Of a DNA stretch of 64,000 nt, positions 1 to 64,000 are shown one piece after another. The translations under genes and the position numbers were made by a program. Location of the stretch: IMG/VR virus record IMGVR_UViG_2681813455_000010, positions 1 through 64,000 of that record. One strand, given 5' to 3'. The notes under the pieces are model-generated. The model worked only from the letters and a program-made list of their open reading frames with translations, made no database searches and was not told where the DNA came from. Numbering within the stretch: the stretch's first letter is position 1; each line of letters opens with the position of its first letter. Origin of the DNA: a virus (Duplodnaviria > Heunggongvirae > Uroviricota > Caudoviricetes).

Positions 1-2223
1 ATGGACGGCTCAGCGAATATGTCCGGTACATTTACTCAGGAAAACGGTCGTCTGACCATTCAGGGCCACCCGGTTATCCATGCTTCAACGTCTCAGAGTA
101 TTGCAAATACAGTCTCGTCTCTGGGCGACAATTCCGTTCTGACACAGCCCACCTCATTTACACAGGATGACTGGGAGAACAGGACGTTCAGCTTTGGTTC
201 GCTCGTGTTAAAAGATACAGACTTTGGTCTGGGCCGCAATGCCACACTGAACACAACCATCCAGGCAGATAACTCCAGCGTCACGCTGGGCGACAGTCGG
301 GTATTTATCGACAAAAAAGATGGCCAGGGAACAGCATTTACCCTTGAAGAAGGCACATCTGTTGCAACTAAAGATGCAGATAAAAGCGTCTTCAACGGCA
401 CCGTCAACCTGGATAATCAGTCAGTGCTGAATATCAATGAGATATTCAATGGCGGAATACAGGCGAACAACAGTACCGTGAATATCTCCTCAGACAGTGC
501 CGTTCTGGAGAACTCAACGCTGACCAGTACCGCCCTGAATCTGAACAAGGGAGCAAATGTTCTGGCCAGTCAGAGTTTTGTTTCTGACGGTCCGGTGAAT
601 ATTTCTGATGCCACCCTGAGTCTGAACAGCCGTCCTGATGAGGTATCTCACACACTTTTACCTGTATACGATTATGCCGGTTCATGGAACCTGAAGGGAG
701 ACGATGCCCGCCTGAACGTGGGGCCGTACAGTATGTTGTCAGGTAATATCAATGTTCAGGATAAAGGGACTGTCACCCTCGGAGGGGAAGGGGAACTGAG
801 TCCTGACCTGACTCTTCAGAATCAGATGTTGTACAGCCTGTTTAACGGGTACCGCAATACCTGGAGCGGGAGCCTGAATGCACCGGATGCCACCGTCAGC
901 ATGACAGACACCCAGTGGTCGATGAACGGAAACTCCACGGCAGGAAATATGAAACTTAACCGGACAATAGTCGGTTTTAACGGGGGAACATCATCGTTCA
1001 CGACACTGACAACAGATAATCTGGACGCGGTTCAGTCAGCATTTGTCATGCGTACAGACCTTAACAAGGCAGACAAACTGGTGATAAACAAGTCGGCAAC
1101 AGGTCATGACAACAGCATCTGGGTTAACTTCCTGAAAAAACCCTCTGACAAGGACACGCTTGATATTCCACTGGTCAGCGCACCTGAAGCGACAGCTGAT
1201 AATCTGTTCAGGGCATCAACACGGGTTGTGGGATTCAGTGATGTCACCCCCACCCTTAGTGTCAGAAAAGAGGACGGGAAAAAAGAGTGGGTCCTCGATG
1301 GTTACCAGGTTGCACGTAACGACGGCCAGGGTAAGGCTGCCGCCACATTCATGCACATCAGCTATAACAACTTCATCACTGAAGTTAACAACCTGAACAA
1401 ACGCATGGGCGATTTGAGGGATATTAACGGCGAAGCCGGTACGTGGGTGCGTCTGCTGAACGGTTCCGGCTCTGCTGATGGCGGTTTCACTGACCACTAT
1501 ACCCTGCTGCAGATGGGGGCTGACCGTAAGCACGAACTGGGAAGTATGGACCTGTTTACCGGCGTGATGGCCACCTACACTGACACAGATGCGTCAGCAG
1601 GCCTGTACAGCGGTAAAACAAAATCATGGGGTGGTGGTTTCTATGCCAGTGGTCTGTTCCGGTCCGGCGCTTACTTTGATTTGATTGCCAAATATATTCA
1701 CAATGAAAACAAATATGACCTGAACTTTGCCGGAGCTGGTAAACAGAACTTCCGCAGCCATTCACTGTATGCAGGTGCAGAAGTCGGATACCGTTATCAT
1801 CTGACAGATACGACGTTTGTTGAACCTCAGGCGGAACTGGTCTGGGGAAGACTGCAGGGCCAAACATTTAACTGGAACGACAGTGGAATGGATGTCTCAA
1901 TGCGTCGTAACAGCGTTAATCCTCTGGTAGGCAGAACCGGCGTTGTTTCCGGTAAAACCTTCAGTGGTAAGGACTGGAGTCTGACAGCCCGTGCCGGCCT
2001 GCATTATGAGTTCGATCTGACGGACAGTGCTGACGTTCACCTGAAGGATGCAGCGGGAGAACATCAGATTAATGGCAGAAAAGACGGTCGTATGCTTTAC
2101 GGTGTGGGGTTAAATGCCCGGTTTGGCGACAATACGCGTCTGGGGCTGGAAGTTGAACGCTCTGCATTCGGTAAATACAACACAGATGATGCGATAAACG
2201 CTAATATTCGTTATTCATTCTGA
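1..2223 (+). CDS. autotransporter (type Va) adhesin-like protein, C-terminal part; 5' end outside window
   Basis: ORF open from window start (740 codons, stop 2221-2223); Asn/Thr/Ser-rich passenger-like region then C-terminal domain ending in terminal Phe (..IRYSF) typical of outer-membrane beta-barrel translocators. Confidence 0.7.
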   Translation: MDGSANMSGTFTQENGRLTIQGHPVIHASTSQSIANTVSSLGDNSVLTQPTSFTQDDWENRTFSFGSLVLKDTDFGLGRNATLNTTIQADNSSVTLGDSRVFIDKKDGQGTAFTLEEGTSVATKDADKSVFNGTVNLDNQSVLNINEIFNGGIQANNSTVNISSDSAVLENSTLTSTALNLNKGANVLASQSFVSDGPVNISDATLSLNSRPDEVSHTLLPVYDYAGSWNLKGDDARLNVGPYSMLSGNINVQDKGTVTLGGEGELSPDLTLQNQMLYSLFNGYRNTWSGSLNAPDATVSMTDTQWSMNGNSTAGNMKLNRTIVGFNGGTSSFTTLTTDNLDAVQSAFVMRTDLNKADKLVINKSATGHDNSIWVNFLKKPSDKDTLDIPLVSAPEATADNLFRASTRVVGFSDVTPTLSVRKEDGKKEWVLDGYQVARNDGQGKAAATFMHISYNNFITEVNNLNKRMGDLRDINGEAGTWVRLLNGSGSADGGFTDHYTLLQMGADRKHELGSMDLFTGVMATYTDTDASAGLYSGKTKSWGGGFYASGLFRSGAYFDLIAKYIHNENKYDLNFAGAGKQNFRSHSLYAGAEVGYRYHLTDTTFVEPQAELVWGRLQGQTFNWNDSGMDVSMRRNSVNPLVGRTGVVSGKTFSGKDWSLTARAGLHYEFDLTDSADVHLKDAAGEHQINGRKDGRMLYGVGLNARFGDNTRLGLEVERSAFGKYNTDDAINANIRYSF

Positions 2224-2348
2224 TGCTGTGCAGCAAAGGGACTATTGCTTTGTCCCTTTGCTGCGATTATCTGATTACGGTACAGGCTGGAACTTAGATT
2301 TTCCGGCGTTCACGATACTTCATGTAACACTCAGGTTGAGTAATCTTC

Positions 2349-2873
2349 ATGAGTTTTCTTTTGCCGTGTGGTGGAATTATGAATAATATAGATTTATTAA
2401 AAACTATAACAAACTACAAAAAAATCAAAAATCCGGCATACCCGGCTCAGGAGAGTCTGTTAATACACTTATATATTAGAGTAAATGACAAAATCCAGAG
2501 TATTATAGAAAATGAATTGAGCGAGTATAGAATAAACACTTCAACATTTATGGTGTTAGTTTCATTATATATGTCTGATGATTATTGTCAGTCCCCTTCT
2601 GATATTTACAAGGAGTTACAATTCTCCAAAACAAACATCACACACATCATAGACAAATTAGAAAAAAAGAATATTGCCAAAAGAATTAATAATAAAAACG
2701 ATCGTCGAAGCAAAAGTATTTGCTTAACCCCTGACGGAGTTACACTTGCTCAAAAACTAATAAACACTCAAAATGTAATGCTAAAGAAAATCTGGAGCGG
2801 GCTATCAGATGATGAAATGAAAACATTTGAACTCGCCAACAAAAAATTATTATCAAACCTTAATGTTAATTGA
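2349..2873 (+). CDS. MarR/SlyA-like winged-helix transcriptional regulator (alternative start ATG 2379)
   Basis: 174-aa ORF, very AT-rich; wing-like motif DRRSKSICLTPDG recalled from MarR family; no search run. Confidence 0.45.
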   Translation: MSFLLPCGGIMNNIDLLKTITNYKKIKNPAYPAQESLLIHLYIRVNDKIQSIIENELSEYRINTSTFMVLVSLYMSDDYCQSPSDIYKELQFSKTNITHIIDKLEKKNIAKRINNKNDRRSKSICLTPDGVTLAQKLINTQNVMLKKIWSGLSDDEMKTFELANKKLLSNLNVN

Positions 2874-3307
2874 TGTTAAAACATACTAACAGTCATCTTC
2901 TTACAATGTATTCTTCTGGAGAGAATAACTACCAGAATATATAAAGACATTAATCACACTCTCATTTAATTACAATGAGCATAAGAGCCACCAATGTTTA
3001 TGCTGGTTAGGCTTTATATAGGAAACAATAAAAAAACGTCATTAAACAAAGCGTTTTTAATGGCGTTGTTATTTAAAAGAAAGATATCAAATATAGATTA
3101 ACCCCCATCGAATAAAGATGTTGTCTAATCATACCTGAAGGTATTTATCACTAGAATTTTATTTGTATAAATGGACATATACCATTGGAAGATTTAGAAA
3201 AGCATGTCCAGGAGTTTAAGGACAAATCTCATACTGATTATCGGAAGCTTTTATCATTATATGATTACCAAGCATACAATGTATAATTATATACACTATT
3301 ATTGTGA

Positions 3308-3646
3308 TTATAATTTGTTACTGTGCCACTCAAGGGCAATATCTTTGAAGGTGTTGTTTAACTGCGTTTCCCGGGCAATCTTTTCCTCTCGCTTCACTTC
3401 CATCAGATCGATTCCCCCAGAGATACCTCTTTTAGCTTCTTCAAGTTTTGCAGGAGCATCAGCTAAGGTGACCTCAGGATACACACCTAGTGCTAACAGC
3501 TTCTCTTTACCAGCTACACGATACTTGAGACGCCAATATTCTCCTCCACCAGGTTTTACCAGGAGGTACAGACCACCACCATCAGCCAACTTGTAAGCCT
3601 TCTCTTTTGGCTTGGCAGTGTCTATTTGACGGGCATTGAGTTTCAC
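3308..3646 (-). pseudogene. N-terminal remnant (~112 aa) of a P4-type tyrosine integrase (arm-binding domain), truncated
   Basis: Translation ..AKPKEKAYKLADGGGLYLLVKPGGGEYWRLKYR.. matches the conserved N-terminal arm-binding domain pattern of P4-family integrases; ORF ends after 112 codons with no catalytic domain; adjacent to tRNA-derived repeat at 3810. Confidence 0.6.
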
Positions 3647-3809
3647 TTGGGGGTATCTCCACTAAACTGAACAGCAAATCCCCTCAATTGCTTGTAGAGT
3701 TTGGGGTACTTAAATAGACGTCAAAAGACTAAAAGGGGCATTAATATACTGATTATAAGAGGTTTTTAAATACTTGAGTAGACTTGGGGAGACGTTAGAA
3801 TGGTGCCGA

Positions 3810-3829
3810 TAATAGGAGTAAAACACTCG
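3810..3829. repeat. 20-bp direct repeat ATGGTGCCGATAATAGGAGT (reverse complement of tRNA-Thr 3' end incl. CCA); putative att site
   Basis: Identical 20-mer recurs at 16377-16396; flanks integrase-containing element. Confidence 0.65.
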
Positions 3830-3905
3830 ATTAATCTCGTGTTAATGCCATCACCTACGACCATTACTAATTGATTGAATCTTATAGAAAAAATCATCAT
3901 TTTCT

Positions 3906-5240
3906 ATGCGTTACAATCAATTTTCACATTACAAACGCTCCGACACTTTAGCCGGGGAGTTTATGAGATACAAGCCCAATCAATACATAATCTGTGATTC
4001 TTACGGTAACTACTATTTAAGGATCACGCTGCCTGTGTATATGCAGCCCTTTTTTGAAGGAAAAAGGACGTTTGTCAGGAGTCTGCACACAAGTAATCTT
4101 CGTGTTGCACGTAGAAAGCGTGATCAGATTGCAGATGAATACCATTGCTTACGGGAGAGTGTCGCCCCTGTAAACAGCACAATAGAGAACACGCTGGAAC
4201 TGTTACGCAGTAAGGCTAAATACGCCAAAACAGCTACCAGAATGCAAGATACAGCGTCTTCGTGTCCGTCATTGCTTAAAATTCTTGAAATCTACCTGAC
4301 AATTAACAGCACGAAGAAGAAGCCAGCCACTTTAGCTAAGGCAAGAAAAGCGGTAGAGATGTTTCTCTCCTACCGTAAAAAGCCTGATATTGCATTGCAA
4401 GATGTGAGCCGCACCACTGTTACAGGCTGGATTGAACACATGCAAAAAACCCTTTCACAACAATCAATTGCAAATTATATCAGCCCAATGGCCCAGCTAT
4501 GGGAGTTAGCTTCATCACGTTACCACGATGCGCCAGAAAGGGCGCTCTCCCCCTGGCGAGGGCATAGGCTTGATGTGGCACAAAGTAGAGAGAGCTACGA
4601 GGCATTTTCTAACAAAGAGCTATTGCAGGTGTTGCAAGTATTTTCCGGTAATTCAGCAGAAAACAAAGAAATGATGGCTTTGTGTCTTATCGGTGCTTAT
4701 ACAGGTATGCGGATCAATGAGATAGCAAGTCTCACAATAGACGATGTGAAAGAGATCGAAGGTGTGCTGTGTTTTGAAATCACACAGGGAAAAACGAAAG
4801 CTGCGGCGCGTGTTGTGCCTGTACATAGCCTTATCACTCCGTTGGTGTTGTCGCTGCGTGAAAAGCCTCATAATGGCTTTTTGTTCTATCACGCCAGCAT
4901 TACAGAGCGTGCTGATGGTAAACGTTCCACGTGGCACACGCAGAGATTTACAAGAGCTAAACGAAAGGCTTTAGGGGAAAAGGGAACAGAAAGGAAAGTG
5001 TTTCATTCTCTGAGACACGGAGTAGCACAGCTTCTTGATCGAAATCAAATTCCAGAAGACAGGATCGCCCTTCTCCTGGGCCATACACGCGGCAATACAG
5101 AGACATTCCGCACATATAGCAAGAATGCAGCTTCTCCAGTAGAGCTTAAAAACTATATTGAGCTTCTACGCTACCCTGAAATAGAGAAAGGCTTATCAAT
5201 CAATAAAAAATCAAATTTAAGGCGTAAAACAACGCCATAG
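3906..5240 (+). CDS. int: tyrosine-type site-specific integrase
   Basis: 444-aa ORF with ATG start; C-terminal catalytic pattern ..HSLRHGVAQLL..LLGHTRGNTETFRTYSK.. (R..H..R/H..Y) typical of tyrosine recombinases. Confidence 0.75.
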   Translation: MRYNQFSHYKRSDTLAGEFMRYKPNQYIICDSYGNYYLRITLPVYMQPFFEGKRTFVRSLHTSNLRVARRKRDQIADEYHCLRESVAPVNSTIENTLELLRSKAKYAKTATRMQDTASSCPSLLKILEIYLTINSTKKKPATLAKARKAVEMFLSYRKKPDIALQDVSRTTVTGWIEHMQKTLSQQSIANYISPMAQLWELASSRYHDAPERALSPWRGHRLDVAQSRESYEAFSNKELLQVLQVFSGNSAENKEMMALCLIGAYTGMRINEIASLTIDDVKEIEGVLCFEITQGKTKAAARVVPVHSLITPLVLSLREKPHNGFLFYHASITERADGKRSTWHTQRFTRAKRKALGEKGTERKVFHSLRHGVAQLLDRNQIPEDRIALLLGHTRGNTETFRTYSKNAASPVELKNYIELLRYPEIEKGLSINKKSNLRRKTTP

Positions 5241-5320
5241 ACGCAATAAAGAGGCTTCAACATAATTGGTAGCCTCTTTTATAATTACATCGTTACAGAG
5301 CGTTTTAGAGGCGTTTACGG

Positions 5321-6034
5321 CTATTCCTGTTTAAAGGCAGGCGTAATAGTGTCTTCACCTTCACTACTTGATTTTTCAGTGTTAACACGTTTTTTCATAT
5401 TAGCCCCGATGTTCTTAGATGGCTGTGTTTTGAGAGCTACAGTGTTTACAGTGCCATACGACACTAATCTGATTTGCTCAAATTCCAAATCAAATACCAG
5501 AGATTCGCTTGCTTCTTCTGTGTATTCGATGCCTGTTAAAACAACGTTCTCAAAAGTTTTATTTTCTGTAACAAGAAGAAAAGGCTGTCTACTGTCCATA
5601 ATCTGATTTAGATAATCAATCGCTAATGATCTTCTGTTCCCGTTCACCCCTGCACTCTTTAACAAGCCAGGATCGCTTTTAATCGGTGTTTCAGTGATCC
5701 TTCCTTTAAGAGAAAACTTATTGTTTTTAATTTGAACGTGATCAGACACAGTAGCACCATTTTCTACGGGGTAGCTTGTGACATCTGCCGAACGTCTCAC
5801 GTTCACATCGTCTACACTGTCAAAGGCCAGTGCCATATAATTTTCATAAACGTCATTGCCAGAAGATGCCAAGCCACTGGTAACAATAGCAAATCCGTTC
5901 TCTCCTTTTGTTTTATTAGCTTTGCTATTTTCGTTTTTTGTAGAGTTTATATCTTGTTCTGCTTTGTAAACAGCCTGAACGTGTTGTTCTGGAGTATTTG
6001 CTGCACGTATGGTTAAAATCCCGGCGGTCGCCAT
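5321..6034 (-). CDS. hypothetical protein (237 aa)
   Basis: ATG start with AAGGAAA Shine-Dalgarno; co-directional with neighbouring gene block. Confidence 0.45.
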   Translation of the reverse strand: MATAGILTIRAANTPEQHVQAVYKAEQDINSTKNENSKANKTKGENGFAIVTSGLASSGNDVYENYMALAFDSVDDVNVRRSADVTSYPVENGATVSDHVQIKNNKFSLKGRITETPIKSDPGLLKSAGVNGNRRSLAIDYLNQIMDSRQPFLLVTENKTFENVVLTGIEYTEEASESLVFDLEFEQIRLVSYGTVNTVALKTQPSKNIGANMKKRVNTEKSSSEGEDTITPAFKQE

Positions 6035-6067
6035 AATAATAATTTCCTTGTAATGTTATGGCGGGAA

Positions 6068-7897
6068 TTACCCGCCGTTGGATTGTCCTGATAAGCTGGT
6101 TAATGTTAATGATTTCAAGAAGCTATCCCGACTTGCTCTCGCTGTAAAATCCACATAATCGCTTAATCTGGATGTGTCAGAATTAATAGTAAGAGGAACC
6201 TCTGTTACCACTTCAAATGTAGGATTCAGATTAAACACAGGAGATAAATTATAAGCCGGAGTTGTCATTGCAAGATTATTTAAAGCACCCTGTTTGAGAT
6301 TGGTTATCGGTGCTTCGCTGACTGACATTTTTACATCTGACACAGAAGATTTATCATCGAAAAGCAATCCCTTAATCGTATTAAATAGAGAATGACTATT
6401 ATCAGGTGTAGTTGTTGCAGTGCCAGCGCCTTTATATTGATCAGGAACGAGATTAGAAAGATTCTGTTTCATTCCTTCATTGCTTAATGGCGGTGCATCT
6501 CCCATATTTTTCTGAATAGCTTCCGTCTTATCATCATTACGATTAAACCAGTTTACAATCTTCATAATAGCTTCAAAGAGACTTCCTGTAGCTTCTCCCA
6601 GCTTCGTAAAATACGGAGTGAGATTAGAAAGGTTTTTCATAAACTCTTCCGTTACTTTTGGATCAAGAGATTTCATAAAGCCGTCTACGAATGCTACTTG
6701 TCTTGCATCAGAAAGCTGTGAAAGCTGTCTGTTTAGTTCTCTGAATTTAACGATAGATTCTTGCTGTGTTTCTGTTAGCCATTTTCCAGAGGCTTTTTGC
6801 TGATTAATACTTTCTTGTACATCTTTAACGGAACGTTGCCAATATTTTGACGTAAGCATCAAATCATCGCCCAGGTCTTCTAAACGTTGTCCAATTTGGG
6901 AGTCTGAAAACCCTTTTTTCATCATTCCATTAACAGCCTTAGAAATTAATCCGGCTGGATTATCAGCAAATTTTTTAAGGTCGCTTTTGTTAATAACACC
7001 GATGTTTAGAAGTTCATTAATAGCGTTATCACCGCCTTTCCATTCAGATTTTCCGGTTTTCTTATCTTTCACCAATTCAGCTTCACTGTAGGATTTTGCG
7101 GCACGTTCCCTAACATCTTTCATCTGATCCAGGTATTTTCTAGCCCCTTGATCACCCATCATAGAGTCAACGCCGTTTCTATAGGCCCATTCTGTAATGT
7201 TATACATCTGGTTAACGTCTACACCGCCCAGCTTGGCACGTTGAATTAGCTCACCTTGCGTGTCAGCGTTAGCGAAGCTATTAGCCATAAATTCAGCGGT
7301 TTTGCTTGCAGCCATCACGCCAGCCGCCGCTGTAGCGCCTCCAAATAACAGAGCGCCCATAGTGGCGGAATTCCCTGATCCTCCCTTAACGGGGGCTAAT
7401 TGAGCTTTTCTGTTGCCATTAATCTTACGTTGTTGCTGTTGTAAGCGTTTCATCTGGCTATTCATACGTGCAAGCGAGATAGCCCCTTGCTCATATTGTT
7501 TCGCTATCTCTCTAGCCTGTGCAATAGCTTTATATTGTTCCGCTACAGAGAGGCGGTGCATTGCACTAATGCTTGATCCAACGTCTAAAAGCTTTAGTTC
7601 AGCTTTCTCCTTACGTGCTGCTATTTGTTGCTGTTGCCTTGCCTGTGCTCTTGCTGCGGCAGCTTGTGCTCTTTGATTCTGTTTTTCTGTTTTAGCTTTC
7701 TGTTGAGCAATCTTGTCTACTTCGCTTTGTGCTTTCTTATAGCCTTTAGTGACATTATCAAACCTCAGTTTAGCTGGCTTGATATTATCAGTGAATTCTT
7801 TTAGGCTTGTAATAGAGTCTTTCGCTTTTTTCAAGCTGTCTTTATCTACACTAAATGTAACTGTGTTCTTAATTTTAGAAGTGTTAATTTCTAACAT
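6068..7897 (-). CDS. hypothetical coiled-coil protein (609 aa) with Gln/Ala-rich helix and Gly/Ala-rich hydrophobic segment; tape-measure-like or scaffold-like (speculative)
   Basis: ATG start with AGGGGA SD; long heptad-like Q/A/R-rich stretch and GALLFGGATAAAGVMAAS segment. Confidence 0.5.
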   Translation of the reverse strand: MLEINTSKIKNTVTFSVDKDSLKKAKDSITSLKEFTDNIKPAKLRFDNVTKGYKKAQSEVDKIAQQKAKTEKQNQRAQAAAARAQARQQQQIAARKEKAELKLLDVGSSISAMHRLSVAEQYKAIAQAREIAKQYEQGAISLARMNSQMKRLQQQQRKINGNRKAQLAPVKGGSGNSATMGALLFGGATAAAGVMAASKTAEFMANSFANADTQGELIQRAKLGGVDVNQMYNITEWAYRNGVDSMMGDQGARKYLDQMKDVRERAAKSYSEAELVKDKKTGKSEWKGGDNAINELLNIGVINKSDLKKFADNPAGLISKAVNGMMKKGFSDSQIGQRLEDLGDDLMLTSKYWQRSVKDVQESINQQKASGKWLTETQQESIVKFRELNRQLSQLSDARQVAFVDGFMKSLDPKVTEEFMKNLSNLTPYFTKLGEATGSLFEAIMKIVNWFNRNDDKTEAIQKNMGDAPPLSNEGMKQNLSNLVPDQYKGAGTATTTPDNSHSLFNTIKGLLFDDKSSVSDVKMSVSEAPITNLKQGALNNLAMTTPAYNLSPVFNLNPTFEVVTEVPLTINSDTSRLSDYVDFTARASRDSFLKSLTLTSLSGQSNGG

Positions 7898-7911
7898 TTA
7901 AAATCCCCTTA

Positions 7912-8115
7912 TTAATCATTTTTATCACCTTCTTTACTTAAGAAATGGTGTAGAGCCTGATCAATACTCTCGTTTAATCTGAACATACGGGCTTTTACTC
8001 CTTCATATGGAACATCTAAAAGAGAACAGAGATATTTCAGATTTAACAAGCCTCTAGAATCATTAGCATCTAGATGTACGTGCACACCATTTTTTGATTT
8101 CAAAATCACTTCCAT
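7912..8115 (-). CDS. hypothetical protein (67 aa)
   Basis: Short ORF tightly packed between neighbouring minus-strand genes. Confidence 0.35.
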   Translation of the reverse strand: MEVILKSKNGVHVHLDANDSRGLLNLKYLCSLLDVPYEGVKARMFRLNESIDQALHHFLSKEGDKND

Positions 8116-8201
8116 ATTTTAATCACCTCTCAAAATTTAAAAATAAATAAAAAAAAGGCGAAGCGTGAATACACGCCACGCCTCTATTACACGTTAAAAT
8201 A

Positions 8202-9230
8202 TTATTTAACAGTGATTTGAACGGAGAAGCCTACACCGTGGTTTACAACCATCTGGCTATTCTCTGTAACAACGTTAACAGCATCACCACGAGAAGATTC
8301 ATAGCTGTAGCTATAGACCTCAGTAGGGGCGGCATTGATCAGTTCAAAGGTGCTGGAAGCAGCCCCGTAGATGTTCTGATATACGTTAGAGCCTTTAGCG
8401 AATTTAGGCACAGCTACAGCGTCTGCGGTCATATGTGCCAGGTGTAGCGGATCTACCAGTTTAATAACATCAATGTTAGTTCCTGGAATAGTGAACGCTG
8501 TCACTCCTGGCAGCAGGTCACGACGCTGATACACAACGTTCCCTTCTTCCAGTGGGCTTACATACTGGAATGCGTTTGCCATACCAGCAGAGAATCGAAT
8601 TGCAGAGAAGGCGTCAGGTTTACAGAAAACAACAATACGCTCTACAGCAGCCGCCTGACTCTGTGCTTTTTCAATAATATCAGTAGCAATCTGATCAAAT
8701 TCTTTAAAAATCTTCGTGGTGTCAGTGCTGGAAGCGTTCACAGTGGCTTTCATAGCTGATACGTTAAACAGCTTGCCCCACTCAATTAACACATCATCAG
8801 TTTTCGGTGTGTAAGTTTTACCGCTAAACAGAGATGCAGCTAGCACGCTCTCTTTTGTACGCTGATACGCTACGTGATGTTTTGCAACATAGTCAGCATA
8901 GATATCAGTGAGTGTTTCCTGAAAATCAGTGCCAGGCTTACGCTTGCCTTGAACATCAGAAGGACGGATCACATCTTCACGAAGAAAATACGGGATTTCA
9001 ATCAGCCATTCTTTACCTTGTTCTCGCTTAGTAACATTGTGTTCAGAAGAGAAACGAGAGGTTTCTTTGTTGAACAGAGATTCGTTGCTTTCGACAAGCT
9101 GGGAAACAGCTACTTTATGAGATGTAACCCCTACAGAATCCGTAAAATCAAGAGTAGAAAGCAGATAGTTTCTAGTGCTATGCGCAGAGAACAGAGGAGC
9201 TAAATCAACGTAATCATTACCTAGAATCAT
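8202..9230 (-). CDS. hypothetical protein (342 aa); possible major capsid protein of lambda gpE-like family (weak, pattern-based)
   Basis: ATG start with AAGGA SD; size and C-terminal half pattern (..RIVVFCKPDAFSAIRF.., ..VVY..) loosely resemble lambda gpE; no search run. Confidence 0.5.
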   Translation of the reverse strand: MILGNDYVDLAPLFSAHSTRNYLLSTLDFTDSVGVTSHKVAVSQLVESNESLFNKETSRFSSEHNVTKREQGKEWLIEIPYFLREDVIRPSDVQGKRKPGTDFQETLTDIYADYVAKHHVAYQRTKESVLAASLFSGKTYTPKTDDVLIEWGKLFNVSAMKATVNASSTDTTKIFKEFDQIATDIIEKAQSQAAAVERIVVFCKPDAFSAIRFSAGMANAFQYVSPLEEGNVVYQRRDLLPGVTAFTIPGTNIDVIKLVDPLHLAHMTADAVAVPKFAKGSNVYQNIYGAASSTFELINAAPTEVYSYSYESSRGDAVNVVTENSQMVVNHGVGFSVQITVK

Positions 9231-9248
9231 TTATTATTATTCCTTTTA

Positions 9249-9611
9249 TTAAGAAGTGAAAACCGTATTAAAGCCTTCAAGCTGGAAGCCTTTTTTAATT
9301 AATGCTGTTTTTGCTGCTTCACTTACAGCATTCAGGGCATCAGCTTTAATGCACACAAGGCCAGCATTGCTACGTAGCACATCTACAGGCTTGTTTTCTC
9401 CTGCCGTTACAAATTCACTCATAACAACATAGATATCATCTCCTGATTCATATTTAGCGCCCGTGCTTGTGATCAAGTCGCCACACTCAACATCAGCAGG
9501 AAGAGAAGCAAAAACCTTGCTTTCTACAGAGGCAAACGGATCAGTACAATAACTTACAATATCTGTGAAAGTCTTTCTAACTGGAAACAGAGTGTCTAAA
9601 TCAATAATCAT
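9249..9611 (-). CDS. hypothetical protein (120 aa); possible head decoration-like protein (position-based guess)
   Basis: ATG start with AAGGAGA SD; immediately upstream of capsid-like gene. Confidence 0.4.
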   Translation of the reverse strand: MIIDLDTLFPVRKTFTDIVSYCTDPFASVESKVFASLPADVECGDLITSTGAKYESGDDIYVVMSEFVTAGENKPVDVLRSNAGLVCIKADALNAVSEAAKTALIKKGFQLEGFNTVFTS

Positions 9612-9820
9612 TTAGTAATCTCCTTAGCTTTTAATTTGATTAATTCATTAAGGGAAGGTGTAGACGGAGAAGAAGGAGAAAAATATTTTTCAACACATCT
9701 TTCTACTTCCTCTACAGAACACCCAGCGTATTTAGCTACCATTTCGGTAATTTGTGGATTAATTTTCAGCATTTCATCTTTATACTTGATGATTTGCTCT
9801 TTATCATTTAAGAACAACAT
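9608..9820 (-). CDS. hypothetical protein (70 aa)
   Basis: ATG start, 4-bp overlap with downstream gene (coupling). Confidence 0.4.
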   Translation of the reverse strand: MLFLNDKEQIIKYKDEMLKINPQITEMVAKYAGCSVEEVERCVEKYFSPSSPSTPSLNELIKLKAKEITK

Positions 9821-10169
9821 TTATATAAACCTTGTTACCTTGTTTAAAGTAAGAAATACAACTTTTAAGTTGCATAACGGGCAAAATAAAAGGCAGCATT
9901 TAGAGCCGCCTTTTATTAACTTGTACCTATGTAATTACCCTATGTTATGCATACTCCAAGATGTATGCATAACAAAGGAAAAAAGAGGTAATAATGACAC
10001 AGTATTACTTAAGGAGGAGAAGCGGGGAGCGGAGATTTTACTCCCCTTTAACGACAAGAAGAATTTTTAATATCGAACCAATAAAGGAAAAATAATCACC
10101 CCTATATAATTATATTAACATACAATAGATGAAATGTCAAGATATTTTACAACTTTTTTGTTGCTTTTT

Positions 10170-10538
10170 TTATTCTTCTGTGATAGTAGCGCCTAAGCGT
10201 TGAGCTAGTTCAACAAGGCCATCTCCCACATAGCGAACATCAGATTCAATATCTTCTATCCAGTTTGAGAGACTCCATATCTGATCCGCTGTCAGATATG
10301 CGTTCTCACGCTTACAGAGCATCTCTACACGCTTAGAGAGGTGCTCAAAGGCATTCACAGCTAAATCCCAGTGTTTAAACGCCTCATTGAGTGCCGCTGG
10401 CGTGTTTTCTCTGTATGCTTCAAGTTCAGCACGGTTTAAAGGCAGGAGGTAATCATCCTCATAATAATTAATTAGTGAGTAAATTGTGTCATACGTGTTT
10501 TTGTTCATATTAAAAGTCTCCATAGTGATCAGCACCAT
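10170..10538 (-). CDS. hypothetical protein (122 aa)
   Basis: ORF in co-directional block; overlaps upstream gene end. Confidence 0.4.
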   Translation of the reverse strand: MVLITMETFNMNKNTYDTIYSLINYYEDDYLLPLNRAELEAYRENTPAALNEAFKHWDLAVNAFEHLSKRVEMLCKRENAYLTADQIWSLSNWIEDIESDVRYVGDGLVELAQRLGATITEE

Positions 10539-10920
10539 CTAAAATTTGGAATTCAGGGACTAAATTATTTAGGCCATTGGTGGCGAGATAACCGACGTAG
10601 TGATTATAATCTTCAAATCCTAAAATCTGGTATTTGCGTAAATCAGAGCTATCAACGATATACTCTTTTCTTTTTCTAGGTTTCCAGAATACGCCAGGTG
10701 TTGAAGATAAGATTTCTTGTAAGGCGTTAAATTCATCTCCACAAGGCACAGAGGGAGAATGTTCTATGATCTCTGTTTTCCATTCGCCAGGGGCGCTATT
10801 TTGCTTGGTGAGCGTAACTAGCTCTTTAAAGTCTTTACGTCTTAGAATAGATTTAGGTTTACTTAGAAGAGAAGCTGAATCACCGATTTTCTTAACAACG
10901 TTGTTTTTTCTTTTTGCCAT
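10510..10920 (-). CDS. hypothetical protein (136 aa), basic N-terminus
   Basis: ORF in co-directional block. Confidence 0.4.
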   Translation of the reverse strand: MAKRKNNVVKKIGDSASLLSKPKSILRRKDFKELVTLTKQNSAPGEWKTEIIEHSPSVPCGDEFNALQEILSSTPGVFWKPRKRKEYIVDSSDLRKYQILGFEDYNHYVGYLATNGLNNLVPEFQILDGADHYGDF

Positions 10921-11052
10921 TATTTACTTTTCCTTTTCTTTTAAAGGAAAACACCCCGAAATATGCTTCTAACGTGATAAAGAACAATAACCAATACATA
11001 GCTACTATCATAATAATGTTTTCCTTTTATATTTTAATTACATAGAGAGATT

Positions 11053-11331
11053 TTAGAGAGTGGAATAGATGAAGTCTATTTCTTTATCCAGTCTTTTGAG
11101 ATTGAATGTAGAGAAAGATAATTCTTTAATCTCTATAACACCGAAATTTGATAGCTGTCTAAGCCAGAATTTTAAACCATCTTCAGAGCACCCTGCTCGA
11201 TGTAACACATCGCTATATTTTAGCGGTGTTGGCTTTCCTTTATAGAGGTAAGCAAGTGTTTCATAGATGCGTTTTCCTGTGTCATTACACTGAATTCTGT
11301 CTACTTGATTTTTTACTAAATATTGAATCAT
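11053..11331 (-). CDS. hypothetical small DNA-binding-like protein (92 aa)
   Basis: ORF in co-directional block; helix-turn-helix-like middle segment (guess). Confidence 0.35.
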   Translation of the reverse strand: MIQYLVKNQVDRIQCNDTGKRIYETLAYLYKGKPTPLKYSDVLHRAGCSEDGLKFWLRQLSNFGVIEIKELSFSTFNLKRLDKEIDFIYSTL

Positions 11332-11342
11332 AACCCTCCTTA

Positions 11343-12035
11343 TTAAAATGGAATATCAAAGTCTTCATATACTTTGGGATGTTTCTTAGCAAAATATGCC
11401 TCAATACCATTTGGTCGTTTTAGCCCGTATCTACAAGCTAGTGAATTTGCAAACTCAATAAATGATGCCCCTGCTGTTCTGGTATTCTTCTGCTGGCAGA
11501 TAAGAGAGGCAAAATTCTCTAACACATCCTCCTCATTATCATTAGCTACCTTTTCATTTGATGAAACAGGTGTTTCTTCCGTCTCCCACGGCAAAGGCGT
11601 ATCCCAATCATCATCAAGAACATCAAAAGAAGGCTGTTTATGGCCTTTAGGTTGTTCCTGTGCTTCTTCTGCCTCAGAAAGATCAGAGAGTGATGATTCT
11701 CCTGGGGGAGTAATATGTGCATCTGTGAGAGGGAGAGCATTGTAAATCAAAGATGAAATATACGGATCAGGATGTGGGGATGTTTCTAATAATCCCATCT
11801 CTTTAAGATCGTTTATCTTACGTTTAATTGTTGACGATGAAGACTTAAAAATCTTAGCTAATGTTTCGTGACTTTCATAACAATTAAGGTTGTTTTCCTG
11901 ATAACTAAGGAATCGAAAATAAAGCACAATATGTAATAGATCTAAATCTTTTCCTTGAGGGAATTTATCAGAATAAATCTTTGATACATTATCAAACGTG
12001 TCATAGTGTTTTGTAAAAGTTAGTTGATTAATCAT
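11343..12035 (-). CDS. hypothetical protein (230 aa) with N-terminal winged-helix-like segment and acidic linker; candidate replication or regulatory protein
   Basis: ATG start with AAGGAGA SD; ..ETLAKIFKSSSSTIKRKINDLKEMGLLE.. resembles wHTH. Confidence 0.45.
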   Translation of the reverse strand: MINQLTFTKHYDTFDNVSKIYSDKFPQGKDLDLLHIVLYFRFLSYQENNLNCYESHETLAKIFKSSSSTIKRKINDLKEMGLLETSPHPDPYISSLIYNALPLTDAHITPPGESSLSDLSEAEEAQEQPKGHKQPSFDVLDDDWDTPLPWETEETPVSSNEKVANDNEEDVLENFASLICQQKNTRTAGASFIEFANSLACRYGLKRPNGIEAYFAKKHPKVYEDFDIPF

Positions 12036-12086
12036 TAAAAATCTCCTTATAAATCACGCTTAATGCGCTACTAAAGTGAATGAGGA

Positions 12087-12254
12087 TCACTTACCCTTTT
12101 TTTGTTTGATGTTCTCTGCTGCTTCAGTAATGATTTCTAACATCAAATCACTGACCATAATTTGCCTTTTCTTGGCTTCAGCAAATAAAACCTTGAAGAT
12201 TTCAGGGTCAACGTGTAGGTAAGTGCGCGGAATTGGTTTCTTAGTTTCGCTCAT
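12087..12254 (-). CDS. small ribbon-helix-helix-like protein (55 aa)
   Basis: ATG 12254 with AGGAG SD; translation MSETKKPIPRTYLHVDPEIFKVLFAEAKKRQIMVSDLMLEIITEAAENIKQKKGK; below ORF-track cutoff, found by eye. Confidence 0.4.
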   Translation of the reverse strand: MSETKKPIPRTYLHVDPEIFKVLFAEAKKRQIMVSDLMLEIITEAAENIKQKKGK

Positions 12255-12273
12255 AGTTTTCTCCTTCTATTCT

Positions 12274-12462
12274 TTACTCTGTTTCAGATTCTTTTTCATT
12301 TTTTCTTAGTTCATCAATAATCTTGAGTGCTTCATTGAAGCAAGCTGCTCGTTCTGGATAACCTCGACTCCTTGCCATATTACGATTCATTACTACTTGA
12401 TGGCGTGTAAGCTCACCTTTTTTAAATGCCTGGATGACGTGCTCAGGTGTAAACCATTTCAT
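12274..12462 (-). CDS. hypothetical protein (62 aa)
   Basis: Short ORF adjacent to RHH gene. Confidence 0.3.
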   Translation of the reverse strand: MKWFTPEHVIQAFKKGELTRHQVVMNRNMARSRGYPERAACFNEALKIIDELRKNEKESETE

Positions 12463-13221
12463 AAAAAACTCCTTATTCAGTTAAAAGAAAAACACCTTGC
12501 AAGCCTGACGGCTTCAAAGTGCATTGATTTTGATTATTTAGAGAAGAATGTTTTTCTGTCCCTCTAATACCTATTATTACATATAAAGAAACATTTGTCA
12601 ATACCTTTTCACAAAAAATCTGATCTTTTTCATGCACTTACATTTTTTCTTAGCAATTCGTGCTCTTCTGTGTAGTGCTATTCTTCATTATTGTCTAAAA
12701 CGCTCTAAAACGCGTTCTAACGAGATTTTGATAAAAGCAATACATTCCCTTATGTAATGGCTGTTTAGCTCGCCAGAGGCTTATTTAAGGGGCTTATTTT
12801 GTATTTGTTAGGTATATGAAAAGGTAATGGTAGATATAAGATAGAGAGTCACTTTATAAAACGCTCTGTAAAGCCCTGTAGTGAGCTTATATATGTAGGC
12901 AATGCGTTTCCATTCCCTACCCTGCTTAATGCTGTTAGAGAAGCATTTAGACCCCTTATTTTTAATTAATTAAAGTATCCTCTATACATTCCTGTTATGA
13001 AACACCTCTGAATCCTTCATAAAACACATTATGACGCAAAGAACACTTTTCTAAGGTGATTCCCTTTCTGAACTCTGTTTCTTGCGTCAAAGAGCTACAC
13101 AGAGTTTATAAAGCTATTATTAATAATAAAGTAGATAAAGTAAGTAAGATAACTAAGATAGATAAGATTAATAAGATCAGAATTCTCTTTCGGTGTCGCC
13201 TCTGGCTTTTCCACCGAAAAC

Positions 13222-13384
13222 AATTACACGACTACAGAATGTAGGAAGTGGAATTGTATTGAGGCTTAGTGAAATTACACGAGGAAAGCAGAGTGTAATT
13301 GAGCTTTAGCCGCTCTCTCTTCGAGTAATTACACAACTACAGAGAATAACGAGAGTTATTAAGTGTAGGAGGGTAATTACGAGG
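13222..13384. repeat. cluster of 4-5 AATTACAC(G/A)A-containing repeats (two 17-bp near-identical copies at 13222-13238 and 13327-13343)
   Basis: Read directly: aattacacgactacaga / aattacacgagg / aattacacaactacaga / aattacgagg. Confidence 0.6.
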
Positions 13385-13620
13385 TAGAGAGATAGAGTTA
13401 ACACATAAGCAATCTATGATTGGTTAGGTGATTACTCTTCTGCGCACAGCGCAATAGTATTTCTTCGTGGGCGTTACCGCCAACGATAGTTACACGAAGA
13501 AAGTAACGCTTTGCTTTCGGTGTGAGCGGAACGGGCCAGCCAACGTAGCCCGAAAGGTAGCGGAGTAAGGCTGCTTGCCAGAGAGTGAAGCTAACGCCGG
13601 AAGGCAAAAGATCATATATA

Positions 13621-13821
13621 TATATAGATATAAAGAATATTATTATTATGATCTAATTAATAATCTAATATAGTTTTATTAATAGTCTTATTGTAGTTCA
13701 CAGTGACCTACCCCCTAGCTCACTATGACCTACCCCCTAGCTCATAGTGAACTACCCCCCTAGTTCACAGTGACCTACCCCCTAGGTCACAGTGACCTAT
13801 ATAGATATAAAGAATATTATT
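13621..13821. repeat. iteron array: ~4.5 tandem 22-bp repeats (TCACAGTGACCTACCCCCTAGC type, 13698-13800) bracketed by 24-bp AT-rich direct repeats (13621-13644 and 13798-13821); putative plasmid-type replication origin
   Basis: Tandem near-identical 22-mers read directly; flanking TATATAGATATAAAGAATATTATT duplicated; extra iteron copy near 13975-13990. Confidence 0.7.
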
Positions 13822-13872
13822 TAATTATTATTTAATTATTCTTATTAACTTATTCTTATCGGGTATCAGTTT

Positions 13873-13957
13873 TGATAGGGGTAGGGGTATCAATATTGAT
13901 AGGGGTATCATCGGTTTATTATTCTTTATAAACCCCTGTTAGACTTGATAGGGGTAA
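13873..13957. repeat. three to four TGATAGGGGTA repeats
   Basis: ttgataggggta recurring at ~13873, ~13896, ~13946. Confidence 0.55.
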
Positions 13958-14644
13958 CAGAATTCTGTGGGGGTAGCTCACAGTGACCTACCGTTACTAC
14001 CAACTTTCTTACAGAGAGCATTTCAGATAGCTGAATGTAACCTCTCGTTACATCCATTTGTCACATAGCACTCTGTGTAATGCCTTTCTATGTGTGTGCC
14101 ATAATCCCCCCTATATTCCCTGTGTAAATCATAGAATATCCCTAACTTATTCCTGTGTAATTCCATACTAAAAATTAAATGAAAAGTAGCTTAAAAGTGC
14201 AATTCTTACTTTCTTCACTTTTACATCACTTTCGCAAAGCCTTGTGTAGTGCGGCTTACAGAGCACTATCAGAAATTGTTGGCTAAAAAATGTTCTGCTT
14301 GTTTCTTAATGAGTTCTCTCGTTTGTGCAAATTTTAAAATTTATTTTGTTTTTACAGCCTTATTTCGTGTAATGCGTGGCATAGCAAGCCCTTTTCTTGT
14401 GTTGTCAAGACATTTGGCAACGTTCAAACATCTGTTTAGAAATGCCAAATTGTTGATCTAACAAATAAACCTGTATAAACAGAACACCATTTAATCTATC
14501 CCCCTGTGTATCCATTAGGCATACCAAATGAATACAGTTAAATCGTGTAATATTCCGTACCTATAAGGCTTGAAACAGACCAAATGAATACGGTATACTC
14601 ATTTGCATTGAAGTAGTGCCAAATCGATACATTAAGGGGCTTTT

Positions 14645-15184
14645 ATGAGCAATATCGGTTATAAGCGTGTGAGCACTGTAGATCAGAACACTGATCGCCA
14701 GCTTGCAGGAGTAACTCTCGATAAAGTCTTTGAAGATAAGCTGTCTGGTAAAGACACTAACCGTCCAGGCTTACAAGCGTGTTTAGCCTATCTGAGAGAA
14801 GGCGACACCTTACACGTGCACTCTCTCGACCGTTTAGGACGTAACACCTTAGACATCCTTGCTTTAGTTGAACAACTTAATAATCGAGGTGTGATTGTTC
14901 GATTTCACAAAGAAGGGATCATTGCAGACATTACAAGCGCGATGGGAAAAATGATGCTTACTATGTTGTCGGCAGTGGCAACGTGTGAACGTGAACTGAT
15001 GCTAGAACGTAAACGAGAAGCGCAAGCCGTCAATCCTACAAAGCGTGGTAAAGGTAAAGCAGTAGATAGAGAAGGTATAAAGAAAGCCCTTTCTGATGGC
15101 GTGTCAGTGCGTAAAACCGCCGAGATCTTTAATGTTGCTCCTTCAACGGTGCAACGTATCAAGAAGGAAGAAGAGGAGGCGTAA
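14645..15184 (+). CDS. serine recombinase (resolvase/invertase family)
   Basis: 179 aa; N-terminal YKRVSTVDQ motif with catalytic Ser, C-terminal HTH; ATG start. Confidence 0.8.
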   Translation: MSNIGYKRVSTVDQNTDRQLAGVTLDKVFEDKLSGKDTNRPGLQACLAYLREGDTLHVHSLDRLGRNTLDILALVEQLNNRGVIVRFHKEGIIADITSAMGKMMLTMLSAVATCERELMLERKREAQAVNPTKRGKGKAVDREGIKKALSDGVSVRKTAEIFNVAPSTVQRIKKEEEEA

Positions 15185-16376
15185 TGCCTCCTTGATATTT
15201 GGGGATTCTGGATTTTCCAGATCGGGGGGCGCTGAAAATCGCGTTAAGCACCTCTCGCAATCTAGCCATAAGGGAGGGGATATAGGTATTAAGATGTATT
15301 TATAGCTATTTATGGCTATTTATTTTTTATTTACCTTTATTTAAAAATAACCTTATAAATCAATAAGATACAGAACTATCTGTTTATATTTTAACCAATT
15401 AAATCAAGTTTAATACCCTTAAATAACCTGAAAATAGCCTTAAATACCCCAATAATTAATTTTAAGGCTTTCCGTGTTCTCTCCTGCATTATGAAAATGC
15501 AAAATAAGGCACAAAACAAGCTCACAGACGCATTAAACACACATCACCTATACATCCCTATACCAAGCAATGAAAACAGCGTTAGAATGCGTCCTGTTGC
15601 GCTCTGGAGATTTTCAGAAATCCTCTCTAAGCCATTTCAACTCACTAAGGAGTTTTCTTTCTTCGTTCTCTCGTTGCTTTCGCTCTAGCCAGGCTTTTCC
15701 TTCTGGCGTAGACAGGAACTTACGAGCGTGAATCTTGCGGTTATTCCGTTTGATAGCTGCAATGTTTTTCATCGTGTGCCTCTGTATTCATATGAAAATT
15801 AACAAGTTACATACTACACAGGGAGACTACGCATAAAACACAATACAAGTAAAGATACATTTTCAAGACAATAGGAGCCATAAAGCGCCTTTGATGGTTA
15901 TACCAAAAAATAAGCGCCGTAGGCGTATCCACTAAAAAGGGCTTTTTCACAAAAGCTATGAAGTCTTAGCAGTTCTTCTCTTATCAGGCACCCGTTGTAC
16001 TCCGGTGGACGAAACCGTGCTAGAGCTTGATTCTTTCCCGATCAAGTTAGGTTTTGAAGAGGTGGGCTTTAATCCACTATTGCACTTAAAACTCTTCCCA
16101 TCATTTAGCCTGTTTATCCTCTGCAACGTCTCACGACGTGTAGCATCATTGGACACCGCGCCAGGTGTGGAACATCTTGCTAAGAGTTTTGGTAGAAGGT
16201 TTAGAGACGGTGGCACGTCTTCCAGCTTCAAAGGAACTTGTTACGAGGTTGAGCCTGGGAACTACTCGCCCATACGTGTTACACTACCAAAGCCCATAAC
16301 AACGTATAGGCGTTTGTAAGTGATAACAGAAGATACAATTTCTTAGAGAAGTTAAGCTAAGTTATTGATTTTCTTG

Positions 16377-16396
16377 ATGGTGCCGATAATAGGAGT
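16377..16396. repeat. second copy of 20-bp direct repeat ATGGTGCCGATAATAGGAGT (att)
   Basis: Identical to 3810-3829. Confidence 0.65.
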
Positions 16397-16422
16397 CGAA
16401 CCTACGACCTTCGCATTACGAA
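16378..16422 (-). tRNA. tRNA-Thr (anticodon CGU, thrW-like) 3' 45-nt fragment (anticodon loop to CCA); not a complete gene
   Basis: Reverse complement TTCGTAATGCGAAGGTCGTAGGTTCGACTCCTATTATCGGCACCA has a T-arm (GTAGG/TTCGACT/CCTAT), acceptor 3' strand and CCA; sequence beyond 16422 cannot pair as acceptor/D-arm. Confidence 0.6.
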
Positions 16423-16761
16423 TTATAAGAATCCGTTTCTAATTCAAAGAATTACCCCATAAACACTGCGCTCACACGTCCCACCACATCAAAACATGTA
16501 AAGCCTTGCAAGCCATTGTGAGGCCTTATGTGTCTCAGTTTTGTCCCACCTTGTATTACGACTTGCATAGCCGATGAAGATAAACGCGACGACAAACGGC
16601 GCAGCAGTCTTCCTTTCTTTCACGACTTCCCCATCCCAAGCATGCATACCTTTCCGCCATAACTGTAGTGAATGTCTGTTATGAGCGAATTGAGGACGTA
16701 ACACTAGCAATTGCTGCTGGTTTGGAGCGTAGCAGAAAACCAGTTCGACAAAATTCGGTTG

Positions 16762-17802
16762 TTAGGCCTTTTTTAAGTACTCTCTCTGAATATTATTTGT
16801 AAGTTCAATTCTGTTAATCTCATTTGGGGTAAAAACCAAATTAACAAAACCCGCTTGTGCAGCGTGTAATTCCCCAGTATTTTCTATTTTCCCCTGCGAT
16901 TTTAACTCATATTCTAATGCATGGATGAGCTGTACCAATTTTTTACCCCTAGAAGTGAGTGGTGCCATAAAAGATGGCTGTCTATAACGATCATACCATT
17001 CAATCATGCATTCAGAAAAATCAATATCAGCTATATGTTGATGCACGATGAACTTTATATACTCAAACAAAAAATTTTGTTCTGAATCACCGACTCCGAT
17101 TCCAAAAGGTAAATTTTGATTATCCATTTCAATTTCTGCTATTCCTAATGCCATATCCATACCAAAATATAAAGATCGTCCGGCATTAGTTAGGCCAGTA
17201 CAGAAAAGATTGAAATATGAGACAGGAAATGAAGCATTGTTACTCTCAGTCTTAATCAAATAGTCTAGGATAGCTTCGACAGACATGATGTCTTGATCTA
17301 AAATCGCAAATCCTTCAAAGAGTTTTTTAGCACTGGTCAATTGCAAGACATTTGATTTGGGTATGGTAATACCCTTTGCATCAGTTGTCTTGGAAACTCT
17401 TAATGCATGGCGAACATCTTGCCAATAACTTAAATTTGTTTCTGGGTTGTGAATAATAATAAGCACAGGCAATGGAAATCTTTCCCAGTAAAATCGATGC
17501 TTCTCTTCCGGGTAGAAAATCCAATATCCATTACTTTCCTTAAAAAAGGACACCCCTGACTTTATTTGAACGGCTATTATCCTTCCTGTAGCAAAACCCT
17601 CGGGACTGACATACTCAATCTGACCATCAATTCCAACGTCAGCCATCGGAGTTTCACGCCAAATCTGGCCAATTTTGGCCATTGCTTCCGCTACAGCATT
17701 TACACCCAATCTTTCTTGAGAATTAGTCTGGTTATATTTTGGGAAATTCATATTTTTTCTCAATCGCATGACACTGGCAACATTTCCTTCAAAATCTGGC
17801 AC
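16762..17802 (-). CDS. DUF4365-like (restriction-endonuclease-fold) N-terminal domain protein with unknown C-terminal domain; candidate defence protein. Start uncertain (GTG 17802, ATG 17769 or 17751)
   Basis: N-terminus ..ERLGVNAVAEAMAKIGQIWRETPMADVGIDGQIEYV..IAVQIKSG.. matches recalled DUF4365 pattern with D...E.K-like residues; AT-rich. Confidence 0.45.
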   Translation of the reverse strand: MPDFEGNVASVMRLRKNMNFPKYNQTNSQERLGVNAVAEAMAKIGQIWRETPMADVGIDGQIEYVSPEGFATGRIIAVQIKSGVSFFKESNGYWIFYPEEKHRFYWERFPLPVLIIIHNPETNLSYWQDVRHALRVSKTTDAKGITIPKSNVLQLTSAKKLFEGFAILDQDIMSVEAILDYLIKTESNNASFPVSYFNLFCTGLTNAGRSLYFGMDMALGIAEIEMDNQNLPFGIGVGDSEQNFLFEYIKFIVHQHIADIDFSECMIEWYDRYRQPSFMAPLTSRGKKLVQLIHALEYELKSQGKIENTGELHAAQAGFVNLVFTPNEINRIELTNNIQREYLKKA

Positions 17803-18050
17803 GAAATTTCGCCAGAAATTTAAGTTTAGGTTTGTGGCCCATTGCTGACTTTCAATAGGTTTCTACTCAAACAAAGAAAACAATCCAAACAACCCGGTAC
17901 TGTCTATTTTTGAGTGTTCGAAAATCAACTCATAGTTATTGACTATTTATTTCTCCAGTGATTTTGTAACTTTTTTGGGGCACTGTAAAGTCACATCAGA
18001 CGAAGATTGTTCGTTTTTGGCATAGGGCTGCTGTTGCAACCCTGACAACC

Positions 18051-18341
18051 TTAGACTTCAACCGATTCAGAGATCTCTAACGCATCATCAACTTCAATGC
18101 CCAGATAACGGACTGTGCTTTCCAGTTTCTTATGGCCCAACAGAAGTTGGATCACCCAGAGATTCTTGGTTTTCTTGTAGATCAGGTAAGGTTTTGTTTT
18201 TCTCATGGAATGTGTGCTGTAAAGCGAATCTTCGAGACCAAGCTTTTCTACCCACCCATGAAAGATTCGGTTGTATTGCCGGGTTGATATGTGCCGATTA
18301 GTTCCGATCCGAGACCGGAACAAGAAGTCTTTACTATGCAA
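18051..18341 (-). pseudogene. C-terminal remnant (~96 aa) of a tyrosine recombinase/integrase
   Basis: ..HSMRKT..LLGHKKLESTVRYLG.. = conserved H-x-x-R / LLGH / Y catalytic box; no N-terminal domain upstream. Confidence 0.6.
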
Positions 18342-18376
18342 ATTAACAGGCTGTATACACAGCCTGTTAATTTATG

Positions 18377-19516
18377 CTAGAGCTTATAAAGCTCAGTTAA
18401 TCTAGCTTTTTCTTTGGCAAATTCTTCATCAAGGTTCGAGAAGTCTGGAAGTGTAACCATTAAATCCTTAAGTTGATGAATAACATTCCAGGCATCGTAA
18501 TGAATAAAGGGGTTTAAGCCAATAACGTTTCCCTCATCATTATTTTTAGATTTTCCTACACCACATAATTTGATGAATTTGTTGATTGCAGTTGTTTCAT
18601 TCCAGTCAGAAACAAAAAGAAGCAAGGCAGAAACAGCCAAAAGGGGATTGTTTTTTTTAACAGCGGATAAGCTCCTGATCTTTCTGAAAAGAAACTCGTG
18701 ATGTCTAGTTATTTTTTGTGCTATCCTTATCGTTGCTTCATATTTATCTTTAAGCAACCTTCTATCATAAACCTGATAACCTCGATCTCGTGCTACTAAT
18801 CGATATGCTTGTTTAGTAAATGTGGTGCTATTCACAAGATTATAGAAAATAGCATTATTCTTATTGGTCATATCGATCATCAATGATGGGTATTTGAATC
18901 TTAAAGAACGATAAACTTCATCGTTTATATCAAACCAAGATTTATTTTTTCTCTCTTCAGTGACAATATATGTATCTTCTCCTTTGCGGGAATACATGCT
19001 GGCTCTTACTAGATTGATCATGTGAGGGCTGTAGTTAACAGAAAAAGTGCCTGATTGGCGTAATTCAGTAAACCACCGTCGCATGTTTCTAATATCTTCC
19101 TGATTGAACTCTTCATGTTCAATACCTCTACATACAAGCTCTCGAATTATACTTGTAATCTCAGAGTCGGAAGTGCCTAATTTTATAAAACCATCCTTTG
19201 AAGAATCTATTTGTTTATCATCCCCATTGTAATGATCGCAAAATATTTTGTGCGCGTCTGTTCCGTCTTTTGTTCTAAACGAAAAATGAGATTGGCTAAC
19301 TATTTTATTTGTTGTTTTCGAATAACCTTCTGAAACAACAATTGCACCGCTTACATTACAAATTGGGCACTCTGCATCAAACGCAACAAATTCCTTGAAA
19401 TCACTAAAATTAAGTACGTTATTTGATAAATAAAGGTTTAGCAATTGAACTATGTCCAATTCCTTTTTGAATGTACGAGAATAGACCGTAATTGCCATTT
19501 GCACTCCCTTCGTCAT
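18377..19516 (-). CDS. hypothetical protein (373-379 aa); probable start ATG 19498 (AAGGGAG SD)
   Basis: Long AT-rich ORF with good SD; no recognisable family by eye. Confidence 0.5.
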   Translation of the reverse strand: MTKGVQMAITVYSRTFKKELDIVQLLNLYLSNNVLNFSDFKEFVAFDAECPICNVSGAIVVSEGYSKTTNKIVSQSHFSFRTKDGTDAHKIFCDHYNGDDKQIDSSKDGFIKLGTSDSEITSIIRELVCRGIEHEEFNQEDIRNMRRWFTELRQSGTFSVNYSPHMINLVRASMYSRKGEDTYIVTEERKNKSWFDINDEVYRSLRFKYPSLMIDMTNKNNAIFYNLVNSTTFTKQAYRLVARDRGYQVYDRRLLKDKYEATIRIAQKITRHHEFLFRKIRSLSAVKKNNPLLAVSALLLFVSDWNETTAINKFIKLCGVGKSKNNDEGNVIGLNPFIHYDAWNVIHQLKDLMVTLPDFSNLDEEFAKEKARLTELYKL

Positions 19517-20442
19517 AAATTCAGTTTGTATGAAATATTATCGCATAAAGATACTGATGAGCCAGTAATATAACTAGAAAATATTTTTTGTGGTTCAGCG
19601 ACCTAGACGTCTGCTACTGGCACAGAGCAGACCATCGGACTGAACTGAAGGTCCTCTCTGTGCGAGAAACGGAAGTTAGCAATTGTGATACAGACGTGGG
19701 GCATTACTCGCTTTACAGTGTGTTAATCAATTGGAAACAGGTCAGAATTTATTGGGTGGAATGACACCTTTAAACTTCTTGCGCATCGCAAGGAATATCT
19801 CCACCAGACGGTAAGACAGTAGATTGCGCCACAAGTCCTCAGAATGCCCTTTGCTGGGTTAACCACACGTCGTAATCATCCTTCCAGTGCAGCGGATCAA
19901 GATCGTAATGCTCATAGTCACGCGATTTCAAATACAAGCCCAGTGGTGTTATCCGTGAGCTGGACAGTGCTTCCGGCAACATGACTGAGACAGACAAAAA
20001 ATCAGTTAGTACAGCATTGACTCAGGTTGAGCAGGAGTTAAAACAAACTGGGCTGGAGCAGTAGAAGCCTGCAGTGAATTCCCTGAATCAGGCGATTAAG
20101 GTGGCTTAAGAGTCCGTGTATGCCATGTGCCGCGAGATGTCGTGCTATACGTGAAAGTCAGCGATATATATCGTTTTGAAGATGATTTAGGTTACGGGAG
20201 TGTCTCTGGGTGATGTATTACTTCATCGACATCGGCTACGCACGGGTTGCCGCGATGCAGCGGATGGAAGCTGTCTGGGAAAAGAAAGCTCCGCTTGCTA
20301 ATATTAGTACATCCGATGAAAAATCGTGTGTGAAAGTTGCAGATTAGTAATATACTAATGAAGAATGGAGATGTATTTTATATAATAAAAACATCTAAGT
20401 AGAGCTTTTTATTTTAAATCCTTCATTATTACTGGAGATTTT

Positions 20443-22221
20443 ATGGGTTTTTATAATGACGCACTGAGTAAAATATATAGTGAAGATGATGATTTCCTAA
20501 TTATAGGATTAACAGGGAGGACGGGGTCAGGCTGTTCAACAGTTTCTAATATACTGTCATCAGAATCAAGTGAGATAAAGCATTCTCTATTTAACGGTGA
20601 TTACCCTAAGTCGAATGAAGAAAGAAAAGAGCGGGTTCTATTTAAATATTTTTCCGTGTCATGGGTTCCATTTATAAAAATACAAGCAAGTTCCATACTG
20701 ACATTGTGTTTATCAAAGGACTTTGATGGTAAGCTGAATAAATTTATTCGGGAAGTGACGGAGTTAGGTAATGACCAAAGAATCCTAGAGTCAACAGTTA
20801 ATGATCTTGAATCTATACTAAAAGAAATTAAAGCTAAAGATGAAAGCTCTGATCATGATATAGATGATAAGATAAAATTCATAAATGAATATCTAATAAA
20901 AGCGAATACACAAATTAAATCCATATTTAAGAACAAGGCTGACTATATAAAATTATATCAAGCTATAGGTAATAATTATAGATCTAGTGGGATGTACCAT
21001 GACAGTTCATTTAGTGATGATTTCCATGGCTTTTTTCTTCCTAAAAAAATAAATGATATAATTCAAAGATTAAGAACCTTAGCAAAAGAAAAGAACACAA
21101 AAACTGGAGAAAAGAAACCTATTTATATAGTTATTGATGCTATAAGAAATCCGTTCGAAGCAACATACTTCCAAGATAGATACTCATCATTTTATTTAAT
21201 GGCTGTTTCTACAGAAGAGCATTACAGGCATCAAAGGCTTAGAGAACAAGGTTTAACTGATGCTGAGATAAAAGATATTGATGCAAAAGAATACCGTAAA
21301 TCATCTTTGGATGAGAAGTCATCATATATATATCAGAATATACAGTCTTGTTTAGAAATATCAGACATCTATGTTGAGAATCCGGAAGAGGAAAATGTTG
21401 TTTGTCGGTACTCAGGATTGGCTAATCAATTAATTAAATTCACTTCATTAATGAAGCGTCCTGGTATAATAACTCCATCAAATGTTGAACGTTGCATGCA
21501 GATAGCATATACAGCTAAGTTGAACTCTGGTTGTATATCCAGGCAGGTAGGCGCTGCAGTATCTGATAGTTCATTTTCAATTAAGTCTATTGGTTGGAAT
21601 GATGTACCAAGTGGTCAAGTTCCTTGCTCTTTAAGGGATAGGTTTGATTTGTCTGAGGGGATTGATGATATTGCTTACTCTGAATTCGAAAAGAACGAAA
21701 ATAGTTTCATTCGAAAAATAGATAGCACTAAGATTATTTTTTTAGATGTTAAAAATAAAGGAATGAGAGCTCCATTTTGTTTTAAAACAGAATGGAATAA
21801 TATCCTTGATGATAAATACAAAGAAGATCTACGGGTCGAACATAAGTTAAATGATGATGAGTTTGCTATTATTGACAAAATAAAGTCTAACGCTAATCAA
21901 GTTTTTACAAGATCACTTCATGCTGAAGAGAATGCTTTCTTACAAATATCTAAGTATGGTGGCGTTGGTATACAGAATGGTTTTTTGTTCACAACAGCAA
22001 GCCCTTGTGAATTATGTTCTAAAAAAGCGTATCAATTAGGGATCAAACAAATATATTACATAGATCCATACCCTGGTATAGCAATGAGGAATATTTTAAA
22101 CGCAGGGAGCAATAAACCATTGCTTAAGCTTTTCAATGGTGCAATAGGTAAGGCATTCCATAATTTTTACACGCCAAGAATGGCTTATAAAGATGAGCTT
22201 TCAGCAAGATCTAGGGGATGA
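20443..22221 (+). CDS. P-loop kinase-like N-terminal domain fused to cytidine/dCMP-deaminase-like C-terminal domain; candidate nucleotide-depletion defence protein (dCTP-deaminase type)
   Basis: ATG with GGAG SD; N-terminal GLTGRTGSGCST P-loop-like motif; C-terminal HAEENA...SPCELC zinc-deaminase signature. Confidence 0.55.
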   Translation: MGFYNDALSKIYSEDDDFLIIGLTGRTGSGCSTVSNILSSESSEIKHSLFNGDYPKSNEERKERVLFKYFSVSWVPFIKIQASSILTLCLSKDFDGKLNKFIREVTELGNDQRILESTVNDLESILKEIKAKDESSDHDIDDKIKFINEYLIKANTQIKSIFKNKADYIKLYQAIGNNYRSSGMYHDSSFSDDFHGFFLPKKINDIIQRLRTLAKEKNTKTGEKKPIYIVIDAIRNPFEATYFQDRYSSFYLMAVSTEEHYRHQRLREQGLTDAEIKDIDAKEYRKSSLDEKSSYIYQNIQSCLEISDIYVENPEEENVVCRYSGLANQLIKFTSLMKRPGIITPSNVERCMQIAYTAKLNSGCISRQVGAAVSDSSFSIKSIGWNDVPSGQVPCSLRDRFDLSEGIDDIAYSEFEKNENSFIRKIDSTKIIFLDVKNKGMRAPFCFKTEWNNILDDKYKEDLRVEHKLNDDEFAIIDKIKSNANQVFTRSLHAEENAFLQISKYGGVGIQNGFLFTTASPCELCSKKAYQLGIKQIYYIDPYPGIAMRNILNAGSNKPLLKLFNGAIGKAFHNFYTPRMAYKDELSARSRG

Positions 22222-23022
22222 AAATATTGATACAGCTAAAGGCAACGAACCAGAAATGCTCGAGACTATTCTGGCTAAGTCTGCCGGGCGATAAGCACGA
22301 GTGCAGATGCTGTTCCAAAAGTCTTCTATTCAATAAATTACGAAGTGCTAACTAACTGACCATGTACAATAAGAACAAATCACCTTGAATTGCTCTTGAT
22401 TGAATGGTGAAGAATTATGAGGGTGATAGTCCTTACCACCCTCAATTAAAATTAAAGGTATTTACGTGAGAAATTTTTCTTAACCACACTACTAATAAAA
22501 CTATTTAGTCCATGCCCATCCTGGGCTAGCTCTTTCATCTTAGAGACCGTTGAAGCACCCAGTTTTGTAGAATCGTAACGTATTTCCATCCATCTTTAAA
22601 CTGTACTGTGATAACATCGGGAGTAATCTCATAAAACACTATTCCCGAATTACCGCCTTAATTAGCATAAGTTGGCATTTTTTATTCTTATTAAATTATT
22701 GCAGCAAGTCGCTGCACTCTAGTCATATGACCCCATGCTAAACCTAATTGTTGAGCTAAGTCATAATTTCGATTATTTGATGAACGTAAGTTATTTGACA
22801 GGCAGAATTAACCATACACAGTAATATCCGTTTCTGGCACATAGCAGTCCTATAGATAGTGGCATACAGTCATAGATGGTCGATGGGAGGAGGTGCAAAT
22901 TCTCCCATACAAAAAATACGTAAAATCAATAACAGCTGGAAATTATTTAATAATCAAATTATCGGAAGTTCACCAGCCAGCCGCAGTATTCTGCCACGAC
23001 AAGTTGCTGCGGCTTTTTATGT

Positions 23023-23310
23023 TTAACGGATAAACAGCCAGACCAGCAGACACGCCACCGCCGGCACCGCAAAATCCATCAGACTTGCTACATCCCACGC
23101 GCTTGGATCAAAACCGCCCCACCACGGCATATTCATACGCTTGCCATGCCCGAACATTTCAATCCAGCGATATTCTGCCTGGGTGTGTTCACGCGCAATG
23201 AAGAACGTACAACCGGCTATCGCTCCGTAAGCCCAGTTCCCGGTAAAAAGACCAATCAGTAGCTGCGCAGCCACAGCACAAAGTGCATGAAGTAAGGGGC
23301 TTATATCCAT
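23023..23310 (-). CDS. small membrane protein (95 aa)
   Basis: ATG with AAGGAGGAG SD; two hydrophobic helices. Confidence 0.45.
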   Translation of the reverse strand: MDISPLLHALCAVAAQLLIGLFTGNWAYGAIAGCTFFIAREHTQAEYRWIEMFGHGKRMNMPWWGGFDPSAWDVASLMDFAVPAVACLLVWLFIR

Positions 23311-23320
23311 TACTCCTCCT

Positions 23321-24025
23321 TTATCCGATATCGCTTCGGGAAGTTGATAACAGCTTTAATTCTGACTCAAGTTCATCAACTCTTTCAGTCAGCTTCTGGA
23401 TATGGTGAATCAGTGGAACAACCAGACGTTCGTACATTACACCTTCGGCAACAAGGCCATTGCTGGAAATAGCTTCCGGTGCATCATCTTCGTTAGCTGG
23501 TCGCCAGTGTACAAACTGAGGGGCAATTTCTCCTACTTCCTCGGCAATCAATCCGTAGAATCCCCAGTCACGCCTATCATTTTCGCATTGCGACCTGTAC
23601 CACACAGGGCGCATCTTGAAAATGAGATCGGCGTGCTCTGAATCTATCGTCTCTACTGAATGTTTATAGCGGATAGACGATGTTGACCGCAGTACAGACG
23701 AAATTGCAGGGTCAGGATTAAGATAAAGGTTTGCCGCCGCAGTTGTCGTGCCCAACCCCCATAAATAAAACGCTTCGCGGCCAGTCAGCGGGTAAAAATC
23801 TCCACCATAATTACCGCTTTCGAGAGCATTCACTTCCAGTTTGTTTTTCAGCTTATTATCAACTTCAGTTTTTGTGTATCTGGTGCTGATATCCTGCTTT
23901 GCACTGGCCATATCAGCCTGAAGCGTTGATACTTTTCCGTTAATTGAGGAAATATCTTCCTTAGTTTTACTGACATATCCCTTCAGCGTGGTAATGTCTC
24001 CCGGAATTACTGTCGATGTAGCCAT
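23321..24025 (-). CDS. tail-fibre-associated protein with C-terminal intramolecular-chaperone-like (peptidase S74-like) region
   Basis: ATG with GAGGAAG SD; C-terminal ..SSIRYKHSVETID..WGFYGLIAEEV..LVAEGVMYERL.. pattern recalled from auto-cleaving tail-fibre chaperone domains. Confidence 0.45.
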   Translation of the reverse strand: MATSTVIPGDITTLKGYVSKTKEDISSINGKVSTLQADMASAKQDISTRYTKTEVDNKLKNKLEVNALESGNYGGDFYPLTGREAFYLWGLGTTTAAANLYLNPDPAISSVLRSTSSIRYKHSVETIDSEHADLIFKMRPVWYRSQCENDRRDWGFYGLIAEEVGEIAPQFVHWRPANEDDAPEAISSNGLVAEGVMYERLVVPLIHHIQKLTERVDELESELKLLSTSRSDIG

Positions 24026-24034
24026 TTTTCTTCC

Positions 24035-24316
24035 TCACATCCAGCCACGAAGTTGATGCTCAACAGCAACCACGTATTCATCGAATATTGACGGTGTTTT
24101 CACATCATTAATGATGCGCACGTTTACAAAATATCCATCTTCCTTAATACATACCGGTTCGCCATCTTCAGTCAGCTCTCCGGTTTCTTTGTACACGTTA
24201 CCGATCACGTCAATAAGAATATCATCCTGCATCGACTCGTCATCATAATAGCCAGTACTCTCCATAAAGGCCGAAAAGTTGGCTCTGTCGGGAAATTTGA
24301 GTGTTAAATCTTTCAT
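24035..24316 (-). CDS. hypothetical protein (93 aa) downstream of side tail fibre gene
   Basis: ATG with GGGGGAG SD. Confidence 0.4.
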   Translation of the reverse strand: MKDLTLKFPDRANFSAFMESTGYYDDESMQDDILIDVIGNVYKETGELTEDGEPVCIKEDGYFVNVRIINDVKTPSIFDEYVVAVEHQLRGWM

Positions 24317-26688
24317 TAGATTGACTCCCCCACCTGAGCATCAGTCAATGCCTTGTGCCATATTCTGAAATTCCTGACATGACCAAATAAATGACGTAAC
24401 CCGGCTGTAGTCTGGCCTCCAATACGGATAATTGCGGTGTTCTGAATATAGGACCATGTGGTTTTTGTTTCGCTGGATATACGCCCGTTACTTACTGAGC
24501 ACGTAGACTGATCTGACTTTACACGCATCCCCATAACCATTTTTTCAAGCGATGCGTTTTCGTTTACCCGTCTGTTAGCTCCTCCAATATCGCAATAAGG
24601 AAATCCGTCGTAATCTGCTGAAGAACCGAAGCCAAGAATAATAGCCGCTCCGGTTTGATGACCGCCGGTGTCAAAAACACGCGGCGCTGCATTTGGCGTT
24701 TTATACCAGTTCTTATGTACCTCACAAAGAACCGTAAAAGGAAGATTATAAAGATTATTCTTAATGGGAACTGTAACTATATCGCTTGCGCGGGTCGCCG
24801 CCGTCGTTCCTGATATAATAAAAGATGATACACAAGGCCCATTTTCTACTTGTGGGGTGGCCAGATAAATATAGTCACCAGATACGGTTGCCCCGCCCTG
24901 CTTAGGAGAATACTGTATCTGAGAACCTATTTTTAACTCCCCATCAATTGCCTGAATTGTTGCCTCTGCAAAAATCCATCCGGTAGCTTCGTCCTTTCTG
25001 ACTCTCGCTGTAATCCTTGAGGCAGCACCGCCTGTCATATTAATTTCAAGCGTTTGTGTATCAATATACGCATCACCAAGAAAAGTTGTTGCGCTACCGT
25101 CATATTTATCAAACCGGATACGCAACCTTACCTGCAGTTCTGTTTTAAAACGACATGAGGTTGTCACGTATTTATTATCGCCTGAGACATCAACTGACTT
25201 TGTTGCAGCAATTGATGCCATATTAATGGCTGAGGTTTGCCCAATCAGAGAATCGTTACAGACGAACTTTCCATAGGTAAAACCAAAACTATCCTTCCCG
25301 GTTTCGGGAACATCCATATTTGACGATCGCCCCCAACTGGCAGGGTTTTCCGAATTGAGCATGTAGTTTGTTCTTTGCCCCTCAATAAGCAGGCCATCAC
25401 GTTCAAACCGTGGCTCGTCAATGGCAGCCTCTGTCAGCACACCAGATTTATTAATATAGGTTGCTTTCGATGCGCGTTTAAACTTTACAACCTTATCGCC
25501 AGGCATCGTTATTTCATCATCACCAATAACAATCTTTTTATATGACGGCGAAAAGCCCGTAATCATATCCAGTGAATCGTTAAACGGTATCCACACATCG
25601 GGAAGCGGCTGCAAAACTTGTTTATACGGCTCCGCAGCCTGGCTTGCATACTCTCTGGCTGCGTCTTCACTTGCTTTTGCAGCCGTCTGGCTTGCAGCGG
25701 ATGCTTTCGCCGAGTTAGCCGCCGCAGTCTCGCTCGCCTTTGCGTTGGTTTCACTGGTTTTTGCAGCTTTTTGACTGTTGGCTGATGCAGTGGCAGAAGA
25801 AGCCGCCGCACTTGCAGAACCAGCTGCGGCACTCTCGCTTTGGGCCGCTGCATCCTGACTGTTTTTCGCCGCAGTTTCGCTGGCTTTGGCATTCGTTTCG
25901 CTGGTCTTCGCTGCCGTCTGGCTGGACTTTGCGTTAGTTTCGCTCGTCTTCGCTGCTTTCTGGCTGTTAGCCGCAGCAGTTGCTGATCCAGCTGCTGAAG
26001 TCGCAGAACCGGCTGCAGCACTCTCGCTTTCGGCTGCTGCAGCCTGACTGCTTTTCGCCGCAGTTTCACTGGTTTTGGCATTCGTTTCGCTTGTTTTCGC
26101 TGCCGTCTGGCTGGACTTTGCGTTGGTTTCGCTCGTCTTTGCGGCTGTCTCGCTGTTTTTCGCGTTGGTTTCTGATTTTTTGGCTGCTGTCGCGGAGTTT
26201 GCCGATGCAGTCTGTGAGGCCGCTGCTGCCTGTGCGCTGTTAGCTGCATTCGTTTCTGAGGTTTTCGCCGCGTTCTTCGATGATGCCGCTGCAGTTTCGG
26301 ATTTCTTTGCCGCCGCTGCGCTCTGAGAGGCGGCTTCGGCGTTGCGTGCCGCTTCTTCCACCATCTCCTCAAAACGACGCAATGCCTCCGGCATGACATC
26401 ATCTTCCGTCATGGCACCGAGAAAATCATTCAGCGTACCTGGTCTGGAACCTTCATAGACGGTAATGATCCCGGCATGTGAAGGCGGAAAACCTTCAACC
26501 AGCAGGGTGACGCTGTACTGGCCATACTCAACATCCATGCTGTAACGCCCGGCTTCATCCGGATTTTCAGAGGCCACCGTGTTCACCAGTACCGTGGTGC
26601 TGTTACGCTTTGCCTTCAGTTGAATAGTGCAGTTCTGTATTGGTTTTCCCGCACCATCTTTCAGCACACCAGAAATCTGTACTGCCAT
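24316..26688 (-). CDS. stf: side tail fibre protein (lambda Stf-like) with Ala/Ser/Thr-rich repeat region
   Basis: N-terminus MAVQISGVLKDGAGKPIQNCTIQLKAKRNSTT.. closely matches lambda Stf as I recall it; start set at ATG 26688. Confidence 0.85.
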   Translation of the reverse strand: MAVQISGVLKDGAGKPIQNCTIQLKAKRNSTTVLVNTVASENPDEAGRYSMDVEYGQYSVTLLVEGFPPSHAGIITVYEGSRPGTLNDFLGAMTEDDVMPEALRRFEEMVEEAARNAEAASQSAAAAKKSETAAASSKNAAKTSETNAANSAQAAAASQTASANSATAAKKSETNAKNSETAAKTSETNAKSSQTAAKTSETNAKTSETAAKSSQAAAAESESAAAGSATSAAGSATAAANSQKAAKTSETNAKSSQTAAKTSETNAKASETAAKNSQDAAAQSESAAAGSASAAASSATASANSQKAAKTSETNAKASETAAANSAKASAASQTAAKASEDAAREYASQAAEPYKQVLQPLPDVWIPFNDSLDMITGFSPSYKKIVIGDDEITMPGDKVVKFKRASKATYINKSGVLTEAAIDEPRFERDGLLIEGQRTNYMLNSENPASWGRSSNMDVPETGKDSFGFTYGKFVCNDSLIGQTSAINMASIAATKSVDVSGDNKYVTTSCRFKTELQVRLRIRFDKYDGSATTFLGDAYIDTQTLEINMTGGAASRITARVRKDEATGWIFAEATIQAIDGELKIGSQIQYSPKQGGATVSGDYIYLATPQVENGPCVSSFIISGTTAATRASDIVTVPIKNNLYNLPFTVLCEVHKNWYKTPNAAPRVFDTGGHQTGAAIILGFGSSADYDGFPYCDIGGANRRVNENASLEKMVMGMRVKSDQSTCSVSNGRISSETKTTWSYIQNTAIIRIGGQTTAGLRHLFGHVRNFRIWHKALTDAQVGESI

Positions 26689-26748
26689 ACTCACTCCACA
26701 AATAAAAAAGGCGCCATTTCTGGCGCCCGTATTGGGGTTATAAATATT

Positions 26749-29700
26749 TCAACGGATACTGATACCGGAAGCAGCTTTTTTGGTCACAATCACCGTACAG
26801 TCTGTGATGTTACCTGCGCCCTGATTGCCTTTCTGGAAAATCTTAAACTCCAGAGTGACGCTACCACCACCACTCGGCATATCAATAACCGCACTGTAAC
26901 TACCGGGAATGGCTCCTTTAGTTTCTCTGGATGCGATTAATACGCCGTTTTTGCGAACTTCAAAACCATAACCCGTGTATTTCGTACCTCCCGGGTTATT
27001 ACCGCTCCCCGGATCGTCATACGCCATACCGTTAAAAATAATGGGTGGAATAATAATCTGGCGGTCAAAGTTATGATCATCGTAAATGGTGACTGTAACC
27101 GTCCCGCCTGGTGTTTCCGTATCGCCCCACGAGCCAGTTTTTTTCGGGAATGGCTTAGATACAGCTTTAACGAAGTCACCTTTGACCTGAGTAGCCTCGA
27201 GCATTCCCTTAATCGTACAGTTCTCATTTATCGTGACGTTGTTGAGCGTCCCGGAGTTCGCATTCACGTTACCGCTGATATCGGCATTTTTCGCCGTCAA
27301 CCGCCCGTCCGGTGTCAGGGAAAATACCGGCGGATTGCCGCCGCTGGTAATGGTGGGAGCCGTCAGATACTTCAGGAACACTTCGTTCATGAATATCTGG
27401 TTGCCCTGCGCCACAAACATCGGAGTTTCATTCCCGTTTGCCGGGTCAATAAACGCGATACGGTTAGCGGCAACCAGGAACTGGCTCAGTTTACCTTCCT
27501 CCGTATCCTCCATGCTGAGGCCAATCCCCGCGACATAATGCCTGCCGTCTTCGGTCTGCTCAATTTTGACGCCCCACATGGCATTCCATTTATCGTTGGC
27601 GTCTTTCCACTCTTTCGAAAACTCCTCCAGTTTGCTGGCGTTATCCTCCGTCAGCTCGACTTTTTCCAGCAGCTCCTTGCCGAGATGGGATTCGGTTATC
27701 TGGCCTTTGAAAAAATCCAGGTAACCTTCCGCATCATCGCTCGCCCGACCGACAGCCTCCACAAATGCCGATTTGCCAACGGTGTTCACACTGCGGATAT
27801 AAAAATAATAATCATGGCCCGGTTTGATATTGATACTGGCGGCTATCCAGTACAGCGCCGTGCCAAGATAGCGGGCTGTGGTTTCAACCTGCCTGATATC
27901 CGCTATCCGCTTTTCCGAGAACCAGAACTCAAACTGTACCGTCGGATCATAAACCGCAAGATGCGGCGTGGCGGTTATCTGAAAATAGCCCGGCGTCAGC
28001 TCAATCCGCGACGGTGCTGCCGGTGCGGCAATCCGGAACGATACCGATGCCGGATCGCCCTGCTGTCCCCACGCATTTACCGCCCGGACTGTCAGCCTGT
28101 AATTTCCCAGCGCCAGTTGCGTGAAGCGGTATGTGGTTTCCGTCGTCCTGGCCGTGCTTACCAGCCGCTCACTGCCATCGTCCGCTGCCACGGTCAGGCG
28201 AAGCAGGAATCTCACGCCCTTCACCACCTTCGGCGTGTCCCAGCGCGCCAGCACCTGATATTCCCCACTGTCTGCGGTGACTTCTGCGGTCAGGTGCTGC
28301 ACCGCTGGCGGCGTGACACCATTCACCGTGCCGCTCCGGTCGCCGTCAAAGTGCGCCCCGTTATCCACGATGGCCTCTTTTTCCGGCACATGCTGCACGG
28401 CAGTGATGGCATACGTGCCGTCGTCGTTCTCACGGATACTCACACAGCGGAACAGGCGCTGGCGCAGCGTCGGCAGCTTCAGCCCCCACACGCTGTATTC
28501 AGCAACGCCGTCAGGAACACGGCTCACTTTCACCTTCACGCCGTCGGTGACGGACTGGACCTCCACACTGACCGGATTACCCTCACCGTCAACCAGGCTT
28601 ATCAGCGTGGTGCCGGAGGATGGCAGCGTGATTTCACGGTCGAGCGTCAGCGTCCGGGTCTGGCTGTTCACCGCCAGTACGCGACCACCGATGCTGATCC
28701 CCGCATAGTCATCATCGCAGATTTCAATGACATCGCCCGGTACATGGCGAAGCCCTTCTGCGCCCACGCTGAAGTCCACGGTCTGCGTTTCCAGCAGTTC
28801 CGTTTTAATCAGCCACAGCCCGGCGCGGTGCGCCTGCCCCCGGCTGGTACAGCCAAAGGCATCCATCTTCGTGACGTTACGACCGTAACGGAGAATGGCC
28901 TGCGTATCCTCCACAAGCTCTGTTGCCGTCTCCCAGCCGTTATCCGGGTCAATCCAGTTCACCTCAACGGCATTATGGCGGTCTTTCAGGGCGCTGAAGC
29001 TGTAGCGGAACGGCGCGCCATCATCCGGCATCACCACATTACTGCGGTTATAGGTCCACACCTTATCCGACGGTCGGTCCTGCACGAACGTCAGCATCTG
29101 CCCGTTCCATACCGGCATACAGCGCATCGCCGAGCAGAAATCGCTGAGAACATCCCACGCCTTACGCTGCGTGGTCAGGTAAGCGTTACAGGTGATGCGC
29201 GGCTCCGTGCCACCAAAGCCATCCGGCACCGACTGGTCGCAATTCTGGCCGATGACATACAGCGCCCATTTGTCCACATCCGCCGCACCGAGACGCTTCC
29301 CCATGCCGTAGCGCGGATGGGTCAGCATATCCCACAGACACCAGGCCATGTTGTTGCTGTATGCCGGTTTAAACGTCCCGTCCCAGATACCGCTGTATTG
29401 CCGCGTCTGCGGGTTATAGTTCGACGGCACCTGCAGAATGCGCCCGCGAAGATGATAATTACGGCTCACCTGCTGGCTGCCGAACTGCTCCGAATCCACC
29501 TGCACGCCGACCAGTGCCGTGTTCGGGTAGCACTGTTTCACATCGATGATTTCGGTGTATGACGACCAGAGCGTTTTGTTCTGCAGCTGGTCTGTGGTGC
29601 TGTCCGGCGTCATCCTGCGCATCCGGATATTAAACGGGCGCGGCGGCAGGTTATCCACCACCACCGAGGCCAGATACTGTGAAGTGGTTTTGCCCTTAAT

Positions 29701-30162
29701 GGTGATGTCTTTTTCCGTCACCCAGCCACCGTTACGTTGTATCTGAACCAGCAGGCGGACTTCCGACGGATTCCGGTCACCCTTTGAGGTGGTTTCCACC
29801 AGTGCCTGCACACCAAAGGTAAAGCGCAGACGGTCGATGTTTGCAGACGTGATGGTGCGGGTTATCGGCGTGTCGTATTTCACTTCCGTACCCAGCACCG
29901 TCTCGGAGCCGGAGGATTCAAAACCCTCCGGCGGTGTCTGCTCCTGCTCACCTGCCCGGAACACCACCGTGACACCGGCGATGTTGGTATTCCCTTCGCT
30001 ATCCAGCACCGGCGTACTGTTCAGCAGCACGCTTTTTAATCCATCCACCGGACCTTCAATCGGCCCTTCGCTGATGGCATCGATCACACTCAGCAGCTGC
30101 GTGGACTTCAGGTTGTCCTTCGCTTCGCGCGGGGTATGCCCCTTACTGCTTCCTTTACCCAT
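26749..30162 (-). CDS. J: host specificity protein J (central tail fibre)
   Basis: 1137 aa; size, position and sequence match lambda gpJ. Confidence 0.95.
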
Positions 30163-30228
30163 TCCTCACACTCCATAAACAACAAAGCCGCCCAAAAGGC
30201 GGCTCATGAGTTACGGCAGGATTAACTA

Positions 30229-30567
30229 TTATTTACATGCATTAACACTATCAGCAAAAATTTTTGGCGTTAATGCTGGTACACGTTCATAAAGAGTAAA
30301 ACTACTGCCATTTCCTGCTTTTTTGATATCAAGCACAACATCATATCCCCCCATAGCCTGTGGAACTAAAAGGCTTACCCCATTCTCAATAGGAAGGGAT
30401 GTTATAGGTGTTCCATTACCAGCCCATTGTCTGGATATGCAGCCTGACAATTCATCAATATTTTTTAATGAATTACCTTCCATTACAGGTTTTCCGGATT
30501 TTACGTAATCCAAAGATTTACATCCTGTTAAGGCAATAATCGTGCAGAATAAAATCGTTTTGTTCAT
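30229..30567 (-). CDS. lipoprotein (112 aa) inserted between tail genes I and J; moron candidate
   Basis: ATG 30567; signal peptide MNKTILFCTIIALTGC with lipobox; no lambda counterpart at this position. Confidence 0.55.
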   Translation of the reverse strand: MNKTILFCTIIALTGCKSLDYVKSGKPVMEGNSLKNIDELSGCISRQWAGNGTPITSLPIENGVSLLVPQAMGGYDVVLDIKKAGNGSSFTLYERVPALTPKIFADSVNACK

Positions 30568-30639
30568 ATAGCTAACCAATAGAATAATTATCAGTGTTCG
30601 ATATAAATATTAAATCAGTTAGAACATGAGTAAATAATA

Positions 30640-31281
30640 TTACCGCCCAATTACCACAACCTGACCACCATCCCCTTCATCTGCCGTGCTGATCTCCTGA
30701 GAAACCACGCGTGACCCCACGCGCATTTCACCGTACAGAACAGGCAGAACATTGCCCTGGGCAACCATGTTATCCAGTGAGGAGAAATAGGTGTTCTGTT
30801 TGCCGTTATCCGTTGTCTGTGTACGGGGTGTTTTGGGTTTAGGAGCCAGCATCTGTGCAACACCACCAAGCGTCATCGCTGCCCCCATAGAAAAGAGGAT
30901 GTCACTGAAAGCGATACTGATTCCCGGCATCCAGATTGCCGTTGCAATCAGCGCCGCACCCAGCACCGCCTGAAATACACCACCACTTTTAGCACCCGCC
31001 AGACGCGGTACGATGTGGATCACGGCACCATTTGCCAACGGCTCATTAAGACGGACTGATAATTCCGTTTCACCTGCATCACGCCCGGCAATGCGCACCT
31101 GATACCAGCCCTCATTCAGTTTCTGACGAAATGCGGGGATCTGCGTGGCCAGCGCCCGGATGGCTTCGGCACCCGTTTTCACACGAAGGTCGATGCGGCG
31201 GCCAAATCGTTGCAAATCCCCGTAAAGGCAGATGCGTGCCATGCCCGGTGACGCCAGAGGGAGTGTGTGCGTCGCTGCCAT
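30640..31281 (-). CDS. I: tail assembly protein I
   Basis: MAATHTLPLASPGMARICLYGDLQRF.. matches lambda gpI. Confidence 0.9.
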   Translation of the reverse strand: MAATHTLPLASPGMARICLYGDLQRFGRRIDLRVKTGAEAIRALATQIPAFRQKLNEGWYQVRIAGRDAGETELSVRLNEPLANGAVIHIVPRLAGAKSGGVFQAVLGAALIATAIWMPGISIAFSDILFSMGAAMTLGGVAQMLAPKPKTPRTQTTDNGKQNTYFSSLDNMVAQGNVLPVLYGEMRVGSRVVSQEISTADEGDGGQVVVIGR

Positions 31282-31922
31282 TTGTCGGTATACCTCTCTC
31301 GTTTGCTCAGTTGTTCAGGAATATGGTGCAGCAGCTCACTGTCGCCACAGTAAATGGCGGCATGATTCGGCACCGATGAACCAAAACAGCACAGCAGCAC
31401 ATCGCCCGGCTGTGCCGCTGACAACGGCACCTGATACAGCCCCGTCGCCTCCAGATTATCCAGATAGAGATTCTGGCCGTTACGCCACCAGTCATCCTCA
31501 CGATGAAAGTCCGGCATCTCAATCCCCGCCAGATGATAAGCATCCCGGAACAGGGTGTAACAGTCCGTCACACCGTGCTCAAAGCGCCGCCCGGTAAGAT
31601 GCGGCACACAGCGGAACTTATGAATCGTCCCCCGGCAGACCAGCCACCACGGCAAATCACTCTGCACCTGCAGCCGCCGGTCGGCCTCACTCAGCCAGGG
31701 CAGACCACCGGGGTGGCTGTGGACCAGCGCCACAATCTCACCCTGCATTTCTGCCTGCAGCCAGTCTTCCGGAGACATCCGGAAATACTCCTCCGACTCA
31801 CCGGAGATATTCACGCAGGGAAAATATCTTTCCCCCTCCGGCGTTCTCACCACGAAGCCGCACGACTCCGCTGGCGCACATCGTCGGGCGTGCGCCAGAA
31901 TCGCTGATTCTGTCTCTGTCAT
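31179..31922 (-). CDS. K: tail assembly protein K
   Basis: Matches lambda gpK; overlaps I as in lambda. Confidence 0.9.
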   Translation of the reverse strand: MTETESAILAHARRCAPAESCGFVVRTPEGERYFPCVNISGESEEYFRMSPEDWLQAEMQGEIVALVHSHPGGLPWLSEADRRLQVQSDLPWWLVCRGTIHKFRCVPHLTGRRFEHGVTDCYTLFRDAYHLAGIEMPDFHREDDWWRNGQNLYLDNLEATGLYQVPLSAAQPGDVLLCCFGSSVPNHAAIYCGDSELLHHIPEQLSKRERYTDKWQRRTHSLWRHRAWHASAFTGICNDLAAASTFV

Positions 31923-31927
31923 GGGAT

Positions 31928-32626
31928 TTACTGCGAAAGTTTGTTAATGGAAAGGAAGCCGCCAAAGTTGCCGACGTTATTGCGAAACTTACAGCCACTC
32001 AGGCATTTGCTGCATTTATCCTTCGTGATATCGGACGTCGGCTGGTCATATTCATCCGCGACCGCCGGACCGTTATAACCGCACTCATCACCGCGATAGA
32101 TCCAGGTGCAGGTATTAGCCAGCATAATGCGCCCCGGAAAAACGGCACCATCCGTTTCAGTCGGCGTGGACAGTACAAAGGAGGCACTGACCGCGCTCAA
32201 TTCGCTGCACTGCTCGATGCGCCAGCGGCTAATCACCTCCTGCTCCGGATCGGCGTCGCTGTTTCCGTTGACGAAGTTCACCGCATCCAGAAAACGGGCA
32301 TAAACCTTACGCCTGACCACCGTTCCGCCGACCAGACTCTGCAGATCTTCCACCATCCCGGTGACCATGCCGTACAGGTTAGAGACTGCCAGCGTGGGGC
32401 GCGTACTGGTGCCTTTGCCATTCAGTTCAAAACCACTCCCCTGAATGGGATACGCCAGATACTGCCGCCCCTGCCAGGTGACCGGCTCACCTTTTTCGTT
32501 CTGCTCATTACAGAAAAAATAGCGTTCACCACCGACCTCTGTCAGATCGATTTCCCAGAGCACCACGCTGGCCGACTGCTCCGCACGGGTGCATTCATTC
32601 AGTGTTTCCTGCCGGATATCCTGCAT
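31928..32626 (-). CDS. L: minor tail protein L
   Basis: Matches lambda gpL. Confidence 0.9.
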   Translation of the reverse strand: MQDIRQETLNECTRAEQSASVVLWEIDLTEVGGERYFFCNEQNEKGEPVTWQGRQYLAYPIQGSGFELNGKGTSTRPTLAVSNLYGMVTGMVEDLQSLVGGTVVRRKVYARFLDAVNFVNGNSDADPEQEVISRWRIEQCSELSAVSASFVLSTPTETDGAVFPGRIMLANTCTWIYRGDECGYNGPAVADEYDQPTSDITKDKCSKCLSGCKFRNNVGNFGGFLSINKLSQ

Positions 32627-32955
32627 CAGTTCACCACCTGTTTAAACTCTGCGCTGAACTCAACACGCAGCATACTGACCCGCGACGTCCATTTTGCGCA
32701 GGTCACCTTTATCTGCCGCCAGTCATAAGGCGGCGTCCACAGAAAGGCTTTCCAGCCGCCGTGCTCTGCCAGAAACGATTCCAGCGCCGTGGCCTCCCAA
32801 CGGGGGACAGAAATCGTCACGCTGTACGTTTTCAGGTTGGCATTCAGCCCGGCAGGCGCGCGCTGGGAGTAACCATCACCAAAGCGCACCTCCCTGACGG
32901 AAGGAGTCGAAGCCACATCCATACCCGGTTTCACTTTCCAGCGGAAGGTTTTCAT
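32626..32955 (-). CDS. M: minor tail protein M
   Basis: Matches lambda gpM; synteny. Confidence 0.9.
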   Translation of the reverse strand: MKTFRWKVKPGMDVASTPSVREVRFGDGYSQRAPAGLNANLKTYSVTISVPRWEATALESFLAEHGGWKAFLWTPPYDWRQIKVTCAKWTSRVSMLRVEFSAEFKQVVN

Positions 32956-35531
32956 CGTCCACCTCCGGAGAACAGACCACCATCACGCATCTGCCCGGTC
33001 ACAACATCCATTGCCGCCTTACGGGCTACGTCATAAACCGCCTTCAGCGCCTGTGGCCCTATCTGACCGTTCGTGCCGTCGTTGTTAATCACCACATGGT
33101 TATTCTGCTCAAACTTCCCGGACGCCTGCGACCGGCTGTCCGCCATGCTGCCCGGTGTACCGACATAACCGCCGGTGGCATAGCCGCGCATCAGCCGGTA
33201 AAGATTCCCCACGCCAATCCGGCTGGTTGCCTCCTTCGTGAAGACAAATTCACCACGATGAACAATCCCCGCAGGCTCATATTTGCCGCCGGTTCCCGTA
33301 AATCCCCCGGTCGCAAAATGGAATTTCGCCGCAGCTGCCTGAATGGCTGTACCACCTGACGCTGATGCGCCACTACTGGCAACACCGCCAATGGCGCTGC
33401 CGATACTCCCGACAATCCCCACCATTGCCTGCTTAAGCAGAATTTCTGTCATCATGGACAGCACGGAACGGGTGAAGCTGCGCCAGTTCTGCTCACTGCC
33501 GGTCAGCATCGCCGCCATATTCTGTGCAATACCATCAAAGGTCTGCGTGGCAGCACTTTTAACCTGCGACATACTGTCCGTGGCGCTCTCTTCCCACTCA
33601 CTCCAGCCAGACTTGAGGCCTGCCATCCAGCTCCCGCGAAGCTGGTCTTCAGCCGCCCAGGTCTTTTTCTGCTCTGACATGACGTTATTCAGCGCCAGAG
33701 GATTATCGCCATACTGTTCCTTCAGGCGCTGTTCCGTGGCGTCCCGCGCTGCCTGCCGGTCAGTCAGCCCCCGGTTTTTCGCCTCAATGGCTGCCCGTTT
33801 TGCCCGTTGCTGCTGTGCGAATTTATCCGCCTGCTGCGCCAGCGCGTTCAGGCGCTCCTGATACGTAACCTTGTCACCAAGTGCAGCCAGCTGGCGTTTG
33901 TACTCCAGCGTCTCATCTTTATGCGCCAGCAGGGATTTCTCCTGTGCAGACAGCTGGCGACGTTGCGCCGCCTCCTCCAGTACCGCGAACTGACTCTCCG
34001 CCTTCCACAAATCCCGGCGCTGCTGGCTGATTTTCTCATTCGCTCCGGCATGCTTCTCCAGCATCCGGAGTTCTGCCTGAAGCGTCAGCAGGGCAGCATG
34101 AGCACTGTCTTCCTGACGATCGCCCGCAGACACTTTCACGCCGGACTGCTTCGGCTTTTTCAGCGTCGCTTCATAGTCCTTTTTCGCCGCCGCCATCAGC
34201 GTGTTGTAATCTGCCTGCAGGATTTTTCCGTCTTTCAGAGCCTTATTCAGTTCCTCCTGGCGGGCGGTATATTTCTCCAGCGGTGTCTGCAGGCGTTCGT
34301 AAGCCTTCTGCGCCTCTTCGGTATATTTCAGCCGTGATGCCTCAGACTCGGCCCGATCTTTTGCTGCCATCTCACTGGCCTTTTCAAGATCTGCCTGCAA
34401 CGTGGCGGCTGAAAGCCCAAGTCGCGCATTCTCTCTCTTCTCCCATGCCCCCCGGAGATTGGCAAGAAATGCTGACGTTTTACCGCGCCGGTGGCTCCGG
34501 CTCTGATACCACTGCCATTTTTTATCCGCTTCATCAAAAGCCTTTTCAGCTTTGGCGAGCATATCAGCAGAGGAGTCCGGGCGGCCAATATCCAGCACCG
34601 CATCCCACATGGATTTGAATGCCTGTGCAGTCTTGTCTGCCCAGGTCTCCAGCGTACCCATGTTATCTTTCAGTTTACGGGTCTGGTCATCAAACCCTTT
34701 CGTTGCGGCCTCGTTCGCCGCCTGCAATGCCCCGGCTCCATCGCCGGAACGCTGCAACTGAGCAACATACGCAATCTGCTCTGCCGTCACGTTATGGAAC
34801 TGGCGCGCCATCGCCGTCAGCCCCGACGTCGGGTCTGTGGTCAGCTTCCCGAAGGCTTCAGCGACCTTGTCCACCTCCACGCCGGATGCAGAGGAGAAAC
34901 GCGCCACACTCTGGCTGATTGCCTCAAACTGCTCACCACCACGCACACCGGCATTCACCAGCGCCGTCAGTGACTCACTGGTCTGGTTAAACGTCAGCCC
35001 TGCCGCCTGCCCGGCTCTGGACAGGGCCAGCATACGATCTGCCGTCAGTCCCGCCTGATTACCGGAAAGAACCAGCGTTTTATTGAAATCGGACAGGGTT
35101 GAGTCACCCTGATACCAGGCATACGCCAGCGCACCGGTCGCCACCGCCAGCGAAGTGATACCAACCATCGGCGGGGTGATCGCACCGGCAAGCCCCCTGA
35201 ACATGGGGATCATCCCGCCGAAGGAGTCCTTCACCTGACCACCCTGTTGCAACAGGATCAGCCACGGATTCTGCCCCCCTGCAAGCTGTGTGGCCACGTC
35301 GGTGAACTGCGCAGGCAGCATACGCATGGCAGCTTTATACTGCCCGACGGAAATCCCCGCTTTCTGTGCAGCCAGCGCCTGCCGGTTCATTGACTGTTCA
35401 ACGACTGCCGCTGTTTTTTTCGCATCACTTTCCGTACCGGAAAAATGACGCCTGACTCTGGCCATCTGCTCGTCAAATCTGGTCGCATCCAGACTTAAAT
35501 CAACGACCAGATCGCCTACCGGTTCAGCCAT
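32952..35531 (-). CDS. H: tail tape measure protein H
   Basis: 859 aa; matches lambda gpH. Confidence 0.95.
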   Translation of the reverse strand: MAEPVGDLVVDLSLDATRFDEQMARVRRHFSGTESDAKKTAAVVEQSMNRQALAAQKAGISVGQYKAAMRMLPAQFTDVATQLAGGQNPWLILLQQGGQVKDSFGGMIPMFRGLAGAITPPMVGITSLAVATGALAYAWYQGDSTLSDFNKTLVLSGNQAGLTADRMLALSRAGQAAGLTFNQTSESLTALVNAGVRGGEQFEAISQSVARFSSASGVEVDKVAEAFGKLTTDPTSGLTAMARQFHNVTAEQIAYVAQLQRSGDGAGALQAANEAATKGFDDQTRKLKDNMGTLETWADKTAQAFKSMWDAVLDIGRPDSSADMLAKAEKAFDEADKKWQWYQSRSHRRGKTSAFLANLRGAWEKRENARLGLSAATLQADLEKASEMAAKDRAESEASRLKYTEEAQKAYERLQTPLEKYTARQEELNKALKDGKILQADYNTLMAAAKKDYEATLKKPKQSGVKVSAGDRQEDSAHAALLTLQAELRMLEKHAGANEKISQQRRDLWKAESQFAVLEEAAQRRQLSAQEKSLLAHKDETLEYKRQLAALGDKVTYQERLNALAQQADKFAQQQRAKRAAIEAKNRGLTDRQAARDATEQRLKEQYGDNPLALNNVMSEQKKTWAAEDQLRGSWMAGLKSGWSEWEESATDSMSQVKSAATQTFDGIAQNMAAMLTGSEQNWRSFTRSVLSMMTEILLKQAMVGIVGSIGSAIGGVASSGASASGGTAIQAAAAKFHFATGGFTGTGGKYEPAGIVHRGEFVFTKEATSRIGVGNLYRLMRGYATGGYVGTPGSMADSRSQASGKFEQNNHVVINNDGTNGQIGPQALKAVYDVARKAAMDVVTGQMRDGGLFSGGGR

Positions 35532-35958
35532 ACCGGACTCCTCCTGCGATCCCTTCTGATACTGTCATCAGCATTACGTCATCCTCCGTCATGCCCGCCA
35601 CATCCGGGGAAGCGGGGATAACTTCATTCCCGTCCGGGTCAAAGCGGACGCCTCCGGCAAGCCCTGCCGCTTTCTGCATCAGCACATCATCTTCAGGCTC
35701 TTCGTCAGCCTCACACCGGTTCAGCAGACTGAAATCCAGCGGATGCATATCCGGATCGCTGAAAAACAGGCTGAGTACGGTGTACGTCAGCCCGGAAAAG
35801 TGCATATCCAGCAGAACATCATGAAAATAATGGGTACTGTAAAAGCGGTGCCAGTCGGCATACTCCGTGGATGACATCCCGGCAAGCATGGCGCGCCAGT
35901 CGGGTCGCCCCATCTCACGCGCCAGTTTCAGGGCAAAACTCAGCTCACCGTCGAACAC
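35524..35958 (-). CDS. T: tail assembly chaperone T (expressed as G-T fusion by -1 frameshift)
   Basis: Synteny; overlaps G end; slippery GGGAAAG on coding strand at 35949-35955. Confidence 0.8.
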   Translation of the reverse strand: MFDGELSFALKLAREMGRPDWRAMLAGMSSTEYADWHRFYSTHYFHDVLLDMHFSGLTYTVLSLFFSDPDMHPLDFSLLNRCEADEEPEDDVLMQKAAGLAGGVRFDPDGNEVIPASPDVAGMTEDDVMLMTVSEGIAGGVRYG

Positions 35959-36362
35959 TTTCCCGCAGAAACAGGCTCTGCAGGCCCGGCGTCATCTGCC
36001 TGTTCAGGGGCATTATTCACCACAAACTCAGACATTCCGGACAGACGTAACACCACGTTTTCAGCCTGAGCAATTGCCTCCGTGGGCCAGGTGGTAAGCA
36101 CTTCCTGCTCAATCTGCGTAATGGCTTCATTCATGGACGGCAGCTTTGTCTTCTGCGGATGGTTATGCCACAGAGACATCGCCACCAGAAACGCCCCGCC
36201 TCTGATAAGATCCTCTACAGACACCTGCAGGTTGCCGCTGGATTCAGCCTTTTTTTCCTGCTCTTTCAACCAGGCAAGATGCTCAATACGCTGCAGGGCT
36301 GACAGTTCAGAAAGCGTGACGGTCACGCCGTTATGTTCAAATGATTCTGTTTTCAGGAACAT
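35940..36362 (-). CDS. G: tail assembly chaperone G
   Basis: 140 aa; synteny and sequence match lambda gpG. Confidence 0.85.
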   Translation of the reverse strand: MFLKTESFEHNGVTVTLSELSALQRIEHLAWLKEQEKKAESSGNLQVSVEDLIRGGAFLVAMSLWHNHPQKTKLPSMNEAITQIEQEVLTTWPTEAIAQAENVVLRLSGMSEFVVNNAPEQADDAGPAEPVSAGKCSTVS

Positions 36363-36377
36363 CGCTGACTCTCCGGA

Positions 36378-37118
36378 TTAACTGGCGGTGACGGTGATTT
36401 CTGCAACCGCAGCAAACTCACCATTACCGGATACAACCGGAATGTTGACCTTGCCTGCAGCAACGCCGTTCACGGTGATGGTCATACCACTGACCGACAC
36501 GGTGGCTTTTGTTTTATCCGCTGACACCGCACGGAAGCTCTTGTCGGTTGCGCCTTCCGGCTGGAAGGCCACGGTCAGCGTGGTGCTCTGCCCTTTCACT
36601 ACGGAAGCACTGGCTGGCGTTACCGTCATGCCGGTGGCCGCTGTTACCGTGCTGCGATCTTCTGCCATCGACGGGCGTCCCACATTGGTGACCTTCACCG
36701 TGCGGGTGATCACTTCCTTCGCCGTCACCGCTTTACCGATACTGCTGACCCAGCCACGGAACACATCGACCGTGCCGTTCGGGAAGCGGATTTTATAGGC
36801 ACGGGTATCACCTTCATTAAACCACGCCAGCAGCGCCTGCTGCCCCTGCTCTCCGGGCATCCACGCCAGCGTGAAGCTGGTATCTCCGGCTGATTTCTGC
36901 CCCTGCCCGGTCGCAGTCCAGTCCGCATCCTCATCATCGAGATAACTGTCGTCATAGGACTCAGCGGTCAGTTCGCCGGGCGTCAGGTCTTTAACTTTTG
37001 CCAGACGCGACCAGTCAACGTCTGAAAGCGGGTTCGCATAAGGGTCACCGTTCCCCTTATAAACCCACAGTGTGGTCCCGGCACCTTTCACCGGCATTGT
37101 TGGATTTGGTACAGGCAT
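36378..37118 (-). CDS. V: major tail protein V
   Basis: [22 protein letters not shown].. matches lambda gpV; start set at that ATG. Confidence 0.9.
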
Positions 37119-37125
37119 ATCGTCC

Positions 37126-37521
37126 TCACATTTCATAGGTAATGACATAAGTCAGATCGGCTGAACTCCACAGGCCCGCATCATCGTCGCGTCGGTAGTC
37201 ATAGCCACTGGCCACCATACTGGTGATCAAATCTGACAGTGCCGGGATATCGCTCATCACCGGATAAATCCGGGACTCCATCCACGAATCCAGCTCTGAA
37301 TCCGGCACCTGAGCAGGCAGGAAAACTTCAATATGCAACTCCGCCTGCCAGGTATCGCTGTCCAGCTCTTCGCCCGTGTATTCAGCGCCGGTGAGATAAA
37401 CGGCAATTGCCGGAAAATCCGCCTCATCAAAAACAGCGGGGCGACCATCAAAAAGCGTCGCCCCGGTGTCATGCTTCTCCAGTGCATCCAGTACGGCTGC
37501 ACGGAGTTCAGTATGTTTCAT
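37126..37521 (-). CDS. U: tail terminator protein U
   Basis: Matches lambda gpU. Confidence 0.9.
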
Positions 37522-38096
37522 CGCTTTATTACCATTCTCAGTTGATGCTGCAGCGCATAGCCCAGCTCTTTCGGAAGACGCTCACGCCGTATCCGTTCAA
37601 TATTCTGTTTAAACGCCGTGGTCAGTGGCACCGCCATCGGGATTTTCACCACATCAATGGGGTAACGGTTTTTCCCGGCCACACGCTGCATAACATGCCA
37701 CCGGCCATTTTTCAGTTGCTGAATAAACGCGCCGGGAATACGACGGTTTCCCACCACAAGCACGCTGCCGCCACCTTTCAGGGATGAACGCTGCCCCTTT
37801 TTACGACGCCTGCGTCGGGACAGGACAACCCGCGCATTACCCAGCTTGATTACGGGCAAATCCCCCCGGTTAACCTTGATTCTGGCCTGCGGATTTTTAA
37901 CCGTAGCCCTTTTCAGCCTGGCCCTTTCCTTTACCAGTTTCCGGCGTACCTTTGTCTCACGGGCAACCTGTGACGCAGACTGCGATATCGCGGATGAAGC
38001 AACGCGGTTAATGGCCATTGCGGCGGCACCAGGCACCGCCGTTTTGCTGATACGGCTGAGGTTTTCAACGGCCTGCTCAAGACCTTTTATGGCCAT
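37518..38096 (-). CDS. Z: tail completion protein Z
   Basis: Matches lambda gpZ. Confidence 0.9.
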   Translation of the reverse strand: MAIKGLEQAVENLSRISKTAVPGAAAMAINRVASSAISQSASQVARETKVRRKLVKERARLKRATVKNPQARIKVNRGDLPVIKLGNARVVLSRRRRRKKGQRSSLKGGGSVLVVGNRRIPGAFIQQLKNGRWHVMQRVAGKNRYPIDVVKIPMAVPLTTAFKQNIERIRRERLPKELGYALQHQLRMVIKR

Positions 38097-38107
38097 ACAT
38101 CCCCCTT

Positions 38108-38461
38108 TCAGCGGCGACGGTTAACGGCAGGCGGTACGCCCCGCCCAAGCCAGAGATGACAGCTTCCGCCATCATCCGGCGAAACACGATCTATCCAGAA
38201 GTTTTCCTCACCGATGGTCAGCGTGTCTCCACGCCGCAGTTGCCGCACATCATCAGTCCGGACAAACAGGGATGGGCTGGAGCCTTCAACGCGCACGCCC
38301 TGTCCGGCATAGCTGATATTTTCAGGGTCATCAAAAACACCACGTATCACTGCACCGGACTGCTCACCGGATGTAATGGTGGCTGACGTTCCCATGTACC
38401 CGCGTATCGTTTCATCGGCGCGGGCAATGGCAGCATCGAACAGGTTATCGAAATCAGCCAC
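38108..38461 (-). CDS. FII: head-tail joining protein FII
   Basis: Matches lambda gpFII. Confidence 0.9.
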   Translation of the reverse strand: MADFDNLFDAAIARADETIRGYMGTSATITSGEQSGAVIRGVFDDPENISYAGQGVRVEGSSPSLFVRTDDVRQLRRGDTLTIGEENFWIDRVSPDDGGSCHLWLGRGVPPAVNRRR

Positions 38462-38472
38462 AGCGCCTCCCG

Positions 38473-38871
38473 TTATTGCATTCTGGCCAGGCCGCGCTCT
38501 GTCATTTCGGCTGCCACACCGGCAGAGACACGAAACGCCGTTCCCGGCAGCACAAATGCCACAGGTTCATCCCGCGTGGCGTGAAGTGCATCAGTATGCA
38601 GCGTCACCAGTGCCACGACCGTGACCAGTTCAGCCGTATCCTGAATCACGGTGTCCGGCTGCGCTGATACCACCTCATTTTCATGCCCGGTCAGCACATT
38701 TTCCGGGCTGAGAGGGGTGTCCTGACCGGCAGTGTCATCCGTGTCATCAAGCTCCTCTTCCAGCTCTGCCACACGGAGCGCCAGTTCTTCTTTCGTCCCC
38801 GTCAGGCTGACATCACGGTTCAGTTGTTCACCCAGCGAGCGGAGACGGGCAATCAGTTCATCTTTCGTCAT
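38473..38871 (-). CDS. FI: DNA packaging protein FI
   Basis: MTKDELIARLRSLGEQLNRD.. matches lambda gpFI; start set at that ATG. Confidence 0.85.
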   Translation of the reverse strand: MTKDELIARLRSLGEQLNRDVSLTGTKEELALRVAELEEELDDTDDTAGQDTPLSPENVLTGHENEVVSAQPDTVIQDTAELVTVVALVTLHTDALHATRDEPVAFVLPGTAFRVSAGVAAEMTERGLARMQ

Positions 38872-38912
38872 GGACTTCTCCACAGAGAGACAATGGCCCC
38901 GAAGGGCCATGA

Positions 38913-39938
38913 TTACGCCAGTTGTACGGACACGAACTCATCAGGGTCAGCCAGCAGCATCAGCGGTGCTGACTGAATCATGGTGAACTCACGTGCCGGA
39001 TCGCCGGTGGTCACCCAGTTTTTCGGGTAACGGGCAGAGGCGTTAATGCCTTCGCGCTGTGCGTCCGCATCCTGAATACAACCATAGGTGCGCAGACCGC
39101 GTGCCTGAGTGTTCCCCAGCACCATCGTGTTGTCCGGCAGGAAGTTCTTTTTGACGCCGTTTTCCACGTACTGTCCGGAATACACGACGATGGCAACATC
39201 GCCATACATACCCTTATAGGACACCGCTTTACCCAGGTCTTTTACCGCTGTCTCCAGCTCGGAATGAGAGCCACGACGGGTATCCAGCTTCTCCTTGACG
39301 GCTTTGAAGGAACGGAACAGCGCCCAGCCTTTCGGATCAAACACGATGATATTCACCACACCGCTGGCGTTCAGCGCGTAGGCTTCGATATCGTCGGTCG
39401 GGTCATACGTGGACTTGTCACGCTTGCTCCACTCCGTGCCGCCGGACTGCGTGATGTTATTCGCCGCACTGCGGCCCATATCCACCTCAACCGGATCGAA
39501 GGCTTCACCGGTCATGGTGTATTTGCCCTTAAGCACGGCAGAAACGGCCTGCATCTCTTCGACCTGAGCAATGGCCAGCTCTTCGTCACGCATGTTCTGC
39601 ATGATGATGCGACGGCGGCGGTAAGCCGGGTCCGCCAGATTCTGCGGATCTTCATCCGGCAGGCGACGCAGGGTCATCTGCGGATTCACCTCATGCTTCG
39701 GCTTGACATATCCCGGCGTAAATTCAGAGGTGGAGCCGCCACGGGAACGGATAACCTCACCGGAAACAATCGGCGAAACGTACAGCGCCATGTTTACCAG
39801 TCCCGGAATTTGTGAGAGATAGACTTTCTCCGTGGTGAAGGGATAGCTCTCACGGAAAAAGAGACGCAGAAACAGCGGATCAAACTTAAATTTCTGCTCA
39901 TTTGCCGCCAGCAGCTGGGCGGTTGTGTACATCGACAT
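38913..39938 (-). CDS. E: major capsid protein E
   Basis: 341 aa, matches lambda gpE. Confidence 0.95.
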   Translation of the reverse strand: MSMYTTAQLLAANEQKFKFDPLFLRLFFRESYPFTTEKVYLSQIPGLVNMALYVSPIVSGEVIRSRGGSTSEFTPGYVKPKHEVNPQMTLRRLPDEDPQNLADPAYRRRRIIMQNMRDEELAIAQVEEMQAVSAVLKGKYTMTGEAFDPVEVDMGRSAANNITQSGGTEWSKRDKSTYDPTDDIEAYALNASGVVNIIVFDPKGWALFRSFKAVKEKLDTRRGSHSELETAVKDLGKAVSYKGMYGDVAIVVYSGQYVENGVKKNFLPDNTMVLGNTQARGLRTYGCIQDADAQREGINASARYPKNWVTTGDPAREFTMIQSAPLMLLADPDEFVSVQLA

Positions 39939-39994
39939 AAAAAAAATCCCGTAAAAAAAGCCGCACAGGCGGCCTTTAGTGATGAAGGGTAAAG

Positions 39995-40327
39995 TTAAAC
40001 GATGCTGATTGCCGTTCCGGCAAACGCGGTCCGTTTTTTCGTCTCGTCGCTGGCAGCCTCCGGCCAGAGCACATCCTCATAACGGAACGTGCCGGACTTG
40101 TAGAACGTCAGCGTGGTGCTGGTCTGGTCAGCTGCAACAGCCAGAATGCCAACGGCAGCACCGTCGGTGGTGCCATCCCACGCAACCAGCTTACGGGTGG
40201 CGGTGTCAAGCATCAGCGGAGTCATTGCAGGCGCTTTCGCACTCAATCCGCCGGGCGCGGTTGCGGTATGAGCCGGGTCACTGTTGCCCAGCGGCTGGTA
40301 ATGGGTAAAGGTTTCTTTGCTCGTCAT
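39995..40327 (-). CDS. D: head decoration protein D
   Basis: [27 protein letters not shown].. matches lambda gpD. Confidence 0.9.
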
Positions 40328-40336
40328 AAACATCCC

Positions 40337-41636
40337 TTACACTGGTGTGTTCAGCAAATCGTTAACGGCATCAGATGCCAGGTTACCTGCAGCCAGTGGT
40401 GCCGGTGCACCCTGCATCAGACGATCCAGCGCAGTGTCACTGCGCGCCTGTGCACTCTGTGGTGCTGCGGCCAGAATGCGGCGGGCCGTTTCCACGGTCA
40501 TTCCGGGGGTTTCTGCCAGAACGCGCGCCTGTTCTTCGCGTCCGTGAGCCTCCTCACAGTTGAGGATCCCCATAATGCGGCTGTTTTCTGCCGCAACCGC
40601 TGCGGTGATCTGCGCGTTCACGTCCGGCTGCGCCGCGCTGGCGTTTTCGCCCTCCGTAGCTGGCACCACGTCAGTAACGTCAGCCTGCGAAGCGGTGGCT
40701 GAAACAGTTGTTGATTGAGTCTCTTTGGTCATTCGCCCTCCTGAGAGACGGGATTTACGTGCATCCAGTGCATCACGCATAACGGTGATCGCATCGGTGC
40801 TGTTGACAAGTTCATCAGCCAGTCCGGCATCAATGGCCTCCTGACCGCTGTACACTGCAGCCTCGGTATCCAGCACAGCCTGCACAGACAGGCCGGTATA
40901 TGCCGACACTTTCTGCGCAAACATCTGGCGGGTTGCATCCATCCGGGACTGCAGTGTTTCCCGGACGTTATCCGGAAGATGGCTGTAGGGGTTGCCATCC
41001 ACCTTATGGCTGCCGCTGTAAATCAGCGTGATTTCCACGCCCTGTTTCTCCAGCGCAGCACCGTAATTGCTGTGAGCCATCATGACGCCGATGGAGCCTG
41101 TCCGGGCGGTCTGCGTGACCAGGCGCCGGGAAGCGGCGCTGGCAAGCAACTGACCTGCACTGCAGTTCATGTCGTTGGCAAGCGCCCATACCGGTTTTAT
41201 GTCACGCACACGGGCGATGATGTCAGCGCAGTCAAATGCCCCCGCCACCATCCCGCCGGGCGTGTCCATATCGAGCAGAATGCCGTCCACCATCGGGTCG
41301 CTGGCAGCCTGTTGCAGACGGGCGATAATGCCGTTGTAACCGGTCATCCCCGAATACGGCTGCAGCGCCCGCGTCCGGCTGACCAGCGTGCCGGAAACCG
41401 GCAGCACGGCGATGCCGTTCATGACCTGATAACTGCGGGCCTGTCGTGGTCCGTCATCATCACCGGATAACGCCAGCGTCGCGGGTGCCTCCGGGGCAGT
41501 CAGGCTGTCACCGGACACCGCATCTGTCAGGCGGCTGATCCCAAGCTGGCCTGCAAGCGCACAAAAGAAAACCCGCGCATAGGCGGGTTCAAGCATCAGC
41601 GGCTCATTAAAGGCCATGCTGGCAATATGCGGGAGA

Positions 41637-41656
<20 letters not shown>
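40337..41656 (-). CDS. C: capsid assembly protease C (with nested scaffold Nu3)
   Basis: Matches lambda gpC from TAELRNLPHIASMAFNEP..; probable GTG start 41656 with AGGAGGAG SD. Confidence 0.9.
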
Positions 41657-45337
<3,681 letters not shown>

Positions 45338-45363
<26 letters not shown>

Positions 45364-45883
45364 TCAGCAACCCCGGTATCAGTTCATCCAGCGCGGCTGC
45401 TTTGTTCATGGCTTTGATGATATCCCGTTTCAGGAAATCAACATGTCGGTTTTCCAGTTCCGGAAAACGCCGCTGCACCGACAGGGGGATCCCGTCGAGA
45501 ATACTGGCAATTTCACCTGCGATCCGCGACAGCACGAAAGTACAGAATGCGGTTTCCACCACTTCAGCGGAGTCTCTGGCATTTTTCAGCTCCTGTGCGT
45601 CGGCCTGCGCACGCGTAAGTCGATGGCGTTCGTACTCAATAGTCCCTGGCTGGAGATCTGTCTCGCTGGCCTGCCGCAGTTCTTCAACTTCCCGGCGCAG
45701 CTTTTCGTTCTCAATTTCAGCATCCCTTTCGGCATACCATTTTATGGCGGCGGCAGAGTCATAAAGCACCTCATTACCCTTGCCACCACCCCGCAGAACG
45801 GGCATTCCCTGCTCCTGCCAGTTCTGAATGGTACGGATACTCGCACCGAAAATGTCAGCCAGCTGCTTTTTGTTGACTTCCAT
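45338..45883 (-). CDS. nu1: terminase small subunit Nu1
   Basis: 181 aa, matches lambda Nu1. Confidence 0.95.
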
Positions 45884-45889
45884 TGTTCA

Positions 45890-46080
45890 TTCCACGGACA
45901 AAAACAGAGAAAGGAAACGACAGAGGCCAAAAAGCTCGTTTTCAGCACCTGTCGTTTCCTTTCTTTTCATAGGGTGTTTTAAATAAAAACATTAGGTTAC
46001 GGCGAAGAAGAACGGAAACGCCTTAAACCGGAAAATTTTCATAAATAGCGAAAACCCGCGCGCCTTCCGCCCCGTGAGAG
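45890..46080. other. cos region (cosB/cosN), lambda-like; cosN approx 46055-46075
   Basis: Reverse complement matches the lambda left-end sequence through ..CGAAAACCCGCG; the 12-nt cohesive-end segment differs from lambda at several positions. Confidence 0.6.
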
Positions 46081-46220
46081 CTCAGGTCATCAGAAGGACC
46101 CACATTAAAGGCAGAATATTCACTCTGATATTACGCATTGTTTTGCTTTTGCAGATTCGCAATTTACGGTAAAAATCCTTTTGCTATTTCTTCGTACCAT
46201 AAATGCACAGGAGTATCTTA

Positions 46221-46541
46221 ATGTCCATAAAGGTATTCAGAAGTGACCTTCAGACTGAGAGTGAATCAGACTATCGTAATTGGCTTGGCGATAATCCAGA
46301 CGGATATGTTGTCAATGCATTGAAGCGAACCAGAGGTAAAGGTAATAAATCTGACGAACGCTTTACCAGAATCCATAGAGCATCTTGCAAAACGATTAAT
46401 CCCCTGAAACGCAAGATCGATAAAACAGGATTCACAACTGGAGATTATCAAAAAATATGCTCAACCAACTTCCTCAATGTTGAAAATGAAGCAAAGAAAA
46501 TGACAGGTCTGACGAGCATCATCAAATGTCGATGCATCTAA
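46221..46541 (+). CDS. hypothetical protein (106 aa) between cos and Rz on the opposite strand (the position of bor in lambda)
   Basis: ATG 46221 with AGGAG SD; not a lipoprotein; no recognised family. Confidence 0.35.
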   Translation: MSIKVFRSDLQTESESDYRNWLGDNPDGYVVNALKRTRGKGNKSDERFTRIHRASCKTINPLKRKIDKTGFTTGDYQKICSTNFLNVENEAKKMTGLTSIIKCRCI

Positions 46542-46758
46542 AGCGTCCTGTAATTAACATGTTCAAAACACTCTCCGGGTGACCGCTAATGCTGTTGTCA
46601 GCCAAAAACTCTACGTTTCGATTATGTCAATTTTGCACCGCCCGATGCCGATAAATGCGAAAATCCGGCGACTATGTAGCGTAATCAAATCAACGAGATA
46701 CCACTTTCATGAAATAATTATCATCTGTCAGTTCAATATCAATGTTGAGAGAGAATAA

Positions 46759-46911
46759 ATGAGAGGAATGCCAAGAGGAAGTCGAGGACAGAGGGCTGTC
46801 CAGTCAACAGCAAGAAGAGCAAGACGATCAAATGCCAGCCATTCTGACCAATTAGGATGCCTGGCACTAATCATCTTTGGCCTGATATTTATCTATTTCA
46901 TGGCTAATTAG
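46759..46911 (+). CDS. possible small tail-anchored membrane protein (50 aa)
   Basis: MRGMPRGSRGQRAVQSTARRARRSNASHSDQLGCLALIIFGLIFIYFMAN: basic N-terminus plus one C-terminal TM helix; below ORF-track cutoff. Confidence 0.3.
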   Translation: MRGMPRGSRGQRAVQSTARRARRSNASHSDQLGCLALIIFGLIFIYFMAN

Positions 46912-46921
46912 CAAAGATTGC

Positions 46922-47377
46922 TCATCTTACACACTGCGTTCGAATGTATTGCTGCAAGCCTCGGATCATTTTATCACTGGTTTCAATCCGCTTTCTAAGG
47001 GTGAAATAATCCCGTTGAGCGGTGTCAGTAAGTCTGGGGCTGGCGCCATCATCCACGCCGGAGGCGGCGGTGATTTTATGCATGTCGGGACAGACTGCAT
47101 TGAAGCGCAGCCGCTTACGCCCAGCAGAAACATCAGCACGTAGACTTTCGATAGTCGCGTTAGCATCAGCAAGTTCCTTTGTATATCTGGCATCGAGTTC
47201 AGCTACATCACGTTGACGCTTCTGCATATCAGAGATGATAGATGTGGCTTTATCGCGCTGGTCTTTGTAGGCGATGGCGTTATCACGGTAATGATTAACA
47301 GCCAATGACAGGCAGACGATGATGCAGATAACCAGAACGGAGATAATCGCGGTTACCCTGCCCATTGTTGCCCCCAC
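46922..47377 (-). CDS. Rz: i-spanin Rz
   Basis: N-terminal TM plus ..[18 protein letters not shown].. matches lambda Rz. Confidence 0.85.
46966..47166 (-). CDS. Rz1: o-spanin Rz1 (lipoprotein embedded in +1 frame of Rz)
   Basis: Embedded ORF with lipobox ..LLGVSGC and proline-rich [13 protein letters not shown]; start set at ATG 47166. Confidence 0.7.
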
Positions 47378-47859
47378 AAACAGACCTCACGCTCAATCTC
47401 ACGACGAGTCATCAGGCCTTTCCATTGCTTACCGCCAGCGTATGTCCAGCGACGTAGCTGGTCACATGCGCCCTTGATATCGCCCTGGTTTATTTTGCGA
47501 AGAAGAGTAGATGTTCTGAAATTGCCTGCGCCCACGTTATAGACGAACGAGTAAAGAGCGCCGCGCGTTGTTTCCGGTATATCGACTTTGATGTACGGGT
47601 TAATTTGTCTGGCGACAGTGGCAAGGTCTTTATTCAGGAGGGCTTTGCATTCTGCTTCGGTATACGTTTTACCGAGCATAATGTCTTTTCCGGTGTGCCC
47701 GTAACATACAGTCCATACGCCAACGATATCTTTATATGGTATGTAGCTGACACCTTCCAGACCATCGTCACCACTCGGACCAGTGATGAGCACAGACGCT
47801 ATGGCAACAGCCCCACCACCAATAGCAGCTGCAACAGCCTTGCGTAATGATGGCGACAT
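47353..47859 (-). CDS. R: SAR-endolysin (T4-lysozyme-family muramidase with N-terminal signal-arrest-release helix)
   Basis: Gly/Ala-rich weakly hydrophobic N-terminal helix then lysozyme-like catalytic region; resembles phage 21-type endolysin. Confidence 0.8.
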
Positions 47860-48074
47860 TATTCACCTCTCGCAGCCTTACGCTTATCTTCTTTAATCTT
47901 GAAATAAAGGTTTGTCAGGTACGTCAGCAGGCCAAATACCAGACTACCCAGCACACCTATTGCCGCCCACTGTGATGGCGTGACTTTATCGAGCAACTGT
48001 AAAAACCAGTAGCCAGCACTGCCTGCAGAGGTGCCATAGGCGACACCTGTTGTTAACTTATCCATTGATTTCAT
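47859..48074 (-). CDS. S: pinholin (phage 21 S21-like), dual-start motif MKSMDK
   Basis: ..[57 protein letters not shown] closely matches S21 pinholin as recalled. Confidence 0.85.
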
Positions 48075-48295
48075 ATCCTCACCCCGATGTACACGGATGG
48101 TGCAATATGTTTGAAAAGATCGGAGTCTACGGGTTAGTTTTTACAGCAAACGTTGTTCTCAACGACGCTCAAAAAACAGAAAATTAAAATAACGTGGTTA
48201 AATATTTTAAAAGAAAAACCATCTATTAAATAATAATGCGGGATATATTTTTCTATTTAGTGTAATGTATACGGCCATTTATACAGGAAAAGCCT

Positions 48296-48466
48296 ATGTC
48301 AGAACGTAAAGACTCAAAATCACGCCGTAATTATCTCGTAAAATGTTCCTGCCCAAACTGTACCCAAGAATCAGAACACAGTTTTTCTAGAGTACAAAAA
48401 GGTGCCCTTTTGATCTGCCCTCATTGCAACAAAGTATTCCAAACAAATCTTAAAGCTGTTGCCTGA
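48296..48466 (+). CDS. small zinc-ribbon-like protein (56 aa)
   Basis: ATG with AGGAAA SD; two CxxC pairs (CSCPNC...CPHC); followed by hairpin terminator; below ORF-track cutoff. Confidence 0.35.
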   Translation: MSERKDSKSRRNYLVKCSCPNCTQESEHSFSRVQKGALLICPHCNKVFQTNLKAVA

Positions 48467-48526
48467 GTGTTTTGATTACTTACAAAGAGTTTTTATATTT
48501 TAATAATATATTTAAATCAGATAATA

Positions 48527-48550
48527 AAAAACCCGCCTGCGCGGGTTTGA
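48527..48550. terminator. bidirectional rho-independent terminator hairpin
   Basis: aaaaaacccgcctgcgcgggttt: GC stem with A/T runs on both sides. Confidence 0.5.
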
Positions 48551-48747
48551 GATTGTGGTGCTTTTTGTGGTAGTTACCCACTTACGCACTTTGTATTGCT
48601 ATGCCAGCAGTTAGCTTCTACTGTAAAACTATTCATGCAGCAAACCTGCACTTCACCACAAAATGGGATTCAATACCCACAACTCTATCTGCATCTCTAC
48701 TCAGGCATCAGCCTTCTTCGTTATCGTATACAGACAAGCTATGAATT

Positions 48748-48963
48748 TTAATCAGTAATAATGACATTTGCTGCTGCAGGACCTTTAGCACCACTCTCTA
48801 CAGAGAAGGTAACCTTTTGGCCTTCAAATAAGGTTCGATAATTATCATTCTGAATTGCAGAAAAATGCACAAACACATCTTTACTACCATCAACAGGAGA
48901 AATAAAGCCAAAACCTTTATCAGCGTTAAACCATTTTACTAAACCAGTCATTTTATTTGACAT
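48748..48963 (-). CDS. cold-shock protein (CspA family) carried in prophage late region
   Basis: [38 protein letters not shown].. canonical cold-shock domain with RNP motifs. Confidence 0.9.
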
Positions 48964-49202
48964 TCTACATTCCTTAACTTGAGCCTTTCGGCATAAATGA
49001 TTTGTATAACAGAAACGACTTCGTACTTAATTGGAGAGACTCAAAGAAGGAATAAGTGAATAACACCTGAAATGAGAACTGCTTTAGTAAACTACTTCGT
49101 ATATCGTCTGTTCTTCAAACCGACGCAGCCATTAACGCATAGTTGTACACTTGGAAGCAATGTTTATTTTAGACATCCAGCCACCTCCCCATTTAAAACA
49201 CA

Positions 49203-49228
49203 AAAACCCGCTCATTAGCGGGTTTTCT
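49203..49228. terminator. rho-independent terminator downstream of Q (tR'-like)
   Basis: aaaacccgctcattagcgggtttt hairpin with flanking T-runs, ~100 bp downstream of Q stop. Confidence 0.5.
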
Positions 49229-49331
49229 ACTTTTTCTCAACACCGGACATACAAAGCCCATCGTTGAGAAAATCCTATCCATGTTTTTTGAAAAATGCAA
49301 GCATCATGTCGATATCTTCGGCGAAAATTAT

Positions 49332-50084
49332 TTATCTTGTCACTTTTCTCAACTGTGCTTCTGCATATGCTTCTTCCTGCCAGCACTTTGTAACCAGTTT
49401 ATCAATAACATCAGCATACCCCTTGTACCACTGATAATCCGTCAGGTCCGGTACCAGTTTCTGGACATGATGCCGCGCCAGTGTGGTTGGTAAACGGCTA
49501 AACCGGTTTCCATTGCAACGCCCACAAATCTTATAAACAGGCGTGCCATGAAGCCGGGTCCTTTTTTCATCCAGGACAATACCTTTACCCTTACACCCTC
49601 TGCACGCTGTGCTGACTTCTCCCTTACCATGACAATGCTGACATAGTTCCTTCACCCACTCTTCCTTGATAACGGATTCCCCGCTTCTGGAATGTTTCAC
49701 CACTTCGCGCAATACATTATGAAATCCCGTACCAGCACAATGCTCACAGCGAGCCTTACTTGCCGCAGACCTGGAATAATCAGCAAAGGCAAAATTCACG
49801 AGGTAAGGAATAATCTGTAACCGTGTTTCTGCACTCAATTTATTCAATGTCGGGTTATCCAGTGCCATCGCGTAATTGAGCAGACCTTCAATCGCAAACT
49901 GAGGGTCCTGAACACCAACTTTTGCCAGGAATAAGGCAAACCCAAGCGGTGCTTTCGACTGCACCATCCCCTGCGCAGCCATCACATCCGTAATTGATAA
50001 ACCACCTGAGTCTGTCGCCGGTGCGTCATCGCTCAATTTTGGAGATTTTGGGGAGTAATATTTTGGTAAGGCCTCAAGATTCAT
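49332..50084 (-). CDS. Q: late gene antiterminator Q (QuuD/phage 82-type)
   Basis: From MNLEALPKYYSPKSPKLSDDAPAT.. matches recalled DLP12 QuuD; CxxC zinc motifs. Confidence 0.85.
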   Translation of the reverse strand: MNLEALPKYYSPKSPKLSDDAPATDSGGLSITDVMAAQGMVQSKAPLGFALFLAKVGVQDPQFAIEGLLNYAMALDNPTLNKLSAETRLQIIPYLVNFAFADYSRSAASKARCEHCAGTGFHNVLREVVKHSRSGESVIKEEWVKELCQHCHGKGEVSTACRGCKGKGIVLDEKRTRLHGTPVYKICGRCNGNRFSRLPTTLARHHVQKLVPDLTDYQWYKGYADVIDKLVTKCWQEEAYAEAQLRKVTR

Positions 50085-50300
50085 TCTCGCTCTCCATTTA
50101 CACCAGCACGCCAATTGGCAGCAAAAAACAATAAAACGGCATCAACCGATCGTTATCTCTGGCTTCATACAATTGTCTCTGCCAGTGTTTTGGCGTAATT
50201 CTTCAGTATCCGGTAATCGGTCAAAACAGAACCGGGAAACGATATAAGCGCAGGCGCACCCAGCGGTAGCGAAGGAGTTCTGCCATATATGACTCACACA

Positions 50301-50663
50301 TCATTCATCCCCCAGTTCGGTGATGATCAGTTCCAGCTTTCCACCCTTGGTAACGGGCATTTTCACAACGCGATAATCAACGACCTGAGCATCATCCAGC
50401 CAGAAACCTGCTTTGGTGAGTGCGTCAAAAGCTGCTTTTTGCAGATTATCCAGGTCACGGCGACGGCGATCCGGCATGTGGCACTCAATACGGATTTTCA
50501 CTGGCATAGCCAGACCGATATCCAGCATGGAGCCTTTGATGATTCGGGCGACGTTATCGCGGTATACCTGCCCCTCTGCGCTGATGTGCGTGCGCCCGCG
50601 ATTATGGCGATAATAGCGATTATTGCTCGGAGGCCAGGGTAATGTGATGCTGTAGGTATTCAC
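50301..50663 (-). CDS. rusA: Holliday junction resolvase RusA
   Basis: [26 protein letters not shown].. matches E. coli RusA. Confidence 0.9.
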
Positions 50664-50950
50664 GCGTTAATAACCCCCTCTTTCAGCCAGATAACCTGTG
50701 TTCTCGCCATACCTTCCAGCGCGCATTCTTTTGCATATCCAGCGTCAACAAAATGCGTGCGACGGTCGATCTCATCGTGACAGGCAGAACATGCAATGGT
50801 GGCAATCAGGTCTGGCGGTTTGGTACCGGTGCCACACAATCCAGCCAGCCGGATATGTGCCAGTACAGACGTTTCAGGGTTGCCATTACATATGCCAGGG
50901 ATTCTTACCTGGCATTCCCGACCACGCGCTGCTTTTCTCAAATCAGCCAT
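50660..50950 (-). CDS. ybcO: YbcO-like protein (DUF1364)
   Basis: [35 protein letters not shown].. matches DLP12 YbcO as recalled. Confidence 0.75.
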
Positions 50951-51113
50951 GATTCCTCCTTGCTGCCAGTCGCAACCATTTTTTATCAACCAGGCTGGCG
51001 GTATACCCTAGCAGTGTTGGTATTTCGGATGGCTTCAGCTCAGGCTTACGCTTACGACGATTTGGTACTCTGTAGATGTGTCCGTTCATGACACGAATAA
51101 GCGGTGTAGCCAT
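50943..51113 (-). CDS. ninE: NinE
   Basis: [56 protein letters not shown]; below ORF-track cutoff. Confidence 0.7.
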   Translation of the reverse strand: MATPLIRVMNGHIYRVPNRRKRKPELKPSEIPTLLGYTASLVDKKWLRLAARRNHG

Positions 51114-51568
51114 TACGCCTCCTGCTTGTCGCGGAGCTGCTGGAACTCGCAGCTCTGCGGAATAGTCAGGTGGCAGCCAATATTCATCGCCCAGGCTTCA
51201 ACCTTACAGAGGAAGACATACATCTCTCCGGTATCAAGATCGGAGGTATGGCGTAACGACTGGATAGTGGTGATATCACCGGTTACGACATCAACCAGGT
51301 CTTTGGTTTCATAACCGAGATATGTGTGTTTGAGAGCATCTTTTACCCAAGCTGGAGTGGCGAACGTTTTACCCTTGCTGATGAGGTATTCACTGATTTC
51401 GCTGTACCACATGTGGCTGAGTGCATTCTGGGAAAGACTGCGTCTCTCGCGCCACGGTTTAAGCACCATGCGAAAGCATTTTCCGTCCTCCAGATAAGGC
51501 TGGATCTGCTGACCGATAGCGGTGAAGTTACCGCGATGCAATTTGATACCGTCTTGTGGGAGGTTCAC
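51113..51568 (-). CDS. ybcN: YbcN-like nin-region protein
   Basis: 151 aa; position upstream of ninE/ybcO/rusA as in DLP12. Confidence 0.65.
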
Positions 51569-51755
51569 GCTTCACCTCCGCAGAGGTCAAACGCTAGATG
51601 CAAAGAATTGCAGGTGCATTTCTGCATCTGTGAAGGGAGAAGAGAGTTTGGATTGTATGTGCGCATAAACGTCCCCGTTTAGCGCAGAAGTCACCGGAGT
51701 TGTTCAGGCTCCGATGACATGATTATGGCGGGTTGATTATGGAAAATCAATCAAG

Positions 51756-52265
51756 CTATGTTTCATCGGCGAGGTCATCATCTGTGACAATCATGAGGTT
51801 AAAGAATGAAATAATGTTTAACCACTGCGAGTAAATATCGCTCGTCATGCTGGTTAGCTCCTCTCCGTGAAAGAAGGCATCAGGCCCAACCTCATAGTTG
51901 AGCTCTTCAAAAAGCTCCATGTTTAATTGGCTAATAAAGAATTGCTTCAGACCTTTCATTGCATCCTGATTGTTGGTATCTGAGTAATTTATTATGCTCC
52001 CCATTGCCATGTTCAAACATCGAACAATATTGGCTGCGTCATGAAAGCTCCAGTCAGCCCCTTTCTTTCCTTTTGAGTATGAATTCGCTCTCTCAGCGCA
52101 AGCTTTTAATGTCTCGTACAAATACTGCTTTCCTTGCAACTGCAAAGCTTTTTCGGATGTGGCCCTGCTAGCTTCTGAGGATCGCCATGCTAAATAAGTT
52201 GCTACCGCAGATGCGATAGCTGCAATCGCAGAAACTGCATCTATACCGTTATCCCAACCAGACAT
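51756..52265 (-). CDS. hypothetical protein (169 aa), N-terminal TM helix; nin-region cargo
   Basis: AT-rich ORF with hydrophobic N-terminus (AVSAIAAIASAVATYLAW). Confidence 0.5.
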   Translation of the reverse strand: MSGWDNGIDAVSAIAAIASAVATYLAWRSSEASRATSEKALQLQGKQYLYETLKACAERANSYSKGKKGADWSFHDAANIVRCLNMAMGSIINYSDTNNQDAMKGLKQFFISQLNMELFEELNYEVGPDAFFHGEELTSMTSDIYSQWLNIISFFNLMIVTDDDLADET

Positions 52266-52314
52266 AAAAACCCCCTCGATTATTTGAGGGGATTATACCT
52301 TCAAAGTTTCCGCG

Positions 52315-52536
52315 CTACCCATTCATAACTAAAGCTTTTGCTTTCCAATGAGAAAGCGCGCTATGTTCGCTAGAACCTGTTTCGACTATATGGCGCCCCC
52401 AGGAATCTCCCCATGCCCTCCACGTTGACTTGCCGGTTTGGACTACTGTGACAACATACTCTTTGCCGTCGATGTTAACTTCATGCTGCACTGGTGATTG
52501 TGATTTCATTTTCAAACCTCTGCTTATCGTTGACAT
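52315..52536 (-). CDS. hypothetical protein (73 aa)
   Basis: Short ORF in nin region. Confidence 0.4.
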   Translation of the reverse strand: MSTISRGLKMKSQSPVQHEVNIDGKEYVVTVVQTGKSTWRAWGDSWGRHIVETGSSEHSALSHWKAKALVMNG

Positions 52537-52560
52537 CGCAATTATGCTGTCACGACATAA

Positions 52561-53367
52561 TCACTTCGCCTCCTGCTGCGGTGCTGCTGCGATCATGGCC
52601 TTCCATTGGTGGTCTGGGCTCCATAATCCACCGCCATCTTCACACTCTTCCTGCGCCTGATGGTACGCCTCACGCATTTCTGGAGTTGGCTCCTTAGGAA
52701 CCAGCACCCAACCATCCGGAATCACCGGAGAGTTGCTGACGGGCGACTCGGAAATTTTTGGCGAAGAATCTAGGGCTGGCGCGGTCTGCATGGTGGTGGG
52801 CGACTCGGCTTTTTCGGCACCCTGAAGCATGGCGTCGCGGCATCCGTCATACGCTTCTTTCATAGCATCACGCACCCATCCGACAGGTTTCTGCTCAGTC
52901 AACTCACACCATTTCTCGAATGTGGGCACAGATACCGGAACTGGCGGTGCTGCATAAAGCGCCTGACAACTCCAGCCAGACCAGTGAGCACCCTCCGCTC
53001 TCTCATCATCTTCAGGGCGAACAAGCGTGACTTCGCTCGGGTGTTTCCTGTGTGACCACAGCCAGGCTACGGTTTCGGCATTGGCTGGCTCTGGCGGGGC
53101 GGAGTAAAAATACTCATCCTCAATCCCATCAACGGGCTTTGAGAAGCCGATAAAATCACCATAATGCCAAGGATAGGGGCCGTATGGCTCAGAGGTCACA
53201 CGACGCCACCGGTGAATGGCAGGCTCCGCTTCGAGCGATGCCAGCGCGATACGCAGTGCCGCCAGCGTGTTGCTGTCGCCTTCGTCCAGACCGAACGGGA
53301 TTTCATCTCTGGCTGCTTCCATGTCGGCAATTTTCTGCTGCAGCCATTGTTTGGTAATAGTGCTCAT
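52561..53367 (-). CDS. hypothetical protein (268 aa)
   Basis: ORF in nin region; acidic, Trp-rich. Confidence 0.5.
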   Translation of the reverse strand: MSTITKQWLQQKIADMEAARDEIPFGLDEGDSNTLAALRIALASLEAEPAIHRWRRVTSEPYGPYPWHYGDFIGFSKPVDGIEDEYFYSAPPEPANAETVAWLWSHRKHPSEVTLVRPEDDERAEGAHWSGWSCQALYAAPPVPVSVPTFEKWCELTEQKPVGWVRDAMKEAYDGCRDAMLQGAEKAESPTTMQTAPALDSSPKISESPVSNSPVIPDGWVLVPKEPTPEMREAYHQAQEECEDGGGLWSPDHQWKAMIAAAPQQEAK

Positions 53368-53633
53368 GATGCCTCTCCTTTACCGGATGCGGCGGCGATC
53401 AGCTTCTGCGCCTGCTGAATGTCAGGATTGCCTGCAATCATCACTTCTGGCGCGTCACAGTCACCGCCAAGGTCAAGAATGCGCTCATGTCCGGTACGCA
53501 GGCAGGATTTGTATCCTGAAACCGTCTGCTTGAGCGATTCGGTCAGCACAGCAATCCTCTGGTCTTTGGCTTCCAGCTCATCCAGCAGCGCCAGCACTGT
53601 GGCTGGGTTGGCTGCGGAGTTCAGCGCGTTCAA
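53364..53633 (-). CDS. hypothetical protein (89 aa)
   Basis: 4-bp overlap with downstream gene. Confidence 0.4.
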   Translation of the reverse strand: MNALNSAANPATVLALLDELEAKDQRIAVLTESLKQTVSGYKSCLRTGHERILDLGGDCDAPEVMIAGNPDIQQAQKLIAAASGKGEAS

Positions 53634-53773
53634 GGCAGTGATATCTGCATCAAGCTGAGTTCATTCTGCCAGTGAGATATCGAAAATGTCATCAGGCGGC
53701 ATAACACTAAGGCGCTCATGTGCACCAACTGCTGCCTCAGCGATTTCACGTAATGCGCGTTTGTCGATGTTGC

Positions 53774-54004
53774 TCATTCTTCATCCTCCAACTCAGATAC
53801 GGCGTCCATTACATCTGAGCCGCGAATGGTTTCGAATGCCACACAAGCCATTTCAAAGCACAGGCGCTCATGCGGGTGCGGAGATTGCCAATACTTGAAG
53901 CCAGGACGATGCGAATAGCCCTGCATCGCATAAAACTCTCCGGCCAATTCAATGGCGGCATCCACCAGTTCACGGTTTGTCATTGGTTTGTCGATGTTGC
54001 TCAT
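53774..54004 (-). CDS. hypothetical protein (76 aa)
   Basis: Short ORF; shares MSNIDK start motif with a tiny adjacent ORF. Confidence 0.4.
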   Translation of the reverse strand: MSNIDKPMTNRELVDAAIELAGEFYAMQGYSHRPGFKYWQSPHPHERLCFEMACVAFETIRGSDVMDAVSELEDEE

Positions 54005-54258
54005 TGGGCGGCCTCCTGGATTAACTTTTCGAGAATGGCATCAAGGGCTTTCCGTTTTCCGATATACCCGCCACCAACCCACTCTCCACGAAGCAAGGCG
54101 TAATATTTCCCGTCGTCTTCGTGATACGGTCCTCGGATAGACCAGTCGGTTGTGATGGCGTCGATAGCCTTTTTAGTTTCTGCGAAATCCATCATGCTCA
54201 TACCCCTACCCTCCCCCAAACCATCAACACCCGCTTCATCGCGGCACTCTGGCGACAC
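54001..54258 (-). CDS. hypothetical protein (85 aa)
   Basis: 4-bp overlap coupling. Confidence 0.4.
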   Translation of the reverse strand: MSPECRDEAGVDGLGEGRGMSMMDFAETKKAIDAITTDWSIRGPYHEDDGKYYALLRGEWVGGGYIGKRKALDAILEKLIQEAAQ

Positions 54259-54491
54259 TCCTTAAAAATCAGGTTAGTGCTCACCTTTCCTTCCCGTTCT
54301 TCCCTGGTAGCGAATCTGTAATACACCGTTCGCCAGACCTTACCATCAATGACCAAGATTCCTGCCCGCGCCATTTTAGCCGCAGCCTGATTTATGCTGG
54401 TTACTGTTGCGCCTGTTACCGCGGCAACGTCCTGCGCACAGAAGCTCTTATGCGTCCCCAGGTAATAAATAATTGCCTCTTTGCCCGTCAT
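54198..54491 (-). CDS. hypothetical protein (97 aa) immediately downstream of P
   Basis: 4-bp overlap with P stop. Confidence 0.4.
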   Translation of the reverse strand: MTGKEAIIYYLGTHKSFCAQDVAAVTGATVTSINQAAAKMARAGILVIDGKVWRTVYYRFATREEREGKVSTNLIFKECRQSAAMKRVLMVWGRVGV

Positions 54492-55189
54492 ACACTTGCT
54501 CCTTTCAGTCCGAACTTAGCTTTGATTTCTGCGATCTTCGCCAAAGCCTGTGCACGATTTAAAGGTCTACCGCCCATGACAGGAAGTTGTTTTACTGGTT
54601 CAGGTATCGCCTCACCACGGTTAATTCGCGCGGTCATACAGGTCAGCTCATCGGCAGCTTTACGCCGTAATTCCGCGTCAGTCAGCGCATTGGCCCGCAT
54701 GTTCTGGTACAGGTTGGTAACCAACCAGTAGTGCGCGTTTGATTTCCATGGATAAGACTCTGCGTCCGGATACAGGCCACGCTTCCGGCAATACTCGTAA
54801 ACCATATCAACCAGCTCGCTGACGTTTGGCAGTCCGGCGGTAACGGATGCTTCTTCCCGGCACCATGCAACAAACTGCCCGGGTGATGGCAGAAATGGTC
54901 GATTCTGCCGACGGGCTACGCGCATTCCTGCGTTAACCTGTTCCATCGTGGTGATCCCGTTTTCCCGAAAAGCCAGAACCCACTGGCGACGGATTTCGTT
55001 CACTTCGTTCTGGTCACGGTTAGCCAGGCTCGCCGGGAAAGTTGCCAGTAACTGGCTGAACACACCGTTGATGATCTGCGCTACCTGCTGTACCTGCGGC
55101 TTTTCGTCGTACTGTTCCGGCATGTTGTTGGCGATCCGACGCATCTGCTCACGGTCAAAGTTAACCATCTGTGCGGCGATGTTTTTCAT
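54488..55189 (-). CDS. P: replication protein P (DnaB helicase loader)
   Basis: MKNIAAQMVNFDREQMRRIANNMPEQYDEKPQ.. matches lambda P along its length. Confidence 0.95.
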   Translation of the reverse strand: MKNIAAQMVNFDREQMRRIANNMPEQYDEKPQVQQVAQIINGVFSQLLATFPASLANRDQNEVNEIRRQWVLAFRENGITTMEQVNAGMRVARRQNRPFLPSPGQFVAWCREEASVTAGLPNVSELVDMVYEYCRKRGLYPDAESYPWKSNAHYWLVTNLYQNMRANALTDAELRRKAADELTCMTARINRGEAIPEPVKQLPVMGGRPLNRAQALAKIAEIKAKFGLKGASV

Positions 55190-56205
55190 AGATCCACCCC
55201 GTAAATCCAGTCTGTGTTTGTCAGGTCGAGTTTTGGTTTGCTGGCTGTCACGCCTGCCTGTTGCTTGTTACGGTTGATTTCGAGTTGGGTCCACTTATCG
55301 CGGAGTTTGGCCGGACTTAGCACGTTACCGGACCAGAAGTTGTCCTGGCATGCCCAGCGGAACAGCACGCACATGTCGCGGTGGTTACGTCCGTCACGTT
55401 CACGCATCAGGCGGATATCGTTAGCCCACCCTGCAAAATTCGGTTTTCTGGCTGATGGCGCGATGGTCTTCACCATGTCAAACATCCACTCTGCGGCGGT
55501 CAGGTCTTCTGCTGTCCCCCACCTGCTGCCGCTCTGAATTGCAACATCTGGTTTCTCCACAGGAAGATCGTTTTCTGGTTGGTCAGAGGATTCGCCAGAA
55601 TTCTCGGACGAAAAAGGTTTTATATTGTCTTTTGTTAGTTTGTCTTTTGTGTTTACCTGATTCGGGTAAACGCCTTTACCTGATTTGGGTAAACTTTTCT
55701 TACCTGATTCAGGTAAATTTACCTCTTTCAGGTAAACTTTATTTTTCTTACCTGATTCGGGTAATGTTGACCATTCACTGACCACATTATTAATGCCGAT
55801 ATTCCGCCCGCTCTGAATAAAAATCCCACGCTTTACCAGAACACTTTTTGCAGCAGAACACTTGTGCGGCAATATCCCGGTCAACTCGGAAAGTTGCTCG
55901 TTGCTCACCCAATCCAGTTTTTTATTAAAGCCATATGTTTTGCGCATGACAGCCAGGAAGACCAGAAGCTGGTGCTGTGTTAATCCGGCCAGCATCACAG
56001 CTTCCAGCAACTCATTTGCAATGCGCGTATAACCATCATCGAGATCTGCCACGCGCGGCTCCTTTTGTGCCACATCCGGCACTGGAAAATTGAATATCTC
56101 AGCAGTGTTTGCCATAATTCCTCCCGCAATGAGTGTGTTACGATTTGCACCTGAAAGTCGGTTCTGTTCGCGCAGACCGGCTTTCGCCATTTCTGAACCT
56201 GTCAT
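55186..56205 (-). CDS. O: replication initiator O
   Basis: Lambda O-like organisation with internal ori iterons; C-terminus P-interacting-like. Confidence 0.85.
   Translation of the reverse strand: MTGSEMAKAGLREQNRLSGANRNTLIAGGIMANTAEIFNFPVPDVAQKEPRVADLDDGYTRIANELLEAVMLAGLTQHQLLVFLAVMRKTYGFNKKLDWVSNEQLSELTGILPHKCSAAKSVLVKRGIFIQSGRNIGINNVVSEWSTLPESGKKNKVYLKEVNLPESGKKSLPKSGKGVYPNQVNTKDKLTKDNIKPFSSENSGESSDQPENDLPVEKPDVAIQSGSRWGTAEDLTAAEWMFDMVKTIAPSARKPNFAGWANDIRLMRERDGRNHRDMCVLFRWACQDNFWSGNVLSPAKLRDKWTQLEINRNKQQAGVTASKPKLDLTNTDWIYGVDL
55655..55765. repeat. ori iterons inside O gene (four ~18-bp TTACCTGATTCGGGTAAA-type repeats) followed by AT-rich stretch
   Basis: Read directly: cctgattcgggtaaacg / cctgatttgggtaaac / cctgattcaggtaaat / cctgattcgggtaatg. 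Confidence 0.8.
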
Positions 56206-56747
56206 ATTGCCCCCAGCATGGTGGTGACCATCGCCATCAATGGACCAGCCAGGTCCGGGTCCACACGAAACATCGACACAATGCCTTCACTCATCTCCTT
56301 CAGTTTCTGGTGGCGTGGTGCGTTGAGAATGACAGCCTGTTTTGCCTCACTGAGTTCCTTTTCCATTTCAGCCAACCGAGTCATGAAGCTATCCTGCTCA
56401 ACCAGGTAACCGCGATATTCCAGCGGTAGTACCGCCAGAATTGCCGGGGTCAGTTCACGCACGTTATTTCGGTATTTTTCAGAATCGAATTTGTTATCGA
56501 GGAAGCGGAACAGCTTCTGGCGTGCACGGCTGACATCATCAGGGAAATCGATGGTGCCGCCGCCCTGCTCCCGATACTCATTCACAATGAGTGCGGCAAC
56601 AACATCCTGATTATCTGCAGCCGACCAGGCGCGGACGGCATCACGGATTTTTTCGTGGCCTGGCACCTGTTTTATTTGAGAACGATTTATCACCGCAGTC
56701 GGGCTAAATCCGCTAGTCTGTTGGTATGTAAGTGGTTGCATAGTCAT
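56202..56747 (-). CDS. hypothetical regulator in the cII position (181 aa); possibly phage 186 CII-like
   Basis: Position between cro and O; family assignment is a guess from memory. Confidence 0.4.
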   Translation of the reverse strand: MTMQPLTYQQTSGFSPTAVINRSQIKQVPGHEKIRDAVRAWSAADNQDVVAALIVNEYREQGGGTIDFPDDVSRARQKLFRFLDNKFDSEKYRNNVRELTPAILAVLPLEYRGYLVEQDSFMTRLAEMEKELSEAKQAVILNAPRHQKLKEMSEGIVSMFRVDPDLAGPLMAMVTTMLGAI

Positions 56748-56771
56748 TGCCTTATCAGTTAACGCCGCAGT

Positions 56772-56999
56772 TTAGGCGGCAGAATTACTCGCGTTAAACA
56801 ATGGTGCGAGGTCGGGACGAATATCTGCTGGTTTAATCTTTCCACCAGTGGCTGAGACAATTTTCATTACATAGCGGGCATCAATTCCGCCACCGTGTAG
56901 CCAACGCCAAACTGTGGGTTGGGCTACACCGCATAGATCTGCCAGTCGTTTTTGACTACCTGTAATACTGATTGCGAGTTGAATGGTTTGATTTGTCAT
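56772..56999 (-). CDS. cro: Cro-like HTH repressor
   Basis: ..QKRLADLCGVAQPTVWRWLHGG.. HTH; divergent from cI; start set at ATG 56999. Confidence 0.6.
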   Translation of the reverse strand: MTNQTIQLAISITGSQKRLADLCGVAQPTVWRWLHGGGIDARYVMKIVSATGGKIKPADIRPDLAPLFNASNSAA

Positions 57000-57109
57000 T
57001 ATCAATTCCTATTGGTATTGCAATGAATGAATAATAGCAATGCGTATTAATCCAAGCAATAGCAAAACGTGTTTTGACCATCAATACGCAAGCGTATAAA
57101 TTAAAACTT
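57000..57109. promoter_or_regulatory. OR-like operator/promoter region between cro and cI
   Basis: Repeated TAGCAAT/AGCAATAGC half-site motifs also found at the OL-like cluster (59094-59140). Confidence 0.45.
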
Positions 57110-57802
57110 ATGAAAAAAGAAACTCTTGCTGATCGCTTAAACCTAGCGATGGAACAATCTGGAATGTCTCAAGGCGCTCTTGCAAAGGCGTCTGGCGTAG
57201 CTCAACCCACAATCTGGAGACTGACAAGCGGCAACGCGCGCGGCTCAACAAAAATTGTTGAAATAGCTAATGCATTGGGTGTTCGAACAGAATGGCTCTC
57301 ATCAGGCATAGGCCCGATGAGAAATGACGGTCAACAATCAGGGAAGCCTGCTGTCAGCCATTCCAAATACTTCAAAATTGACGTTCTTGATATAGAAGTC
57401 AGTGCCGGGCCAGGTGTAATCAACCGTGAGTTTGTAGAAGTTCTACGCTCGGTTGAGTACTCGTTTGACGATGCTCGTCACATGTTCGATGGCAGGAAGG
57501 CGGAAAATATCCGCATCATTAACGTGCGAGGTGACAGCATGTCAGGGACGATCGAACCAGGTGACCTGCTGTTCGTTGATATCACTGTTAAATCTTTCGA
57601 CGGTGATGGCATCTATGCGTTTCTATATGACGACACCGCCCATGTAAAGCGCCTGCAAATGATGAAGGATAAACTGCTGGTTATCTCTGATAACAAAAGC
57701 TACTCACCGTGGGACCCGATCGAGAAAGACGAGATGAACCGGGTATTCATCTTCGGTAAGGTTATTGGGAGCATGCCGCAGACGTATAGGAAACATGGTT
57801 AA
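57110..57802 (+). CDS. cI: cI-type repressor (HTH plus S24 LexA-like autopeptidase)
   Basis: N-terminal HTH (QGALAKASGVAQPTIWRL), C-terminal ..GDSMSGTIEPGDLLFVD.. and K-containing S24 pattern; ATG 57110 has no SD (leaderless as lambda cI); ORF track extends to 57074 via TTG. Confidence 0.85.
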   Translation: MKKETLADRLNLAMEQSGMSQGALAKASGVAQPTIWRLTSGNARGSTKIVEIANALGVRTEWLSSGIGPMRNDGQQSGKPAVSHSKYFKIDVLDIEVSAGPGVINREFVEVLRSVEYSFDDARHMFDGRKAENIRIINVRGDSMSGTIEPGDLLFVDITVKSFDGDGIYAFLYDDTAHVKRLQMMKDKLLVISDNKSYSPWDPIEKDEMNRVFIFGKVIGSMPQTYRKHG

Positions 57803-58090
57803 TCCCATGTCTAAATAATAGACAATATTAATGATGGCGATAGTCAAAGCTCTCGCCATGACACTTTATATTGTATTGAATTATGCCTCTCTACCACTAT
57901 ATATAGCAAACAACTTTCCAGTACCTCTCCCCAGAATAATATGCTGTCCAATGAGGATAAACAGCAATAAATCCTATCGTTTTATAAGTGACGGATGTAC
58001 ATAAAGTTATTAATATGTACTAACAGTTACCTTTCAGGTAAAATGCAAACATTACACAACTGGTTATTTATACAGTTAAGGGGGCATAAC

Positions 58091-58561
58091 ATGGCTTACT
58101 CAGCTGCAGCGGTTGCTAATGCCTTCATTGAAAAGGCTTTAAAGGGTGAGTTAAAGAATCTGACTCCAATGAAGCTCCAGAAGCTTCTTTTTTATACTCA
58201 ATCATGGCATTTAAAGTTACGCGACAACACACCGCTTTTTGATGATCTTTTCGCCAGATGGAAATTCGGGCCTGTTATTCCACCGCTTTATCATATGTTG
58301 AAGAAGTATGGCGCAAACGAAATCACTGAAAAGATTAGCGTCATCTTAGAGTGTGATGGCGAATTAAAAAGAATCACCCCTACAATTCAAAAAGATGATG
58401 AAGAAGCTCAAGCTCTTATCAATAAAATCATCGAAGTATATGGGAAATTTTCAGGTACTGAACTGTCTAACTTAACACATGCGCCTGGTACAGCATGGAG
58501 CAAGGGAAGTGCAGATGGTGGCCCCATTTCTCATGAGGATATGGCGAAGCATATTCACTAA
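58091..58561 (+). CDS. Panacea/DUF4065-like (PanA/SocA antitoxin-type) domain protein, 156 aa
   Basis: ATG 58091 with AAGGGGG SD; ..LTPMKLQKLLFYTQSWHL..FARWKFGPVIPPLYH.. matches recalled DUF4065 core pattern; stop overlaps next start (TAATG). Confidence 0.5.
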   Translation: MAYSAAAVANAFIEKALKGELKNLTPMKLQKLLFYTQSWHLKLRDNTPLFDDLFARWKFGPVIPPLYHMLKKYGANEITEKISVILECDGELKRITPTIQKDDEEAQALINKIIEVYGKFSGTELSNLTHAPGTAWSKGSADGGPISHEDMAKHIH

Positions 58562-58944
58562 TGAAGTCGTTTGATAGCATATCTATACCCAGTGGCACAA
58601 ATGTAGGCTCATCGAAAGTATCAAGTGCCGAAGATGAGCCGCCAATTACAGAAAGAATATCCAGAGGTGACGACCTCAATGCTCAAAAAGCGGCAGATGC
58701 CAAGTCAAACAGGCAACTTCGTGAGATCTTGGCAGAAAAAGCGTACCGTGTCGTAAAAAAATCACTTTACGGATGGGCTTTGTTTCTTTTCTTTCAAGGC
58801 TGGTTTTCTATCATTGGGATAAAGGTTTTTTCCGATAAGGTAGTTTTGGCTGTAACAACAGCTGTTACTCTTAATGTATTCGCTGCTTTTCTTGGTGTTA
58901 TCAGGGGATTATTCCCAGCTGCCAGTAGAAAAGATAAAAGTTAA
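58561..58944 (+). CDS. small membrane protein (127 aa), candidate toxin/effector partner
   Basis: Hydrophilic N-terminal half; C-terminal hydrophobic helices WALFLFFQGWFSIIGIKVF and LAVTTAVTLNVFAAFLGVI; translationally coupled to upstream gene. Confidence 0.5.
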   Translation: MKSFDSISIPSGTNVGSSKVSSAEDEPPITERISRGDDLNAQKAADAKSNRQLREILAEKAYRVVKKSLYGWALFLFFQGWFSIIGIKVFSDKVVLAVTTAVTLNVFAAFLGVIRGLFPAASRKDKS

Positions 58945-58971
58945 CCCGGCCACCGTGCCGGGTTTTCTTTT
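58945..58971 (+). terminator. rho-independent terminator after the two-gene cassette
   Basis: cccggccaccgtgccggg hairpin followed by ttttctttt. Confidence 0.55.
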
Positions 58972-59093
58972 GTCCCCTCCCCTCATCACACACCACTCAA
59001 AAAACCACCACACCTCACTTCAGTTATCGCTATGCGATGCAAGTCACAAAATTAATTCTTTTTGCTATCAAACATTTAATATCAAAACACATC

Positions 59094-59140
59094 TAGCAAT
59101 AGCAATAAGTATTGATATCATCAATAGCAATAGCTATTAT
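59094..59140. promoter_or_regulatory. OL-like operator cluster
   Basis: tagcaatagcaata...caatagcaatagctatt shares half-site motif with OR region. Confidence 0.4.
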
Positions 59141-59417
59141 CACCATGTCGCAACAACACAACGATACGGCAATCACCTGATTCACCGTTGCGATGACCGC
59201 TTAGATCCGCAGCTTGAATTTCAGCAGGCTCCGGGGAGTGCGAGGGGTGAAGCGGACGCGTGAACGTCGGTGTGACCAGCTGAAATCAACTCAACACTTC
59301 ATACCTCAGTCGCTTCAACGAGGCGGCTTAGTTATGACAACCGGCGGCCATCCACCGCCTGAATACGCGCAGAAGTCTTTATATGTTCAGCAGCCCAGCT
59401 TACGGGCAGGAGTTTTT

Positions 59418-59624
59418 ATGGTTCATCAACATTACGGAACGCAGACCGTTAATCGCGGTGCGGTCATGCCAGGAATGCTGGTCAAACACAAAGATGGTAC
59501 CTGGACTGCATCAGCTAATTTACGCGGACGGCTTTATCTGCATCGCGGCATCGAGCGCACTTATACCCGTGACTTGCTCGTGGAAGTTTTTCTCGACGTA
59601 CGCGGCAACGGCCTGAATCACTAA
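59418..59624 (+). CDS. hypothetical early-left protein (68 aa)
   Basis: ATG with AGGAG SD inside longer ORF 59214-59624; no recognised family. Confidence 0.3.
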
Positions 59625-59699
59625 CCCCCTTTCCTGTTTTCCTAATCAGCCTGGCATTTCGCGGGCGATATTTCCACAGCCATTTTCAGGAGTTCAGCC

Positions 59700-59996
59700 A
59701 TGAACGCTTATTACATTCAGGATCGTCTTGAGGCTCAGAGCTGGACGCGTCACTACCAGCAGATCGCCCGTGAAGAGAAAGAGGCAGAACTGGCAGACGA
59801 CATGGAAAAAGGCCTGCCCCAGCACCTGTTTGAATCGCTATGCATCGATCATTTGCAACGCCACGGGGTCAGCAAAAAAGCCATTACCCGTGCGTTCGAT
59901 GACGATGTTGAGTTTCAGGGGCGCATGGCAGAACACATCCGGTACATGGTTGAAACCATTGCTCACCACCAGGTTGATATTGATTCAGAGGTATAA
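59700..59996 (+). CDS. gam: Gam (RecBCD inhibitor), short GamS-type form
   Basis: [56 protein letters not shown].. matches lambda Gam. Confidence 0.9.
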
Positions 59997-60001
59997 AACG
60001 G

Positions 60002-60787
60002 ATGAGTACAGCACTCGCAACGCTGGCTGGGAAGCTGGCTGAACGTGTCGGCATGGATTCTGTCGACCCACAGGAACTGATCACCACTCTTCGCCAGACG
60101 GCATTTAAAGGTGATGCCAGCGATGCGCAGTTCATCGCATTGTTGATCGTCGCCAACCAGTACGGCCTTAATCCGTGGACGAAAGAAATTTACGCCTTCC
60201 CTGACAAGCAGAACGGCATCGTTCCGGTGGTGGGCGTTGATGGCTGGTCCCGCATCATCAATGAAAACCAGCAGTTTGATGGCATGGACTTTGAGCAGGA
60301 CAATGAATCCTGCACATGCCGGATTTACCGCAAAGACCGCAATCATCCGATCTGCGTTACCGAGTGGATGGATGAATGCCGCCGCGAACCATTCAAAACC
60401 CGCGAAGGCAGAGAAATCACGGGGCCGTGGCAGTCGCATCCCAAACGGATGTTACGGCATAAAGCCATGATTCAGTGTGCCCGTCTCGCCTTCGGATTTG
60501 CTGGTATCTATGACAAGGATGAAGCCGAGCGCATTGTCGAAAATACCGCATACACTGCAGAACGTCAGCCGGAACGCGACATCACTCCGGTTAACGATGA
60601 AACCATGCAGGAGATTAACACTCTGCTGATTGCCCTGGATAAAACATGGGATGACGACTTATTGCCGCTCTGTTCCCAGATATTTCGCCGCGACATTCGC
60701 GCATCGTCAGAACTGACACAGGCCGAAGCAGTGAAAGCTCTTGGATTCCTGAAACAGAAAGCCACTGAGCAGAAGGTGGCAGCATGA
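60002..60787 (+). CDS. bet: Bet single-strand annealing protein
   Basis: 261 aa, matches lambda Bet. Confidence 0.95.
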
Positions 60788-61464
60788 CACCGGACATTAT
60801 ACTGCAGCGTACCGGGATCGACGTGAGAGCTGTCGAACAGGGGGATGATGCATGGCACAAATTACGGCTCGGCGTCATCACCGCTTCAGAAGTTCACAAC
60901 GTGATAGCAAAGCCCCGATCAGGAAAGAAGTGGCCTGACATGAAAATGTCCTACTTCCACACCCTGCTGGCTGAGGTTTGCACCGGTGTGGCTCCGGAAG
61001 TTAACGCTAAAGCGCTGGCCTGGGGAAAACAGTACGAGAACGACGCCAGAACCCTGTTTGAGTTCACTTCCGGCGTAAATGTTATTGAATCCCCGATCAT
61101 CTATCGCGACGAAAGTATGCGCACCGCCTGCTCTCCCGATGGTTTATGCAGTGACGGCAATGGCCTTGAGCTGAAATGCCCGTTTACCTCCCGGGATTTC
61201 ATGAAGTTCCGGCTCGGTGGTTTCGAGGCCATAAAGTCGGCTTACATGGCCCAGGTGCAGTACAGCATGTGGGTGACGCGAAAAGATGCCTGGTACTTTG
61301 CCAACTATGACCCGCGTATGAAGCGTGAAGGCCTGCATTATGTCGTGGTTGAGCGGGATGAAAAGTACATGGCGAGTTTTGACGAGATGGTGCCGGAGTT
61401 CATCGAAAAAATGGACGAGGCACTGGCTGAAATTGGTTTTGCATTTGGGGAGCAATGGCGATGA
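60784..61464 (+). CDS. exo: Exo 5'-3' exonuclease
   Basis: 226 aa, matches lambda Exo. Confidence 0.95.
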
Positions 61465-61622
61465 AGCATCCTCACGATAATATCCGGGTAGGCACGATCA
61501 CTTTCGTCTACTCCGTTACAAAGCGAGGCTGGGTATTTCCCGGCCTTTCTGTTATCCGAAATCCCCTGAAAGCACAGCGGCTGGCTGAGGAGATAAATAA
61601 TAAACGGGGGCTGTATGACTGA
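61461..61622 (+). CDS. small protein (53 aa), translationally coupled to exo and methyltransferase
   Basis: ATGA overlap with exo stop, stop overlaps next ATG; below ORF-track cutoff. Confidence 0.35.
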
Positions 61623-62172
61623 TTTCACCGGAAGCAATACTCCTGCCGAACATCGCGACAGCTGGCGCACACCACCAGAGATTTTTGCTGCGCTTAATGC
61701 AGAGTTCGTTTTTCAACTTGATGCTGCCGCCAGCGAAAAAAACCGACTATGTCGGCTTTTTATCTCACAGGAGCAGAACACATTAACCACTTCATGGCCT
61801 GAAGCAATGGGATATGCCTCTGGTTATGTCTGGTTGAATCCACCATACAGCAATATTTCCCCTTTTGTGAAAAAGGCAGCCACTGAAAACAAATTCAGTA
61901 GTGTGGGATGTGTAATGTTATTGCCTGCTGACACATCTGTCGGATGGTTTCATGAAGCGATACAAACCGCCAGTGAGGTCAGATTCATCACGGCAGGACG
62001 ACTGGCATTTATTAACCCACTCACTGAGAAACCCGTCAGTGGAAATAATAAAGGCTCGATGCTCATTATCTGGCACCCATACCCCCGTACACACTGCCAC
62101 TTTACGACCGTTGATCGTGGAGAGTTGATGGCGTTCGGCTCAAGGATTCTTGCCCGTCGGGAGGCTGCATGA
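61615..62172 (+). CDS. phage-type DNA N6-adenine methyltransferase (Dam-like)
   Basis: ..YVWLNPPYSN.. NPPY catalytic motif plus upstream motif I-like region. Confidence 0.65.
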   Translation: MTDFTGSNTPAEHRDSWRTPPEIFAALNAEFVFQLDAAASEKNRLCRLFISQEQNTLTTSWPEAMGYASGYVWLNPPYSNISPFVKKAATENKFSSVGCVMLLPADTSVGWFHEAIQTASEVRFITAGRLAFINPLTEKPVSGNNKGSMLIIWHPYPRTHCHFTTVDRGELMAFGSRILARREAA

Positions 62173-62248
62173 CAACCACGGAATGCATTTTTCTGGCAGC
62201 GGGCTTCATATTCTGTGTGCTTATGCTTGCCGACATGGGACTTGTTCA

Positions 62249-62464
62249 ATGACACCTCAGCAGGAAAACGCCCTTCGCAGCATTGCCCGTCAGGCTAATT
62301 CTGAAATCAAAAAAGCCAGACAGCAGTTTCCGGATAAAAACGTCGATGACATTTGCCGTAGCGTACTGAAGAAGCACCGCGAAACGGTAACGCTGATGGG
62401 ATTCACACCGACTCATTTAAGCCTGGCAATCGGCATGTTAAACGGCGTCTTTAAGGAACGATGA
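62249..62464 (+). CDS. hypothetical protein (71 aa)
   Basis: ATG 62249 within ORF 62150-62464; coupled gene chain. Confidence 0.3.
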   Translation: MTPQQENALRSIARQANSEIKKARQQFPDKNVDDICRSVLKKHRETVTLMGFTPTHLSLAIGMLNGVFKER

Positions 62465-62562
62465 ACATGAAAAGCAAAATCATCAGGGAGCTACAGGCTC
62501 CTTTTTTATTATTCGCATTCACCCTCAAGCGTATTAACCAACAATTCAGGGATTAATGGAAG

Positions 62563-62781
62563 ATGGCAGACATCATTGATTCAGCATCAGAAATTGAAGA
62601 ATTACAGCGCAACACAGCAATAAAAATGCGCCGCCTGAACCACCAGGCTATATCTGCCACTCATTGTTGTGAGTGTGGCGATCCGATAGATGAACGAAGA
62701 CGCCTGGTCGTTCAGGGTTGTCGGACTTGTGCAAGTTGCCAGGAGGAGATCGAACTTAAGAACAAACAATGGGGATTGTGA
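62563..62781 (+). CDS. TraR/DksA-family C4 zinc-finger protein
   Basis: 72 aa with CxxC...CxxC (CCECGDPIDE...CRTCASC). Confidence 0.6.
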   Translation: MADIIDSASEIEELQRNTAIKMRRLNHQAISATHCCECGDPIDERRRLVVQGCRTCASCQEEIELKNKQWGL

Positions 62782-62828
62782 TGGCCTCAAAGCAGCAAAT
62801 TTCAACATCGTCCAACTGAGGTGTAAAA

Positions 62829-63107
62829 ATGTTCAGAATCATTTTTCCTAACACCTGGTACGTCGACCACCACGGCACTCCCTGCAAAATCCTGCGTTCT
62901 ACCCACAACAAAGTTCACTACATCCGAAAAGGCAGAACATGTATCGCCAGCATGTTCCGCTTTAATCATGACTTTGAACCTGTGAATAAAGCTGATGCAG
63001 ATCGGATAGCAGAAGAGATCGAAACGGCAGAACACATTAAGAAGTTACGTGACATGCGTTCAAAAAGCAGAGGTAACCATGGAATCATACAGCCTCACAC
63101 TCGATGA
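62829..63107 (+). CDS. hypothetical protein (92 aa)
   Basis: ATG with GAGGTG SD. Confidence 0.4.
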   Translation: MFRIIFPNTWYVDHHGTPCKILRSTHNKVHYIRKGRTCIASMFRFNHDFEPVNKADADRIAEEIETAEHIKKLRDMRSKSRGNHGIIQPHTR

Positions 63108-63429
63108 GGCCTGTCAGTTTCTTAAGATATCCAGACCAACCGCCACCAACTGGATACGAACAGGCCGCCTACAGGCAACACGCAAAGACCCCACTAAACC
63201 AAAATCTCCTTACCTCACAACGCGACAAGCCTGCATTGCGGCGCTTCAGTCTCCGCTGCATACTGTCCAGGTGAGCGCGGGTGATGGCATAACAGAGGAA
63301 AGAAAATGTCACTCTTCCGCAGAGGTGAAATATGGTACGCCAGTTTCACATTGCCGAACGGTAAAAGATTTAAACAGTCTCTTGGAACAAAGGACAAAAG
63401 GCAGGCGACAGAACTCCATGACAAGCTAA
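63079..63429 (+). CDS. xis: excisionase (Xis), P22-like
   Basis: [31 protein letters not shown].. HTH immediately upstream of and overlapping int; start ATG 63079. Confidence 0.5.
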
Positions 63430-64000
63430 AGGCTGAAGCATGGCGGGTCAGCAAACTTGGTGAAATACCTGATATAACGTTCGAGGAAGCGTGTGTCAGG
63501 TGGCTTGAAGAGAAAGCACATAAAAAATCACTGGACGATGACAAAAGCCGGATCGGATTCTGGCTTCAACATTTCGCAGGAATGCAACTAAGAGACATTA
63601 CTGAATCAAAAATTTATTCAGCAATGCAGAAAATGACGAACCGGCGTCATGAGGAAAACTGGAAACTCAGGGCAGAAGCATGCAGAAAAAAAGGGAAACC
63701 TGTTCCAGAATACACGCCAAAACCAGCGTCCGTTGCAACGAAGGCTACGCATCTTTCATTTATAAAGGCCCTACTAAGAGCCGCAGAGCGTGAATGGAAA
63801 ATGCTGGATAAGGCACCAATTATTAAAGTGCCTCAACCAAAGAATAAACGGATCCGCTGGCTGGAGCCCCATGAAGCACAAAGGCTGATTGATGAATGTC
63901 CGGAGCCATTAAAGTCTGTTGTTGAATTTGCACTGGCAACAGGCTTAAGACGCTCGAACATCATCAACCTTGAATGGCAACAAATAGACATGCAGCGCCG
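63306..64000 (+). CDS. int: lambdoid (P22/DLP12-type) tyrosine integrase, N-terminal 231 codons; continues beyond window
   Basis: [41 protein letters not shown].. matches recalled P22-family Int N-terminus; open to window end. Confidence 0.9.

Follow-up and report, generated by a model that had tools for sequence, protein, structure and literature searches.

Escherichia coli SF-468 carries a tandem array of elements, very probably built by serial integration, at the tRNA gene thrW

The stacking of integrative elements at the tRNA gene thrW of Escherichia coli is a known process at a known hotspot. Precedents are Sp1 and Sp2 of the O157:H7 strain Sakai, CP4-6 of K-12, and the VAT-PAI of avian pathogenic E. 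coli (APEC). In Sakai, two unrelated integrative elements stand in tandem at thrW, beside proA: a lambda-like one whose P22/DLP12-type integrase gene adjoins the tRNA gene, then a P4-like one, with yagP as the chromosomal flank. In K-12, the 34-kb CP4-6 has its integrase gene, intF, far from thrW, and the N-terminus of IntF lies beside a 49-nt partial thrW 3' end. The Shigella phages SfII, SfIV, SfV, and SfX and the Salmonella phage P22 also use thrW. The VAT-PAI (PAI-APECO1-thrW; attributed to Parreira & Gyles 2003 in PMC7545054) carries vat and a MarR gene between proA/thrW and yagU.

We analyzed a stretch of 64,000 nt (hereafter, the window) that corresponds to positions 3893616–3957615 of E. 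coli SF-468 (NZ_CP012625.1). The window lies at this same locus and holds, from left to right, the vat island (E1) with the same vat and MarR genes, a 12.5-kb element (E2), and a 48-kb lambdoid prophage. The Sakai array has neither the vat island nor E2, and it has two layers versus three in the window plus a fourth remnant outside. The evidence below makes it very probable that the region is a tandem array produced by serial site-specific integration into a single tRNA gene, thrW.

An exact search found the 20-mer ATGGTGCCGATAATAGGAGT exactly twice in the window, at 3800–3819 (repeat A) and at 16377–16396. No further site was found in the 64,000 nt at up to 3 mismatches, and none of 100 dinucleotide-preserving shuffles contained one. 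A sequence-only reading of this DNA had proposed two such copies; it placed the second correctly, but its coordinates for the first (3810–3829) were off by 10 bases. The repeat reads as the tRNA 3' end in reverse complement, so the sense strand of the tRNA is the minus strand. Repeat A consists of 19 nt of the thrW 3' end (3801–3819) and one trailer base. Repeat B (16377–16423, also minus) consists of 46 nt of the thrW 3' end (16378–16423), from the anticodon loop to the CCA, and the same trailer base. The second copy does run on into the 3' part of a tRNA-Thr, as had been proposed, although over 46 nt, not 45.

Repeat A is the distal att site of E2 and also the junction of E2 and the vat island: in many genomes without E2, the match to the vat island reaches exactly 3819 and there enters an intact tRNA-Thr. 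Repeat B, identical to the SfIV attP core, forms the distal att site for the prophage; its first 20 bp are also the proximal att site of E2. ARAGORN found no complete tRNA within the window. Extending the sequence rightward uncovered the intact tRNA-Thr that had been expected beyond the right edge. This gene, thrW (tRNA-Thr CGU, minus strand), lies at record positions 3958099–3958174 (window-equivalent 64484–64559), 484 bp past the edge; the stop of the prophage int precedes it by 14 bp, and proA and then proB come next. An intact tRNA gene stands at one end of the array, direct repeats of its 3' segment mark the boundaries (19+1 nt and 46+1 nt; none expected by chance), and each element has its own integrase beside an att site (E2, the prophage, and, as a remnant, the vat island). 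Among strains, the elements are present or absent independently, with break points at the repeats.

We propose the following mechanism. The attP of an incoming element would carry the tRNA segment from the integrase crossover point to the 3' end, so that integration would restore a complete thrW beside proA. The displaced 3' segment would stay at the far end of the element as a scar, its length set by that element's own crossover, and the next element would use the rebuilt thrW and shift earlier elements outward. The SfIV/P22-type enzyme probably crosses over in the anticodon loop, and the E2 enzyme probably at a point in the T-loop or the acceptor stem that falls among the last 19 nt. Since the whole 20-mer is contained in the 46-nt scar, E2 still lies between perfect direct repeats. 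Both E2 and the prophage may still be able to excise. From oldest to newest, the layers would be a P22/SfIV-type int remnant, the vat island, E2, and the 48-kb lambdoid prophage. Serial integration is supported by other genomes, which show every intermediate: thrW–vat island, thrW–E2–vat island, and thrW–E2 alone. Of 5426 complete genomes, only 4 have the whole SF-468 arrangement, a rarity that fits the prophage as the latest arrival.

The oldest element inside the window is the vat island, of which vat is the cargo. The window contains the 3' part of vat (vacuolating autotransporter toxin; 1–2223, plus strand; RefSeq annotation of SF-468 and ORF list), which is frameshifted in SF-468, and a MarR-family regulator (2349–2873, plus; Pfam MarR 1.6e-09 and annotation). 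A P4-type integrase survives as a 112-aa N-terminal remnant (3308–3646, minus; Pfam Arm-DNA-bind_3 9.3e-24), annotated without a C-terminus. It has the orientation of the tRNA and starts ~150 bp from the tRNA fragment in repeat A; full-length relatives adjoin thrW in other genomes. With its integrase thus truncated, the vat island is immobile. Its distal scar, however, is degenerate (~13 nt with a 5-nt gap), which counts against the stacking model. Beyond the window, adjoining yagU, a P22/SfIV-type prophage has left only 150 bp of its int, ~93% identical to the int end of the live prophage by our own count from the alignment; this remnant is probably older still than the vat island. Both the older element that the sequence-only reading had placed left of repeat A and its estimate of at least three elements at one tRNA therefore hold: three are in the window, and a fourth remnant is outside.

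Could the 20 kb from thrW to vat instead be one pathogenicity island ("VAT-PAI" or "PAI-APECO1-thrW") that was gained as a block, with the internal 20-mer as a relic? Reviews do list one 20-kb island with 41% GC at thrW in APEC O1 and UM146, and G+C is similarly low throughout 2000–20000. In APEC O1, E2 lies between thrW and the vat island. However, E2 exists without the vat island, alone at thrW in strain 20KM2762 (thrW-E2-yagP'). The vat island exists without E2, directly abutting thrW in many genomes, with the match stopping exactly at the 20-mer, and relatives of E2 are found in srsR and at a tRNA-Gly. Block acquisition is thus extremely improbable, and an obligate pairing of E2 with the vat island is contradicted by their separate occurrences in other genomes. 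Found alone, found with the vat island, and missing elsewhere, the 12.5-kb segment is the discrete element between 20-mers that it had been taken for. The published 20-kb island corresponds here to two elements, E2 and the vat module, to which SF-468 adds the prophage.

The first 216 codons of the prophage integrase gene occupy 63351–64000 (plus; gene end at window-equivalent 64469). Full-length comparison of Int gives 99.7% identity with SfIV Int and 89.5% with P22 Int, and a fragment of SfII Int matches it at 100%, in agreement with the P22 type assigned at first reading. The attP core, the 3' 46 nt of thrW, is joined by a matching arm, the true prophage end (16424–16546; 3 mismatches in 123 positions versus SfIV attP, then divergence). 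In its Int, its 46-nt tRNA core, and its attP arm (SfIV), the prophage is like the SfII/SfIV/SfV/SfX and P22 phages. Unlike in those phages, the body is lambda-like (head, tail, J), and defence-type cargo replaces the gtr O-antigen genes. The body (22900–63350; RefSeq annotation) encodes tail fibres, J, tape measure, head, terminase, lysis, Q, O/P-like replication, cI/cro-like, and exo/bet/gam functions.

The cargo (16762–22221) adjoins att, where SfIV has its gtr genes. It comprises, on joint evidence from PADLOC, Pfam, and PHROG, a DUF4365 nuclease-like protein (16762–17802, minus), a C-terminal fragment of a tyrosine recombinase (18051–18341, minus; Pfam), a phrog_12525 protein (18377–19516, minus; PHROG), and a dCTP-deaminase-type defence protein (20443–22221, plus; PADLOC dCTPase 5.3e-127). 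PADLOC also reported Aga_REase at 8.5e-22. We considered whether 16424–19600, with the DUF4365 gene, the recombinase fragment, and a 379-aa protein, is a separate fourth element between E2 and the prophage. The recombinase fragment lies in this segment, Rb-50 has the same prophage arm at a non-thrW site from 19607 onward only, and JMF1 has the 379-aa gene beside a copy of E2. Against this, no further tRNA fragment or repeat is present from 16423 to the prophage, the SfIV attP arm directly abuts repeat B, and the same position holds gtr genes in SfIV and other cargo in Z247. A fourth element here is therefore improbable. Because the SfIV arm directly follows the 46-nt fragment, we assign the 3 kb that separate this fragment from the prophage tail genes to the prophage as cargo. 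The recombinase fragment inside it indicates that some rearrangement besides simple stacking also happened.

E2 (3820–16376, 12.56 kb) is bounded by the 20-mers and has an intact integrase. Its integrase-proximal arm (3820–3871) contains a degenerate version of the tRNA segment that comes next (3852–3871, ACCTACGAC-----CATTACtAAT), which stops where P22-type identity stops; its local alignment score is 24, versus a maximum of 23 in 2000 shuffles. The arm has the same sequence in the E2-only strain and is replaced in the srsR-integrated variant. The tyrosine integrase (3963–5240, plus, 425 aa, or 444 aa from an alternative start at 3906; Pfam Phage_integrase 2.9e-17, DUF6538, SAM_5) starts 144 bp from repeat A, is transcribed into the element, away from repeat A, and is 97–98% identical to that of other E2 copies. 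This arrangement is like that of CP4-6. However, IntF and E2 Int share only 24% identity, and this over a short stretch, the scars differ (49 versus 19 nt), and the content of CP4-6 is unrelated.

The minus strand of E2 encodes a Dit-like tail protein (tail tube initiator; 5321–6034; Pfam Dit_like 3.7e-29), a 609-aa tape-measure-like protein (6068–7897; phrog_16051 1.1e-53), a 342-aa gpE-like homologue of major capsid proteins (8202–9230; Pfam Phage_cap_E 8.5e-15), a winged-helix replication-initiator-like protein (11343–12035; PHROG replication-initiator families 1.6e-09), and a 55-aa protein (12087–12254; ribbon-helix-helix by eye). A serine recombinase of the DNA-invertase/resolvase type follows on the plus strand (14645–15184; Pfam Resolvase 6.4e-34; phrog_125 DNA invertase 2.2e-55). 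An iteron array at 13693–13992 comprises five tandem 22-bp units, TAGCTCACAGTGACCTACCCCC, and one more at 13973 (TRF score 133–154). The flanks are rich in AT, a further repeated motif lies at 13861–13956, and the whole is a probable replication origin.

Large lytic phi92/phAPEC8-like phages have homologues of five E2 genes and of one conserved non-coding element in E2. The Dit-like protein is 59–62% identical to the tail tube initiator, and the tape-measure-like protein 34–36% identical to the tape measure proteins, of Justusliebigvirus and Phapecoctavirus phages; the order of the E2 tail genes is that of phiWec188. The capsid homologue is 22% identical to the phiWec188 capsid protein over its full length (E = 3e-09). 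The winged-helix protein is a homologue of muut_154, and muut_153 matches the 55-aa protein at 100% identity; at the DNA level, 239 bp are 99.6% identical. The non-coding element, common to Stephanstirmvirinae phages, lies at 15193–15266 (plus) and consists of block 1, TGATATTTGRG, and block 2, CTGAAAATCGCGTTAAGCACCTCTCGCAA; 46 bp are 95.7% identical to ~40 phages, a Klebsiella phage being among those aligned. Its phage counterpart lies inside the annotated DTR of phage BME3, upstream of the phi92 gp001 homologue. An exact 32-mer of the element recurs in eight IMG/VR loci and in four more E2-family copies, taken from complete genomes; it is missing from the O104:H4 variant.

These homologies raise the possibility, which we advance tentatively, that large virulent Stephanstirmvirinae phages (phi92-like, phAPEC8-like) are the targets of a hitherto undescribed family of satellites, or of anti-phage islands, in E. 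coli, with E2 as its first member. E2 would be excised by its own integrase, would replicate from the iteron origin through the phage-related winged-helix initiator, and would be recognised through its copy of a conserved sequence from the region annotated as the phage terminal repeat. Its own variants of capsid, tape measure, and tail initiator would then form particles of a size to fit 12.5 kb, thereby interfering with the phage. Such a satellite would explain the identity of the 55-aa protein in E2 and phage muut.

E2 might instead be an inert, decaying prophage remnant with no present function, its flanking repeats mere historical scars. Pfam and PHROG profile searches found no terminase, portal, protease, or tail tube genes in it, the 3.9 kb from 12500 to 16376 have few ORFs, and searches of IMG/VR, JGI metagenome contigs, and complete E. 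coli genomes yielded no attP junction of an excised form. However, gene order and intact ORFs are kept among relatives even where identity is down to 19% (capsid homologue), 33% (rep-like), and 63% (tape measure homologue). Of 5426 genomes, 270 carry the core, and the ORF-poor region contains the iteron array and the conserved phage-like element. Relatives also occupy three att sites, one with a different integrase; the relative in srsR has its own flanking 52-bp repeat, and that beside tRNA-Gly also has its own. We thus regard decay as rather unlikely.

Compared with described satellites, E2 is like PLE/ICP1 (Vibrio cholerae), PICMI, and cf-PICIs in its size class (12–13 kb), its integrase, its own replication module, and its lack of a terminase; like satellites of virulent phages, it has sequence links to one lytic phage lineage. 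It also encodes its own capsid protein homologue, as cf-PICIs do. Yet it has no sequence relationship to the hallmark genes of PLE, PICMI, PICI, or P4. P4-like satellites are marked by psu, delta, sid, alpA, and the alpha primase/helicase. These are absent from E2 (10 main proteins versus Pfam, 16 versus PHROGs), whereas Sp2, a true P4-like element at the same locus in Sakai, does have them. PICIs are marked by int, an alpA or stl regulator, and a primase-replicase, to which cf-PICIs add portal, protease, head-tail adaptors, and small and large terminase. E2 has only int and a capsid homologue; the Pfam and PHROG searches found no primase, portal, protease, or terminase. We know of no described satellite family with tape-measure and Dit homologues.

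The value of the array finding lies mainly in annotation: the "VAT-PAI" of the literature comprises two separate elements, the vat module is immobile, and the newest layer is an SfIV-integrase lambdoid prophage with defence genes. Two E2 integrases, 97% identical yet acting at the unrelated att sites thrW and srsR, are a natural case of integrase retargeting. Finally, E2 may become a model system in E. coli for the satellites of strictly lytic phages, one that would be relevant to phage therapy against ExPEC and APEC, for which phi92/phAPEC8-like phages are candidate agents.

The window is identical to positions 3893616-3957615 of Escherichia coli SF-468, a blood isolate (NZ_CP012625.1). The sequence-only reading had reported a pair of identical 20-bp att repeats, at 3810-3829 and 16377-16396. 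We found that the 20-mer ATGGTGCCGATAATAGGAGT occurs at exactly two sites in the window, 3800-3819 (copy A) and 16377-16396 (within copy B). The second position therefore stood, whereas the first had been placed ten bases too high. A search allowing three mismatches found no third site in the window; shuffled sequence gave zero matches. The 20-mer matches the tRNA-Thr(CGU) 3' end in reverse complement, so that the tRNA is encoded on the minus strand. In copy A (minus strand) there are 19 tRNA nucleotides and one trailer base. Copy B (16377-16423, minus strand) reaches from the anticodon loop as far as CCA, which makes 46 tRNA nucleotides and not the 45 first counted. ARAGORN detected no complete tRNA in the window, confirming that neither copy is one. 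When the window and its left flank were scanned for further tRNA fragments (at most three mismatches), only these two sites came up; an outermost scar in the left flank is detectable by alignment only.

The main prediction was that an intact tRNA-Thr lies beyond the right edge. We found the thrW gene 484 bp out, 14 bp past the stop codon of the prophage integrase. In the RefSeq annotation, the plus-strand order is ykgJ, yagU, a 144-bp integrase remnant, IS1, vat (frameshifted), a MarR regulator, an Arm-DNA-binding integrase remnant, copy A, a 12.56-kb element that we call E2, copy B, a lambdoid prophage, tRNA-Thr, proA and proB. The vat toxin gene (1-2223) is annotated as frameshifted in SF-468 and is intact in APEC O1. 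At least three elements are stacked at one tRNA, as proposed: the vat island, E2 and the prophage, in addition to a still older prophage scar outside the window. Apart from the coordinate slip and the one-nucleotide miscount, the earlier observation is confirmed, and its interpretation of the array is supported.

Other genomes show the site in different states of occupancy. In 20KM2762, E2 is alone at thrW (proA-thrW-E2-20-mer-yagP'-paoD) and the site is otherwise empty. APEC O1 has the arrangement thrW-E2-20-mer-vat island; BEN2908 is a further E2-positive strain. In many genomes E2 is absent and the vat island lies directly against an intact thrW, the match stopping exactly at 3819. E2 is thus a discrete element, as had been claimed for it. 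Four of 5426 complete genomes have the entire SF-468 layout, and the break points between occupancy states fall at the repeats. Taken together, these states show that every intermediate of a stepwise build-up exists. A 20-kb island at thrW is named PAI-APECO1-thrW or VAT-PAI in the literature; this published island is two elements. In JMF1, the thrW fragment beside E2 is annotated as a 112-nt "tRNA-Ser" (24018-24129 of the fetched locus). A further integrase and conjugation genes lie immediately next to it, and the junction is probably chimeric, formed with an ICE-like element.

The prophage integrase is of the P22 type, as reported, with 89.5% identity to P22 Int, 99.7% to SfIV Int and 100% to a fragment of SfII Int. 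We compared copy B and the adjoining 123 bp on its right with the SfIV attP and found 3 mismatches in 123 positions, followed by divergence. Copy B is thus the distal att site of the prophage, which spans from 16424 to the tRNA (∼48.1 kb). Genes at this att end (16762-22221) encode a DUF4365 nuclease-like protein, a recombinase fragment, a phrog_12525 protein and a 592-aa dCTP-deaminase-type defence protein (PADLOC 5e-127). In SfIV this place is taken by the gtr O-antigen genes, and what it holds differs among related prophages. We read them as prophage cargo and not as a separate element. The stray recombinase C-terminal fragment in this cargo lies at 18051-18341. Elsewhere in the prophage, Rfam matched a cspA thermoregulator (156 bits; 48732-49124, minus strand) upstream of a cspB-like cold-shock gene.

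How could one tRNA gene accept several elements? The attP of each would hold the part of the tRNA that lies 3' of the crossover point; on integration thrW would be restored, and the segment displaced from it would stay behind at the far junction. The E2 scar is 19 nt long; that of the P4-type island is ∼13 nt and that of the SfIV/P22 type 46 nt. From what is established for tRNA-targeting integrases, these lengths would correspond to three crossover positions in one tRNA. Because copy B includes the whole 20-mer, E2 retains perfect flanking repeats, and its integrase is intact. The attP junction predicted for E2, …GATTTTCTTG-ATGGTGCCGATAATAGGAGT-AAAACACTCG…, was found neither in IMG/VR nor in JGI metagenome contigs nor in complete E. 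coli genomes; three long matches in complete genomes proved to be E2 beside P22-type int remnants. In the integrase-proximal arm of E2, at 3852-3871, lies a degenerate tRNA segment reaching up to the anticodon loop (ACCTACGAC-----CATTACtAAT), with 32 unrelated bases lying between it and the 20-mer. This arrangement suggests an earlier form of the E2 attP that had the 46-nt segment of P22-type phages.

The older element predicted to the left of copy A is the vat island. The integrase remnant there comprises the first 112 codons of a P4-type enzyme (Arm-DNA-bind_3), so the island is unable to move on its own. Further out, beside yagU and ∼3.4-3.6 kb left of the window start, we found 150 bp of the 3' end of a P22/SfIV-type int plus trailer (1446-1615 of the fetched left flank), with ∼93% identity to the end of the live prophage int, as counted from the alignment. 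Next to it comes a degenerate thrW end of ∼13 nt with a 5-nt gap. The two are the scar of a fourth and oldest prophage. yagP-paoABCD is absent from SF-468 and present in strains without the vat island; one deletion took both these genes and the rest of the oldest prophage.

thrW is a recognised integration hotspot. In O157 Sakai the tandem pair Sp1 and Sp2 occupies this same site, and in CP4-6 of K-12 intF lies beside a 49-nt thrW fragment, an integrase-distal layout like that of E2. K-12 IntF itself was ruled out as an orthologue of the E2 integrase (24% identity). The array is therefore a known phenomenon, correctly read.

We then turned to the content of E2. Its structural genes encode a Dit-like tail protein, a tape-measure-like protein and a capsid protein homologue; the others encode a tyrosine integrase, a winged-helix replication-initiator-like protein, a 55-aa protein (ribbon-helix-helix, as judged by eye) and a serine invertase. 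Pfam and PHROG scans found no terminase, portal or protease among E2 proteins. In PADLOC, the replication-initiator-like protein drew no more than weak hits to regulator-type models (CasR, Csa3), and the capsid, invertase, Dit-like, tape-measure-like and 136-aa proteins matched nothing. The region 13693-13992 contains five 22-bp iterons in tandem (TAGCTCACAGTGACCTACCCCC) and a further single one, flanked by AT-rich sequence; another repeated motif (GGGTATCAnnnTTGATAGGGGTA) lies at 13861-13956. This region is the probable replication origin of E2.

Of the 5426 complete E. coli genomes, 270 contain the E2 core and 713 contain parts of E2. Relatives occupy three att sites: thrW, the interior of the LysR gene srsR, and a site beside tRNA-Gly. 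The srsR-type element of NCTC10973 is flanked by 52-bp direct repeats (3919-3970 and 16309-16360 of its locus). This element's integrase and the thrW-type enzyme (3963-5240 in the window) share 97% identity, the 14 substitutions falling mostly in residues 161-209, and the two targets have only C-N-GATAA in common. The pair is a natural instance of integrase retargeting. The integrase of the tRNA-Gly-site relative is just 32% identical. The O104:H4 variant at thrW keeps the gene order, with identities of 19% for the capsid homologue, 33% for the replication-initiator-like protein and 63% for the tape-measure homologue. This pattern would be that of a maintained, mobile family and not of a decaying remnant.

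The E2 genes have their nearest relatives in a group of large virulent myoviruses, the Stephanstirmvirinae (Justusliebigvirus and Phapecoctavirus, ∼147 kb). Identities are 59-62% for the Dit-like protein, 34-36% for the tape-measure-like protein, with gene order as in the phage, and 22% over the full length for the capsid protein. The winged-helix protein is homologous to muut_154 of phage muut. The 55-aa protein equals muut_153 at 100% identity and lies within 239 bp (12028-12266) that match muut DNA at 99.6%.

E2 and these phages also share a non-coding element (15193-15266; TGATATTTGRG ... CTGAAAATCGCGTTAAGCACCTCTCGCAA), common to ∼40 Stephanstirmvirinae phages, one Klebsiella phage included. 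It is conserved in most E2 family members checked, and is present in the O104:H4 variant in diverged form only. An exact 32-mer of it occurs in four further E2-family copies taken from complete genomes and in eight IMG/VR loci; an exact 23-mer hit one contig among species-representative genomes, which allows no inference on distribution outside E. coli. An Rfam search of 12300-16450 matched no RNA family, tRNA-like or otherwise, and folding gave no significant structure (z-scores -1.2 and -0.8); we thus treat the element as a DNA site and not an RNA. A promoter scan around it was uninformative. In phage PD06 it lies upstream of a phi92 gp001 homologue, and in phage BME3 within a 342-bp repeat annotated by its authors as a direct terminal repeat. 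According to one paper, Stephanstirmvirinae genomes end in such repeats. The BME3 record is oddly arranged, with two copies 861 bp apart, so the terminal location is a lead and not a fact. The element is a candidate packaging or regulatory site.

Our literature search found no description of satellites of Stephanstirmvirinae (phi92/phAPEC8-like) phages. The array itself is of low interest, and the E2 lead raises it somewhat: E2 may be a so far undescribed satellite or anti-phage island directed at phi92/phAPEC8-like phages, a reading that we hold tentatively and would sooner bet against than for.

Follow-up and report, generated by a model that had tools for sequence, protein, structure and literature searches.

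Several described systems bear on the locus analysed here. Escherichia coli is rich in PICIs and capsid-forming PICIs (cf-PICIs) (PMC10085698), systems interfering with tail assembly are known on mobile elements (PMC11364771), and the cholera phage ICP1 encodes a nuclease, Odn, that cleaves the origin of PLE (PMC8263062). The window (the whole stretch of DNA analysed, 64,000 nucleotides) contains a 12,577-bp element between 20-bp direct repeats that, judged from its sequence, is probably a phage satellite of virulent phi92-like myoviruses, in a family of ~12-13 kb spread through the Enterobacterales. This family looks like a new, undescribed kind of satellite, and no description of such an element was found in the searchable literature. 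The features listed in the original prediction were all recovered, at about the same coordinates, and are given here with those added since:

3800..3819, unstranded: left att core, a 20-bp direct repeat with the same sequence as the thrW 3' end (minus strand)
3906..5240 (RefSeq start 3964), plus strand: tyrosine integrase (Pfam Phage_integrase 2.9e-17, DUF6538, SAM-like domain)
5321..6034, minus strand: tail-tube initiator (Dit-like) homologue, 237 aa (Pfam Dit_like 3.7e-29)
6068..7897, minus strand: tape-measure homologue, 609 aa (phrog_16051, 1e-53)
7912..8115, minus strand: conserved 67-aa protein between the capsid and tape-measure genes, without family match
8130..8175, minus strand: terminator-like hairpin and T-run directly after the capsid gene, read from the sequence
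8202..9230, minus strand: major capsid protein, HK97 fold, Phage_cap_E family, 342 aa (Pfam 8.5e-15)
9249..9611, minus strand: conserved 120-aa protein directly upstream of the capsid gene, from a family seen in these elements only
9608..9820, minus strand: conserved 70-aa protein encoded at the head of the structural module (every relative has it, as 66-74 aa)
9821..10169, minus strand: structural-module regulatory region, a consensus sigma-70 promoter and then a ~300-nt leader with terminator-like hairpins
10170..11331, minus strand: three conserved genes (122, 136 and 92 aa), open reading frames without family or defence match
11343..12035, minus strand: replication initiator (Rep), 230 aa (replication initiators phrog_270, phrog_428 and phrog_391, down to 1.6e-9; Pfam HTH_36)
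12087..12254, minus strand: p55, small RHH-like protein, 100% identical to gp095 of phage muut
12274..12462, minus strand: p62, open reading frame, first gene of the operon
12573..12601, minus strand: operon promoter, consensus sigma-70 (TTGACA, 17 nt, AATAAT, with TG; 11/12 matches)
13236..13625, plus strand: conserved structured non-coding segment adjoining the iterons (fold z-score -6.8 on the plus and -5.4 on the minus strand)
13693..13992, unstranded: replication origin, six ~20-nt iterons (TAGTTCACAGTGACCTACC) at 22-nt spacing, with AT-rich flanks
14411..14460, plus strand: block A, copy of a palindrome-containing block in the terminal repeat of the putative helper (phi92 nt 135-184)
14645..15184, plus strand: small serine recombinase of invertase/resolvase type (Pfam Resolvase 6e-34; phrog_125 2e-55)
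15188..15266, plus strand: block B, copy of the right boundary of that terminal repeat (phi92 nt 285-363)
15614..15772, minus strand: 52-aa open reading frame annotated in RefSeq, without family match
16377..16396, unstranded: right att core, running on to 16425 as a 47-nt thrW fragment

Both att repeats (ATGGTGCCGATAATAGGAGT, 3800-3819 and 16377-16396) are the 3' end of the tRNA-Thr gene thrW, read on the minus strand, and the tyrosine integrase inside them matches the phrog_1 integrases (4e-33). In the window, ARAGORN detects no intact tRNA gene, and thrW is occupied by degraded islands in tandem, truncated integrases lying to the left and right of the element. In strain 20KM2762 the same element lies at an intact thrW adjoining proA, and 127 complete E. 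coli genomes match the synthetic empty junction in one piece, exactly and with a single copy of the att core. The repeats, the exact empty sites and the copy at an intact thrW speak for mobility, and on these comparisons the 12,577-bp element is a discrete mobile insertion at thrW, which bears out the att-bounded integrative element proposed earlier.

The surrounding array, with its truncated integrases, and a RefSeq annotation that shows only scattered phage genes in the element would suit a decayed prophage remnant, a cryptic island of left-over structural genes with no present function. We hold this to be highly improbable, as the gene set is small and every gene intact, the presence or absence of the element is precise, and the compact 12-13-kb architecture is kept from E. 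coli to Serratia and Sodalis, by way of Klebsiella, Enterobacter, Citrobacter, Cronobacter and Dryocola. The non-coding regions, too, are conserved to the same degree as the genes, with compensatory changes, and the phages to which the element is related are virulent, have no integrase and are ten times its size.

On sequence and structural similarity, the only recognisable virion proteins of the minus-strand operon (5321-12462) are a capsid protein, a tape measure and a tube initiator, each related to its counterpart in phi92. The 342-aa protein, in which weak capsid features had been noted, proved to be a Phage_cap_E capsid protein that aligns over its full length with phi92 gp124 at 21% identity and falls in a clade of lytic-myovirus capsids; Foldseek matches its AF2 model (pLDDT 61.6) to the HK97-fold capsid proteins of PhiTE, Sf14, Bas63 and ICP1 (E 1e-11 to 1e-8). 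The predicted 609-aa coiled-coil, Gly-rich protein is present and can now be named a tape-measure homologue. It matches phi92 gp134 (BLASTP 4e-34; N-terminal 66 aa 55% identical) and PDB 21vq_V, and is collinear with gp134 (659 aa), its coiled-coil part being ~70 residues shorter; the first 98 nt of its gene are 84% identical to phage VEcB. Comparison of the 237-aa protein with virion families, as originally advised, identified a tail-tube initiator, 59-62% identical to gp135 and its orthologues (phi92, Justusliebigvirus, Phapecoctavirus), with matches to PDB 21vq_N (phi92 gp135, 2e-79) and to the tube initiators 9cuy_K and Pam3 gp17; it is missing from some relatives.

The gene order is that of phi92 at gp123-gp124 and at gp133-gp134-gp135. 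The 120-aa protein noted earlier upstream of the capsid gene is present; it is conserved and takes the position of the phi92 decoration protein gp123, to which it showed no similarity. A counterpart of the 67-aa protein, 59-64 aa long, occurs in nearly all relatives (L015 is the exception). The structural-module promoter (TTGACA, 17 nt, TAATAT, near 10130-10160) is kept in 7/8 aligned family members, which span seven genera; the exception is L013, a second E. coli variant, where the corresponding stretch of the alignment has no such promoter. Searches with Pfam, PHROGs and NCBIfam found no terminase, portal, protease, tube, sheath or lysis genes in the element, in agreement with the earlier remark that no terminase or portal is recognisable, and neither a scaffold nor a small terminase is encoded.

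These virion genes resemble those of Justusliebigvirus and Phapecoctavirus myoviruses (phi92 gp124, gp134 and gp135), and our best reading is that the helpers belong to the Stephanstirmvirinae, a subfamily of virulent myoviruses of ~148 kb, this copy using the phi92-like genus Justusliebigvirus. Blocks A and B, both non-coding, copy conserved parts of the phi92 terminal repeat (1-343, 343 bp, by the coordinates of the record annotation). Block A contains a palindrome (TTGGCA, 23 nt, TGCCAA) and is also found in Enterobacter, Citrobacter, Cronobacter and Dryocola relatives. Within block B, window positions 15221-15266 are identical to phi92 318-363 at 44/46 positions, crossing the annotated repeat end at 343, and the equivalent of the phage end lies between 15246 and 15247. 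The block B motif matches 62 of 50,697 phage records, all Stephanstirmvirinae-type genomes, and sits at nt ~318-363 in those records that start at the genome end; the block also aligns with Klebsiella phages and a Klebsiella element. The right boundary and one internal block are all that is copied from the terminal repeat: no match to its left boundary was found in the element, and neither block was detected in five relatives (L009, L013, L015, L022 and L024). Both are best read as a mimic of the helper's packaging or genome-end signal. At the position of the block B region, the sister element L017 instead carries sequence with 83% identity to the repeat region of Phapecoctavirus (BI-EHEC 277-357, for example); on such alignments, the helper end-signal of the element switches with the helper genus.

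In elements from five further genera, homologous blocks lie beside the gene for the small recombinase. Preceded by a promoter and repeated CCAAATGAATAC sites (14525-14640), the serine resolvase of the original prediction is indeed present. Since relatives in other genera have a 183-205-aa tyrosine recombinase in its place, a plasmid resolvase as such is not the conserved feature, which by this comparison is a small site-specific recombinase beside the putative packaging-signal mimic.

A complete-looking lambdoid prophage lies 7 kb from the element. It was rejected as a helper, sharing no protein or DNA similarity with the element at E<0.01, and the element's phage relatives are virulent Stephanstirmvirinae. 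The prophage also enters into the reading of the element as a variant of a PICI or cf-PICI mobilised by a temperate phage, for which its proximity, the abundance of such islands in E. coli and a common general layout (integrase, regulators, replication module, capsid gene) could be invoked. We think this very unlikely. The element is without portal, head-tail adaptor or connector, terL, terS, protease and AlpA, and it carries two tail genes, a class of gene that rules an element out under the PICI and cf-PICI models; each of its specific matches is to virulent Stephanstirmvirinae. The earlier observation was correct in separating the element from standard prophages, from P4 and from simple plasmids.

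The predicted ~2 kb of repeat-dense non-coding DNA measures ~2.2 kb (12463-14644) and holds six iterons (13693-13801 and 13973-13992) with AT-rich repeats on their flanks. It also contains two palindromes left over from a different iteron type (13861-13907), and strains differ by a 220-bp copy-number indel. Of the regulators expected in the operon, the wHTH protein is Rep, whose N-terminal DNA-binding domain covers about codons 1-131 (11641-12035), and the RHH protein is p55. Going by sequence, the iterons pair with this initiator to form the element's own replicon. The adjoining structured segment has conserved motifs across genera and a three-way junction (~13461-13503) with 96.9% of cells paired and compensatory changes in 12/15 pairs, a pairing reached by 0/500 shuffles (hand-made alignment); it may be an RNA or else a priming signal in single-strand DNA. 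Most relatives have genes of comparable size at the positions of the 122-, 136- and 92-aa genes, and a small first gene of 54-77 aa at that of p62. No repressor or inducer of the operon was identified, the operon promoters being strong sigma-70 promoters.

Iterons, an initiator gene and a small recombinase of the resolvase type could likewise belong to an integrated plasmid or phage-plasmid with a multimer-resolution system. This is the least probable of the readings considered, and the phage-plasmid option raised at the outset found no support. Among 72,556 plasmids no record carries the element (two hits, both partial, one in a 4.9-Mb record of chromosome-typical size), the 388 capsid gene copies in complete E. 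coli genomes are all chromosomal (0/388 on a plasmid), and searches of the element yielded no genes for partition, conjugation or mobilisation.

Sequence identity shows that genes of these elements have been copied into some phages of the helper type. Muut and inny have 239 nt in common with the p55 region, at 99.6% identity (window 12028-12266 against muut), and both encode a p55 identical to that of the element. In the product of the gene that follows (muut gp094, inny_184), a MUG113/T5orf172 endonuclease domain (phrog_681, 4e-18; borderline against the Pfam cut-off, 22.3 bits against 22.3) is fused to two wHTH domains of the replication-initiator type; their identity to Rep alleles of sister elements (L019, L017 and L013) is 88-89% and 75%. 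L017 is ~94% identical to the window over the capsid-to-Rep genes and 83-99% over the rest, but three stretches show no detectable similarity: the Rep N-terminal domain (11641-12025), a portion of the iterons and the region around block B. The iteron type goes with the Rep type (L017, L014), and the wHTH domain is, on this pattern, an exchangeable module. Some phages may answer the satellite with a chimeric nuclease aimed at its origin, and satellites may escape by swapping the DNA-binding domain of Rep together with the iterons.

Such a counter-measure would be a sign of conflict, not of transfer, and would also suit a defence island without spread of its own in phage particles. The virion homologues would then be dominant-negative decoys that poison phi92-like assembly, the copied terminal-repeat blocks would titrate the terminase of the phage or lead it astray, and the island would spread by other means. 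The homologues are indeed limited to steps where a wrong subunit could block assembly, and mobile elements with tail-assembly interference (PMC11364771) are a precedent. We nevertheless regard this as unlikely: a full-length HK97-fold capsid gene is conserved with its 120-aa and 70-aa companions, the family extends across many genera with precise att sites, and no known defence family was matched. A private replicon, an integrase and a genus-switching helper end-signal are needs of a packaged element, beyond those of a decoy.

The satellite reading was foreshadowed by the suggestion of a capsid-encoding satellite, which the phi92-type virion genes and terminal-repeat blocks support and make more specific. 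Upon helper infection, the element would be excised by Int and replicated from its iterons by Rep, while the structural module would be expressed from its conserved strong promoter through the long leader. The element's own capsid protein would assemble small heads on the helper portal, and by analogy with P4 and SaPI the 12.6-kb genome would fit a T=4-size shell. Helper terminase would recognise blocks A and B and cut at the boundary mimic, and the heads would join helper tails, whose assembly the satellite tube initiator and slightly shorter tape measure may start and measure. After injection, the small recombinase, Int or both would recircularise and integrate the DNA. Diversion of portals, terminase and tails should lower helper yield. 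A capsid protein only 21% identical to that of the helper would need the helper portal, the element having no portal, scaffold or protease; such assembly is, to our knowledge, without precedent.

The initiator and iteron replication module is like that of PICIs or PLEs, and the chimeric protein of muut and inny has the same architecture as Odn of ICP1. If the satellite reading is true, an arms race between satellite and virulent phage, similar to that of PLE and ICP1 in cholera, takes place in E. coli.

The DNA is an Escherichia coli chromosome, 100% identical to that of the blood isolate SF-468 and running from the thrW/vat island region into a lambdoid prophage, and within it lies a precisely bounded integrative element with a unit length of 12,577 bp. 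Direct repeats of ATGGTGCCGATAATAGGAGT at 3800-3819 and 16377-16396 correspond to the 3' end of the tRNA-Thr gene thrW, in minus-strand reading, and the right copy runs on as a 47-nt thrW fragment; ARAGORN found no intact tRNA in the window. A synthetic empty junction was matched in one piece by 127 complete E. coli genomes, the aligned site being exact and in one copy, and strain 20KM2762 carries the same element, ~95% identical, at an intact thrW adjoining proA. The element thus combines its own integrase, att sites and discrete mobility, as a phage satellite does. The original prediction of an att-bounded element with an integrase, a minus-strand operon, repeat-dense DNA and a resolvase is borne out by these repeats, the empty sites and the gene calls. 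A tandem array of thrW islands encloses the element (window 1-3650 and 16379-23000), the intact thrW lying outside the window. One flank contains vat, which RefSeq annotates as frameshifted, together with a MarR-type regulator and a truncated integrase with an Arm domain; besides the thrW fragment, the other flank has a DUF4365 protein, another truncated integrase and large hypothetical proteins.

The features of the element to which we refer by position are as follows.
3906/3964-5240, plus strand: tyrosine integrase, left end of the element
12573-12601: operon promoter, near-consensus sigma-70
14411-14460: block A, a non-coding copy of a terminal-repeat block of phage phi92
14645-15184: small serine recombinase
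15188-15266: block B, a second copy of this kind

The minus-strand operon encodes, in transcription order, the small proteins p62 and p55 (RHH-like), the 230-aa wHTH replication initiator Rep and proteins of 92, 136 and 122 aa with no assigned function. Beyond a 350-nt regulatory gap follow p70, p120, a 342-aa capsid protein, a terminator, p67, a 609-aa tape measure and a 237-aa Dit-like protein. About 2.2 kb of non-coding DNA then separates the operon from the serine recombinase gene. Searches of Pfam, PHROGs and NCBIfam detected no portal, terminase, protease, tube, sheath or lysis gene in the element, and PADLOC no defence system. With only capsid, tape-measure and tube-initiator homologues, the set for virion assembly, packaging and lysis is incomplete, and a helper is therefore needed.

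The virion proteins match one phage group. The 237-aa protein (Dit-like, 3.7e-29; PF21821, 101.8 bits against a cut-off of 24.2) is 59-62% identical to the tube initiator gp135 of phi92, a virulent Stephanstirmvirinae myovirus of ~148 kb, and to its orthologues in Justusliebigvirus and Phapecoctavirus. In the PDB it matches 21vq_N, which is gp135 within the solved phi92 entry 21vq, at 2e-79, along with the tube initiators 9cuy_K and 7yfz_a. The 609-aa protein (phrog_16051, 1e-53) is collinear with the phi92 tape measure gp134, its coiled-coil stretch being ~70 residues shorter; the N-terminal 66 residues are 55% identical and the C-terminal 460 residues 28%, and the first 98 nt of the gene are 84% identical to phage VEcB. 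The 342-aa protein belongs to Phage_cap_E (8.5e-15; 55 bits, curated cut-off 22.9) and aligns end to end with the phi92 capsid protein gp124 at 21% identity, its best phage matches being capsids of Pseudomonas and Felix-O1-like lytic myoviruses. Its AF2 model (pLDDT 61.6) matches the solved capsids of PhiTE, Sf14, Bas63 and ICP1 (TM 0.54-0.59, E 1e-11), as predicted for an HK97-fold major capsid protein.

Gene order resembles that of phi92 in two places: the capsid gene comes after a gene for a small protein, as gp124 does after gp123, and the tape-measure and tube-initiator genes come in that order behind another small-protein gene, matching gp133-gp134-gp135. The 67-aa protein has no similarity to gp133. 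From the position of its gene alone, the 120-aa protein may act in decoration or as a scaffold; neither a PDB search nor a comparison of profiles with gp123, the decoration protein of phi92, gave a match, and an AF2 model built from a 22-sequence alignment was unusable (pLDDT 39.6). Four records labelled as Campylobacter phage (MG065639, MG065645, MG065656, MG065689) match the tape measure, tube initiator and block B at identities equal to those of the E. coli Justusliebigvirus records, and their genomes are of similar size (~146 kb). An E. coli-type copy of the element also sits on a contig, L018, that is filed as a Bacillota MAG; both kinds of label look wrong.

A second potential helper resides in the same chromosome. 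Window ~26,600-64,000 is occupied by a complete-looking lambdoid prophage, with its integrase at the window end, encoding a terminase, a portal, an S49 protease, a gpD/gpE-type head and a gpH/gpJ-type tail, together with a Q-type antiterminator, O/P-type replication and Red/Gam. It shows no protein or DNA similarity to the element at E<0.01 and was rejected as helper. The suggestion that the element could be a phage-plasmid was likewise rejected: the element was absent from the plasmid and phage records searched, and the capsid gene, found in 334 of 5,426 complete E. coli genomes (~6%) in at most three copies, was on the chromosome in every case.

The non-coding DNA leads back to the phi92 group. 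Window 15221-15266 is identical to phi92 318-363 at 44 of 46 positions, the sole strong DNA match to a whole Justusliebigvirus genome besides two tail genes. As the direct terminal repeat of phi92 is annotated in its record as 343 bp long, this match straddles the right repeat boundary, and the equivalent of the phage end falls between 15246 and 15247 of the window. The block B motif occurs in 62 of 50,697 phage records, all of them Stephanstirmvirinae-type genomes, and at nt ~318-363 in every record that starts at the terminus. Block A matches phi92 135-184 and keeps a phage-conserved palindrome (TTGGCA, 23 nt, TGCCAA), and the recombinase gene lies between the two blocks. A search of the element for a mimic of the left terminal-repeat boundary (CTATTTGTTG|AGC repeats) gave chance-level matches only. 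In single-strand folding block B is without structure and block A is a palindrome, so that both look like protein-binding sites. Since they copy terminal-repeat blocks, boundary included, the element probably carries a helper packaging signal. In the near-identical sister element L017, block B is replaced by a sequence that is 83% identical over 79 nt to 65 Phapecoctavirus-type phages; in BI-EHEC the matching stretch is nt 277-357, and the same record has a second copy at another place. Two nearly identical elements thus appear to carry end-signal mimics of two helper genera.

The element belongs to a widespread family. Its capsid protein falls into 53 clusters from E. coli, Citrobacter, Klebsiella, Enterobacter, Cronobacter, Dryocola, Sodalis and Serratia, and all element copies whose context was examined are chromosomal; four loci came from a scan of species-representative genomes, and locus context was mostly obtained through exact-protein look-ups. 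One architecture is common to 11 further loci. The integrase is of the tyrosine type in 9 of the 10 loci reaching that end, while Sodalis has a large serine recombinase there. A Dit-like gene, which not all loci have, and a tape-measure-like gene of 613-650 aa are followed by a ~62-aa protein (in nearly all loci), the capsid gene, proteins of ~120 and ~70 aa, a long leader, small proteins, the initiator, small regulators, the non-coding origin region and a small recombinase. Outside Escherichia the last is a 183-205-aa tyrosine recombinase, a non-orthologous replacement and no loss. Blocks A and/or B lie beside it in the Klebsiella, Enterobacter, Citrobacter, Cronobacter and Dryocola relatives, the Klebsiella element aligning best with the block versions of Klebsiella phages; they were undetected in five loci (L009, L013, L015, L022 and L024). 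The recurrent island at thrW beside the vat virulence locus, hitherto uninterpreted, is now explained.

Replication appears to be private to the element, which carries both a wHTH initiator and an iteron array. Rep is of the HTH_36/phrog_270 type and matches replication-initiator PHROGs (phrog_270, 1.6e-9). Identity between the window and L017, an element of Escherichia sp. E1V33, is 83-99% (~94% over the capsid-to-Rep genes), except in three places: 11641-12025 (the first ~130 Rep codons), part of the iteron array, and 15207-15619 (most of block B). L017 and an Enterobacter element have the same Rep type and the same iterons; the window element has another Rep type and other iterons, plus two leftover iteron copies of the other type. 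Against the ~95% identical copy L016, 13757-13973 is a 220-bp iteron-array indel, and iteron number is strain-variable.

Next to the iterons, 390 nt (13236-13625) are conserved across genera and fold far more stably than shuffled sequences (plus-strand z -6.8, minus-strand z -5.4). In a hand alignment covering six genera with seven sequences, a procedure that tilts the counts in favour of structure, a three-way junction keeps 96.9% of its pairs, and compensatory changes occur in 12 of the 15. When the region was aligned automatically with MAFFT, RNAalifold returned almost no consensus structure, and no Rfam family rose above noise within the element at E<=0.1. This region may represent a novel regulatory RNA, or else a single-strand DNA priming signal of the origin.

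A conserved promoter of its own serves the structural module, followed by a long leader with terminator-like hairpins at its end. The promoter (TTGACA, 14 nt, TGTTAATAT) is kept in 7 of 8 aligned family members and is missing at the aligned position in L013, a second E. coli variant. The leader itself, 300-700 nt long and lying before the structural genes, is poorly conserved (window 9821-10169; corresponding gaps in L007, L009, L014, L015, L021 and L024), and further terminators follow the capsid gene and the last gene. This arrangement hints at control of the structural genes by termination/antitermination or by a leader RNA. The phi92 structural genes also use consensus sigma-70-type promoters, so that no helper-specific promoter is evident, and neither a repressor nor an inducer was identified in the element. 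A 42-nt imperfect inverted repeat with the motif TAAAACGCTCT flanks the whole operon (5276-5317 and 12696-12737; further copy at 12857) and might bind a regulator. At 14525-14640, three copies of CCAAATGAATAC(A/G)GT overlap the promoter just upstream of the serine recombinase gene, and look like the recombinase's own res-like binding and autoregulation site. As a speculation, this small recombinase might circularise injected DNA, as Cre does.

Traces of the element in phage genomes provided further clues. Megablast against the phage collection aligned window 12028-12266, which takes in p55 and the beginning of rep, with Justusliebigvirus muut over 239 nt at 99.6% identity; a comparable match to the p55 region was obtained for phage inny. 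At the protein level muut gp095 is p55, with 100% identity. The next phage gene (muut gp094, 332 aa; inny_184, 367 aa) encodes two tandem initiator wHTH domains followed by a C-terminal endonuclease domain, the gene pair spanning 81039-82256 in muut and 119446-120769 in inny. Pfam recognises HTH_36 twice in these proteins, MUG113 at 22.3-22.5 bits (cut-off 22.3) and T5orf172 weakly (E 0.025); PHROGs assigns them to the endonuclease family phrog_681 (4e-18). Their homologues are annotated as GIY-YIG or homing endonucleases, and a PDB search gave no sequence match.

The two wHTH domains trace to different Rep alleles. Residues 1-140 of inny_184 are 88% identical to the Rep of L019, and residues 1-133 of muut gp094 are 89% identical to that of L017 and 66-69% to Enterobacter and Citrobacter alleles; the second domain of both is 75% identical to the L013 Rep. 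To these wHTH domains the Rep of the window shows just 32-34% identity, and inny is its sole match in the phage collection. The gene pair is sporadic, missing in VEcB, with the full architecture in only 4 of 50,697 phage records.

A precedent exists in the Odn protein of phage ICP1, in which a RepA_N-like domain of the satellite PLE is fused to T5orf172 and which cuts the PLE origin at the iterons (PMC8263062). As judged from their domains, inny_184 and muut gp094 are Odn-like: an N-terminal DNA-binding domain apparently copied from a satellite initiator is joined to a T5orf172/GIY-YIG-type endonuclease, with a sporadic distribution among similar phages (PMC8263062). Unlike Odn, these E. coli phage proteins have two tandem wHTH domains from two Rep alleles and are preceded by a p55 copy. 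Taken with the exchanges of Rep domain and iterons, the nucleases argue for a current conflict in which phages of the muut/inny type and these elements would meet inside the same cells. If so, the Odn strategy of making a nuclease from a parasite's own origin-binding domain arose independently.

Precise mobility, a private replicon, a minimal virion set matching one phage group, a swapping helper-specific end-signal mimic and phage nucleases built from Rep together make the element a better fit to a satellite of virulent Stephanstirmvirinae than to any rival. In the mechanism we propose, the element would supply only the head shell protein and a pair of proteins for tail initiation and tail length, borrowing the portal, the terminase and the other parts from the helper. 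The tape measure and tube initiator may go into satellite particles or may instead sabotage the tails of the helper. Packaging would proceed through the mimic of the helper's terminal-repeat boundary, and a swap of mimic would change the helper genus. The phages would build bivalent origin-directed nucleases from captured satellite Rep domains, from which the satellites would escape by exchanging the Rep-domain/iteron module.

Searchable literature, subscription journals being outside its coverage, held no description of satellites of phi92, Justusliebigvirus, Phapecoctavirus, Stephanstirmvirinae or Vequintavirinae. We lean towards regarding this as the first described satellite family of Enterobacterales, E. 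coli included, on virulent ~150-kb myoviruses (phi92, Phapecoctavirus), with a new hijacking strategy, mimic-based packaging and a PLE/ICP1-like arms race. Such phages are frequent candidates for treating ExPEC, APEC and K1 E. coli infections, and an element that exploits them, and probably inhibits them too, would matter for host range and for failure of therapy. The best-studied conflict between a satellite and a virulent phage is at present the PLE/ICP1 pair of Vibrio cholerae, to which an E. coli model would be added. A capsid protein, tape measure and tube initiator without a portal also raise the question of how a heterologous capsid protein (21% identical) nucleates on a foreign portal, and why a satellite re-measures the tail.

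The element fails the defining features of cf-PICI, PICI, P4-like satellites and PLE. Like the cf-PICI of Enterobacterales, it is an integrative satellite of ~12-15 kb encoding its own HK97-fold capsid protein instead of merely reshaping the capsids of a helper. However, cf-PICI encode a portal, protease, head-tail adaptor/connector, terS and terL and take only tails from temperate helpers (PMC10085698), whereas the element has no such head and packaging set, carries two tail-initiation genes and is tied to virulent helpers with terminal-repeat genomes. Against the SatelliteFinder model (PMC10085698), Pfam, PHROGs and NCBIfam yielded no portal, head-tail adaptor/connector or terL, and its tape measure and Dit-like genes are tail genes, forbidden components for cf-PICI and PICI alike. 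For PICI, AlpA, a primase-replicase, a small terminase subunit and a capsid-size redirection gene were undetected, and the initiator is of another type. P4 shares the ~12-kb size, the tRNA-site integrase, small capsids (presumed for the element) and the apparent reuse of a helper packaging signal (cos in P4, the repeat boundary here). Unlike the element, it has no capsid gene, Sid being an external scaffold on P2 gpN, and its alpha primase-helicase, Psu, Delta and Epsilon have no counterpart here; the psu-delta-sid operon, alpA, epsilon and alpha primase of the core list (PMC10085698) were unmatched. PICMI are likewise small-genome satellites of virulent phages, in Vibrio, found by genomics; they are reported to encode no genes for capsid remodelling, in contrast to the three virion-protein homologues of the element.

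In its workings the element is most like PLE. PLE has no capsid gene and makes small capsids from ICP1 coat protein and the external scaffold TcaP, unlike the element with its capsid, tape-measure and tube-initiator genes. No PLE-type component was found among the element's family matches; its integrase is a tyrosine recombinase, its initiator is of the HTH_36/phrog_270 type and its phage matches are all Stephanstirmvirinae. Both are chromosomal satellites of a virulent myovirus, with a private replicon of initiator and iterons in which DNA-binding domain and origin are swapped together as one module. The response of the phage is also alike, a chimeric nuclease joining a satellite-Rep-like domain to T5orf172 (PMC8263062), built here with two different Rep-derived domains instead of one.

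Follow-up and report, generated by a model that had tools for sequence, protein, structure and literature searches.

The question raised by this locus is which of the repeats in a 2.2-kb gap without ORFs, if any, serve DNA replication, and in what kind of replicon. The window (the whole stretch of 64,000 nt that was analysed) had been interpreted, in a sequence-only reading, as carrying three iteron families in this gap, which would form a theta-plasmid-like replication origin and/or a partition site inside a chromosomal island. The repeats themselves are real, as their positions were recovered by TRF, by a repeat search and by motif counts. The gap lies inside a 12.6-kb element; we infer that this element replicates, and positions 13607-13801 are most likely its vegetative replication origin. 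The gap is non-coding, its sole ORFs being short and starting with TTG or GTG. The ORFs at 13398-13607 (minus strand) and 13056-13244 (plus strand) were rejected as coding, with no family match and with 1-nt indels between close relatives.

The island, which had been left unspecified, is most likely a previously undescribed mobile element of integrative, phage-satellite-like type (3800-16396). In E. coli SF-468 it is integrated at a thrW tRNA fragment, and in two relatives (L045, L046) it borders an intact thrW, beside proA. Close relatives have been assembled as 12.1-12.2-kb contigs, which align to the window from ~3866 to ~16375; assemblies of 12.1-12.6 kb have the element's own length, which is an indirect hint at autonomous replication. 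The element codes for a major capsid protein and has tape-measure-like and Dit-like genes, without portal and without terminase. No recognisable helicase, loader or primase was found in it with Pfam and PHROGs, and its replication proteins are all without a curated family name. Relatives with a short form, adjoining thiM, are devoid of capsid genes and have retained the candidate initiator Rep, the folded block, the leader and the iterons described below. Members of the family occur in 686 of 5,426 complete E. coli genomes (about one in eight), ExPEC, STEC and ETEC strains among them, and also in other Enterobacterales. Identity with prophage Sp1 / CP-933H of O157 Sakai, likewise located at thrW, was rejected, as Sp1 is a lambdoid remnant with other genes.

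A search for matching plasmid origins had been proposed. Near-identity DNA searches and protein searches gave no free plasmid or phage relative, and in 72,556 plasmid records the initiator family is all but missing; its sole plasmid-borne copy is an insertion in an IncF plasmid and is disrupted by IS3. To speak of a plasmid origin would thus be misleading. The literature yielded nothing specific on the element, on its origin or on SSB-tip mimics in initiators.

Table 1. Positions of the annotated features in the window.
Feature	Position	Strand	Details
Left 20-bp direct repeat (att)	3800..3819		ATGGTGCCGATAATAGGAGT; exact repeat of 16377-16396
Tyrosine integrase of the element	3963..5240	+	Pfam Phage_integrase 2.6e-17; RefSeq annotation
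Candidate initiator Rep, 230 aa	11343..12035	-	AF2 model: winged helix at the N-terminus, acidic linker that is disordered, small helical domain at the C-terminus with DFDIPF at its end
55-aa ORF, ribbon-helix-helix-like	12087..12254	-	first of two small ORFs upstream of Rep; fold predicted from the sequence pattern
62-aa conserved ORF	12274..12462	-	first gene of the Rep operon
Promoter-like site facing the Rep operon	12573..12601	-	TTGACA-17-TG-AATAAT; 11/12 consensus matches
Conserved folded domain (RNA or plus-strand ssDNA), ~420 nt	13186..13606	+	H1 13220-13235/13241-13257; H2 13263-13276/13297-13311; H3 13313-13341/13364-13395
Folded domain, further helices		+	H4 13402-13414/13418-13430; H5 13442-13452; 3' domain 13518-13551/13556-13599
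GCGC-ACA-GCGC hairpin (H5)	13442..13452	+	8 stem positions kept in 32-33 of 33 sequences across genera; T in the loop of one sequence
AT-rich leader, putative DNA-unwinding element	13607..13692		78% A+T; GATC sites; RATCTWAT units at 13650 and 13662; AGTCTTATTGT at 13683
Five cognate (class A / type 1) 22-bp iterons	13694..13801	+	type 1 is the first array in each locus with a class A Rep N-domain
Second origin cassette, class G (type 2)	13798..13956	+	24-bp leader repeat, AT-rich stretch, 3 units TATCA-N4-TGATAGGGGTA
Single type-5 unit (class B specificity)	13956..13974	+	AACAGAATTCTGTGGGGGT; the first array of every class B locus consists of this unit
Isolated type-1 iteron	13969..13995	-	C-tract on the side opposite to that in the main array
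Single type-4 unit (class E specificity)	14036..14052	.	TGTAACCTCTCGTTACA; TGTAAC-N5-GTTACA arrays are the first array in class E loci
res-like site	14508..14640	+	inverted 12-mers CCAAATGAATAC: 12-4-12 (14508-14535), 12-3-12 (14580-14606), third copy at 14619; directly upstream of the resolvase gene
Serine recombinase (resolvase/invertase type)	14645..15184	+	Pfam Resolvase 6.4e-34
Right 20-bp direct repeat	16377..16396		runs on into the reverse complement of a tRNA-Thr (thrW) 3' fragment

The 22-bp repeats had been described as iterons next to an AT-rich unwinding-type stretch, and the sequence evidence supports them as true iterons. TRF reports a 22-bp array with 4.8 copies (13694-13799, score 133), and the repeat search finds five tandem copies (13693-13801) with a sixth at 13973-13992. 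When up to three mismatches are allowed, TCACAGTGACCTACCCCC has six matches in the window, all within 13698-13995, with 0.02 expected. Each 22-bp unit consists of a 17-bp palindrome, TAGnTCACAGTGAnCTA, followed by CCCCC. Units are spaced by 22-23 bp in the array (five units and one more), and relatives have 2-5 type-1 copies. The two 24-bp AT-rich repeats at 13621-13644 and 13798-13821, noted before, are exactly identical.

In the leader that precedes the array, the RATCTWAT units resemble in sequence the 13-mers of oriC. Units with a 12-nt spacing recur in 14 lineages, where 25 are seen and 3.0 are expected. Both the leader junction motif TCTTATTGT and the GATC sites are conserved. A search near the unwinding element for DnaA boxes or IHF sites gave a one-mismatch 9-mer (TTTGTCACA/TTTATCACA), which in E. 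coli, L004 and L008 follows the arrays, with an estimated ~1.7 such matches expected by chance in the gap. The motif YGTGTAR flanks the origin on both sides in E. coli; it was rejected as a protein-binding repeat because other genera do not conserve it.

The protein that would act on these iterons was sought by comparing 33 related loci, for which the first array after the AT-rich leader was classed. Eight first-array iteron classes map one to one onto eight classes of the N-terminal winged helix of Rep, and one of the loci is a clean domain swap, where the N-domain has been exchanged along with the iteron class. Of the two small ORFs in front of Rep, the 55-aa ORF has two allelic types, neither of which follows the Rep class. 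The proposal of 11343-12035 as an initiator gene gains further support from PHROG profiles, of which eight replication-initiation or DnaD-like families match Rep (best E-value 1.6e-9). Among Pfam families, HTH_36 scores 23.7 bits (cut-off 25), no Rep family (Rep_3, RepA_N, Phage_rep_O) matches at E<=0.01, and the 230-aa protein does not reach a gathering threshold. NCBIfam gave nothing relevant, and a PDB sequence search gave no match. With the predicted structure, Foldseek lists RepA_N initiators (RepA of pSK41 and pTZ2162; PDB 4pta, 4pt7, 4pql, 5kbj) and the DnaD N-terminal domain among the best and longest matches of the N-terminal domain, at weak E-values of 0.008-0.045.

At its other end, Rep terminates in DFDIPF, a tip that is retained by 30 of 32 intact relatives and shared by two C-domain types. 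The C-terminal tip of the host SSB is DDDIPF. DFDIPF conforms to the SSB tip motif, which is defined as acidic residues followed by (I/L)-P-F at the extreme C-terminus (PMC5872125).

Iteron-type origins are characterized by at least three in-phase direct repeats of ~17-22 bp, by an adjoining AT-rich unwinding element with short A+T-rich units, and by a cognate initiator from the same element. The first two are present at 13607-13801, and the evidence for the third is covariation (8 classes, 33 loci). We propose that Rep dimers would bind the palindromic iteron cores via the N-terminal winged helix, and that the iteron array would then melt the neighbouring AT-rich stretch. As no helicase, loader or primase is recognisable in the element, the conserved C-terminal domain may recruit an SSB-interacting host factor, e.g. 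PriA, DnaG, chi or RNase HI, with its tip, (D/E)x(I/L)PF, mimicking that of SSB. The folded domain directly upstream of the unwinding element would be part of the replication module, and further cassettes behind the array would be non-cognate. We assign a probability of roughly 70% to this explanation as a whole.

What had been taken for a third iteron family of the same origin is a second cassette, complete in itself and of class G. TGATAGGGGTA occurs there in three exact copies (13873, 13897 and 13946), within a 24-bp unit GGGTATCAnnnnTGATAGGGGTA, and the cassette is missing from the close relatives L002 and L003. In ETEC1748 (L044), class G is the sole cassette; the Rep of this strain, WP_021293134, has an unrelated N-domain and a C-domain that is ~90% identical. 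Type-2 DNA is found in 267 genomes; 64 genomes encode the class G N-domain, and the 60 of these that are listed do not include SF-468. Since the cognate protein was not found among the listed carriers, the class G cassette looks like an orphan in the SF-468 element. This block, as well as the single type-5 and type-4 units, would represent cassettes or sites of other classes that were joined by recombination at the common 24-bp leader and that are non-cognate for the Rep of the element.

The resolvase gene downstream had been recognized correctly from the sequence. A resolvase occurs at the equivalent position in the Serratia relative L009, while a different gene takes its place in L002 and L003. 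The arrangement is like that of the res-resolvase systems of Tn3 and gamma-delta, where a small serine recombinase gene directly follows ~130 bp with three sub-sites of inverted 12-mers that differ in spacing. Unlike in Tn3 and gamma-delta, the module of the element comes without a transposase and is replaced by another gene in close relatives. It may act as a multimer resolver.

The putative origin has counterparts among known systems. Like ori-lambda with protein O and like oriV of RK2, pSC101, P1 and F, it has four or five in-phase direct repeats of ~20 bp with internal dyad symmetry, next to an AT-rich unwinding element with 13-mer-like GATC units. As in lambdoid phages, specificity classes are swapped as N-domain plus iteron cassettes. 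As in lambda-type initiators, the N-terminal domain would set specificity and the C-terminal domain would contact host or partner machinery. However, Rep does not score as a member of the curated families Phage_rep_O or Rep_3. The lambda origin is located inside the initiator gene, whereas that of the element is found ~1.6 kb upstream, behind the 420-nt folded domain; the element has no P-type loader, its Rep ends in an SSB-like tip, and heterologous orphan cassettes trail the cognate one. RepA, as reportedly described by Schumacher et al. in 2014, combines an iteron-binding N-terminal domain with a host-specific C-terminal domain, and Rep appears to follow the same two-domain logic. In contrast to RepA_N initiators, Rep has no sequence-level match to Pfam RepA_N; RepA_N origins are usually within repA, and the hosts of the element are Enterobacterales. 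PICI/SaPI are satellite-type integrative elements with element-specific iterons and an AT-rich melting region in the origin, which lies immediately 3' of pri-rep and has two iteron sets flanking the AT-rich region (PMC6092414). The element differs in that its origin precedes the operon and is separated from it by the folded block, in that a primase/helicase domain is missing, and in that the basic form (L002, L003) has a single array on one side of the AT-rich stretch; two flanking sets are seen in the window because the second cassette is present.

The block in front of the leader, from which a first iteron family had been reported, proved to be of another nature. Exact matches to AATTACACRA are found at 13222, 13273 and 13327, and copies with one mismatch at 13321 (minus strand) and 13488. 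Over the window as a whole the motif is not enriched (13 matches, 9 expected); its clustering is the striking feature. Direct copies pair with inverted ones, GTGTAATT, and the AATTACAC repeats are arms of the predicted helices H1-H3, not iterons. The plus strand of the domain folds at -163.4 kcal/mol (z -8.0), the minus strand at -132.6. In an alignment of 33 sequences (<96% identity), 84 pairs are 88% paired, compared to 79% in shuffles, and there are 241 compensatory cells, a number reached by 0 of 500 shuffles, versus 92 in shuffles. Covariation is 0.267 and drops to at most 0.072 with the pairs slid; 35 pairs show double changes, and alifold gives -102 for the plus and -80 for the minus strand. 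The block thus shows what is expected of a structured RNA, namely a conserved structure, compensatory changes and strand specificity. The minimum-free-energy fold of the window has a 5'-3' helix closing the whole block; as a conserved feature it was rejected, the alignment supporting it partly (helices 1-2). Except for TPP riboswitches, which are unrelated, Rfam 15 gave no match at E<=1 in window positions 3000-20000, L007, L010 or L013.

In 51 of 54 loci the block occurs together with the initiator gene, with fixed position and orientation relative to the unwinding element. Its geometry would fit both a plus-strand transcript that runs into the unwinding element, as pre-primer or activator (cf. 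ColE1, pAMbeta1), and a plus-strand ssDNA signal that primes leftward leading-strand synthesis (cf. the G-site of R1). As in ColE1 RNA II, pAMbeta1 (class D), the G-site of R1 and phiX-type PAS, the initiation site is directly adjoined by a long and highly folded single strand. Different from these, the block has no sequence or Rfam relation to them, with ~420 nt it is far above the size of known ssi signals, no promoter was identified, and it is paired with an iteron-type initiator. A scan for sigma-70 promoters and terminators around the block gave weak matches at the level of shuffles. By eye, a semi-conserved TTAAAT-like hexamer, without a -35 element, is seen upstream of the block in the alignment of other genera. 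We regard as speculative, with the odds against it, the stronger version in which the domain represents a novel type of large structured RNA that a Rep-dependent origin requires in cis, serving as pre-primer or activator with an SSB-tip-mimic Rep that hijacks the host SSB interactome, and in which orphan cassettes let related elements fire or titrate each other's initiators. If true, this would mean origin-level piracy or incompatibility among satellites.

The block might also be an independent regulatory non-coding RNA beside the origin, for immunity or helper sensing as the CI RNA of P4, without a role in replication. P4-type satellites have RNA-based immunity, and the conservation and covariation of the structure, with abundant G-U pairing on one strand, would suit such an RNA. 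We consider this unlikely, as the block persists with Rep and origin in the short capsid-less relatives and keeps its place next to the unwinding element, and as no promoter or terminator was found.

Still less probable is that the iterons are operators for a winged-helix transcription factor, by which the arrays would regulate the folded RNA or the operon, with no part in replication. RefSeq does annotate Rep as a transcription factor. Against this, ~1.2 kb of sequence that includes the folded block separates the arrays from the best promoter of the operon, and the arrays consistently follow an AT-rich stretch with 13-mer-like GATC units. Furthermore, all PHROG matches of Rep are replication initiators, the SSB-like tip points to the replication/repair interactome, and four or five in-phase copies with orphan cassettes are typical of origins.

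Capsid, tape-measure-like and Dit-like genes in the absence of portal and terminase could suggest that the arrays serve for packaging recognition (pac or cosB-like), with the 230-aa protein as a small-terminase or Nu1-type specificity factor that passes DNA to the terminase of a helper phage. Proteins of the Nu1 type likewise join an N-terminal wHTH, a C-terminal partner-binding domain and repeated sites. We give this very little weight, given that Pfam, PHROGs and NCBIfam reveal no terminase-family match, that the structural matches are initiators and DnaD, and that the thiM-side relatives keep the whole module without capsid genes. The partition site of the earlier proposal is hardly credible, since no ParA, ParM or ParB-like gene is found in any ORF of 3800-16396 (Pfam, PHROGs) and the element is integrative, with no stable plasmid form found, even if arrays of palindromic units, as in a parS- or parC-type site, are reminiscent of type Ib and type II centromeres.

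In summary, we favour a Rep-dependent iteron origin. If this reading is right, the family provides eight naturally occurring initiator/iteron pairs that are orthogonal and have a scaffold in common, and Rep is a candidate case of a mobile-element initiator with an SSB C-terminal tip motif. E. coli would then harbour, tied to an origin, a large and conserved folded RNA or ssDNA that Rfam lacks, and the orphan cassettes may hint at cross-talk between co-resident elements.

We assign a probability of roughly 0.7 to the repeat-rich region being a replication origin, and predict a theta origin of the iteron type that works with a winged-helix initiator. An origin had already been proposed in the sequence-only reading, and it is favoured by iterons that follow an AT-rich leader with RATCTWAT units and by their pairing with a cognate class of the initiator candidate (Rep).

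The region belongs to an element of 12,597 bp in the chromosome of E. coli SF-468 (NZ_CP012625.1, where position 3,893,616 corresponds to window position 1), which carries the 20-bp direct repeat ATGGTGCCGATAATAGGAGT at both ends. All noted repeats are located in a gap of 2.2 kb without credible ORFs. No portal, terminase, protease, helicase or primase was recognised among the genes of the element, and its gene set, with capsid, tape-measure-like and Dit-like proteins, fits none of the satellite families compared (P4-like, PICI, cfPICI, PLE, PICMI). A description of the element was not found in the literature searched.

Features of the element, with window coordinates
Feature	Position	Strand	Remark
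20-bp direct repeat, left	3800-3819
Tyrosine integrase	3963-5240	+	first gene of element
Dit-like protein	5321-6034	-	operon
Tape-measure-like protein	6068-7897	-	operon
Major capsid protein	8202-9230	-	operon; lambda-E-type
Five small ORFs		-	operon, after Rep
Rep	11343-12035	-	230 aa; third ORF of operon
C-terminus of Rep	11343-11390	-	ends EDFDIPF
55-aa ORF		-	second ORF of operon; ribbon-helix-helix-like
62-aa ORF		-	first ORF of operon
Gap	12463-14644
TCTAAAACGC tandem and palindrome	12691-12734
9-bp tandem repeat	13129-13177		AT-rich
Folded block	13186-13606	+
YGTGTAR, inverted	13224-13490	-	left of iterons
GCGC-ACA-GCGC hairpin	13442-13452
Leader (putative unwinding element)	13607-13692
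24-bp AT-rich repeats	13621, 13798		start positions
22-bp array	13694-13801		five tandem units
Sixth 22-bp unit	13973-13992
YGTGTAR copies	14074-14552	+	six, right of iterons
res-like site	14508-14640
Serine recombinase	14645-15184		opposite side of gap from operon
20-bp direct repeat, right	16377-16396		continues into tRNA-Thr thrW fragment

Matches to the region of the repeats occur in 686 of 5,426 complete E. coli genomes. Near-identical elements were found as stand-alone contigs of 12.1-12.2 kb (L002 and L003, the two such contigs for which alignment to window 3866-16375 was checked); the ends of L002 overlap by 13 nt (TGTGATTGGCATA), and L003 is bounded by tRNA 3'-end repeats. Separate contigs of about full element length (12.1-13.4 kb) also include L056, L067, L108, L123 and others, and one food-metagenome contig carrying the element has a coverage of 84. 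Stand-alone contigs could be excised circular copies, or could arise merely where assemblies break at att sites. An IncFIB/FIC APEC plasmid (L124, NZ_CP126938.1, 33000-48000) carries a related element of identical gene order, with an IS3 inside the non-coding gap. The element is flanked on the left (1-3700) by a frameshifted vat autotransporter gene, a MarR-type regulator and an integrase fragment, and on the right (16400-64000) by a DUF4365 gene, an integrase fragment and a lambdoid prophage, the tail genes of which reach the end of the retrieved locus. The integrase fragments and the prophage characterise thrW as a multiply occupied integration hotspot.

The proposal of Rep as initiator is strengthened by matches to eight PHROG families (best E 1.6e-9), each of which bears a replication-initiation, O-like or DnaD-like annotation, and by the correspondence of its N-domain class with the iteron type; of the curated initiator families in Pfam and NCBIfam, none was reached. 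Rep has a small family: 1.84 billion proteins yielded 38 clusters at 50% identity. Relatives were gathered from genomes, viral contigs, metagenomes and E. coli variants, and in every lineage the strand opposite the Rep gene carries a conserved folded block, then an AT-rich leader and then four to five repeats of ~22 bp, the sequence of which varies among lineages. Clustering of the Rep N-terminal domains at 60% identity resulted in eight classes, each of which pairs with one type of first-array repeat in 33 of 33 loci: class A with TCACAGTGACCTACCCCC, B with AACAGAATTCTGTGGGGGT, C with GGAAnTCATTTCC-TAGGTAGGTAG, D with GGTATAGTGCCTnACCCC, E with TGTAAC-N5-GTTACA, F with GTCAnnnTGACCnACCCCC, G with TATCA-N4-TGATAGGGGTA, and H with AAAGTACCAAAACGTTACTTTC. 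The folded blocks of loci L004 and L008 are nearly identical, but the two loci differ in their iterons and share only 50% identity in their N-domains. ETEC1748 has only type-2 (class G) repeats, and its Rep combines an unrelated N-terminal winged helix with a C-domain ~90% identical to that of the window. Cassettes of N-domain and iterons are known from lambdoid O proteins, and the Rep classes follow the same logic. At the level of sequence, this pairing indicates recognition of the repeats by Rep, and the 22-bp units are very probably its binding sites.

All three repeat sets of the sequence-only reading are present. The 22-bp unit, a 17-bp palindrome plus CCCCC with a spacing of two helical turns, has 6 matches in the 64-kb window compared with 0.02 expected. 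The two 24-bp repeats are identical, TGATAGGGGTA has three exact copies, and AATTACACRA has three exact and two near copies. However, of the three iteron families that had been postulated, only the 22-bp units stand as a cognate family. The AATTACAC repeats were rejected as iterons; hairpins H1-H3 of the folded block have these repeats and their inverted counterparts GTGTAATT as arms.

Judging from the loci compared, the TGATAGGGGTA family is a second, non-cognate origin cassette. Window 13800-13973 is missing entirely from the close relatives L002 and L003, where the fifth iteron abuts CCGTTAC. The inserted piece opens with a 24-bp leader identical to that of the first cassette and continues with a separate AT-rich stretch and three class G units. 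One class B and one class E unit come after it, and it is the sole cassette of class G elements. Three or four cassettes in tandem occur in other E. coli elements, for example in O103 RM8385 and at several loci of the 33-locus set. Type-2 DNA is found in 267 genomes while the class G N-domain is found in only 64, and thus orphan cassettes are common; SF-468 is not among the 60 listed of these 64 genomes. Orphan cassettes may be relics, decoys, or entry points for the initiator of a relative.

The + strand of the folded block folds at -163.4 kcal/mol (z -8.0), far better than shuffles, compared with -132.6 for the - strand. For covariation, 33 sequences with <96% identity were taken from 57 full-length homologues, and as these were aligned by plain MAFFT the figures are conservative. 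The consensus structure has 84 pairs, 35 of them with double changes; 88% of the cells are paired (79% in shuffles) and 241 cells are compensatory (92 in shuffles, with 0 of 500 reaching the observed value). Sliding the partners lowers the covariation score from 0.267 to at most 0.072. In other genera the arm sequences of H1-H3 differ while pairing is kept, and the stem of the GCGC-ACA-GCGC hairpin is kept in 32-33 of the 33 sequences. Many G-U pairs indicate the + strand. Of 54 loci with sufficient flanking sequence, 51 have the block upstream of the Rep gene and on the strand opposite to it. The block had no Rfam match in the four lineages searched.

A convincing promoter or terminator for the block was sought and not found, so that both RNA and + strand ssDNA are possible. 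We give even odds to the block acting as RNA, in which case a + strand transcript would extend into the unwinding element. ColE1 RNA II and the pAMbeta1 transcript run into the unwinding region of their origins, which is the same geometry. More tentatively, the block may act as ssDNA, and a + strand signal lying left of the unwinding element would then prime leftward leading-strand synthesis, in the same geometry as the G-site of R1, a single-strand signal with this priming function.

A second E. coli block type (L011-like) has in common only the core around the GCGC-ACA-GCGC hairpin; within this type, the GCGCACAGCGC hairpin, which is invariant elsewhere, occurs twice at a distance of ~100 nt in L016, L020, L041 and L042, and in an expanded form, GCGCACAGCGCACAGCGC, in L031. 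The motif YGTGTAR (mostly CTGTGTAAT) is found right of the iterons and, inverted, as hairpin arms to their left, and is not conserved in the other genera compared. The 9-bp tandem repeat just upstream of the block (TAAATAAGA, ~4 copies) is E. coli-specific, with a different conserved sequence (…CCCTACCCTnTTTAAATCGCTCTACGGGC…) in its place in other genera. About 100 bp upstream of the promoter-like site of the operon, two tandem copies of TCTAAAACGC overlap a palindrome (AACGCGTT); both E. coli block types keep this arrangement, which may serve the product of the 55-aa ORF as an operator. The serine recombinase gene is immediately preceded by three sub-sites of the 12-mer CCAAATGAATAC (12-4-12, 12-3-12, single copy), which resemble a Tn3-type res site, and a Serratia relative (L009) has a resolvase in the same position beside the gap.

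The arrays are always preceded by an AT-rich stretch with RATCTWAT units 12 nt apart, often GATCTnAT, units similar to the 13-mers found in oriC and in iteron plasmids; 25 units with this spacing occur in 14 lineages compared with 3.0 expected. This constant arrangement speaks against the arrays being operators, as do their distance of ~1.2 kb from the best operon promoter and the SSB-like tip of Rep. A role as packaging site is argued against by short capsid-less relatives adjoining thiM/thiD, at the thiM TPP riboswitch, in E. coli, Enterobacter, Serratia and Buttiauxella (L004, L007, L009, L013, L044), which retain Rep, folded block, leader and iterons, together with the resolvase or small recombinase, the 55-aa ORF and one or two small genes. 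Defence-like genes (HATPase_c_3 with Hypoth_Ymh, GmrSD) are found beside these versions. The partition site that had been suggested as well found no support. The practical absence of the Rep family from plasmid and phage collections counts against the origin; this absence would fit transient replication after induction, as in satellites.

At its very C-terminus, Rep has an acidic stretch and (I/L)PF, kept in 30 of 32 intact relatives and across two unrelated C-domain types. The tip DFDIPF matches the C-terminal tip of E. coli SSB (DDDIPF), the contact of SSB with DnaG and with many further proteins of replication and repair (PMC5872125). For an element that has no helicase loader or primase of its own, this likeness suggests a route by which host factors might be recruited. 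The origin does not correspond to the PICI origin definition (PMC6092414). It would stand apart from the described systems compared in its placement behind a large conserved folded domain, in an initiator with an SSB-like C-terminal tip, in heterologous cassettes in tandem, and in a host element that has capsid, tape-measure-like and Dit-like genes without portal or terminase.

What the first reader, a model, noticed from the sequence alone, without database searches (positions are those of the whole stretch)
16762..17802. DUF4365-like nuclease-fold protein adjacent to the att fragment
The N-terminal ~150 aa match my recollection of the DUF4365 restriction-endonuclease-like domain (..AVAEAMAKIGQIWRETPMADVGIDGQIEYV...QIKSG) with D/E/K-type residues in PD-(D/E)xK-like spacing. 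The C-terminal ~200 aa has no family I recognise. Single-gene, AT-rich, next to a mobile-element junction, which is typical context for stand-alone defence or abortive-infection nucleases. Start codon is ambiguous (GTG 17802, ATG 17769 or 17751).
Basis: partly seen in the sequence, partly recalled or inferred. Interest (0 to 1): 0.6.

Follow-up and report, generated by a model that had tools for sequence, protein, structure and literature searches.

The report
Stand-alone DREN nuclease defence cassette
This E. coli gene encodes a two-domain protein, a DUF4365/DREN-type DNA-cutting domain joined to a rare acidic domain of unknown function, that looks like a decayed integron gene cassette and most likely is a single-gene anti-phage defence of the recently described "Divona" kind, so it is a credible but not unprecedented find.

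Summary
**Observation.** It is confirmed. An intact ORF on the minus strand carries an N-terminal DUF4365 domain (Pfam E 1.5e-31). The D42/Q62/K64 triad is invariant and aligns with the catalytic D41/Q60/K62 of the SPARDA DREN nuclease. The predicted fold matches Hjc and I-Ssp6803I.

**Start codon.** The true start is ATG 17751 (329 aa). All 11 orthologous loci examined have a stop five codons upstream of it.

**C-terminal half.** Residues 146-329 match no Pfam, NCBIfam, PHROG or PDB sequence. The domain occurs only fused to DUF4365 (192 representatives among 1.84 billion), is uniformly acidic (median pI 4.8), and only weakly resembles winged-helix folds.

**Context.** No neighbouring gene is conserved across 32 loci. 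The surroundings are mobile or defence-rich: a dCTP deaminase here, and SIR2, AbiH, PifA, SngC-like and NLR-like genes elsewhere.

**New here.** The gene is a fossil integron cassette. Its stop codon lies in a perfect attC R'' core, a homologous ~72-nt attC-like element follows, and a decayed GTTRRRY core precedes the ribosome-binding site. The Vibrio harveyi orthologue sits in a true cassette array.

**Closest known.** That is Divona (V. cholerae VCA0374), a validated DUF4365 integron-cassette defence. I could not test direct orthology.

**Likely mechanism (inferred).** The C-terminal domain gates oligomerisation of a collateral DREN nuclease, causing abortive infection.

**Rating.** Moderate interest; new member of a known kind.

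The parts
16762..17751 (-). Coding sequence of the DUF4365 protein with the corrected start (329 aa plus stop).
   Evidence: ORF. Homologues are 329-334 aa. 11 of 11 orthologous loci have an in-frame stop 5 codons upstream of this ATG plus an AGGA SD. dN/dS is 0.08-0.24.
17317..17715 (-). N-terminal DUF4365 / DREN-type PD-(D/E)xK nuclease domain (aa 13-145 in 329-aa numbering).
17560..17640 (-). Catalytic core D38-x-G40-x-D42...E46...Q62-x-K64 (the DxGxD...QxK motif).
   Evidence: G40, D42, E46, Q62 and K64 are invariant and D38 is >=90% conserved in 57 homologues. D42/Q62/K64 align with NbaDREN D41/Q60/K62, whose triple mutation abolishes nuclease activity. The same motif is required for EAT16 toxicity.
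16765..17316 (-). C-terminal family-specific acidic helical domain (aa 146-329) with invariant motifs GLTNxxRS, (F)SDC(L/M)IDWxDR, APLTSRGR and AQE. Proposed sensor or regulator.
16696..16767 (-). attC-like element directly after (and overlapping) the stop codon. R'' core GCCTAAC (16767-16761, perfect RYYYAAC), imperfect palindrome, R'-like GTTACGT (16702-16696, 6/7 of GTTRRRY).
   Evidence: Sequence. Homologous to the elements after the Klebsiella, Mixta, Erwinia, Aeromonas, Moraxellaceae and other E. coli orthologues (alignment A3). Consensus hairpin of 13 pairs, 3 broken in the window copy, no compensatory changes. Fold z-scores are not significant.
17766..17772 (-). Decayed 5' cassette boundary (GTCATGC, 5/7 match to the GTTAGGC core site found at the same position in orthologues), followed by a weakened SD (GAGA).
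   Evidence: Upstream comparison of 11 loci: GCGTTAGGCAATCAAGGAAA-ATG in Vibrio, Aeromonas, Deefgea, Moraxellaceae and Cellvibrionaceae; ATTAAGC in other Enterobacteria.
16377..16423 (-). att fragment: the 3' half of tRNA-Thr(CGU), anticodon loop to CCA. It marks an island junction. It is context, not part of the cassette.
   Evidence: megablast matches to annotated tRNA-Thr in other E. coli genomes. Sequence. ARAGORN finds no complete tRNA in the window.

Best explanation
The gene encodes a stand-alone, single-gene anti-phage defence protein of the Divona type. The N-terminal DREN (DUF4365) PD-(D/E)xK domain is the effector, a metal-dependent nuclease with little or no sequence specificity. 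The C-terminal acidic domain, which is unique to this family, is the sensor or regulator. It keeps the nuclease inactive, probably as a monomer or by masking it. On an infection cue, more likely a phage protein or nucleoprotein than naked DNA, it allows the DREN domains to oligomerise. They then degrade DNA indiscriminately and cause growth arrest or death of the infected cell (abortive infection). The gene spread as an integron gene cassette, and in this E. coli it is a cassette fossil stranded at a tRNA-Thr island junction. Shown here: domain identity, intact catalytic residues, fold, exclusive two-domain architecture, absence of a partner gene, purifying selection, mobile or defence context, and cassette features. 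Inferred: nuclease activity, defence function, the sensor role of the C-domain, activation by oligomerisation, and the abortive outcome.
For: DUF4365 at E 1.5e-31. D42/Q62/K64 are invariant and align to the catalytic D41/Q60/K62 of NbaDREN. The predicted fold matches I-Ssp6803I and Hjc. An isolated DREN domain is monomeric and inactive, is activated by tetramerisation, and its tetramer resembles I-Ssp6803I (PMC12205087). The C-domain occurs only with DUF4365, is acidic in all 57 members, and evolves 2-3x faster than the nuclease domain while still under purifying selection. No neighbour is conserved in 32 loci. Defence neighbours include the dCTP deaminase in the window, SngC/BrxH-like helicase, NACHT-C protein and PifA in Colwellia, PDC-S06 in Moraxellaceae, and SIR2, AbiH, FRG and T5orf172 next to the 94%-identical relative. 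Divona (VCA0374) is a DUF4365 integron cassette that protects V. cholerae from phage 24, and its homologues were reported in E. coli within 20 kb of integrases. All but one (Nantosuelta) of the nine V. cholerae-active cassettes gave lysis or arrest at high MOI. This family is an integron cassette in V. harveyi and keeps attC and core-site relics in E. coli.
Against: No experiment exists on this protein or this allele. Orthology to VCA0374 could not be tested, and no V. cholerae protein appeared among the top 120 hits of the window protein or of the Vibrio member. The Crr6-like C-terminal domain reported for Divona is not detected by Pfam in any of 67 family members. The sensor and oligomerisation model is by analogy to SPARDA only. 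The window allele has a weak SD and no clear promoter, and it departs from >=90%-conserved residues at five C-domain positions including E300A, so it may be poorly expressed or attenuated. The family is absent from PADLOC 2.0 as a system of its own.
Confidence: 0.55

Rival explanations
1. Direct, restriction-like nuclease (type IV-like). The C-terminal winged-helix-like domain recognises a feature of phage DNA, such as a modification or structure, and the DREN domain cleaves that DNA selectively. The cell survives.
Confidence: 0.15
2. The gene is intact, but in this strain it is an attenuated or silent relic. It would be a stranded cassette with decayed recombination sites and weak expression signals, contributing little to the phenotype.
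For: The SD is weakened to GAGA where 11 orthologues have AGGA, and the upstream stop is lost. Promoter-like matches are not above background (8 found against 4.7 +/- 2.3 expected). The attC hairpin has 3 of 13 pairs broken, and both core sites are degenerate. Five substitutions fall at >=90%-conserved C-domain positions, including E300A. Many E. coli copies of the family are truncated (18 of 60 genomes below 80% coverage).
Against: The ORF is full length with all catalytic residues. The allele is 100% conserved in four independent complete genomes. A 94%-identical relative shares E300A, so the changes are lineage features rather than fresh damage. dN/dS is well below 1. Integron cassettes are often expressed by read-through from upstream promoters (established knowledge).
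Confidence: 0.15
3. Toxin rather than immunity: a DNase toxin used for addiction or stabilisation of the mobile element, or delivered to other cells, like the DUF4365 eCIS toxin EAT16.
For: EAT16 (DUF4365 plus a second domain) kills E. coli through the same DxGxD...QxK motif. Integron arrays and islands are rich in addiction modules (text on TA cassettes).
Against: No eCIS, T6SS or other delivery genes and no candidate antitoxin or immunity gene are conserved next to it in 32 loci. A free-standing constitutive DNase without an antidote would not be tolerated or kept under purifying selection (inference). The protein has no secretion signal or marker domain.
Confidence: 0.08
4. DNA-transaction enzyme of the mobile element itself, such as a junction-resolving, homing or transposition-type nuclease, since Hjc, I-Ssp6803I and TnsA are its closest structural relatives.
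Against: The gene moves independently of any one element type: integron cassette, P4-type islands, IS-rich islands, and small islets between housekeeping genes. It has no conserved recombinase partner and no conserved target sequence around it.
Confidence: 0.07

Closest known systems
Divona (V. cholerae N16961 superintegron cassette VCA0374; Darracq, Littner et al., bioRxiv 10.1101/2024.07.02.601686)
   Same: Both are single-gene units with an N-terminal DUF4365 nuclease domain plus a non-nuclease C-terminal domain. Both are carried as Vibrio chromosomal-integron cassettes. Divona homologues were reported in E. coli chromosomes within 20 kb of integrases, which matches this family's E. coli contexts. 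An Aeromonas full-length VC_A0374 homologue is annotated DUF4365, and Aeromonas also carries this family.
   Different: Sequence-level orthology is untested because VCA0374 could not be retrieved. No V. cholerae protein is among the closest 120 relatives, so identity is probably below ~45%. The Crr6 (PF08847) similarity reported for Divona's C-terminus is not detectable by hmmscan in this family. This allele has not been tested against phages.
SPARDA DREN-APAZ / short pAgo system (NbaSPARDA; PDB 9jsb, 9qbq)
   Same: The nuclease domain family is the same (DUF4365 = DREN). The catalytic D/Q/K residues align. Both share the Hjc/I-Ssp6803I-like fold. The likely shared logic is an inactive monomeric nuclease switched on by oligomerisation, leading to collateral DNA degradation.
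   Different: There is no APAZ domain, since the PADLOC and PDB matches stop at about residue 160. There is no Argonaute partner or any conserved neighbour. The sensor is an unrelated 185-aa acidic domain, so recognition cannot be guide-RNA based.
EAT16, eCIS-associated toxin from Photorhabdus (PMC11297309)
   Same: It has an N-terminal DUF4365 with the DxGxD...QxK motif that is essential for killing E. coli, and a two-domain layout.
   Different: EAT16 is an injected toxin encoded in an eCIS locus. This gene has no such locus, its C-terminal domain is family-specific, and its context is defence or mobile.
Hjc resolvases, I-Ssp6803I homing endonuclease and TnsA (PD-(D/E)xK enzymes with Hjc-like topology)
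   Different: Sequence identity is 9-15%. Those enzymes have no equivalent of the C-terminal domain. Their biology is different (recombination, homing, transposition).

Membership tests
Pfam DUF4365 (PF14280), clan PD-(D/E)xK | Whole-protein HMM score above the curated gathering threshold, with near full-length domain coverage | tested here: met
   109.8 bits against 24.3; profile positions 1-136 of 139. All 57 aligned homologues also match.
DREN nuclease (DUF4365 as defined in SPARDA work) | Catalytic residues equivalent to NbaDREN D41, Q60 and K62 | tested here: met
   phmmer alignment to 9jsb_D places D42, Q62 and K64 opposite D41, Q60 and K62. They are invariant in the family.
DREN nuclease (DUF4365 as defined in SPARDA work) | Hjc/I-Ssp6803I-like PD-(D/E)xK fold | tested here: met
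DREN nuclease (DUF4365 as defined in SPARDA work) | Metal-dependent non-specific DNase/RNase activity switched on by oligomerisation | not testable with these tools
   Needs biochemistry. Only the analogy to PMC12205087 is available.
SPARDA (short pAgo + DREN-APAZ) | APAZ domain fused to DREN, and an adjacent short Argonaute gene | tested here: not met
   PADLOC Aga_REase and PDB DREN-APAZ matches cover only aa ~14-161. The C-domain has no match. The neighbours are an integrase fragment, a phrog_12525 protein and an att site. No neighbour is conserved in 32 loci.
Divona | Single gene with an N-terminal DUF4365 and a further C-terminal domain | tested here: met
Divona | Encoded as an integron gene cassette in Vibrio; homologues in E. 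coli near integrases | tested here: met
   The V. harveyi orthologue (71% identical) lies between ~125-nt attC repeats in a 10-repeat array. E. coli copies lie within ~0.3-13 kb of integrase genes or fragments.
Divona | C-terminal similarity to Crr6 (PF08847), as described by the authors | tested here: not met
   No PF08847 hit at E<=10 in 57 + 10 family members. The authors may have used a more sensitive profile or fold method, so this weakens the link but does not exclude it.
Divona | blastp homology to VCA0374 (authors' criterion: >=50% query coverage, E<1e-5) | not testable with these tools
   The VCA0374 sequence could not be obtained: the supplement is truncated, and there was no V. cholerae hit.
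Divona | Experimentally shown anti-phage activity | not testable with these tools
   It was shown for VCA0374 only.
Integron gene cassette | ORF preceded by a GTTRRRY core and followed by an attC site (R'' RYYYAAC ... imperfect palindrome ... R' GTTRRRY) | tested here: inconclusive
   In the window, R'' is 7/7, R' 6/7, the 5' core 5/7 and the hairpin 10/13 pairs. There is no covariation and the fold z-scores are not significant. The layout is clear in V. harveyi and bounded on both sides in A. caviae. The window copy is best read as a decayed cassette.
Type IV / Mrr-like restriction endonuclease | Mrr_cat-type catalytic domain plus a DNA-modification reader domain | tested here: not met
   The window protein has no Mrr_cat or reader-domain Pfam hit. 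The C-domain is acidic.

The most novel reading that the evidence does not exclude
The 185-aa acidic C-terminal domain would be a previously undescribed phage-sensing module that gates oligomerisation of a DREN collateral nuclease on its own. That would make it a minimal, Argonaute-independent counterpart of SPARDA packed into one ~1-kb integron cassette. The family would then be distinct from Divona in its sensor domain, and would show how integron cassettes seed defence genes into enterobacterial islands.
Probability: 0.25. Interest if true: 0.6.

Novelty: new member of a known kind. Interest (0 to 1): 0.4.

Why it matters
DREN (DUF4365) is now known as a collateral nuclease that needs an Argonaute filament to switch it on. 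A 329-aa protein that couples the same nuclease to a private, acidic 185-aa domain would be one of the smallest self-contained sensor-effector immune proteins. Its trigger and switching mechanism are unknown even for the validated relative Divona. The locus also gives a concrete example of an integron cassette, complete with attC relic, that has escaped into an E. coli tRNA-Thr island array. This supports the idea that chromosomal integrons act as a source of defence genes for other mobile elements. In practice, the family is present in only about 1% of complete E. coli genomes, so it may contribute to strain-specific phage resistance in ExPEC lineages.

Tried and rejected
**(1) Retrieving Divona (VCA0374) to test orthology.**
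- The preprint's supplementary workbook is stored only up to Table S1.
- The published version is not held.
- A homology search from the V. harveyi member returned no V. cholerae protein.
- A search from the 186-member cluster P0237 showed that clade to be Bacteroidales.
- Cluster-name look-ups of 20 divergent representatives gave no Vibrio cholerae.

**(2) Crr6 similarity.** None was found by hmmscan at E<=10.

**(3) A conserved partner gene.** This was rejected. The YiiX/YebB-like N1pC/P60 hydrolase that follows the gene in other E. coli islands occurs only in one near-identical module. It is frame-broken in 4 of 5 copies and is absent from the window and from other genera.

**(4) Assigning the C-domain.**
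- The PDB profile search was empty.
- The viral Foldseek search had nothing below E 0.6.
- AFDB was not available.

**(5) Thermodynamic or covariation proof of the attC hairpin.** Fold z-scores ranged from -0.8 to +0.3 with no compensatory pairs. My home-made attC finder recovered only 1 of 10 positive-control sites, so its negative results mean little.

**(6) Carriage by phages.** No full-length copy was found in 50,697 phage records.

**(7) SPARDA membership.** This was rejected: there is no APAZ domain and no pAgo.

Full report
**1. Observation**

- The window is an E. coli chromosome segment. The 3.8 kb around the gene is 100% identical in four of 5,426 complete genomes, for example strain SF-468, where RefSeq annotates 'DUF4365 domain-containing protein' WP_236934936.1.
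- Pfam DUF4365 (PF14280) matches at 109.8 bits against a cut-off of 24.3 (E 1.5e-31), covering nearly the whole profile.
- The gene is AT-rich: GC 0.368 and GC3 0.315, against 0.568 for window 28-45 kb.
- Against orthologues, dN/dS is 0.08-0.24, so it is a real gene under purifying selection.

**2. Start codon**

- Homologues are almost all 329-334 aa.
- In 11 of 11 orthologous loci from seven genera, an in-frame stop lies five codons upstream of the ATG that corresponds to window 17751, and an AGGA Shine-Dalgarno sequence precedes it.
- The window allele has lost that stop and has a weaker GAGA.
- The protein is therefore 329 aa (16762..17751). Residue numbers below use this frame.

**3. N-terminal domain**

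- The family alignment (57 sequences, A1) shows E13, R14, G40, D42, G43, E46, Q62, K64 and G66 invariant, and D38 at least 90% conserved.
- phmmer against PDB sequences finds only the SPARDA DREN-APAZ proteins (9qbq, 9qbp, 9jsb), and only over residues ~14-119.
- In the alignment to NbaDREN, D42/Q62/K64 lie opposite D41/Q60/K62. The triple mutation of those residues abolishes SPARDA nuclease activity.
- The same DxGxD...QxK motif is needed for killing by the DUF4365 eCIS toxin EAT16.
- The PD-(D/E)xK claim is therefore supported by sequence, residues and predicted fold. Enzymatic activity was not tested.

**4. C-terminal domain**

- Residues 146-329 match nothing in Pfam (67 members scanned at E<=10), NCBIfam, PHROGs, PADLOC or PDB sequences by profile search.
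- The domain is nevertheless well conserved, with motifs GLTNxxRS, SDC(L/M)IDWxDR, APLTSRGR and AQE.
- An exhaustive HMMER search of 1.84 billion cluster representatives with the C-domain profile found only 192 proteins. Every full-length one (300-345 aa) has the domain starting at residue ~145-160 after a DUF4365 domain.
- The exceptions are a leucine-rich-repeat false positive and one apparent chimera. The domain is therefore private to this architecture.
- The domain is acidic in all 57 members (median pI 4.76, median net charge -11, range -17 to -4). That argues against a classical DNA-reading winged helix and favours a protein-binding or autoinhibitory role.
- It evolves 2-3 times faster than the nuclease domain (dN/dS 0.09-0.32 against 0.04-0.14), as sensor parts of immune proteins often do.
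- The window allele, like its 94%-identical relative, departs from >=90%-conserved residues at I190A, L209M, D247E, D251E and E300A.

**5. Single gene and context**

- Clustering all flanking ORFs of 32 loci found no gene shared beyond close relatives.
- A YiiX/YebB-like N1pC/P60 hydrolase follows the gene in other E. coli islands. It belongs to one near-identical module, is frame-broken in four of five copies, and is absent from the window and from other genera.
- The family occurs in 60 of 5,426 complete E. coli genomes, 42 of them full length. It is absent as a full-length gene from 50,697 phage records and present full length on only two plasmids.
- Its surroundings are mobile or defence-rich:
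  - In the window: an anti-phage dCTP deaminase at 20443-22221 (PADLOC E 5e-127; NCBIfam 370.7 bits, just under the 400-bit cut-off), an integrase fragment, a small phage-like element and a lambdoid prophage.
  - In Colwellia: a SngC/BrxH-like helicase, a 1500-aa protein with a NACHT C-terminal domain, and PifA.
  - In a Moraxellaceae genome: PDC-S06.
  - Next to the 94%-identical relative: a 1269-aa SIR2 protein, AbiH, FRG and T5orf172.
  - In other E. coli genomes: CP4-type and IS-rich islands with integrases.
  - In Klebsiella and Mixta: a small islet between housekeeping genes.

**6. Junction**

- Window ~16377-16423 (minus strand) is the 3' half of tRNA-Thr(CGU) through the CCA end. The next ~270 bp match unannotated sequence found in most E. 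coli genomes, at a median of two places per genome.
- No complete tRNA is present in the window.
- The 'att fragment' is therefore real, and the gene lies at a junction of a tandem island array.

**7. A fossil integron cassette (not in the original finding)**

- In Vibrio, Aeromonas, Deefgea, Moraxellaceae and Cellvibrionaceae, the sequence just upstream of the SD is GCGTTAGGCAATCAAGGAAA. GTTAGGC is the integron core site GTTRRRY.
- Other Enterobacteria have ATTAAGC at that position, and the window has GTCATGC at 17772-17766.
- At the 3' end, the stop codon lies inside GCCTAAC, a perfect R'' core RYYYAAC (16767-16761). About 65 nt further on is GTTACGT, 6/7 of the R' core (16702-16696).
- This ~72-nt element aligns with those following the Klebsiella, Mixta, Erwinia, Aeromonas, Moraxellaceae and other E. 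coli orthologues. It has a 13-pair consensus hairpin, of which three pairs are broken in the window copy.
- There are no compensatory changes among these seven close sequences, and folding energies are not distinctive. The structural evidence is therefore weak, and the case rests on homology and core sites.
- The V. harveyi orthologue (71% identical, full length) lies in an unmistakable chromosomal-integron array, with ten ~125-nt TAACAAA...GCGTTA repeats in 7.9 kb separating short co-directional genes.
- In A. caviae, attC-like sites flank the gene on both sides, inside a P4-type integrase island and after an HNH gene.
- The E. coli gene is best read as a cassette that left an integron and is decaying at its recombination sites.

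**8. What is known**

- DUF4365 is the DREN effector of SPARDA. There, the isolated domain is monomeric and inactive. It becomes a collateral DNase/RNase when Argonaute filaments force it into D2 tetramers that resemble I-Ssp6803I tetramers.
- A stand-alone DUF4365 defence has been published. 'Divona' is a V. cholerae N16961 superintegron cassette that protects against phage 24 when expressed. It is described as DUF4365 plus a Crr6-like domain.
- The authors state that Divona homologues lie in E. coli chromosomes within 20 kb of integrases, and in integrons of other Vibrio species.
- From the primer list and the deletion design, Divona is VCA0374. An independent paper annotates the Aeromonas homologue of VC_A0374 as a DUF4365 protein.
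- All but one (Nantosuelta) of the nine V. cholerae-active cassettes caused lysis or growth arrest at high MOI without phage amplification.
- The features of the family studied here match that description well. However, I could not obtain VCA0374 (see 'tried and rejected'), no V. cholerae protein is among the 120 closest relatives, and no Crr6 similarity is detectable.
- I estimate roughly two chances in three that this family is the one counted as 'Divona homologues in E. coli', probably as a branch less than ~45% identical to VCA0374.

**9. Mechanism**

- The best-supported reading is a one-protein sensor-effector immune system.
- Shown here: an intact DREN active site, a private conserved C-domain, no partner gene, purifying selection, and defence or mobile context.
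- Inferred by analogy with SPARDA and with Divona's phenotype class: the C-domain holds the nuclease off and, on sensing infection, permits DREN oligomerisation. Non-specific DNA degradation and abortive infection follow.
- The acidic character of the C-domain makes a protein trigger or an autoinhibitory DNA mimic more likely than direct DNA reading.
- The rivals are a restriction-like direct nuclease, a silent relic in this strain, a toxin or addiction function, and an element-maintenance nuclease. Each is set out with its refuting results in the rival explanations.

**10. Verdict**

- The gene is already annotated as DUF4365, its nuclease domain is biochemically understood through SPARDA, and a single-gene DUF4365 cassette defence has been validated. 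I therefore rate it a new member of a known kind.
- What remains open, and gives it moderate interest, is the unique C-terminal domain, the unknown trigger and switching mechanism, and the cassette-fossil structure that links integrons to E. coli defence islands.

Noticed in passing
window 20443-22221 (+): A 592-aa protein matches the anti-phage dCTP deaminase (PADLOC dCTPase E 5e-127; NCBIfam NF041025 at 370.7 bits, just below its 400-bit cut-off), although RefSeq calls it 'hypothetical protein'. It has an N-terminal P-loop kinase-like part and a C-terminal dCMP/cytidine deaminase domain.
   Followed up: partly
window ~3906-13800: A low-GC (~0.36-0.40), ~10-kb phage-like or satellite-like element. 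It encodes a tyrosine integrase (3906-5240), a tail-fibre/endolysin-like protein, a tape-measure-like protein, a major head protein (8202-9230) and a replication-initiator-like HTH protein (11343-12035). An array of 22-bp iterons (CCCCCTAGCTCACTATGACCTA-like) lies at 13689-13799.
   Followed up: partly
window 18377-19516 (-): A 379-aa protein with no Pfam, PADLOC or NCBIfam match hits phrog_12525 (unknown function) strongly, at E 1e-138. ~90%-identical copies are widespread in E. coli, for example beside a short 'site-specific integrase' in a Qin-like prophage region (L040). It could be another accessory or defence gene.
   Followed up: partly
window 14645-15184 (+) and 18051-18341 (-): A complete serine recombinase/DNA invertase (179 aa), and a 96-aa C-terminal fragment of a tyrosine integrase immediately upstream of the DUF4365 gene. 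There is also an Arm-domain integrase fragment at ~3308-3646. Together they point to repeated insertions and deletions at this tRNA-Thr site, next to the vat autotransporter island.
   Followed up: partly
L002, L033-L036 (other E. coli genomes), ~260-320 bp downstream of the family member: A YiiX/YebB-like N1pC/P60 cysteine hydrolase gene follows the DUF4365 gene in two different island types. It is intact (261 aa) only in L033 and frame-broken or truncated elsewhere. In the ydeT-side island, a DEAD/DEAH helicase plus a 'sigma-factor-like HTH' gene pair lies next to it and may be a separate defence system.
   Followed up: partly
P0155, P0156 (representatives): Two high-GC family members have lost the nuclease motif (for example ...RVQAC in place of QIKSG, with the DxGxD region degenerate) but keep the conserved C-terminal motifs. 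This hints that the C-domain has a function that does not need nuclease activity.
   Followed up: no
P0237/P0180 clusters: A divergent branch of the same two-domain family (about 300-315 aa) is common in human-gut Bacteroidales, with clusters of up to 198 member sequences and up to 131 contigs.
   Followed up: partly
L006 9264-9911 (Aeromonas caviae): The gene immediately upstream of the DUF4365 cassette encodes a 215-aa HNH-endonuclease protein and is itself followed by an attC-like site. This suggests a two-cassette, integrase-less attC cluster inside a P4-type integrase island.
   Followed up: partly
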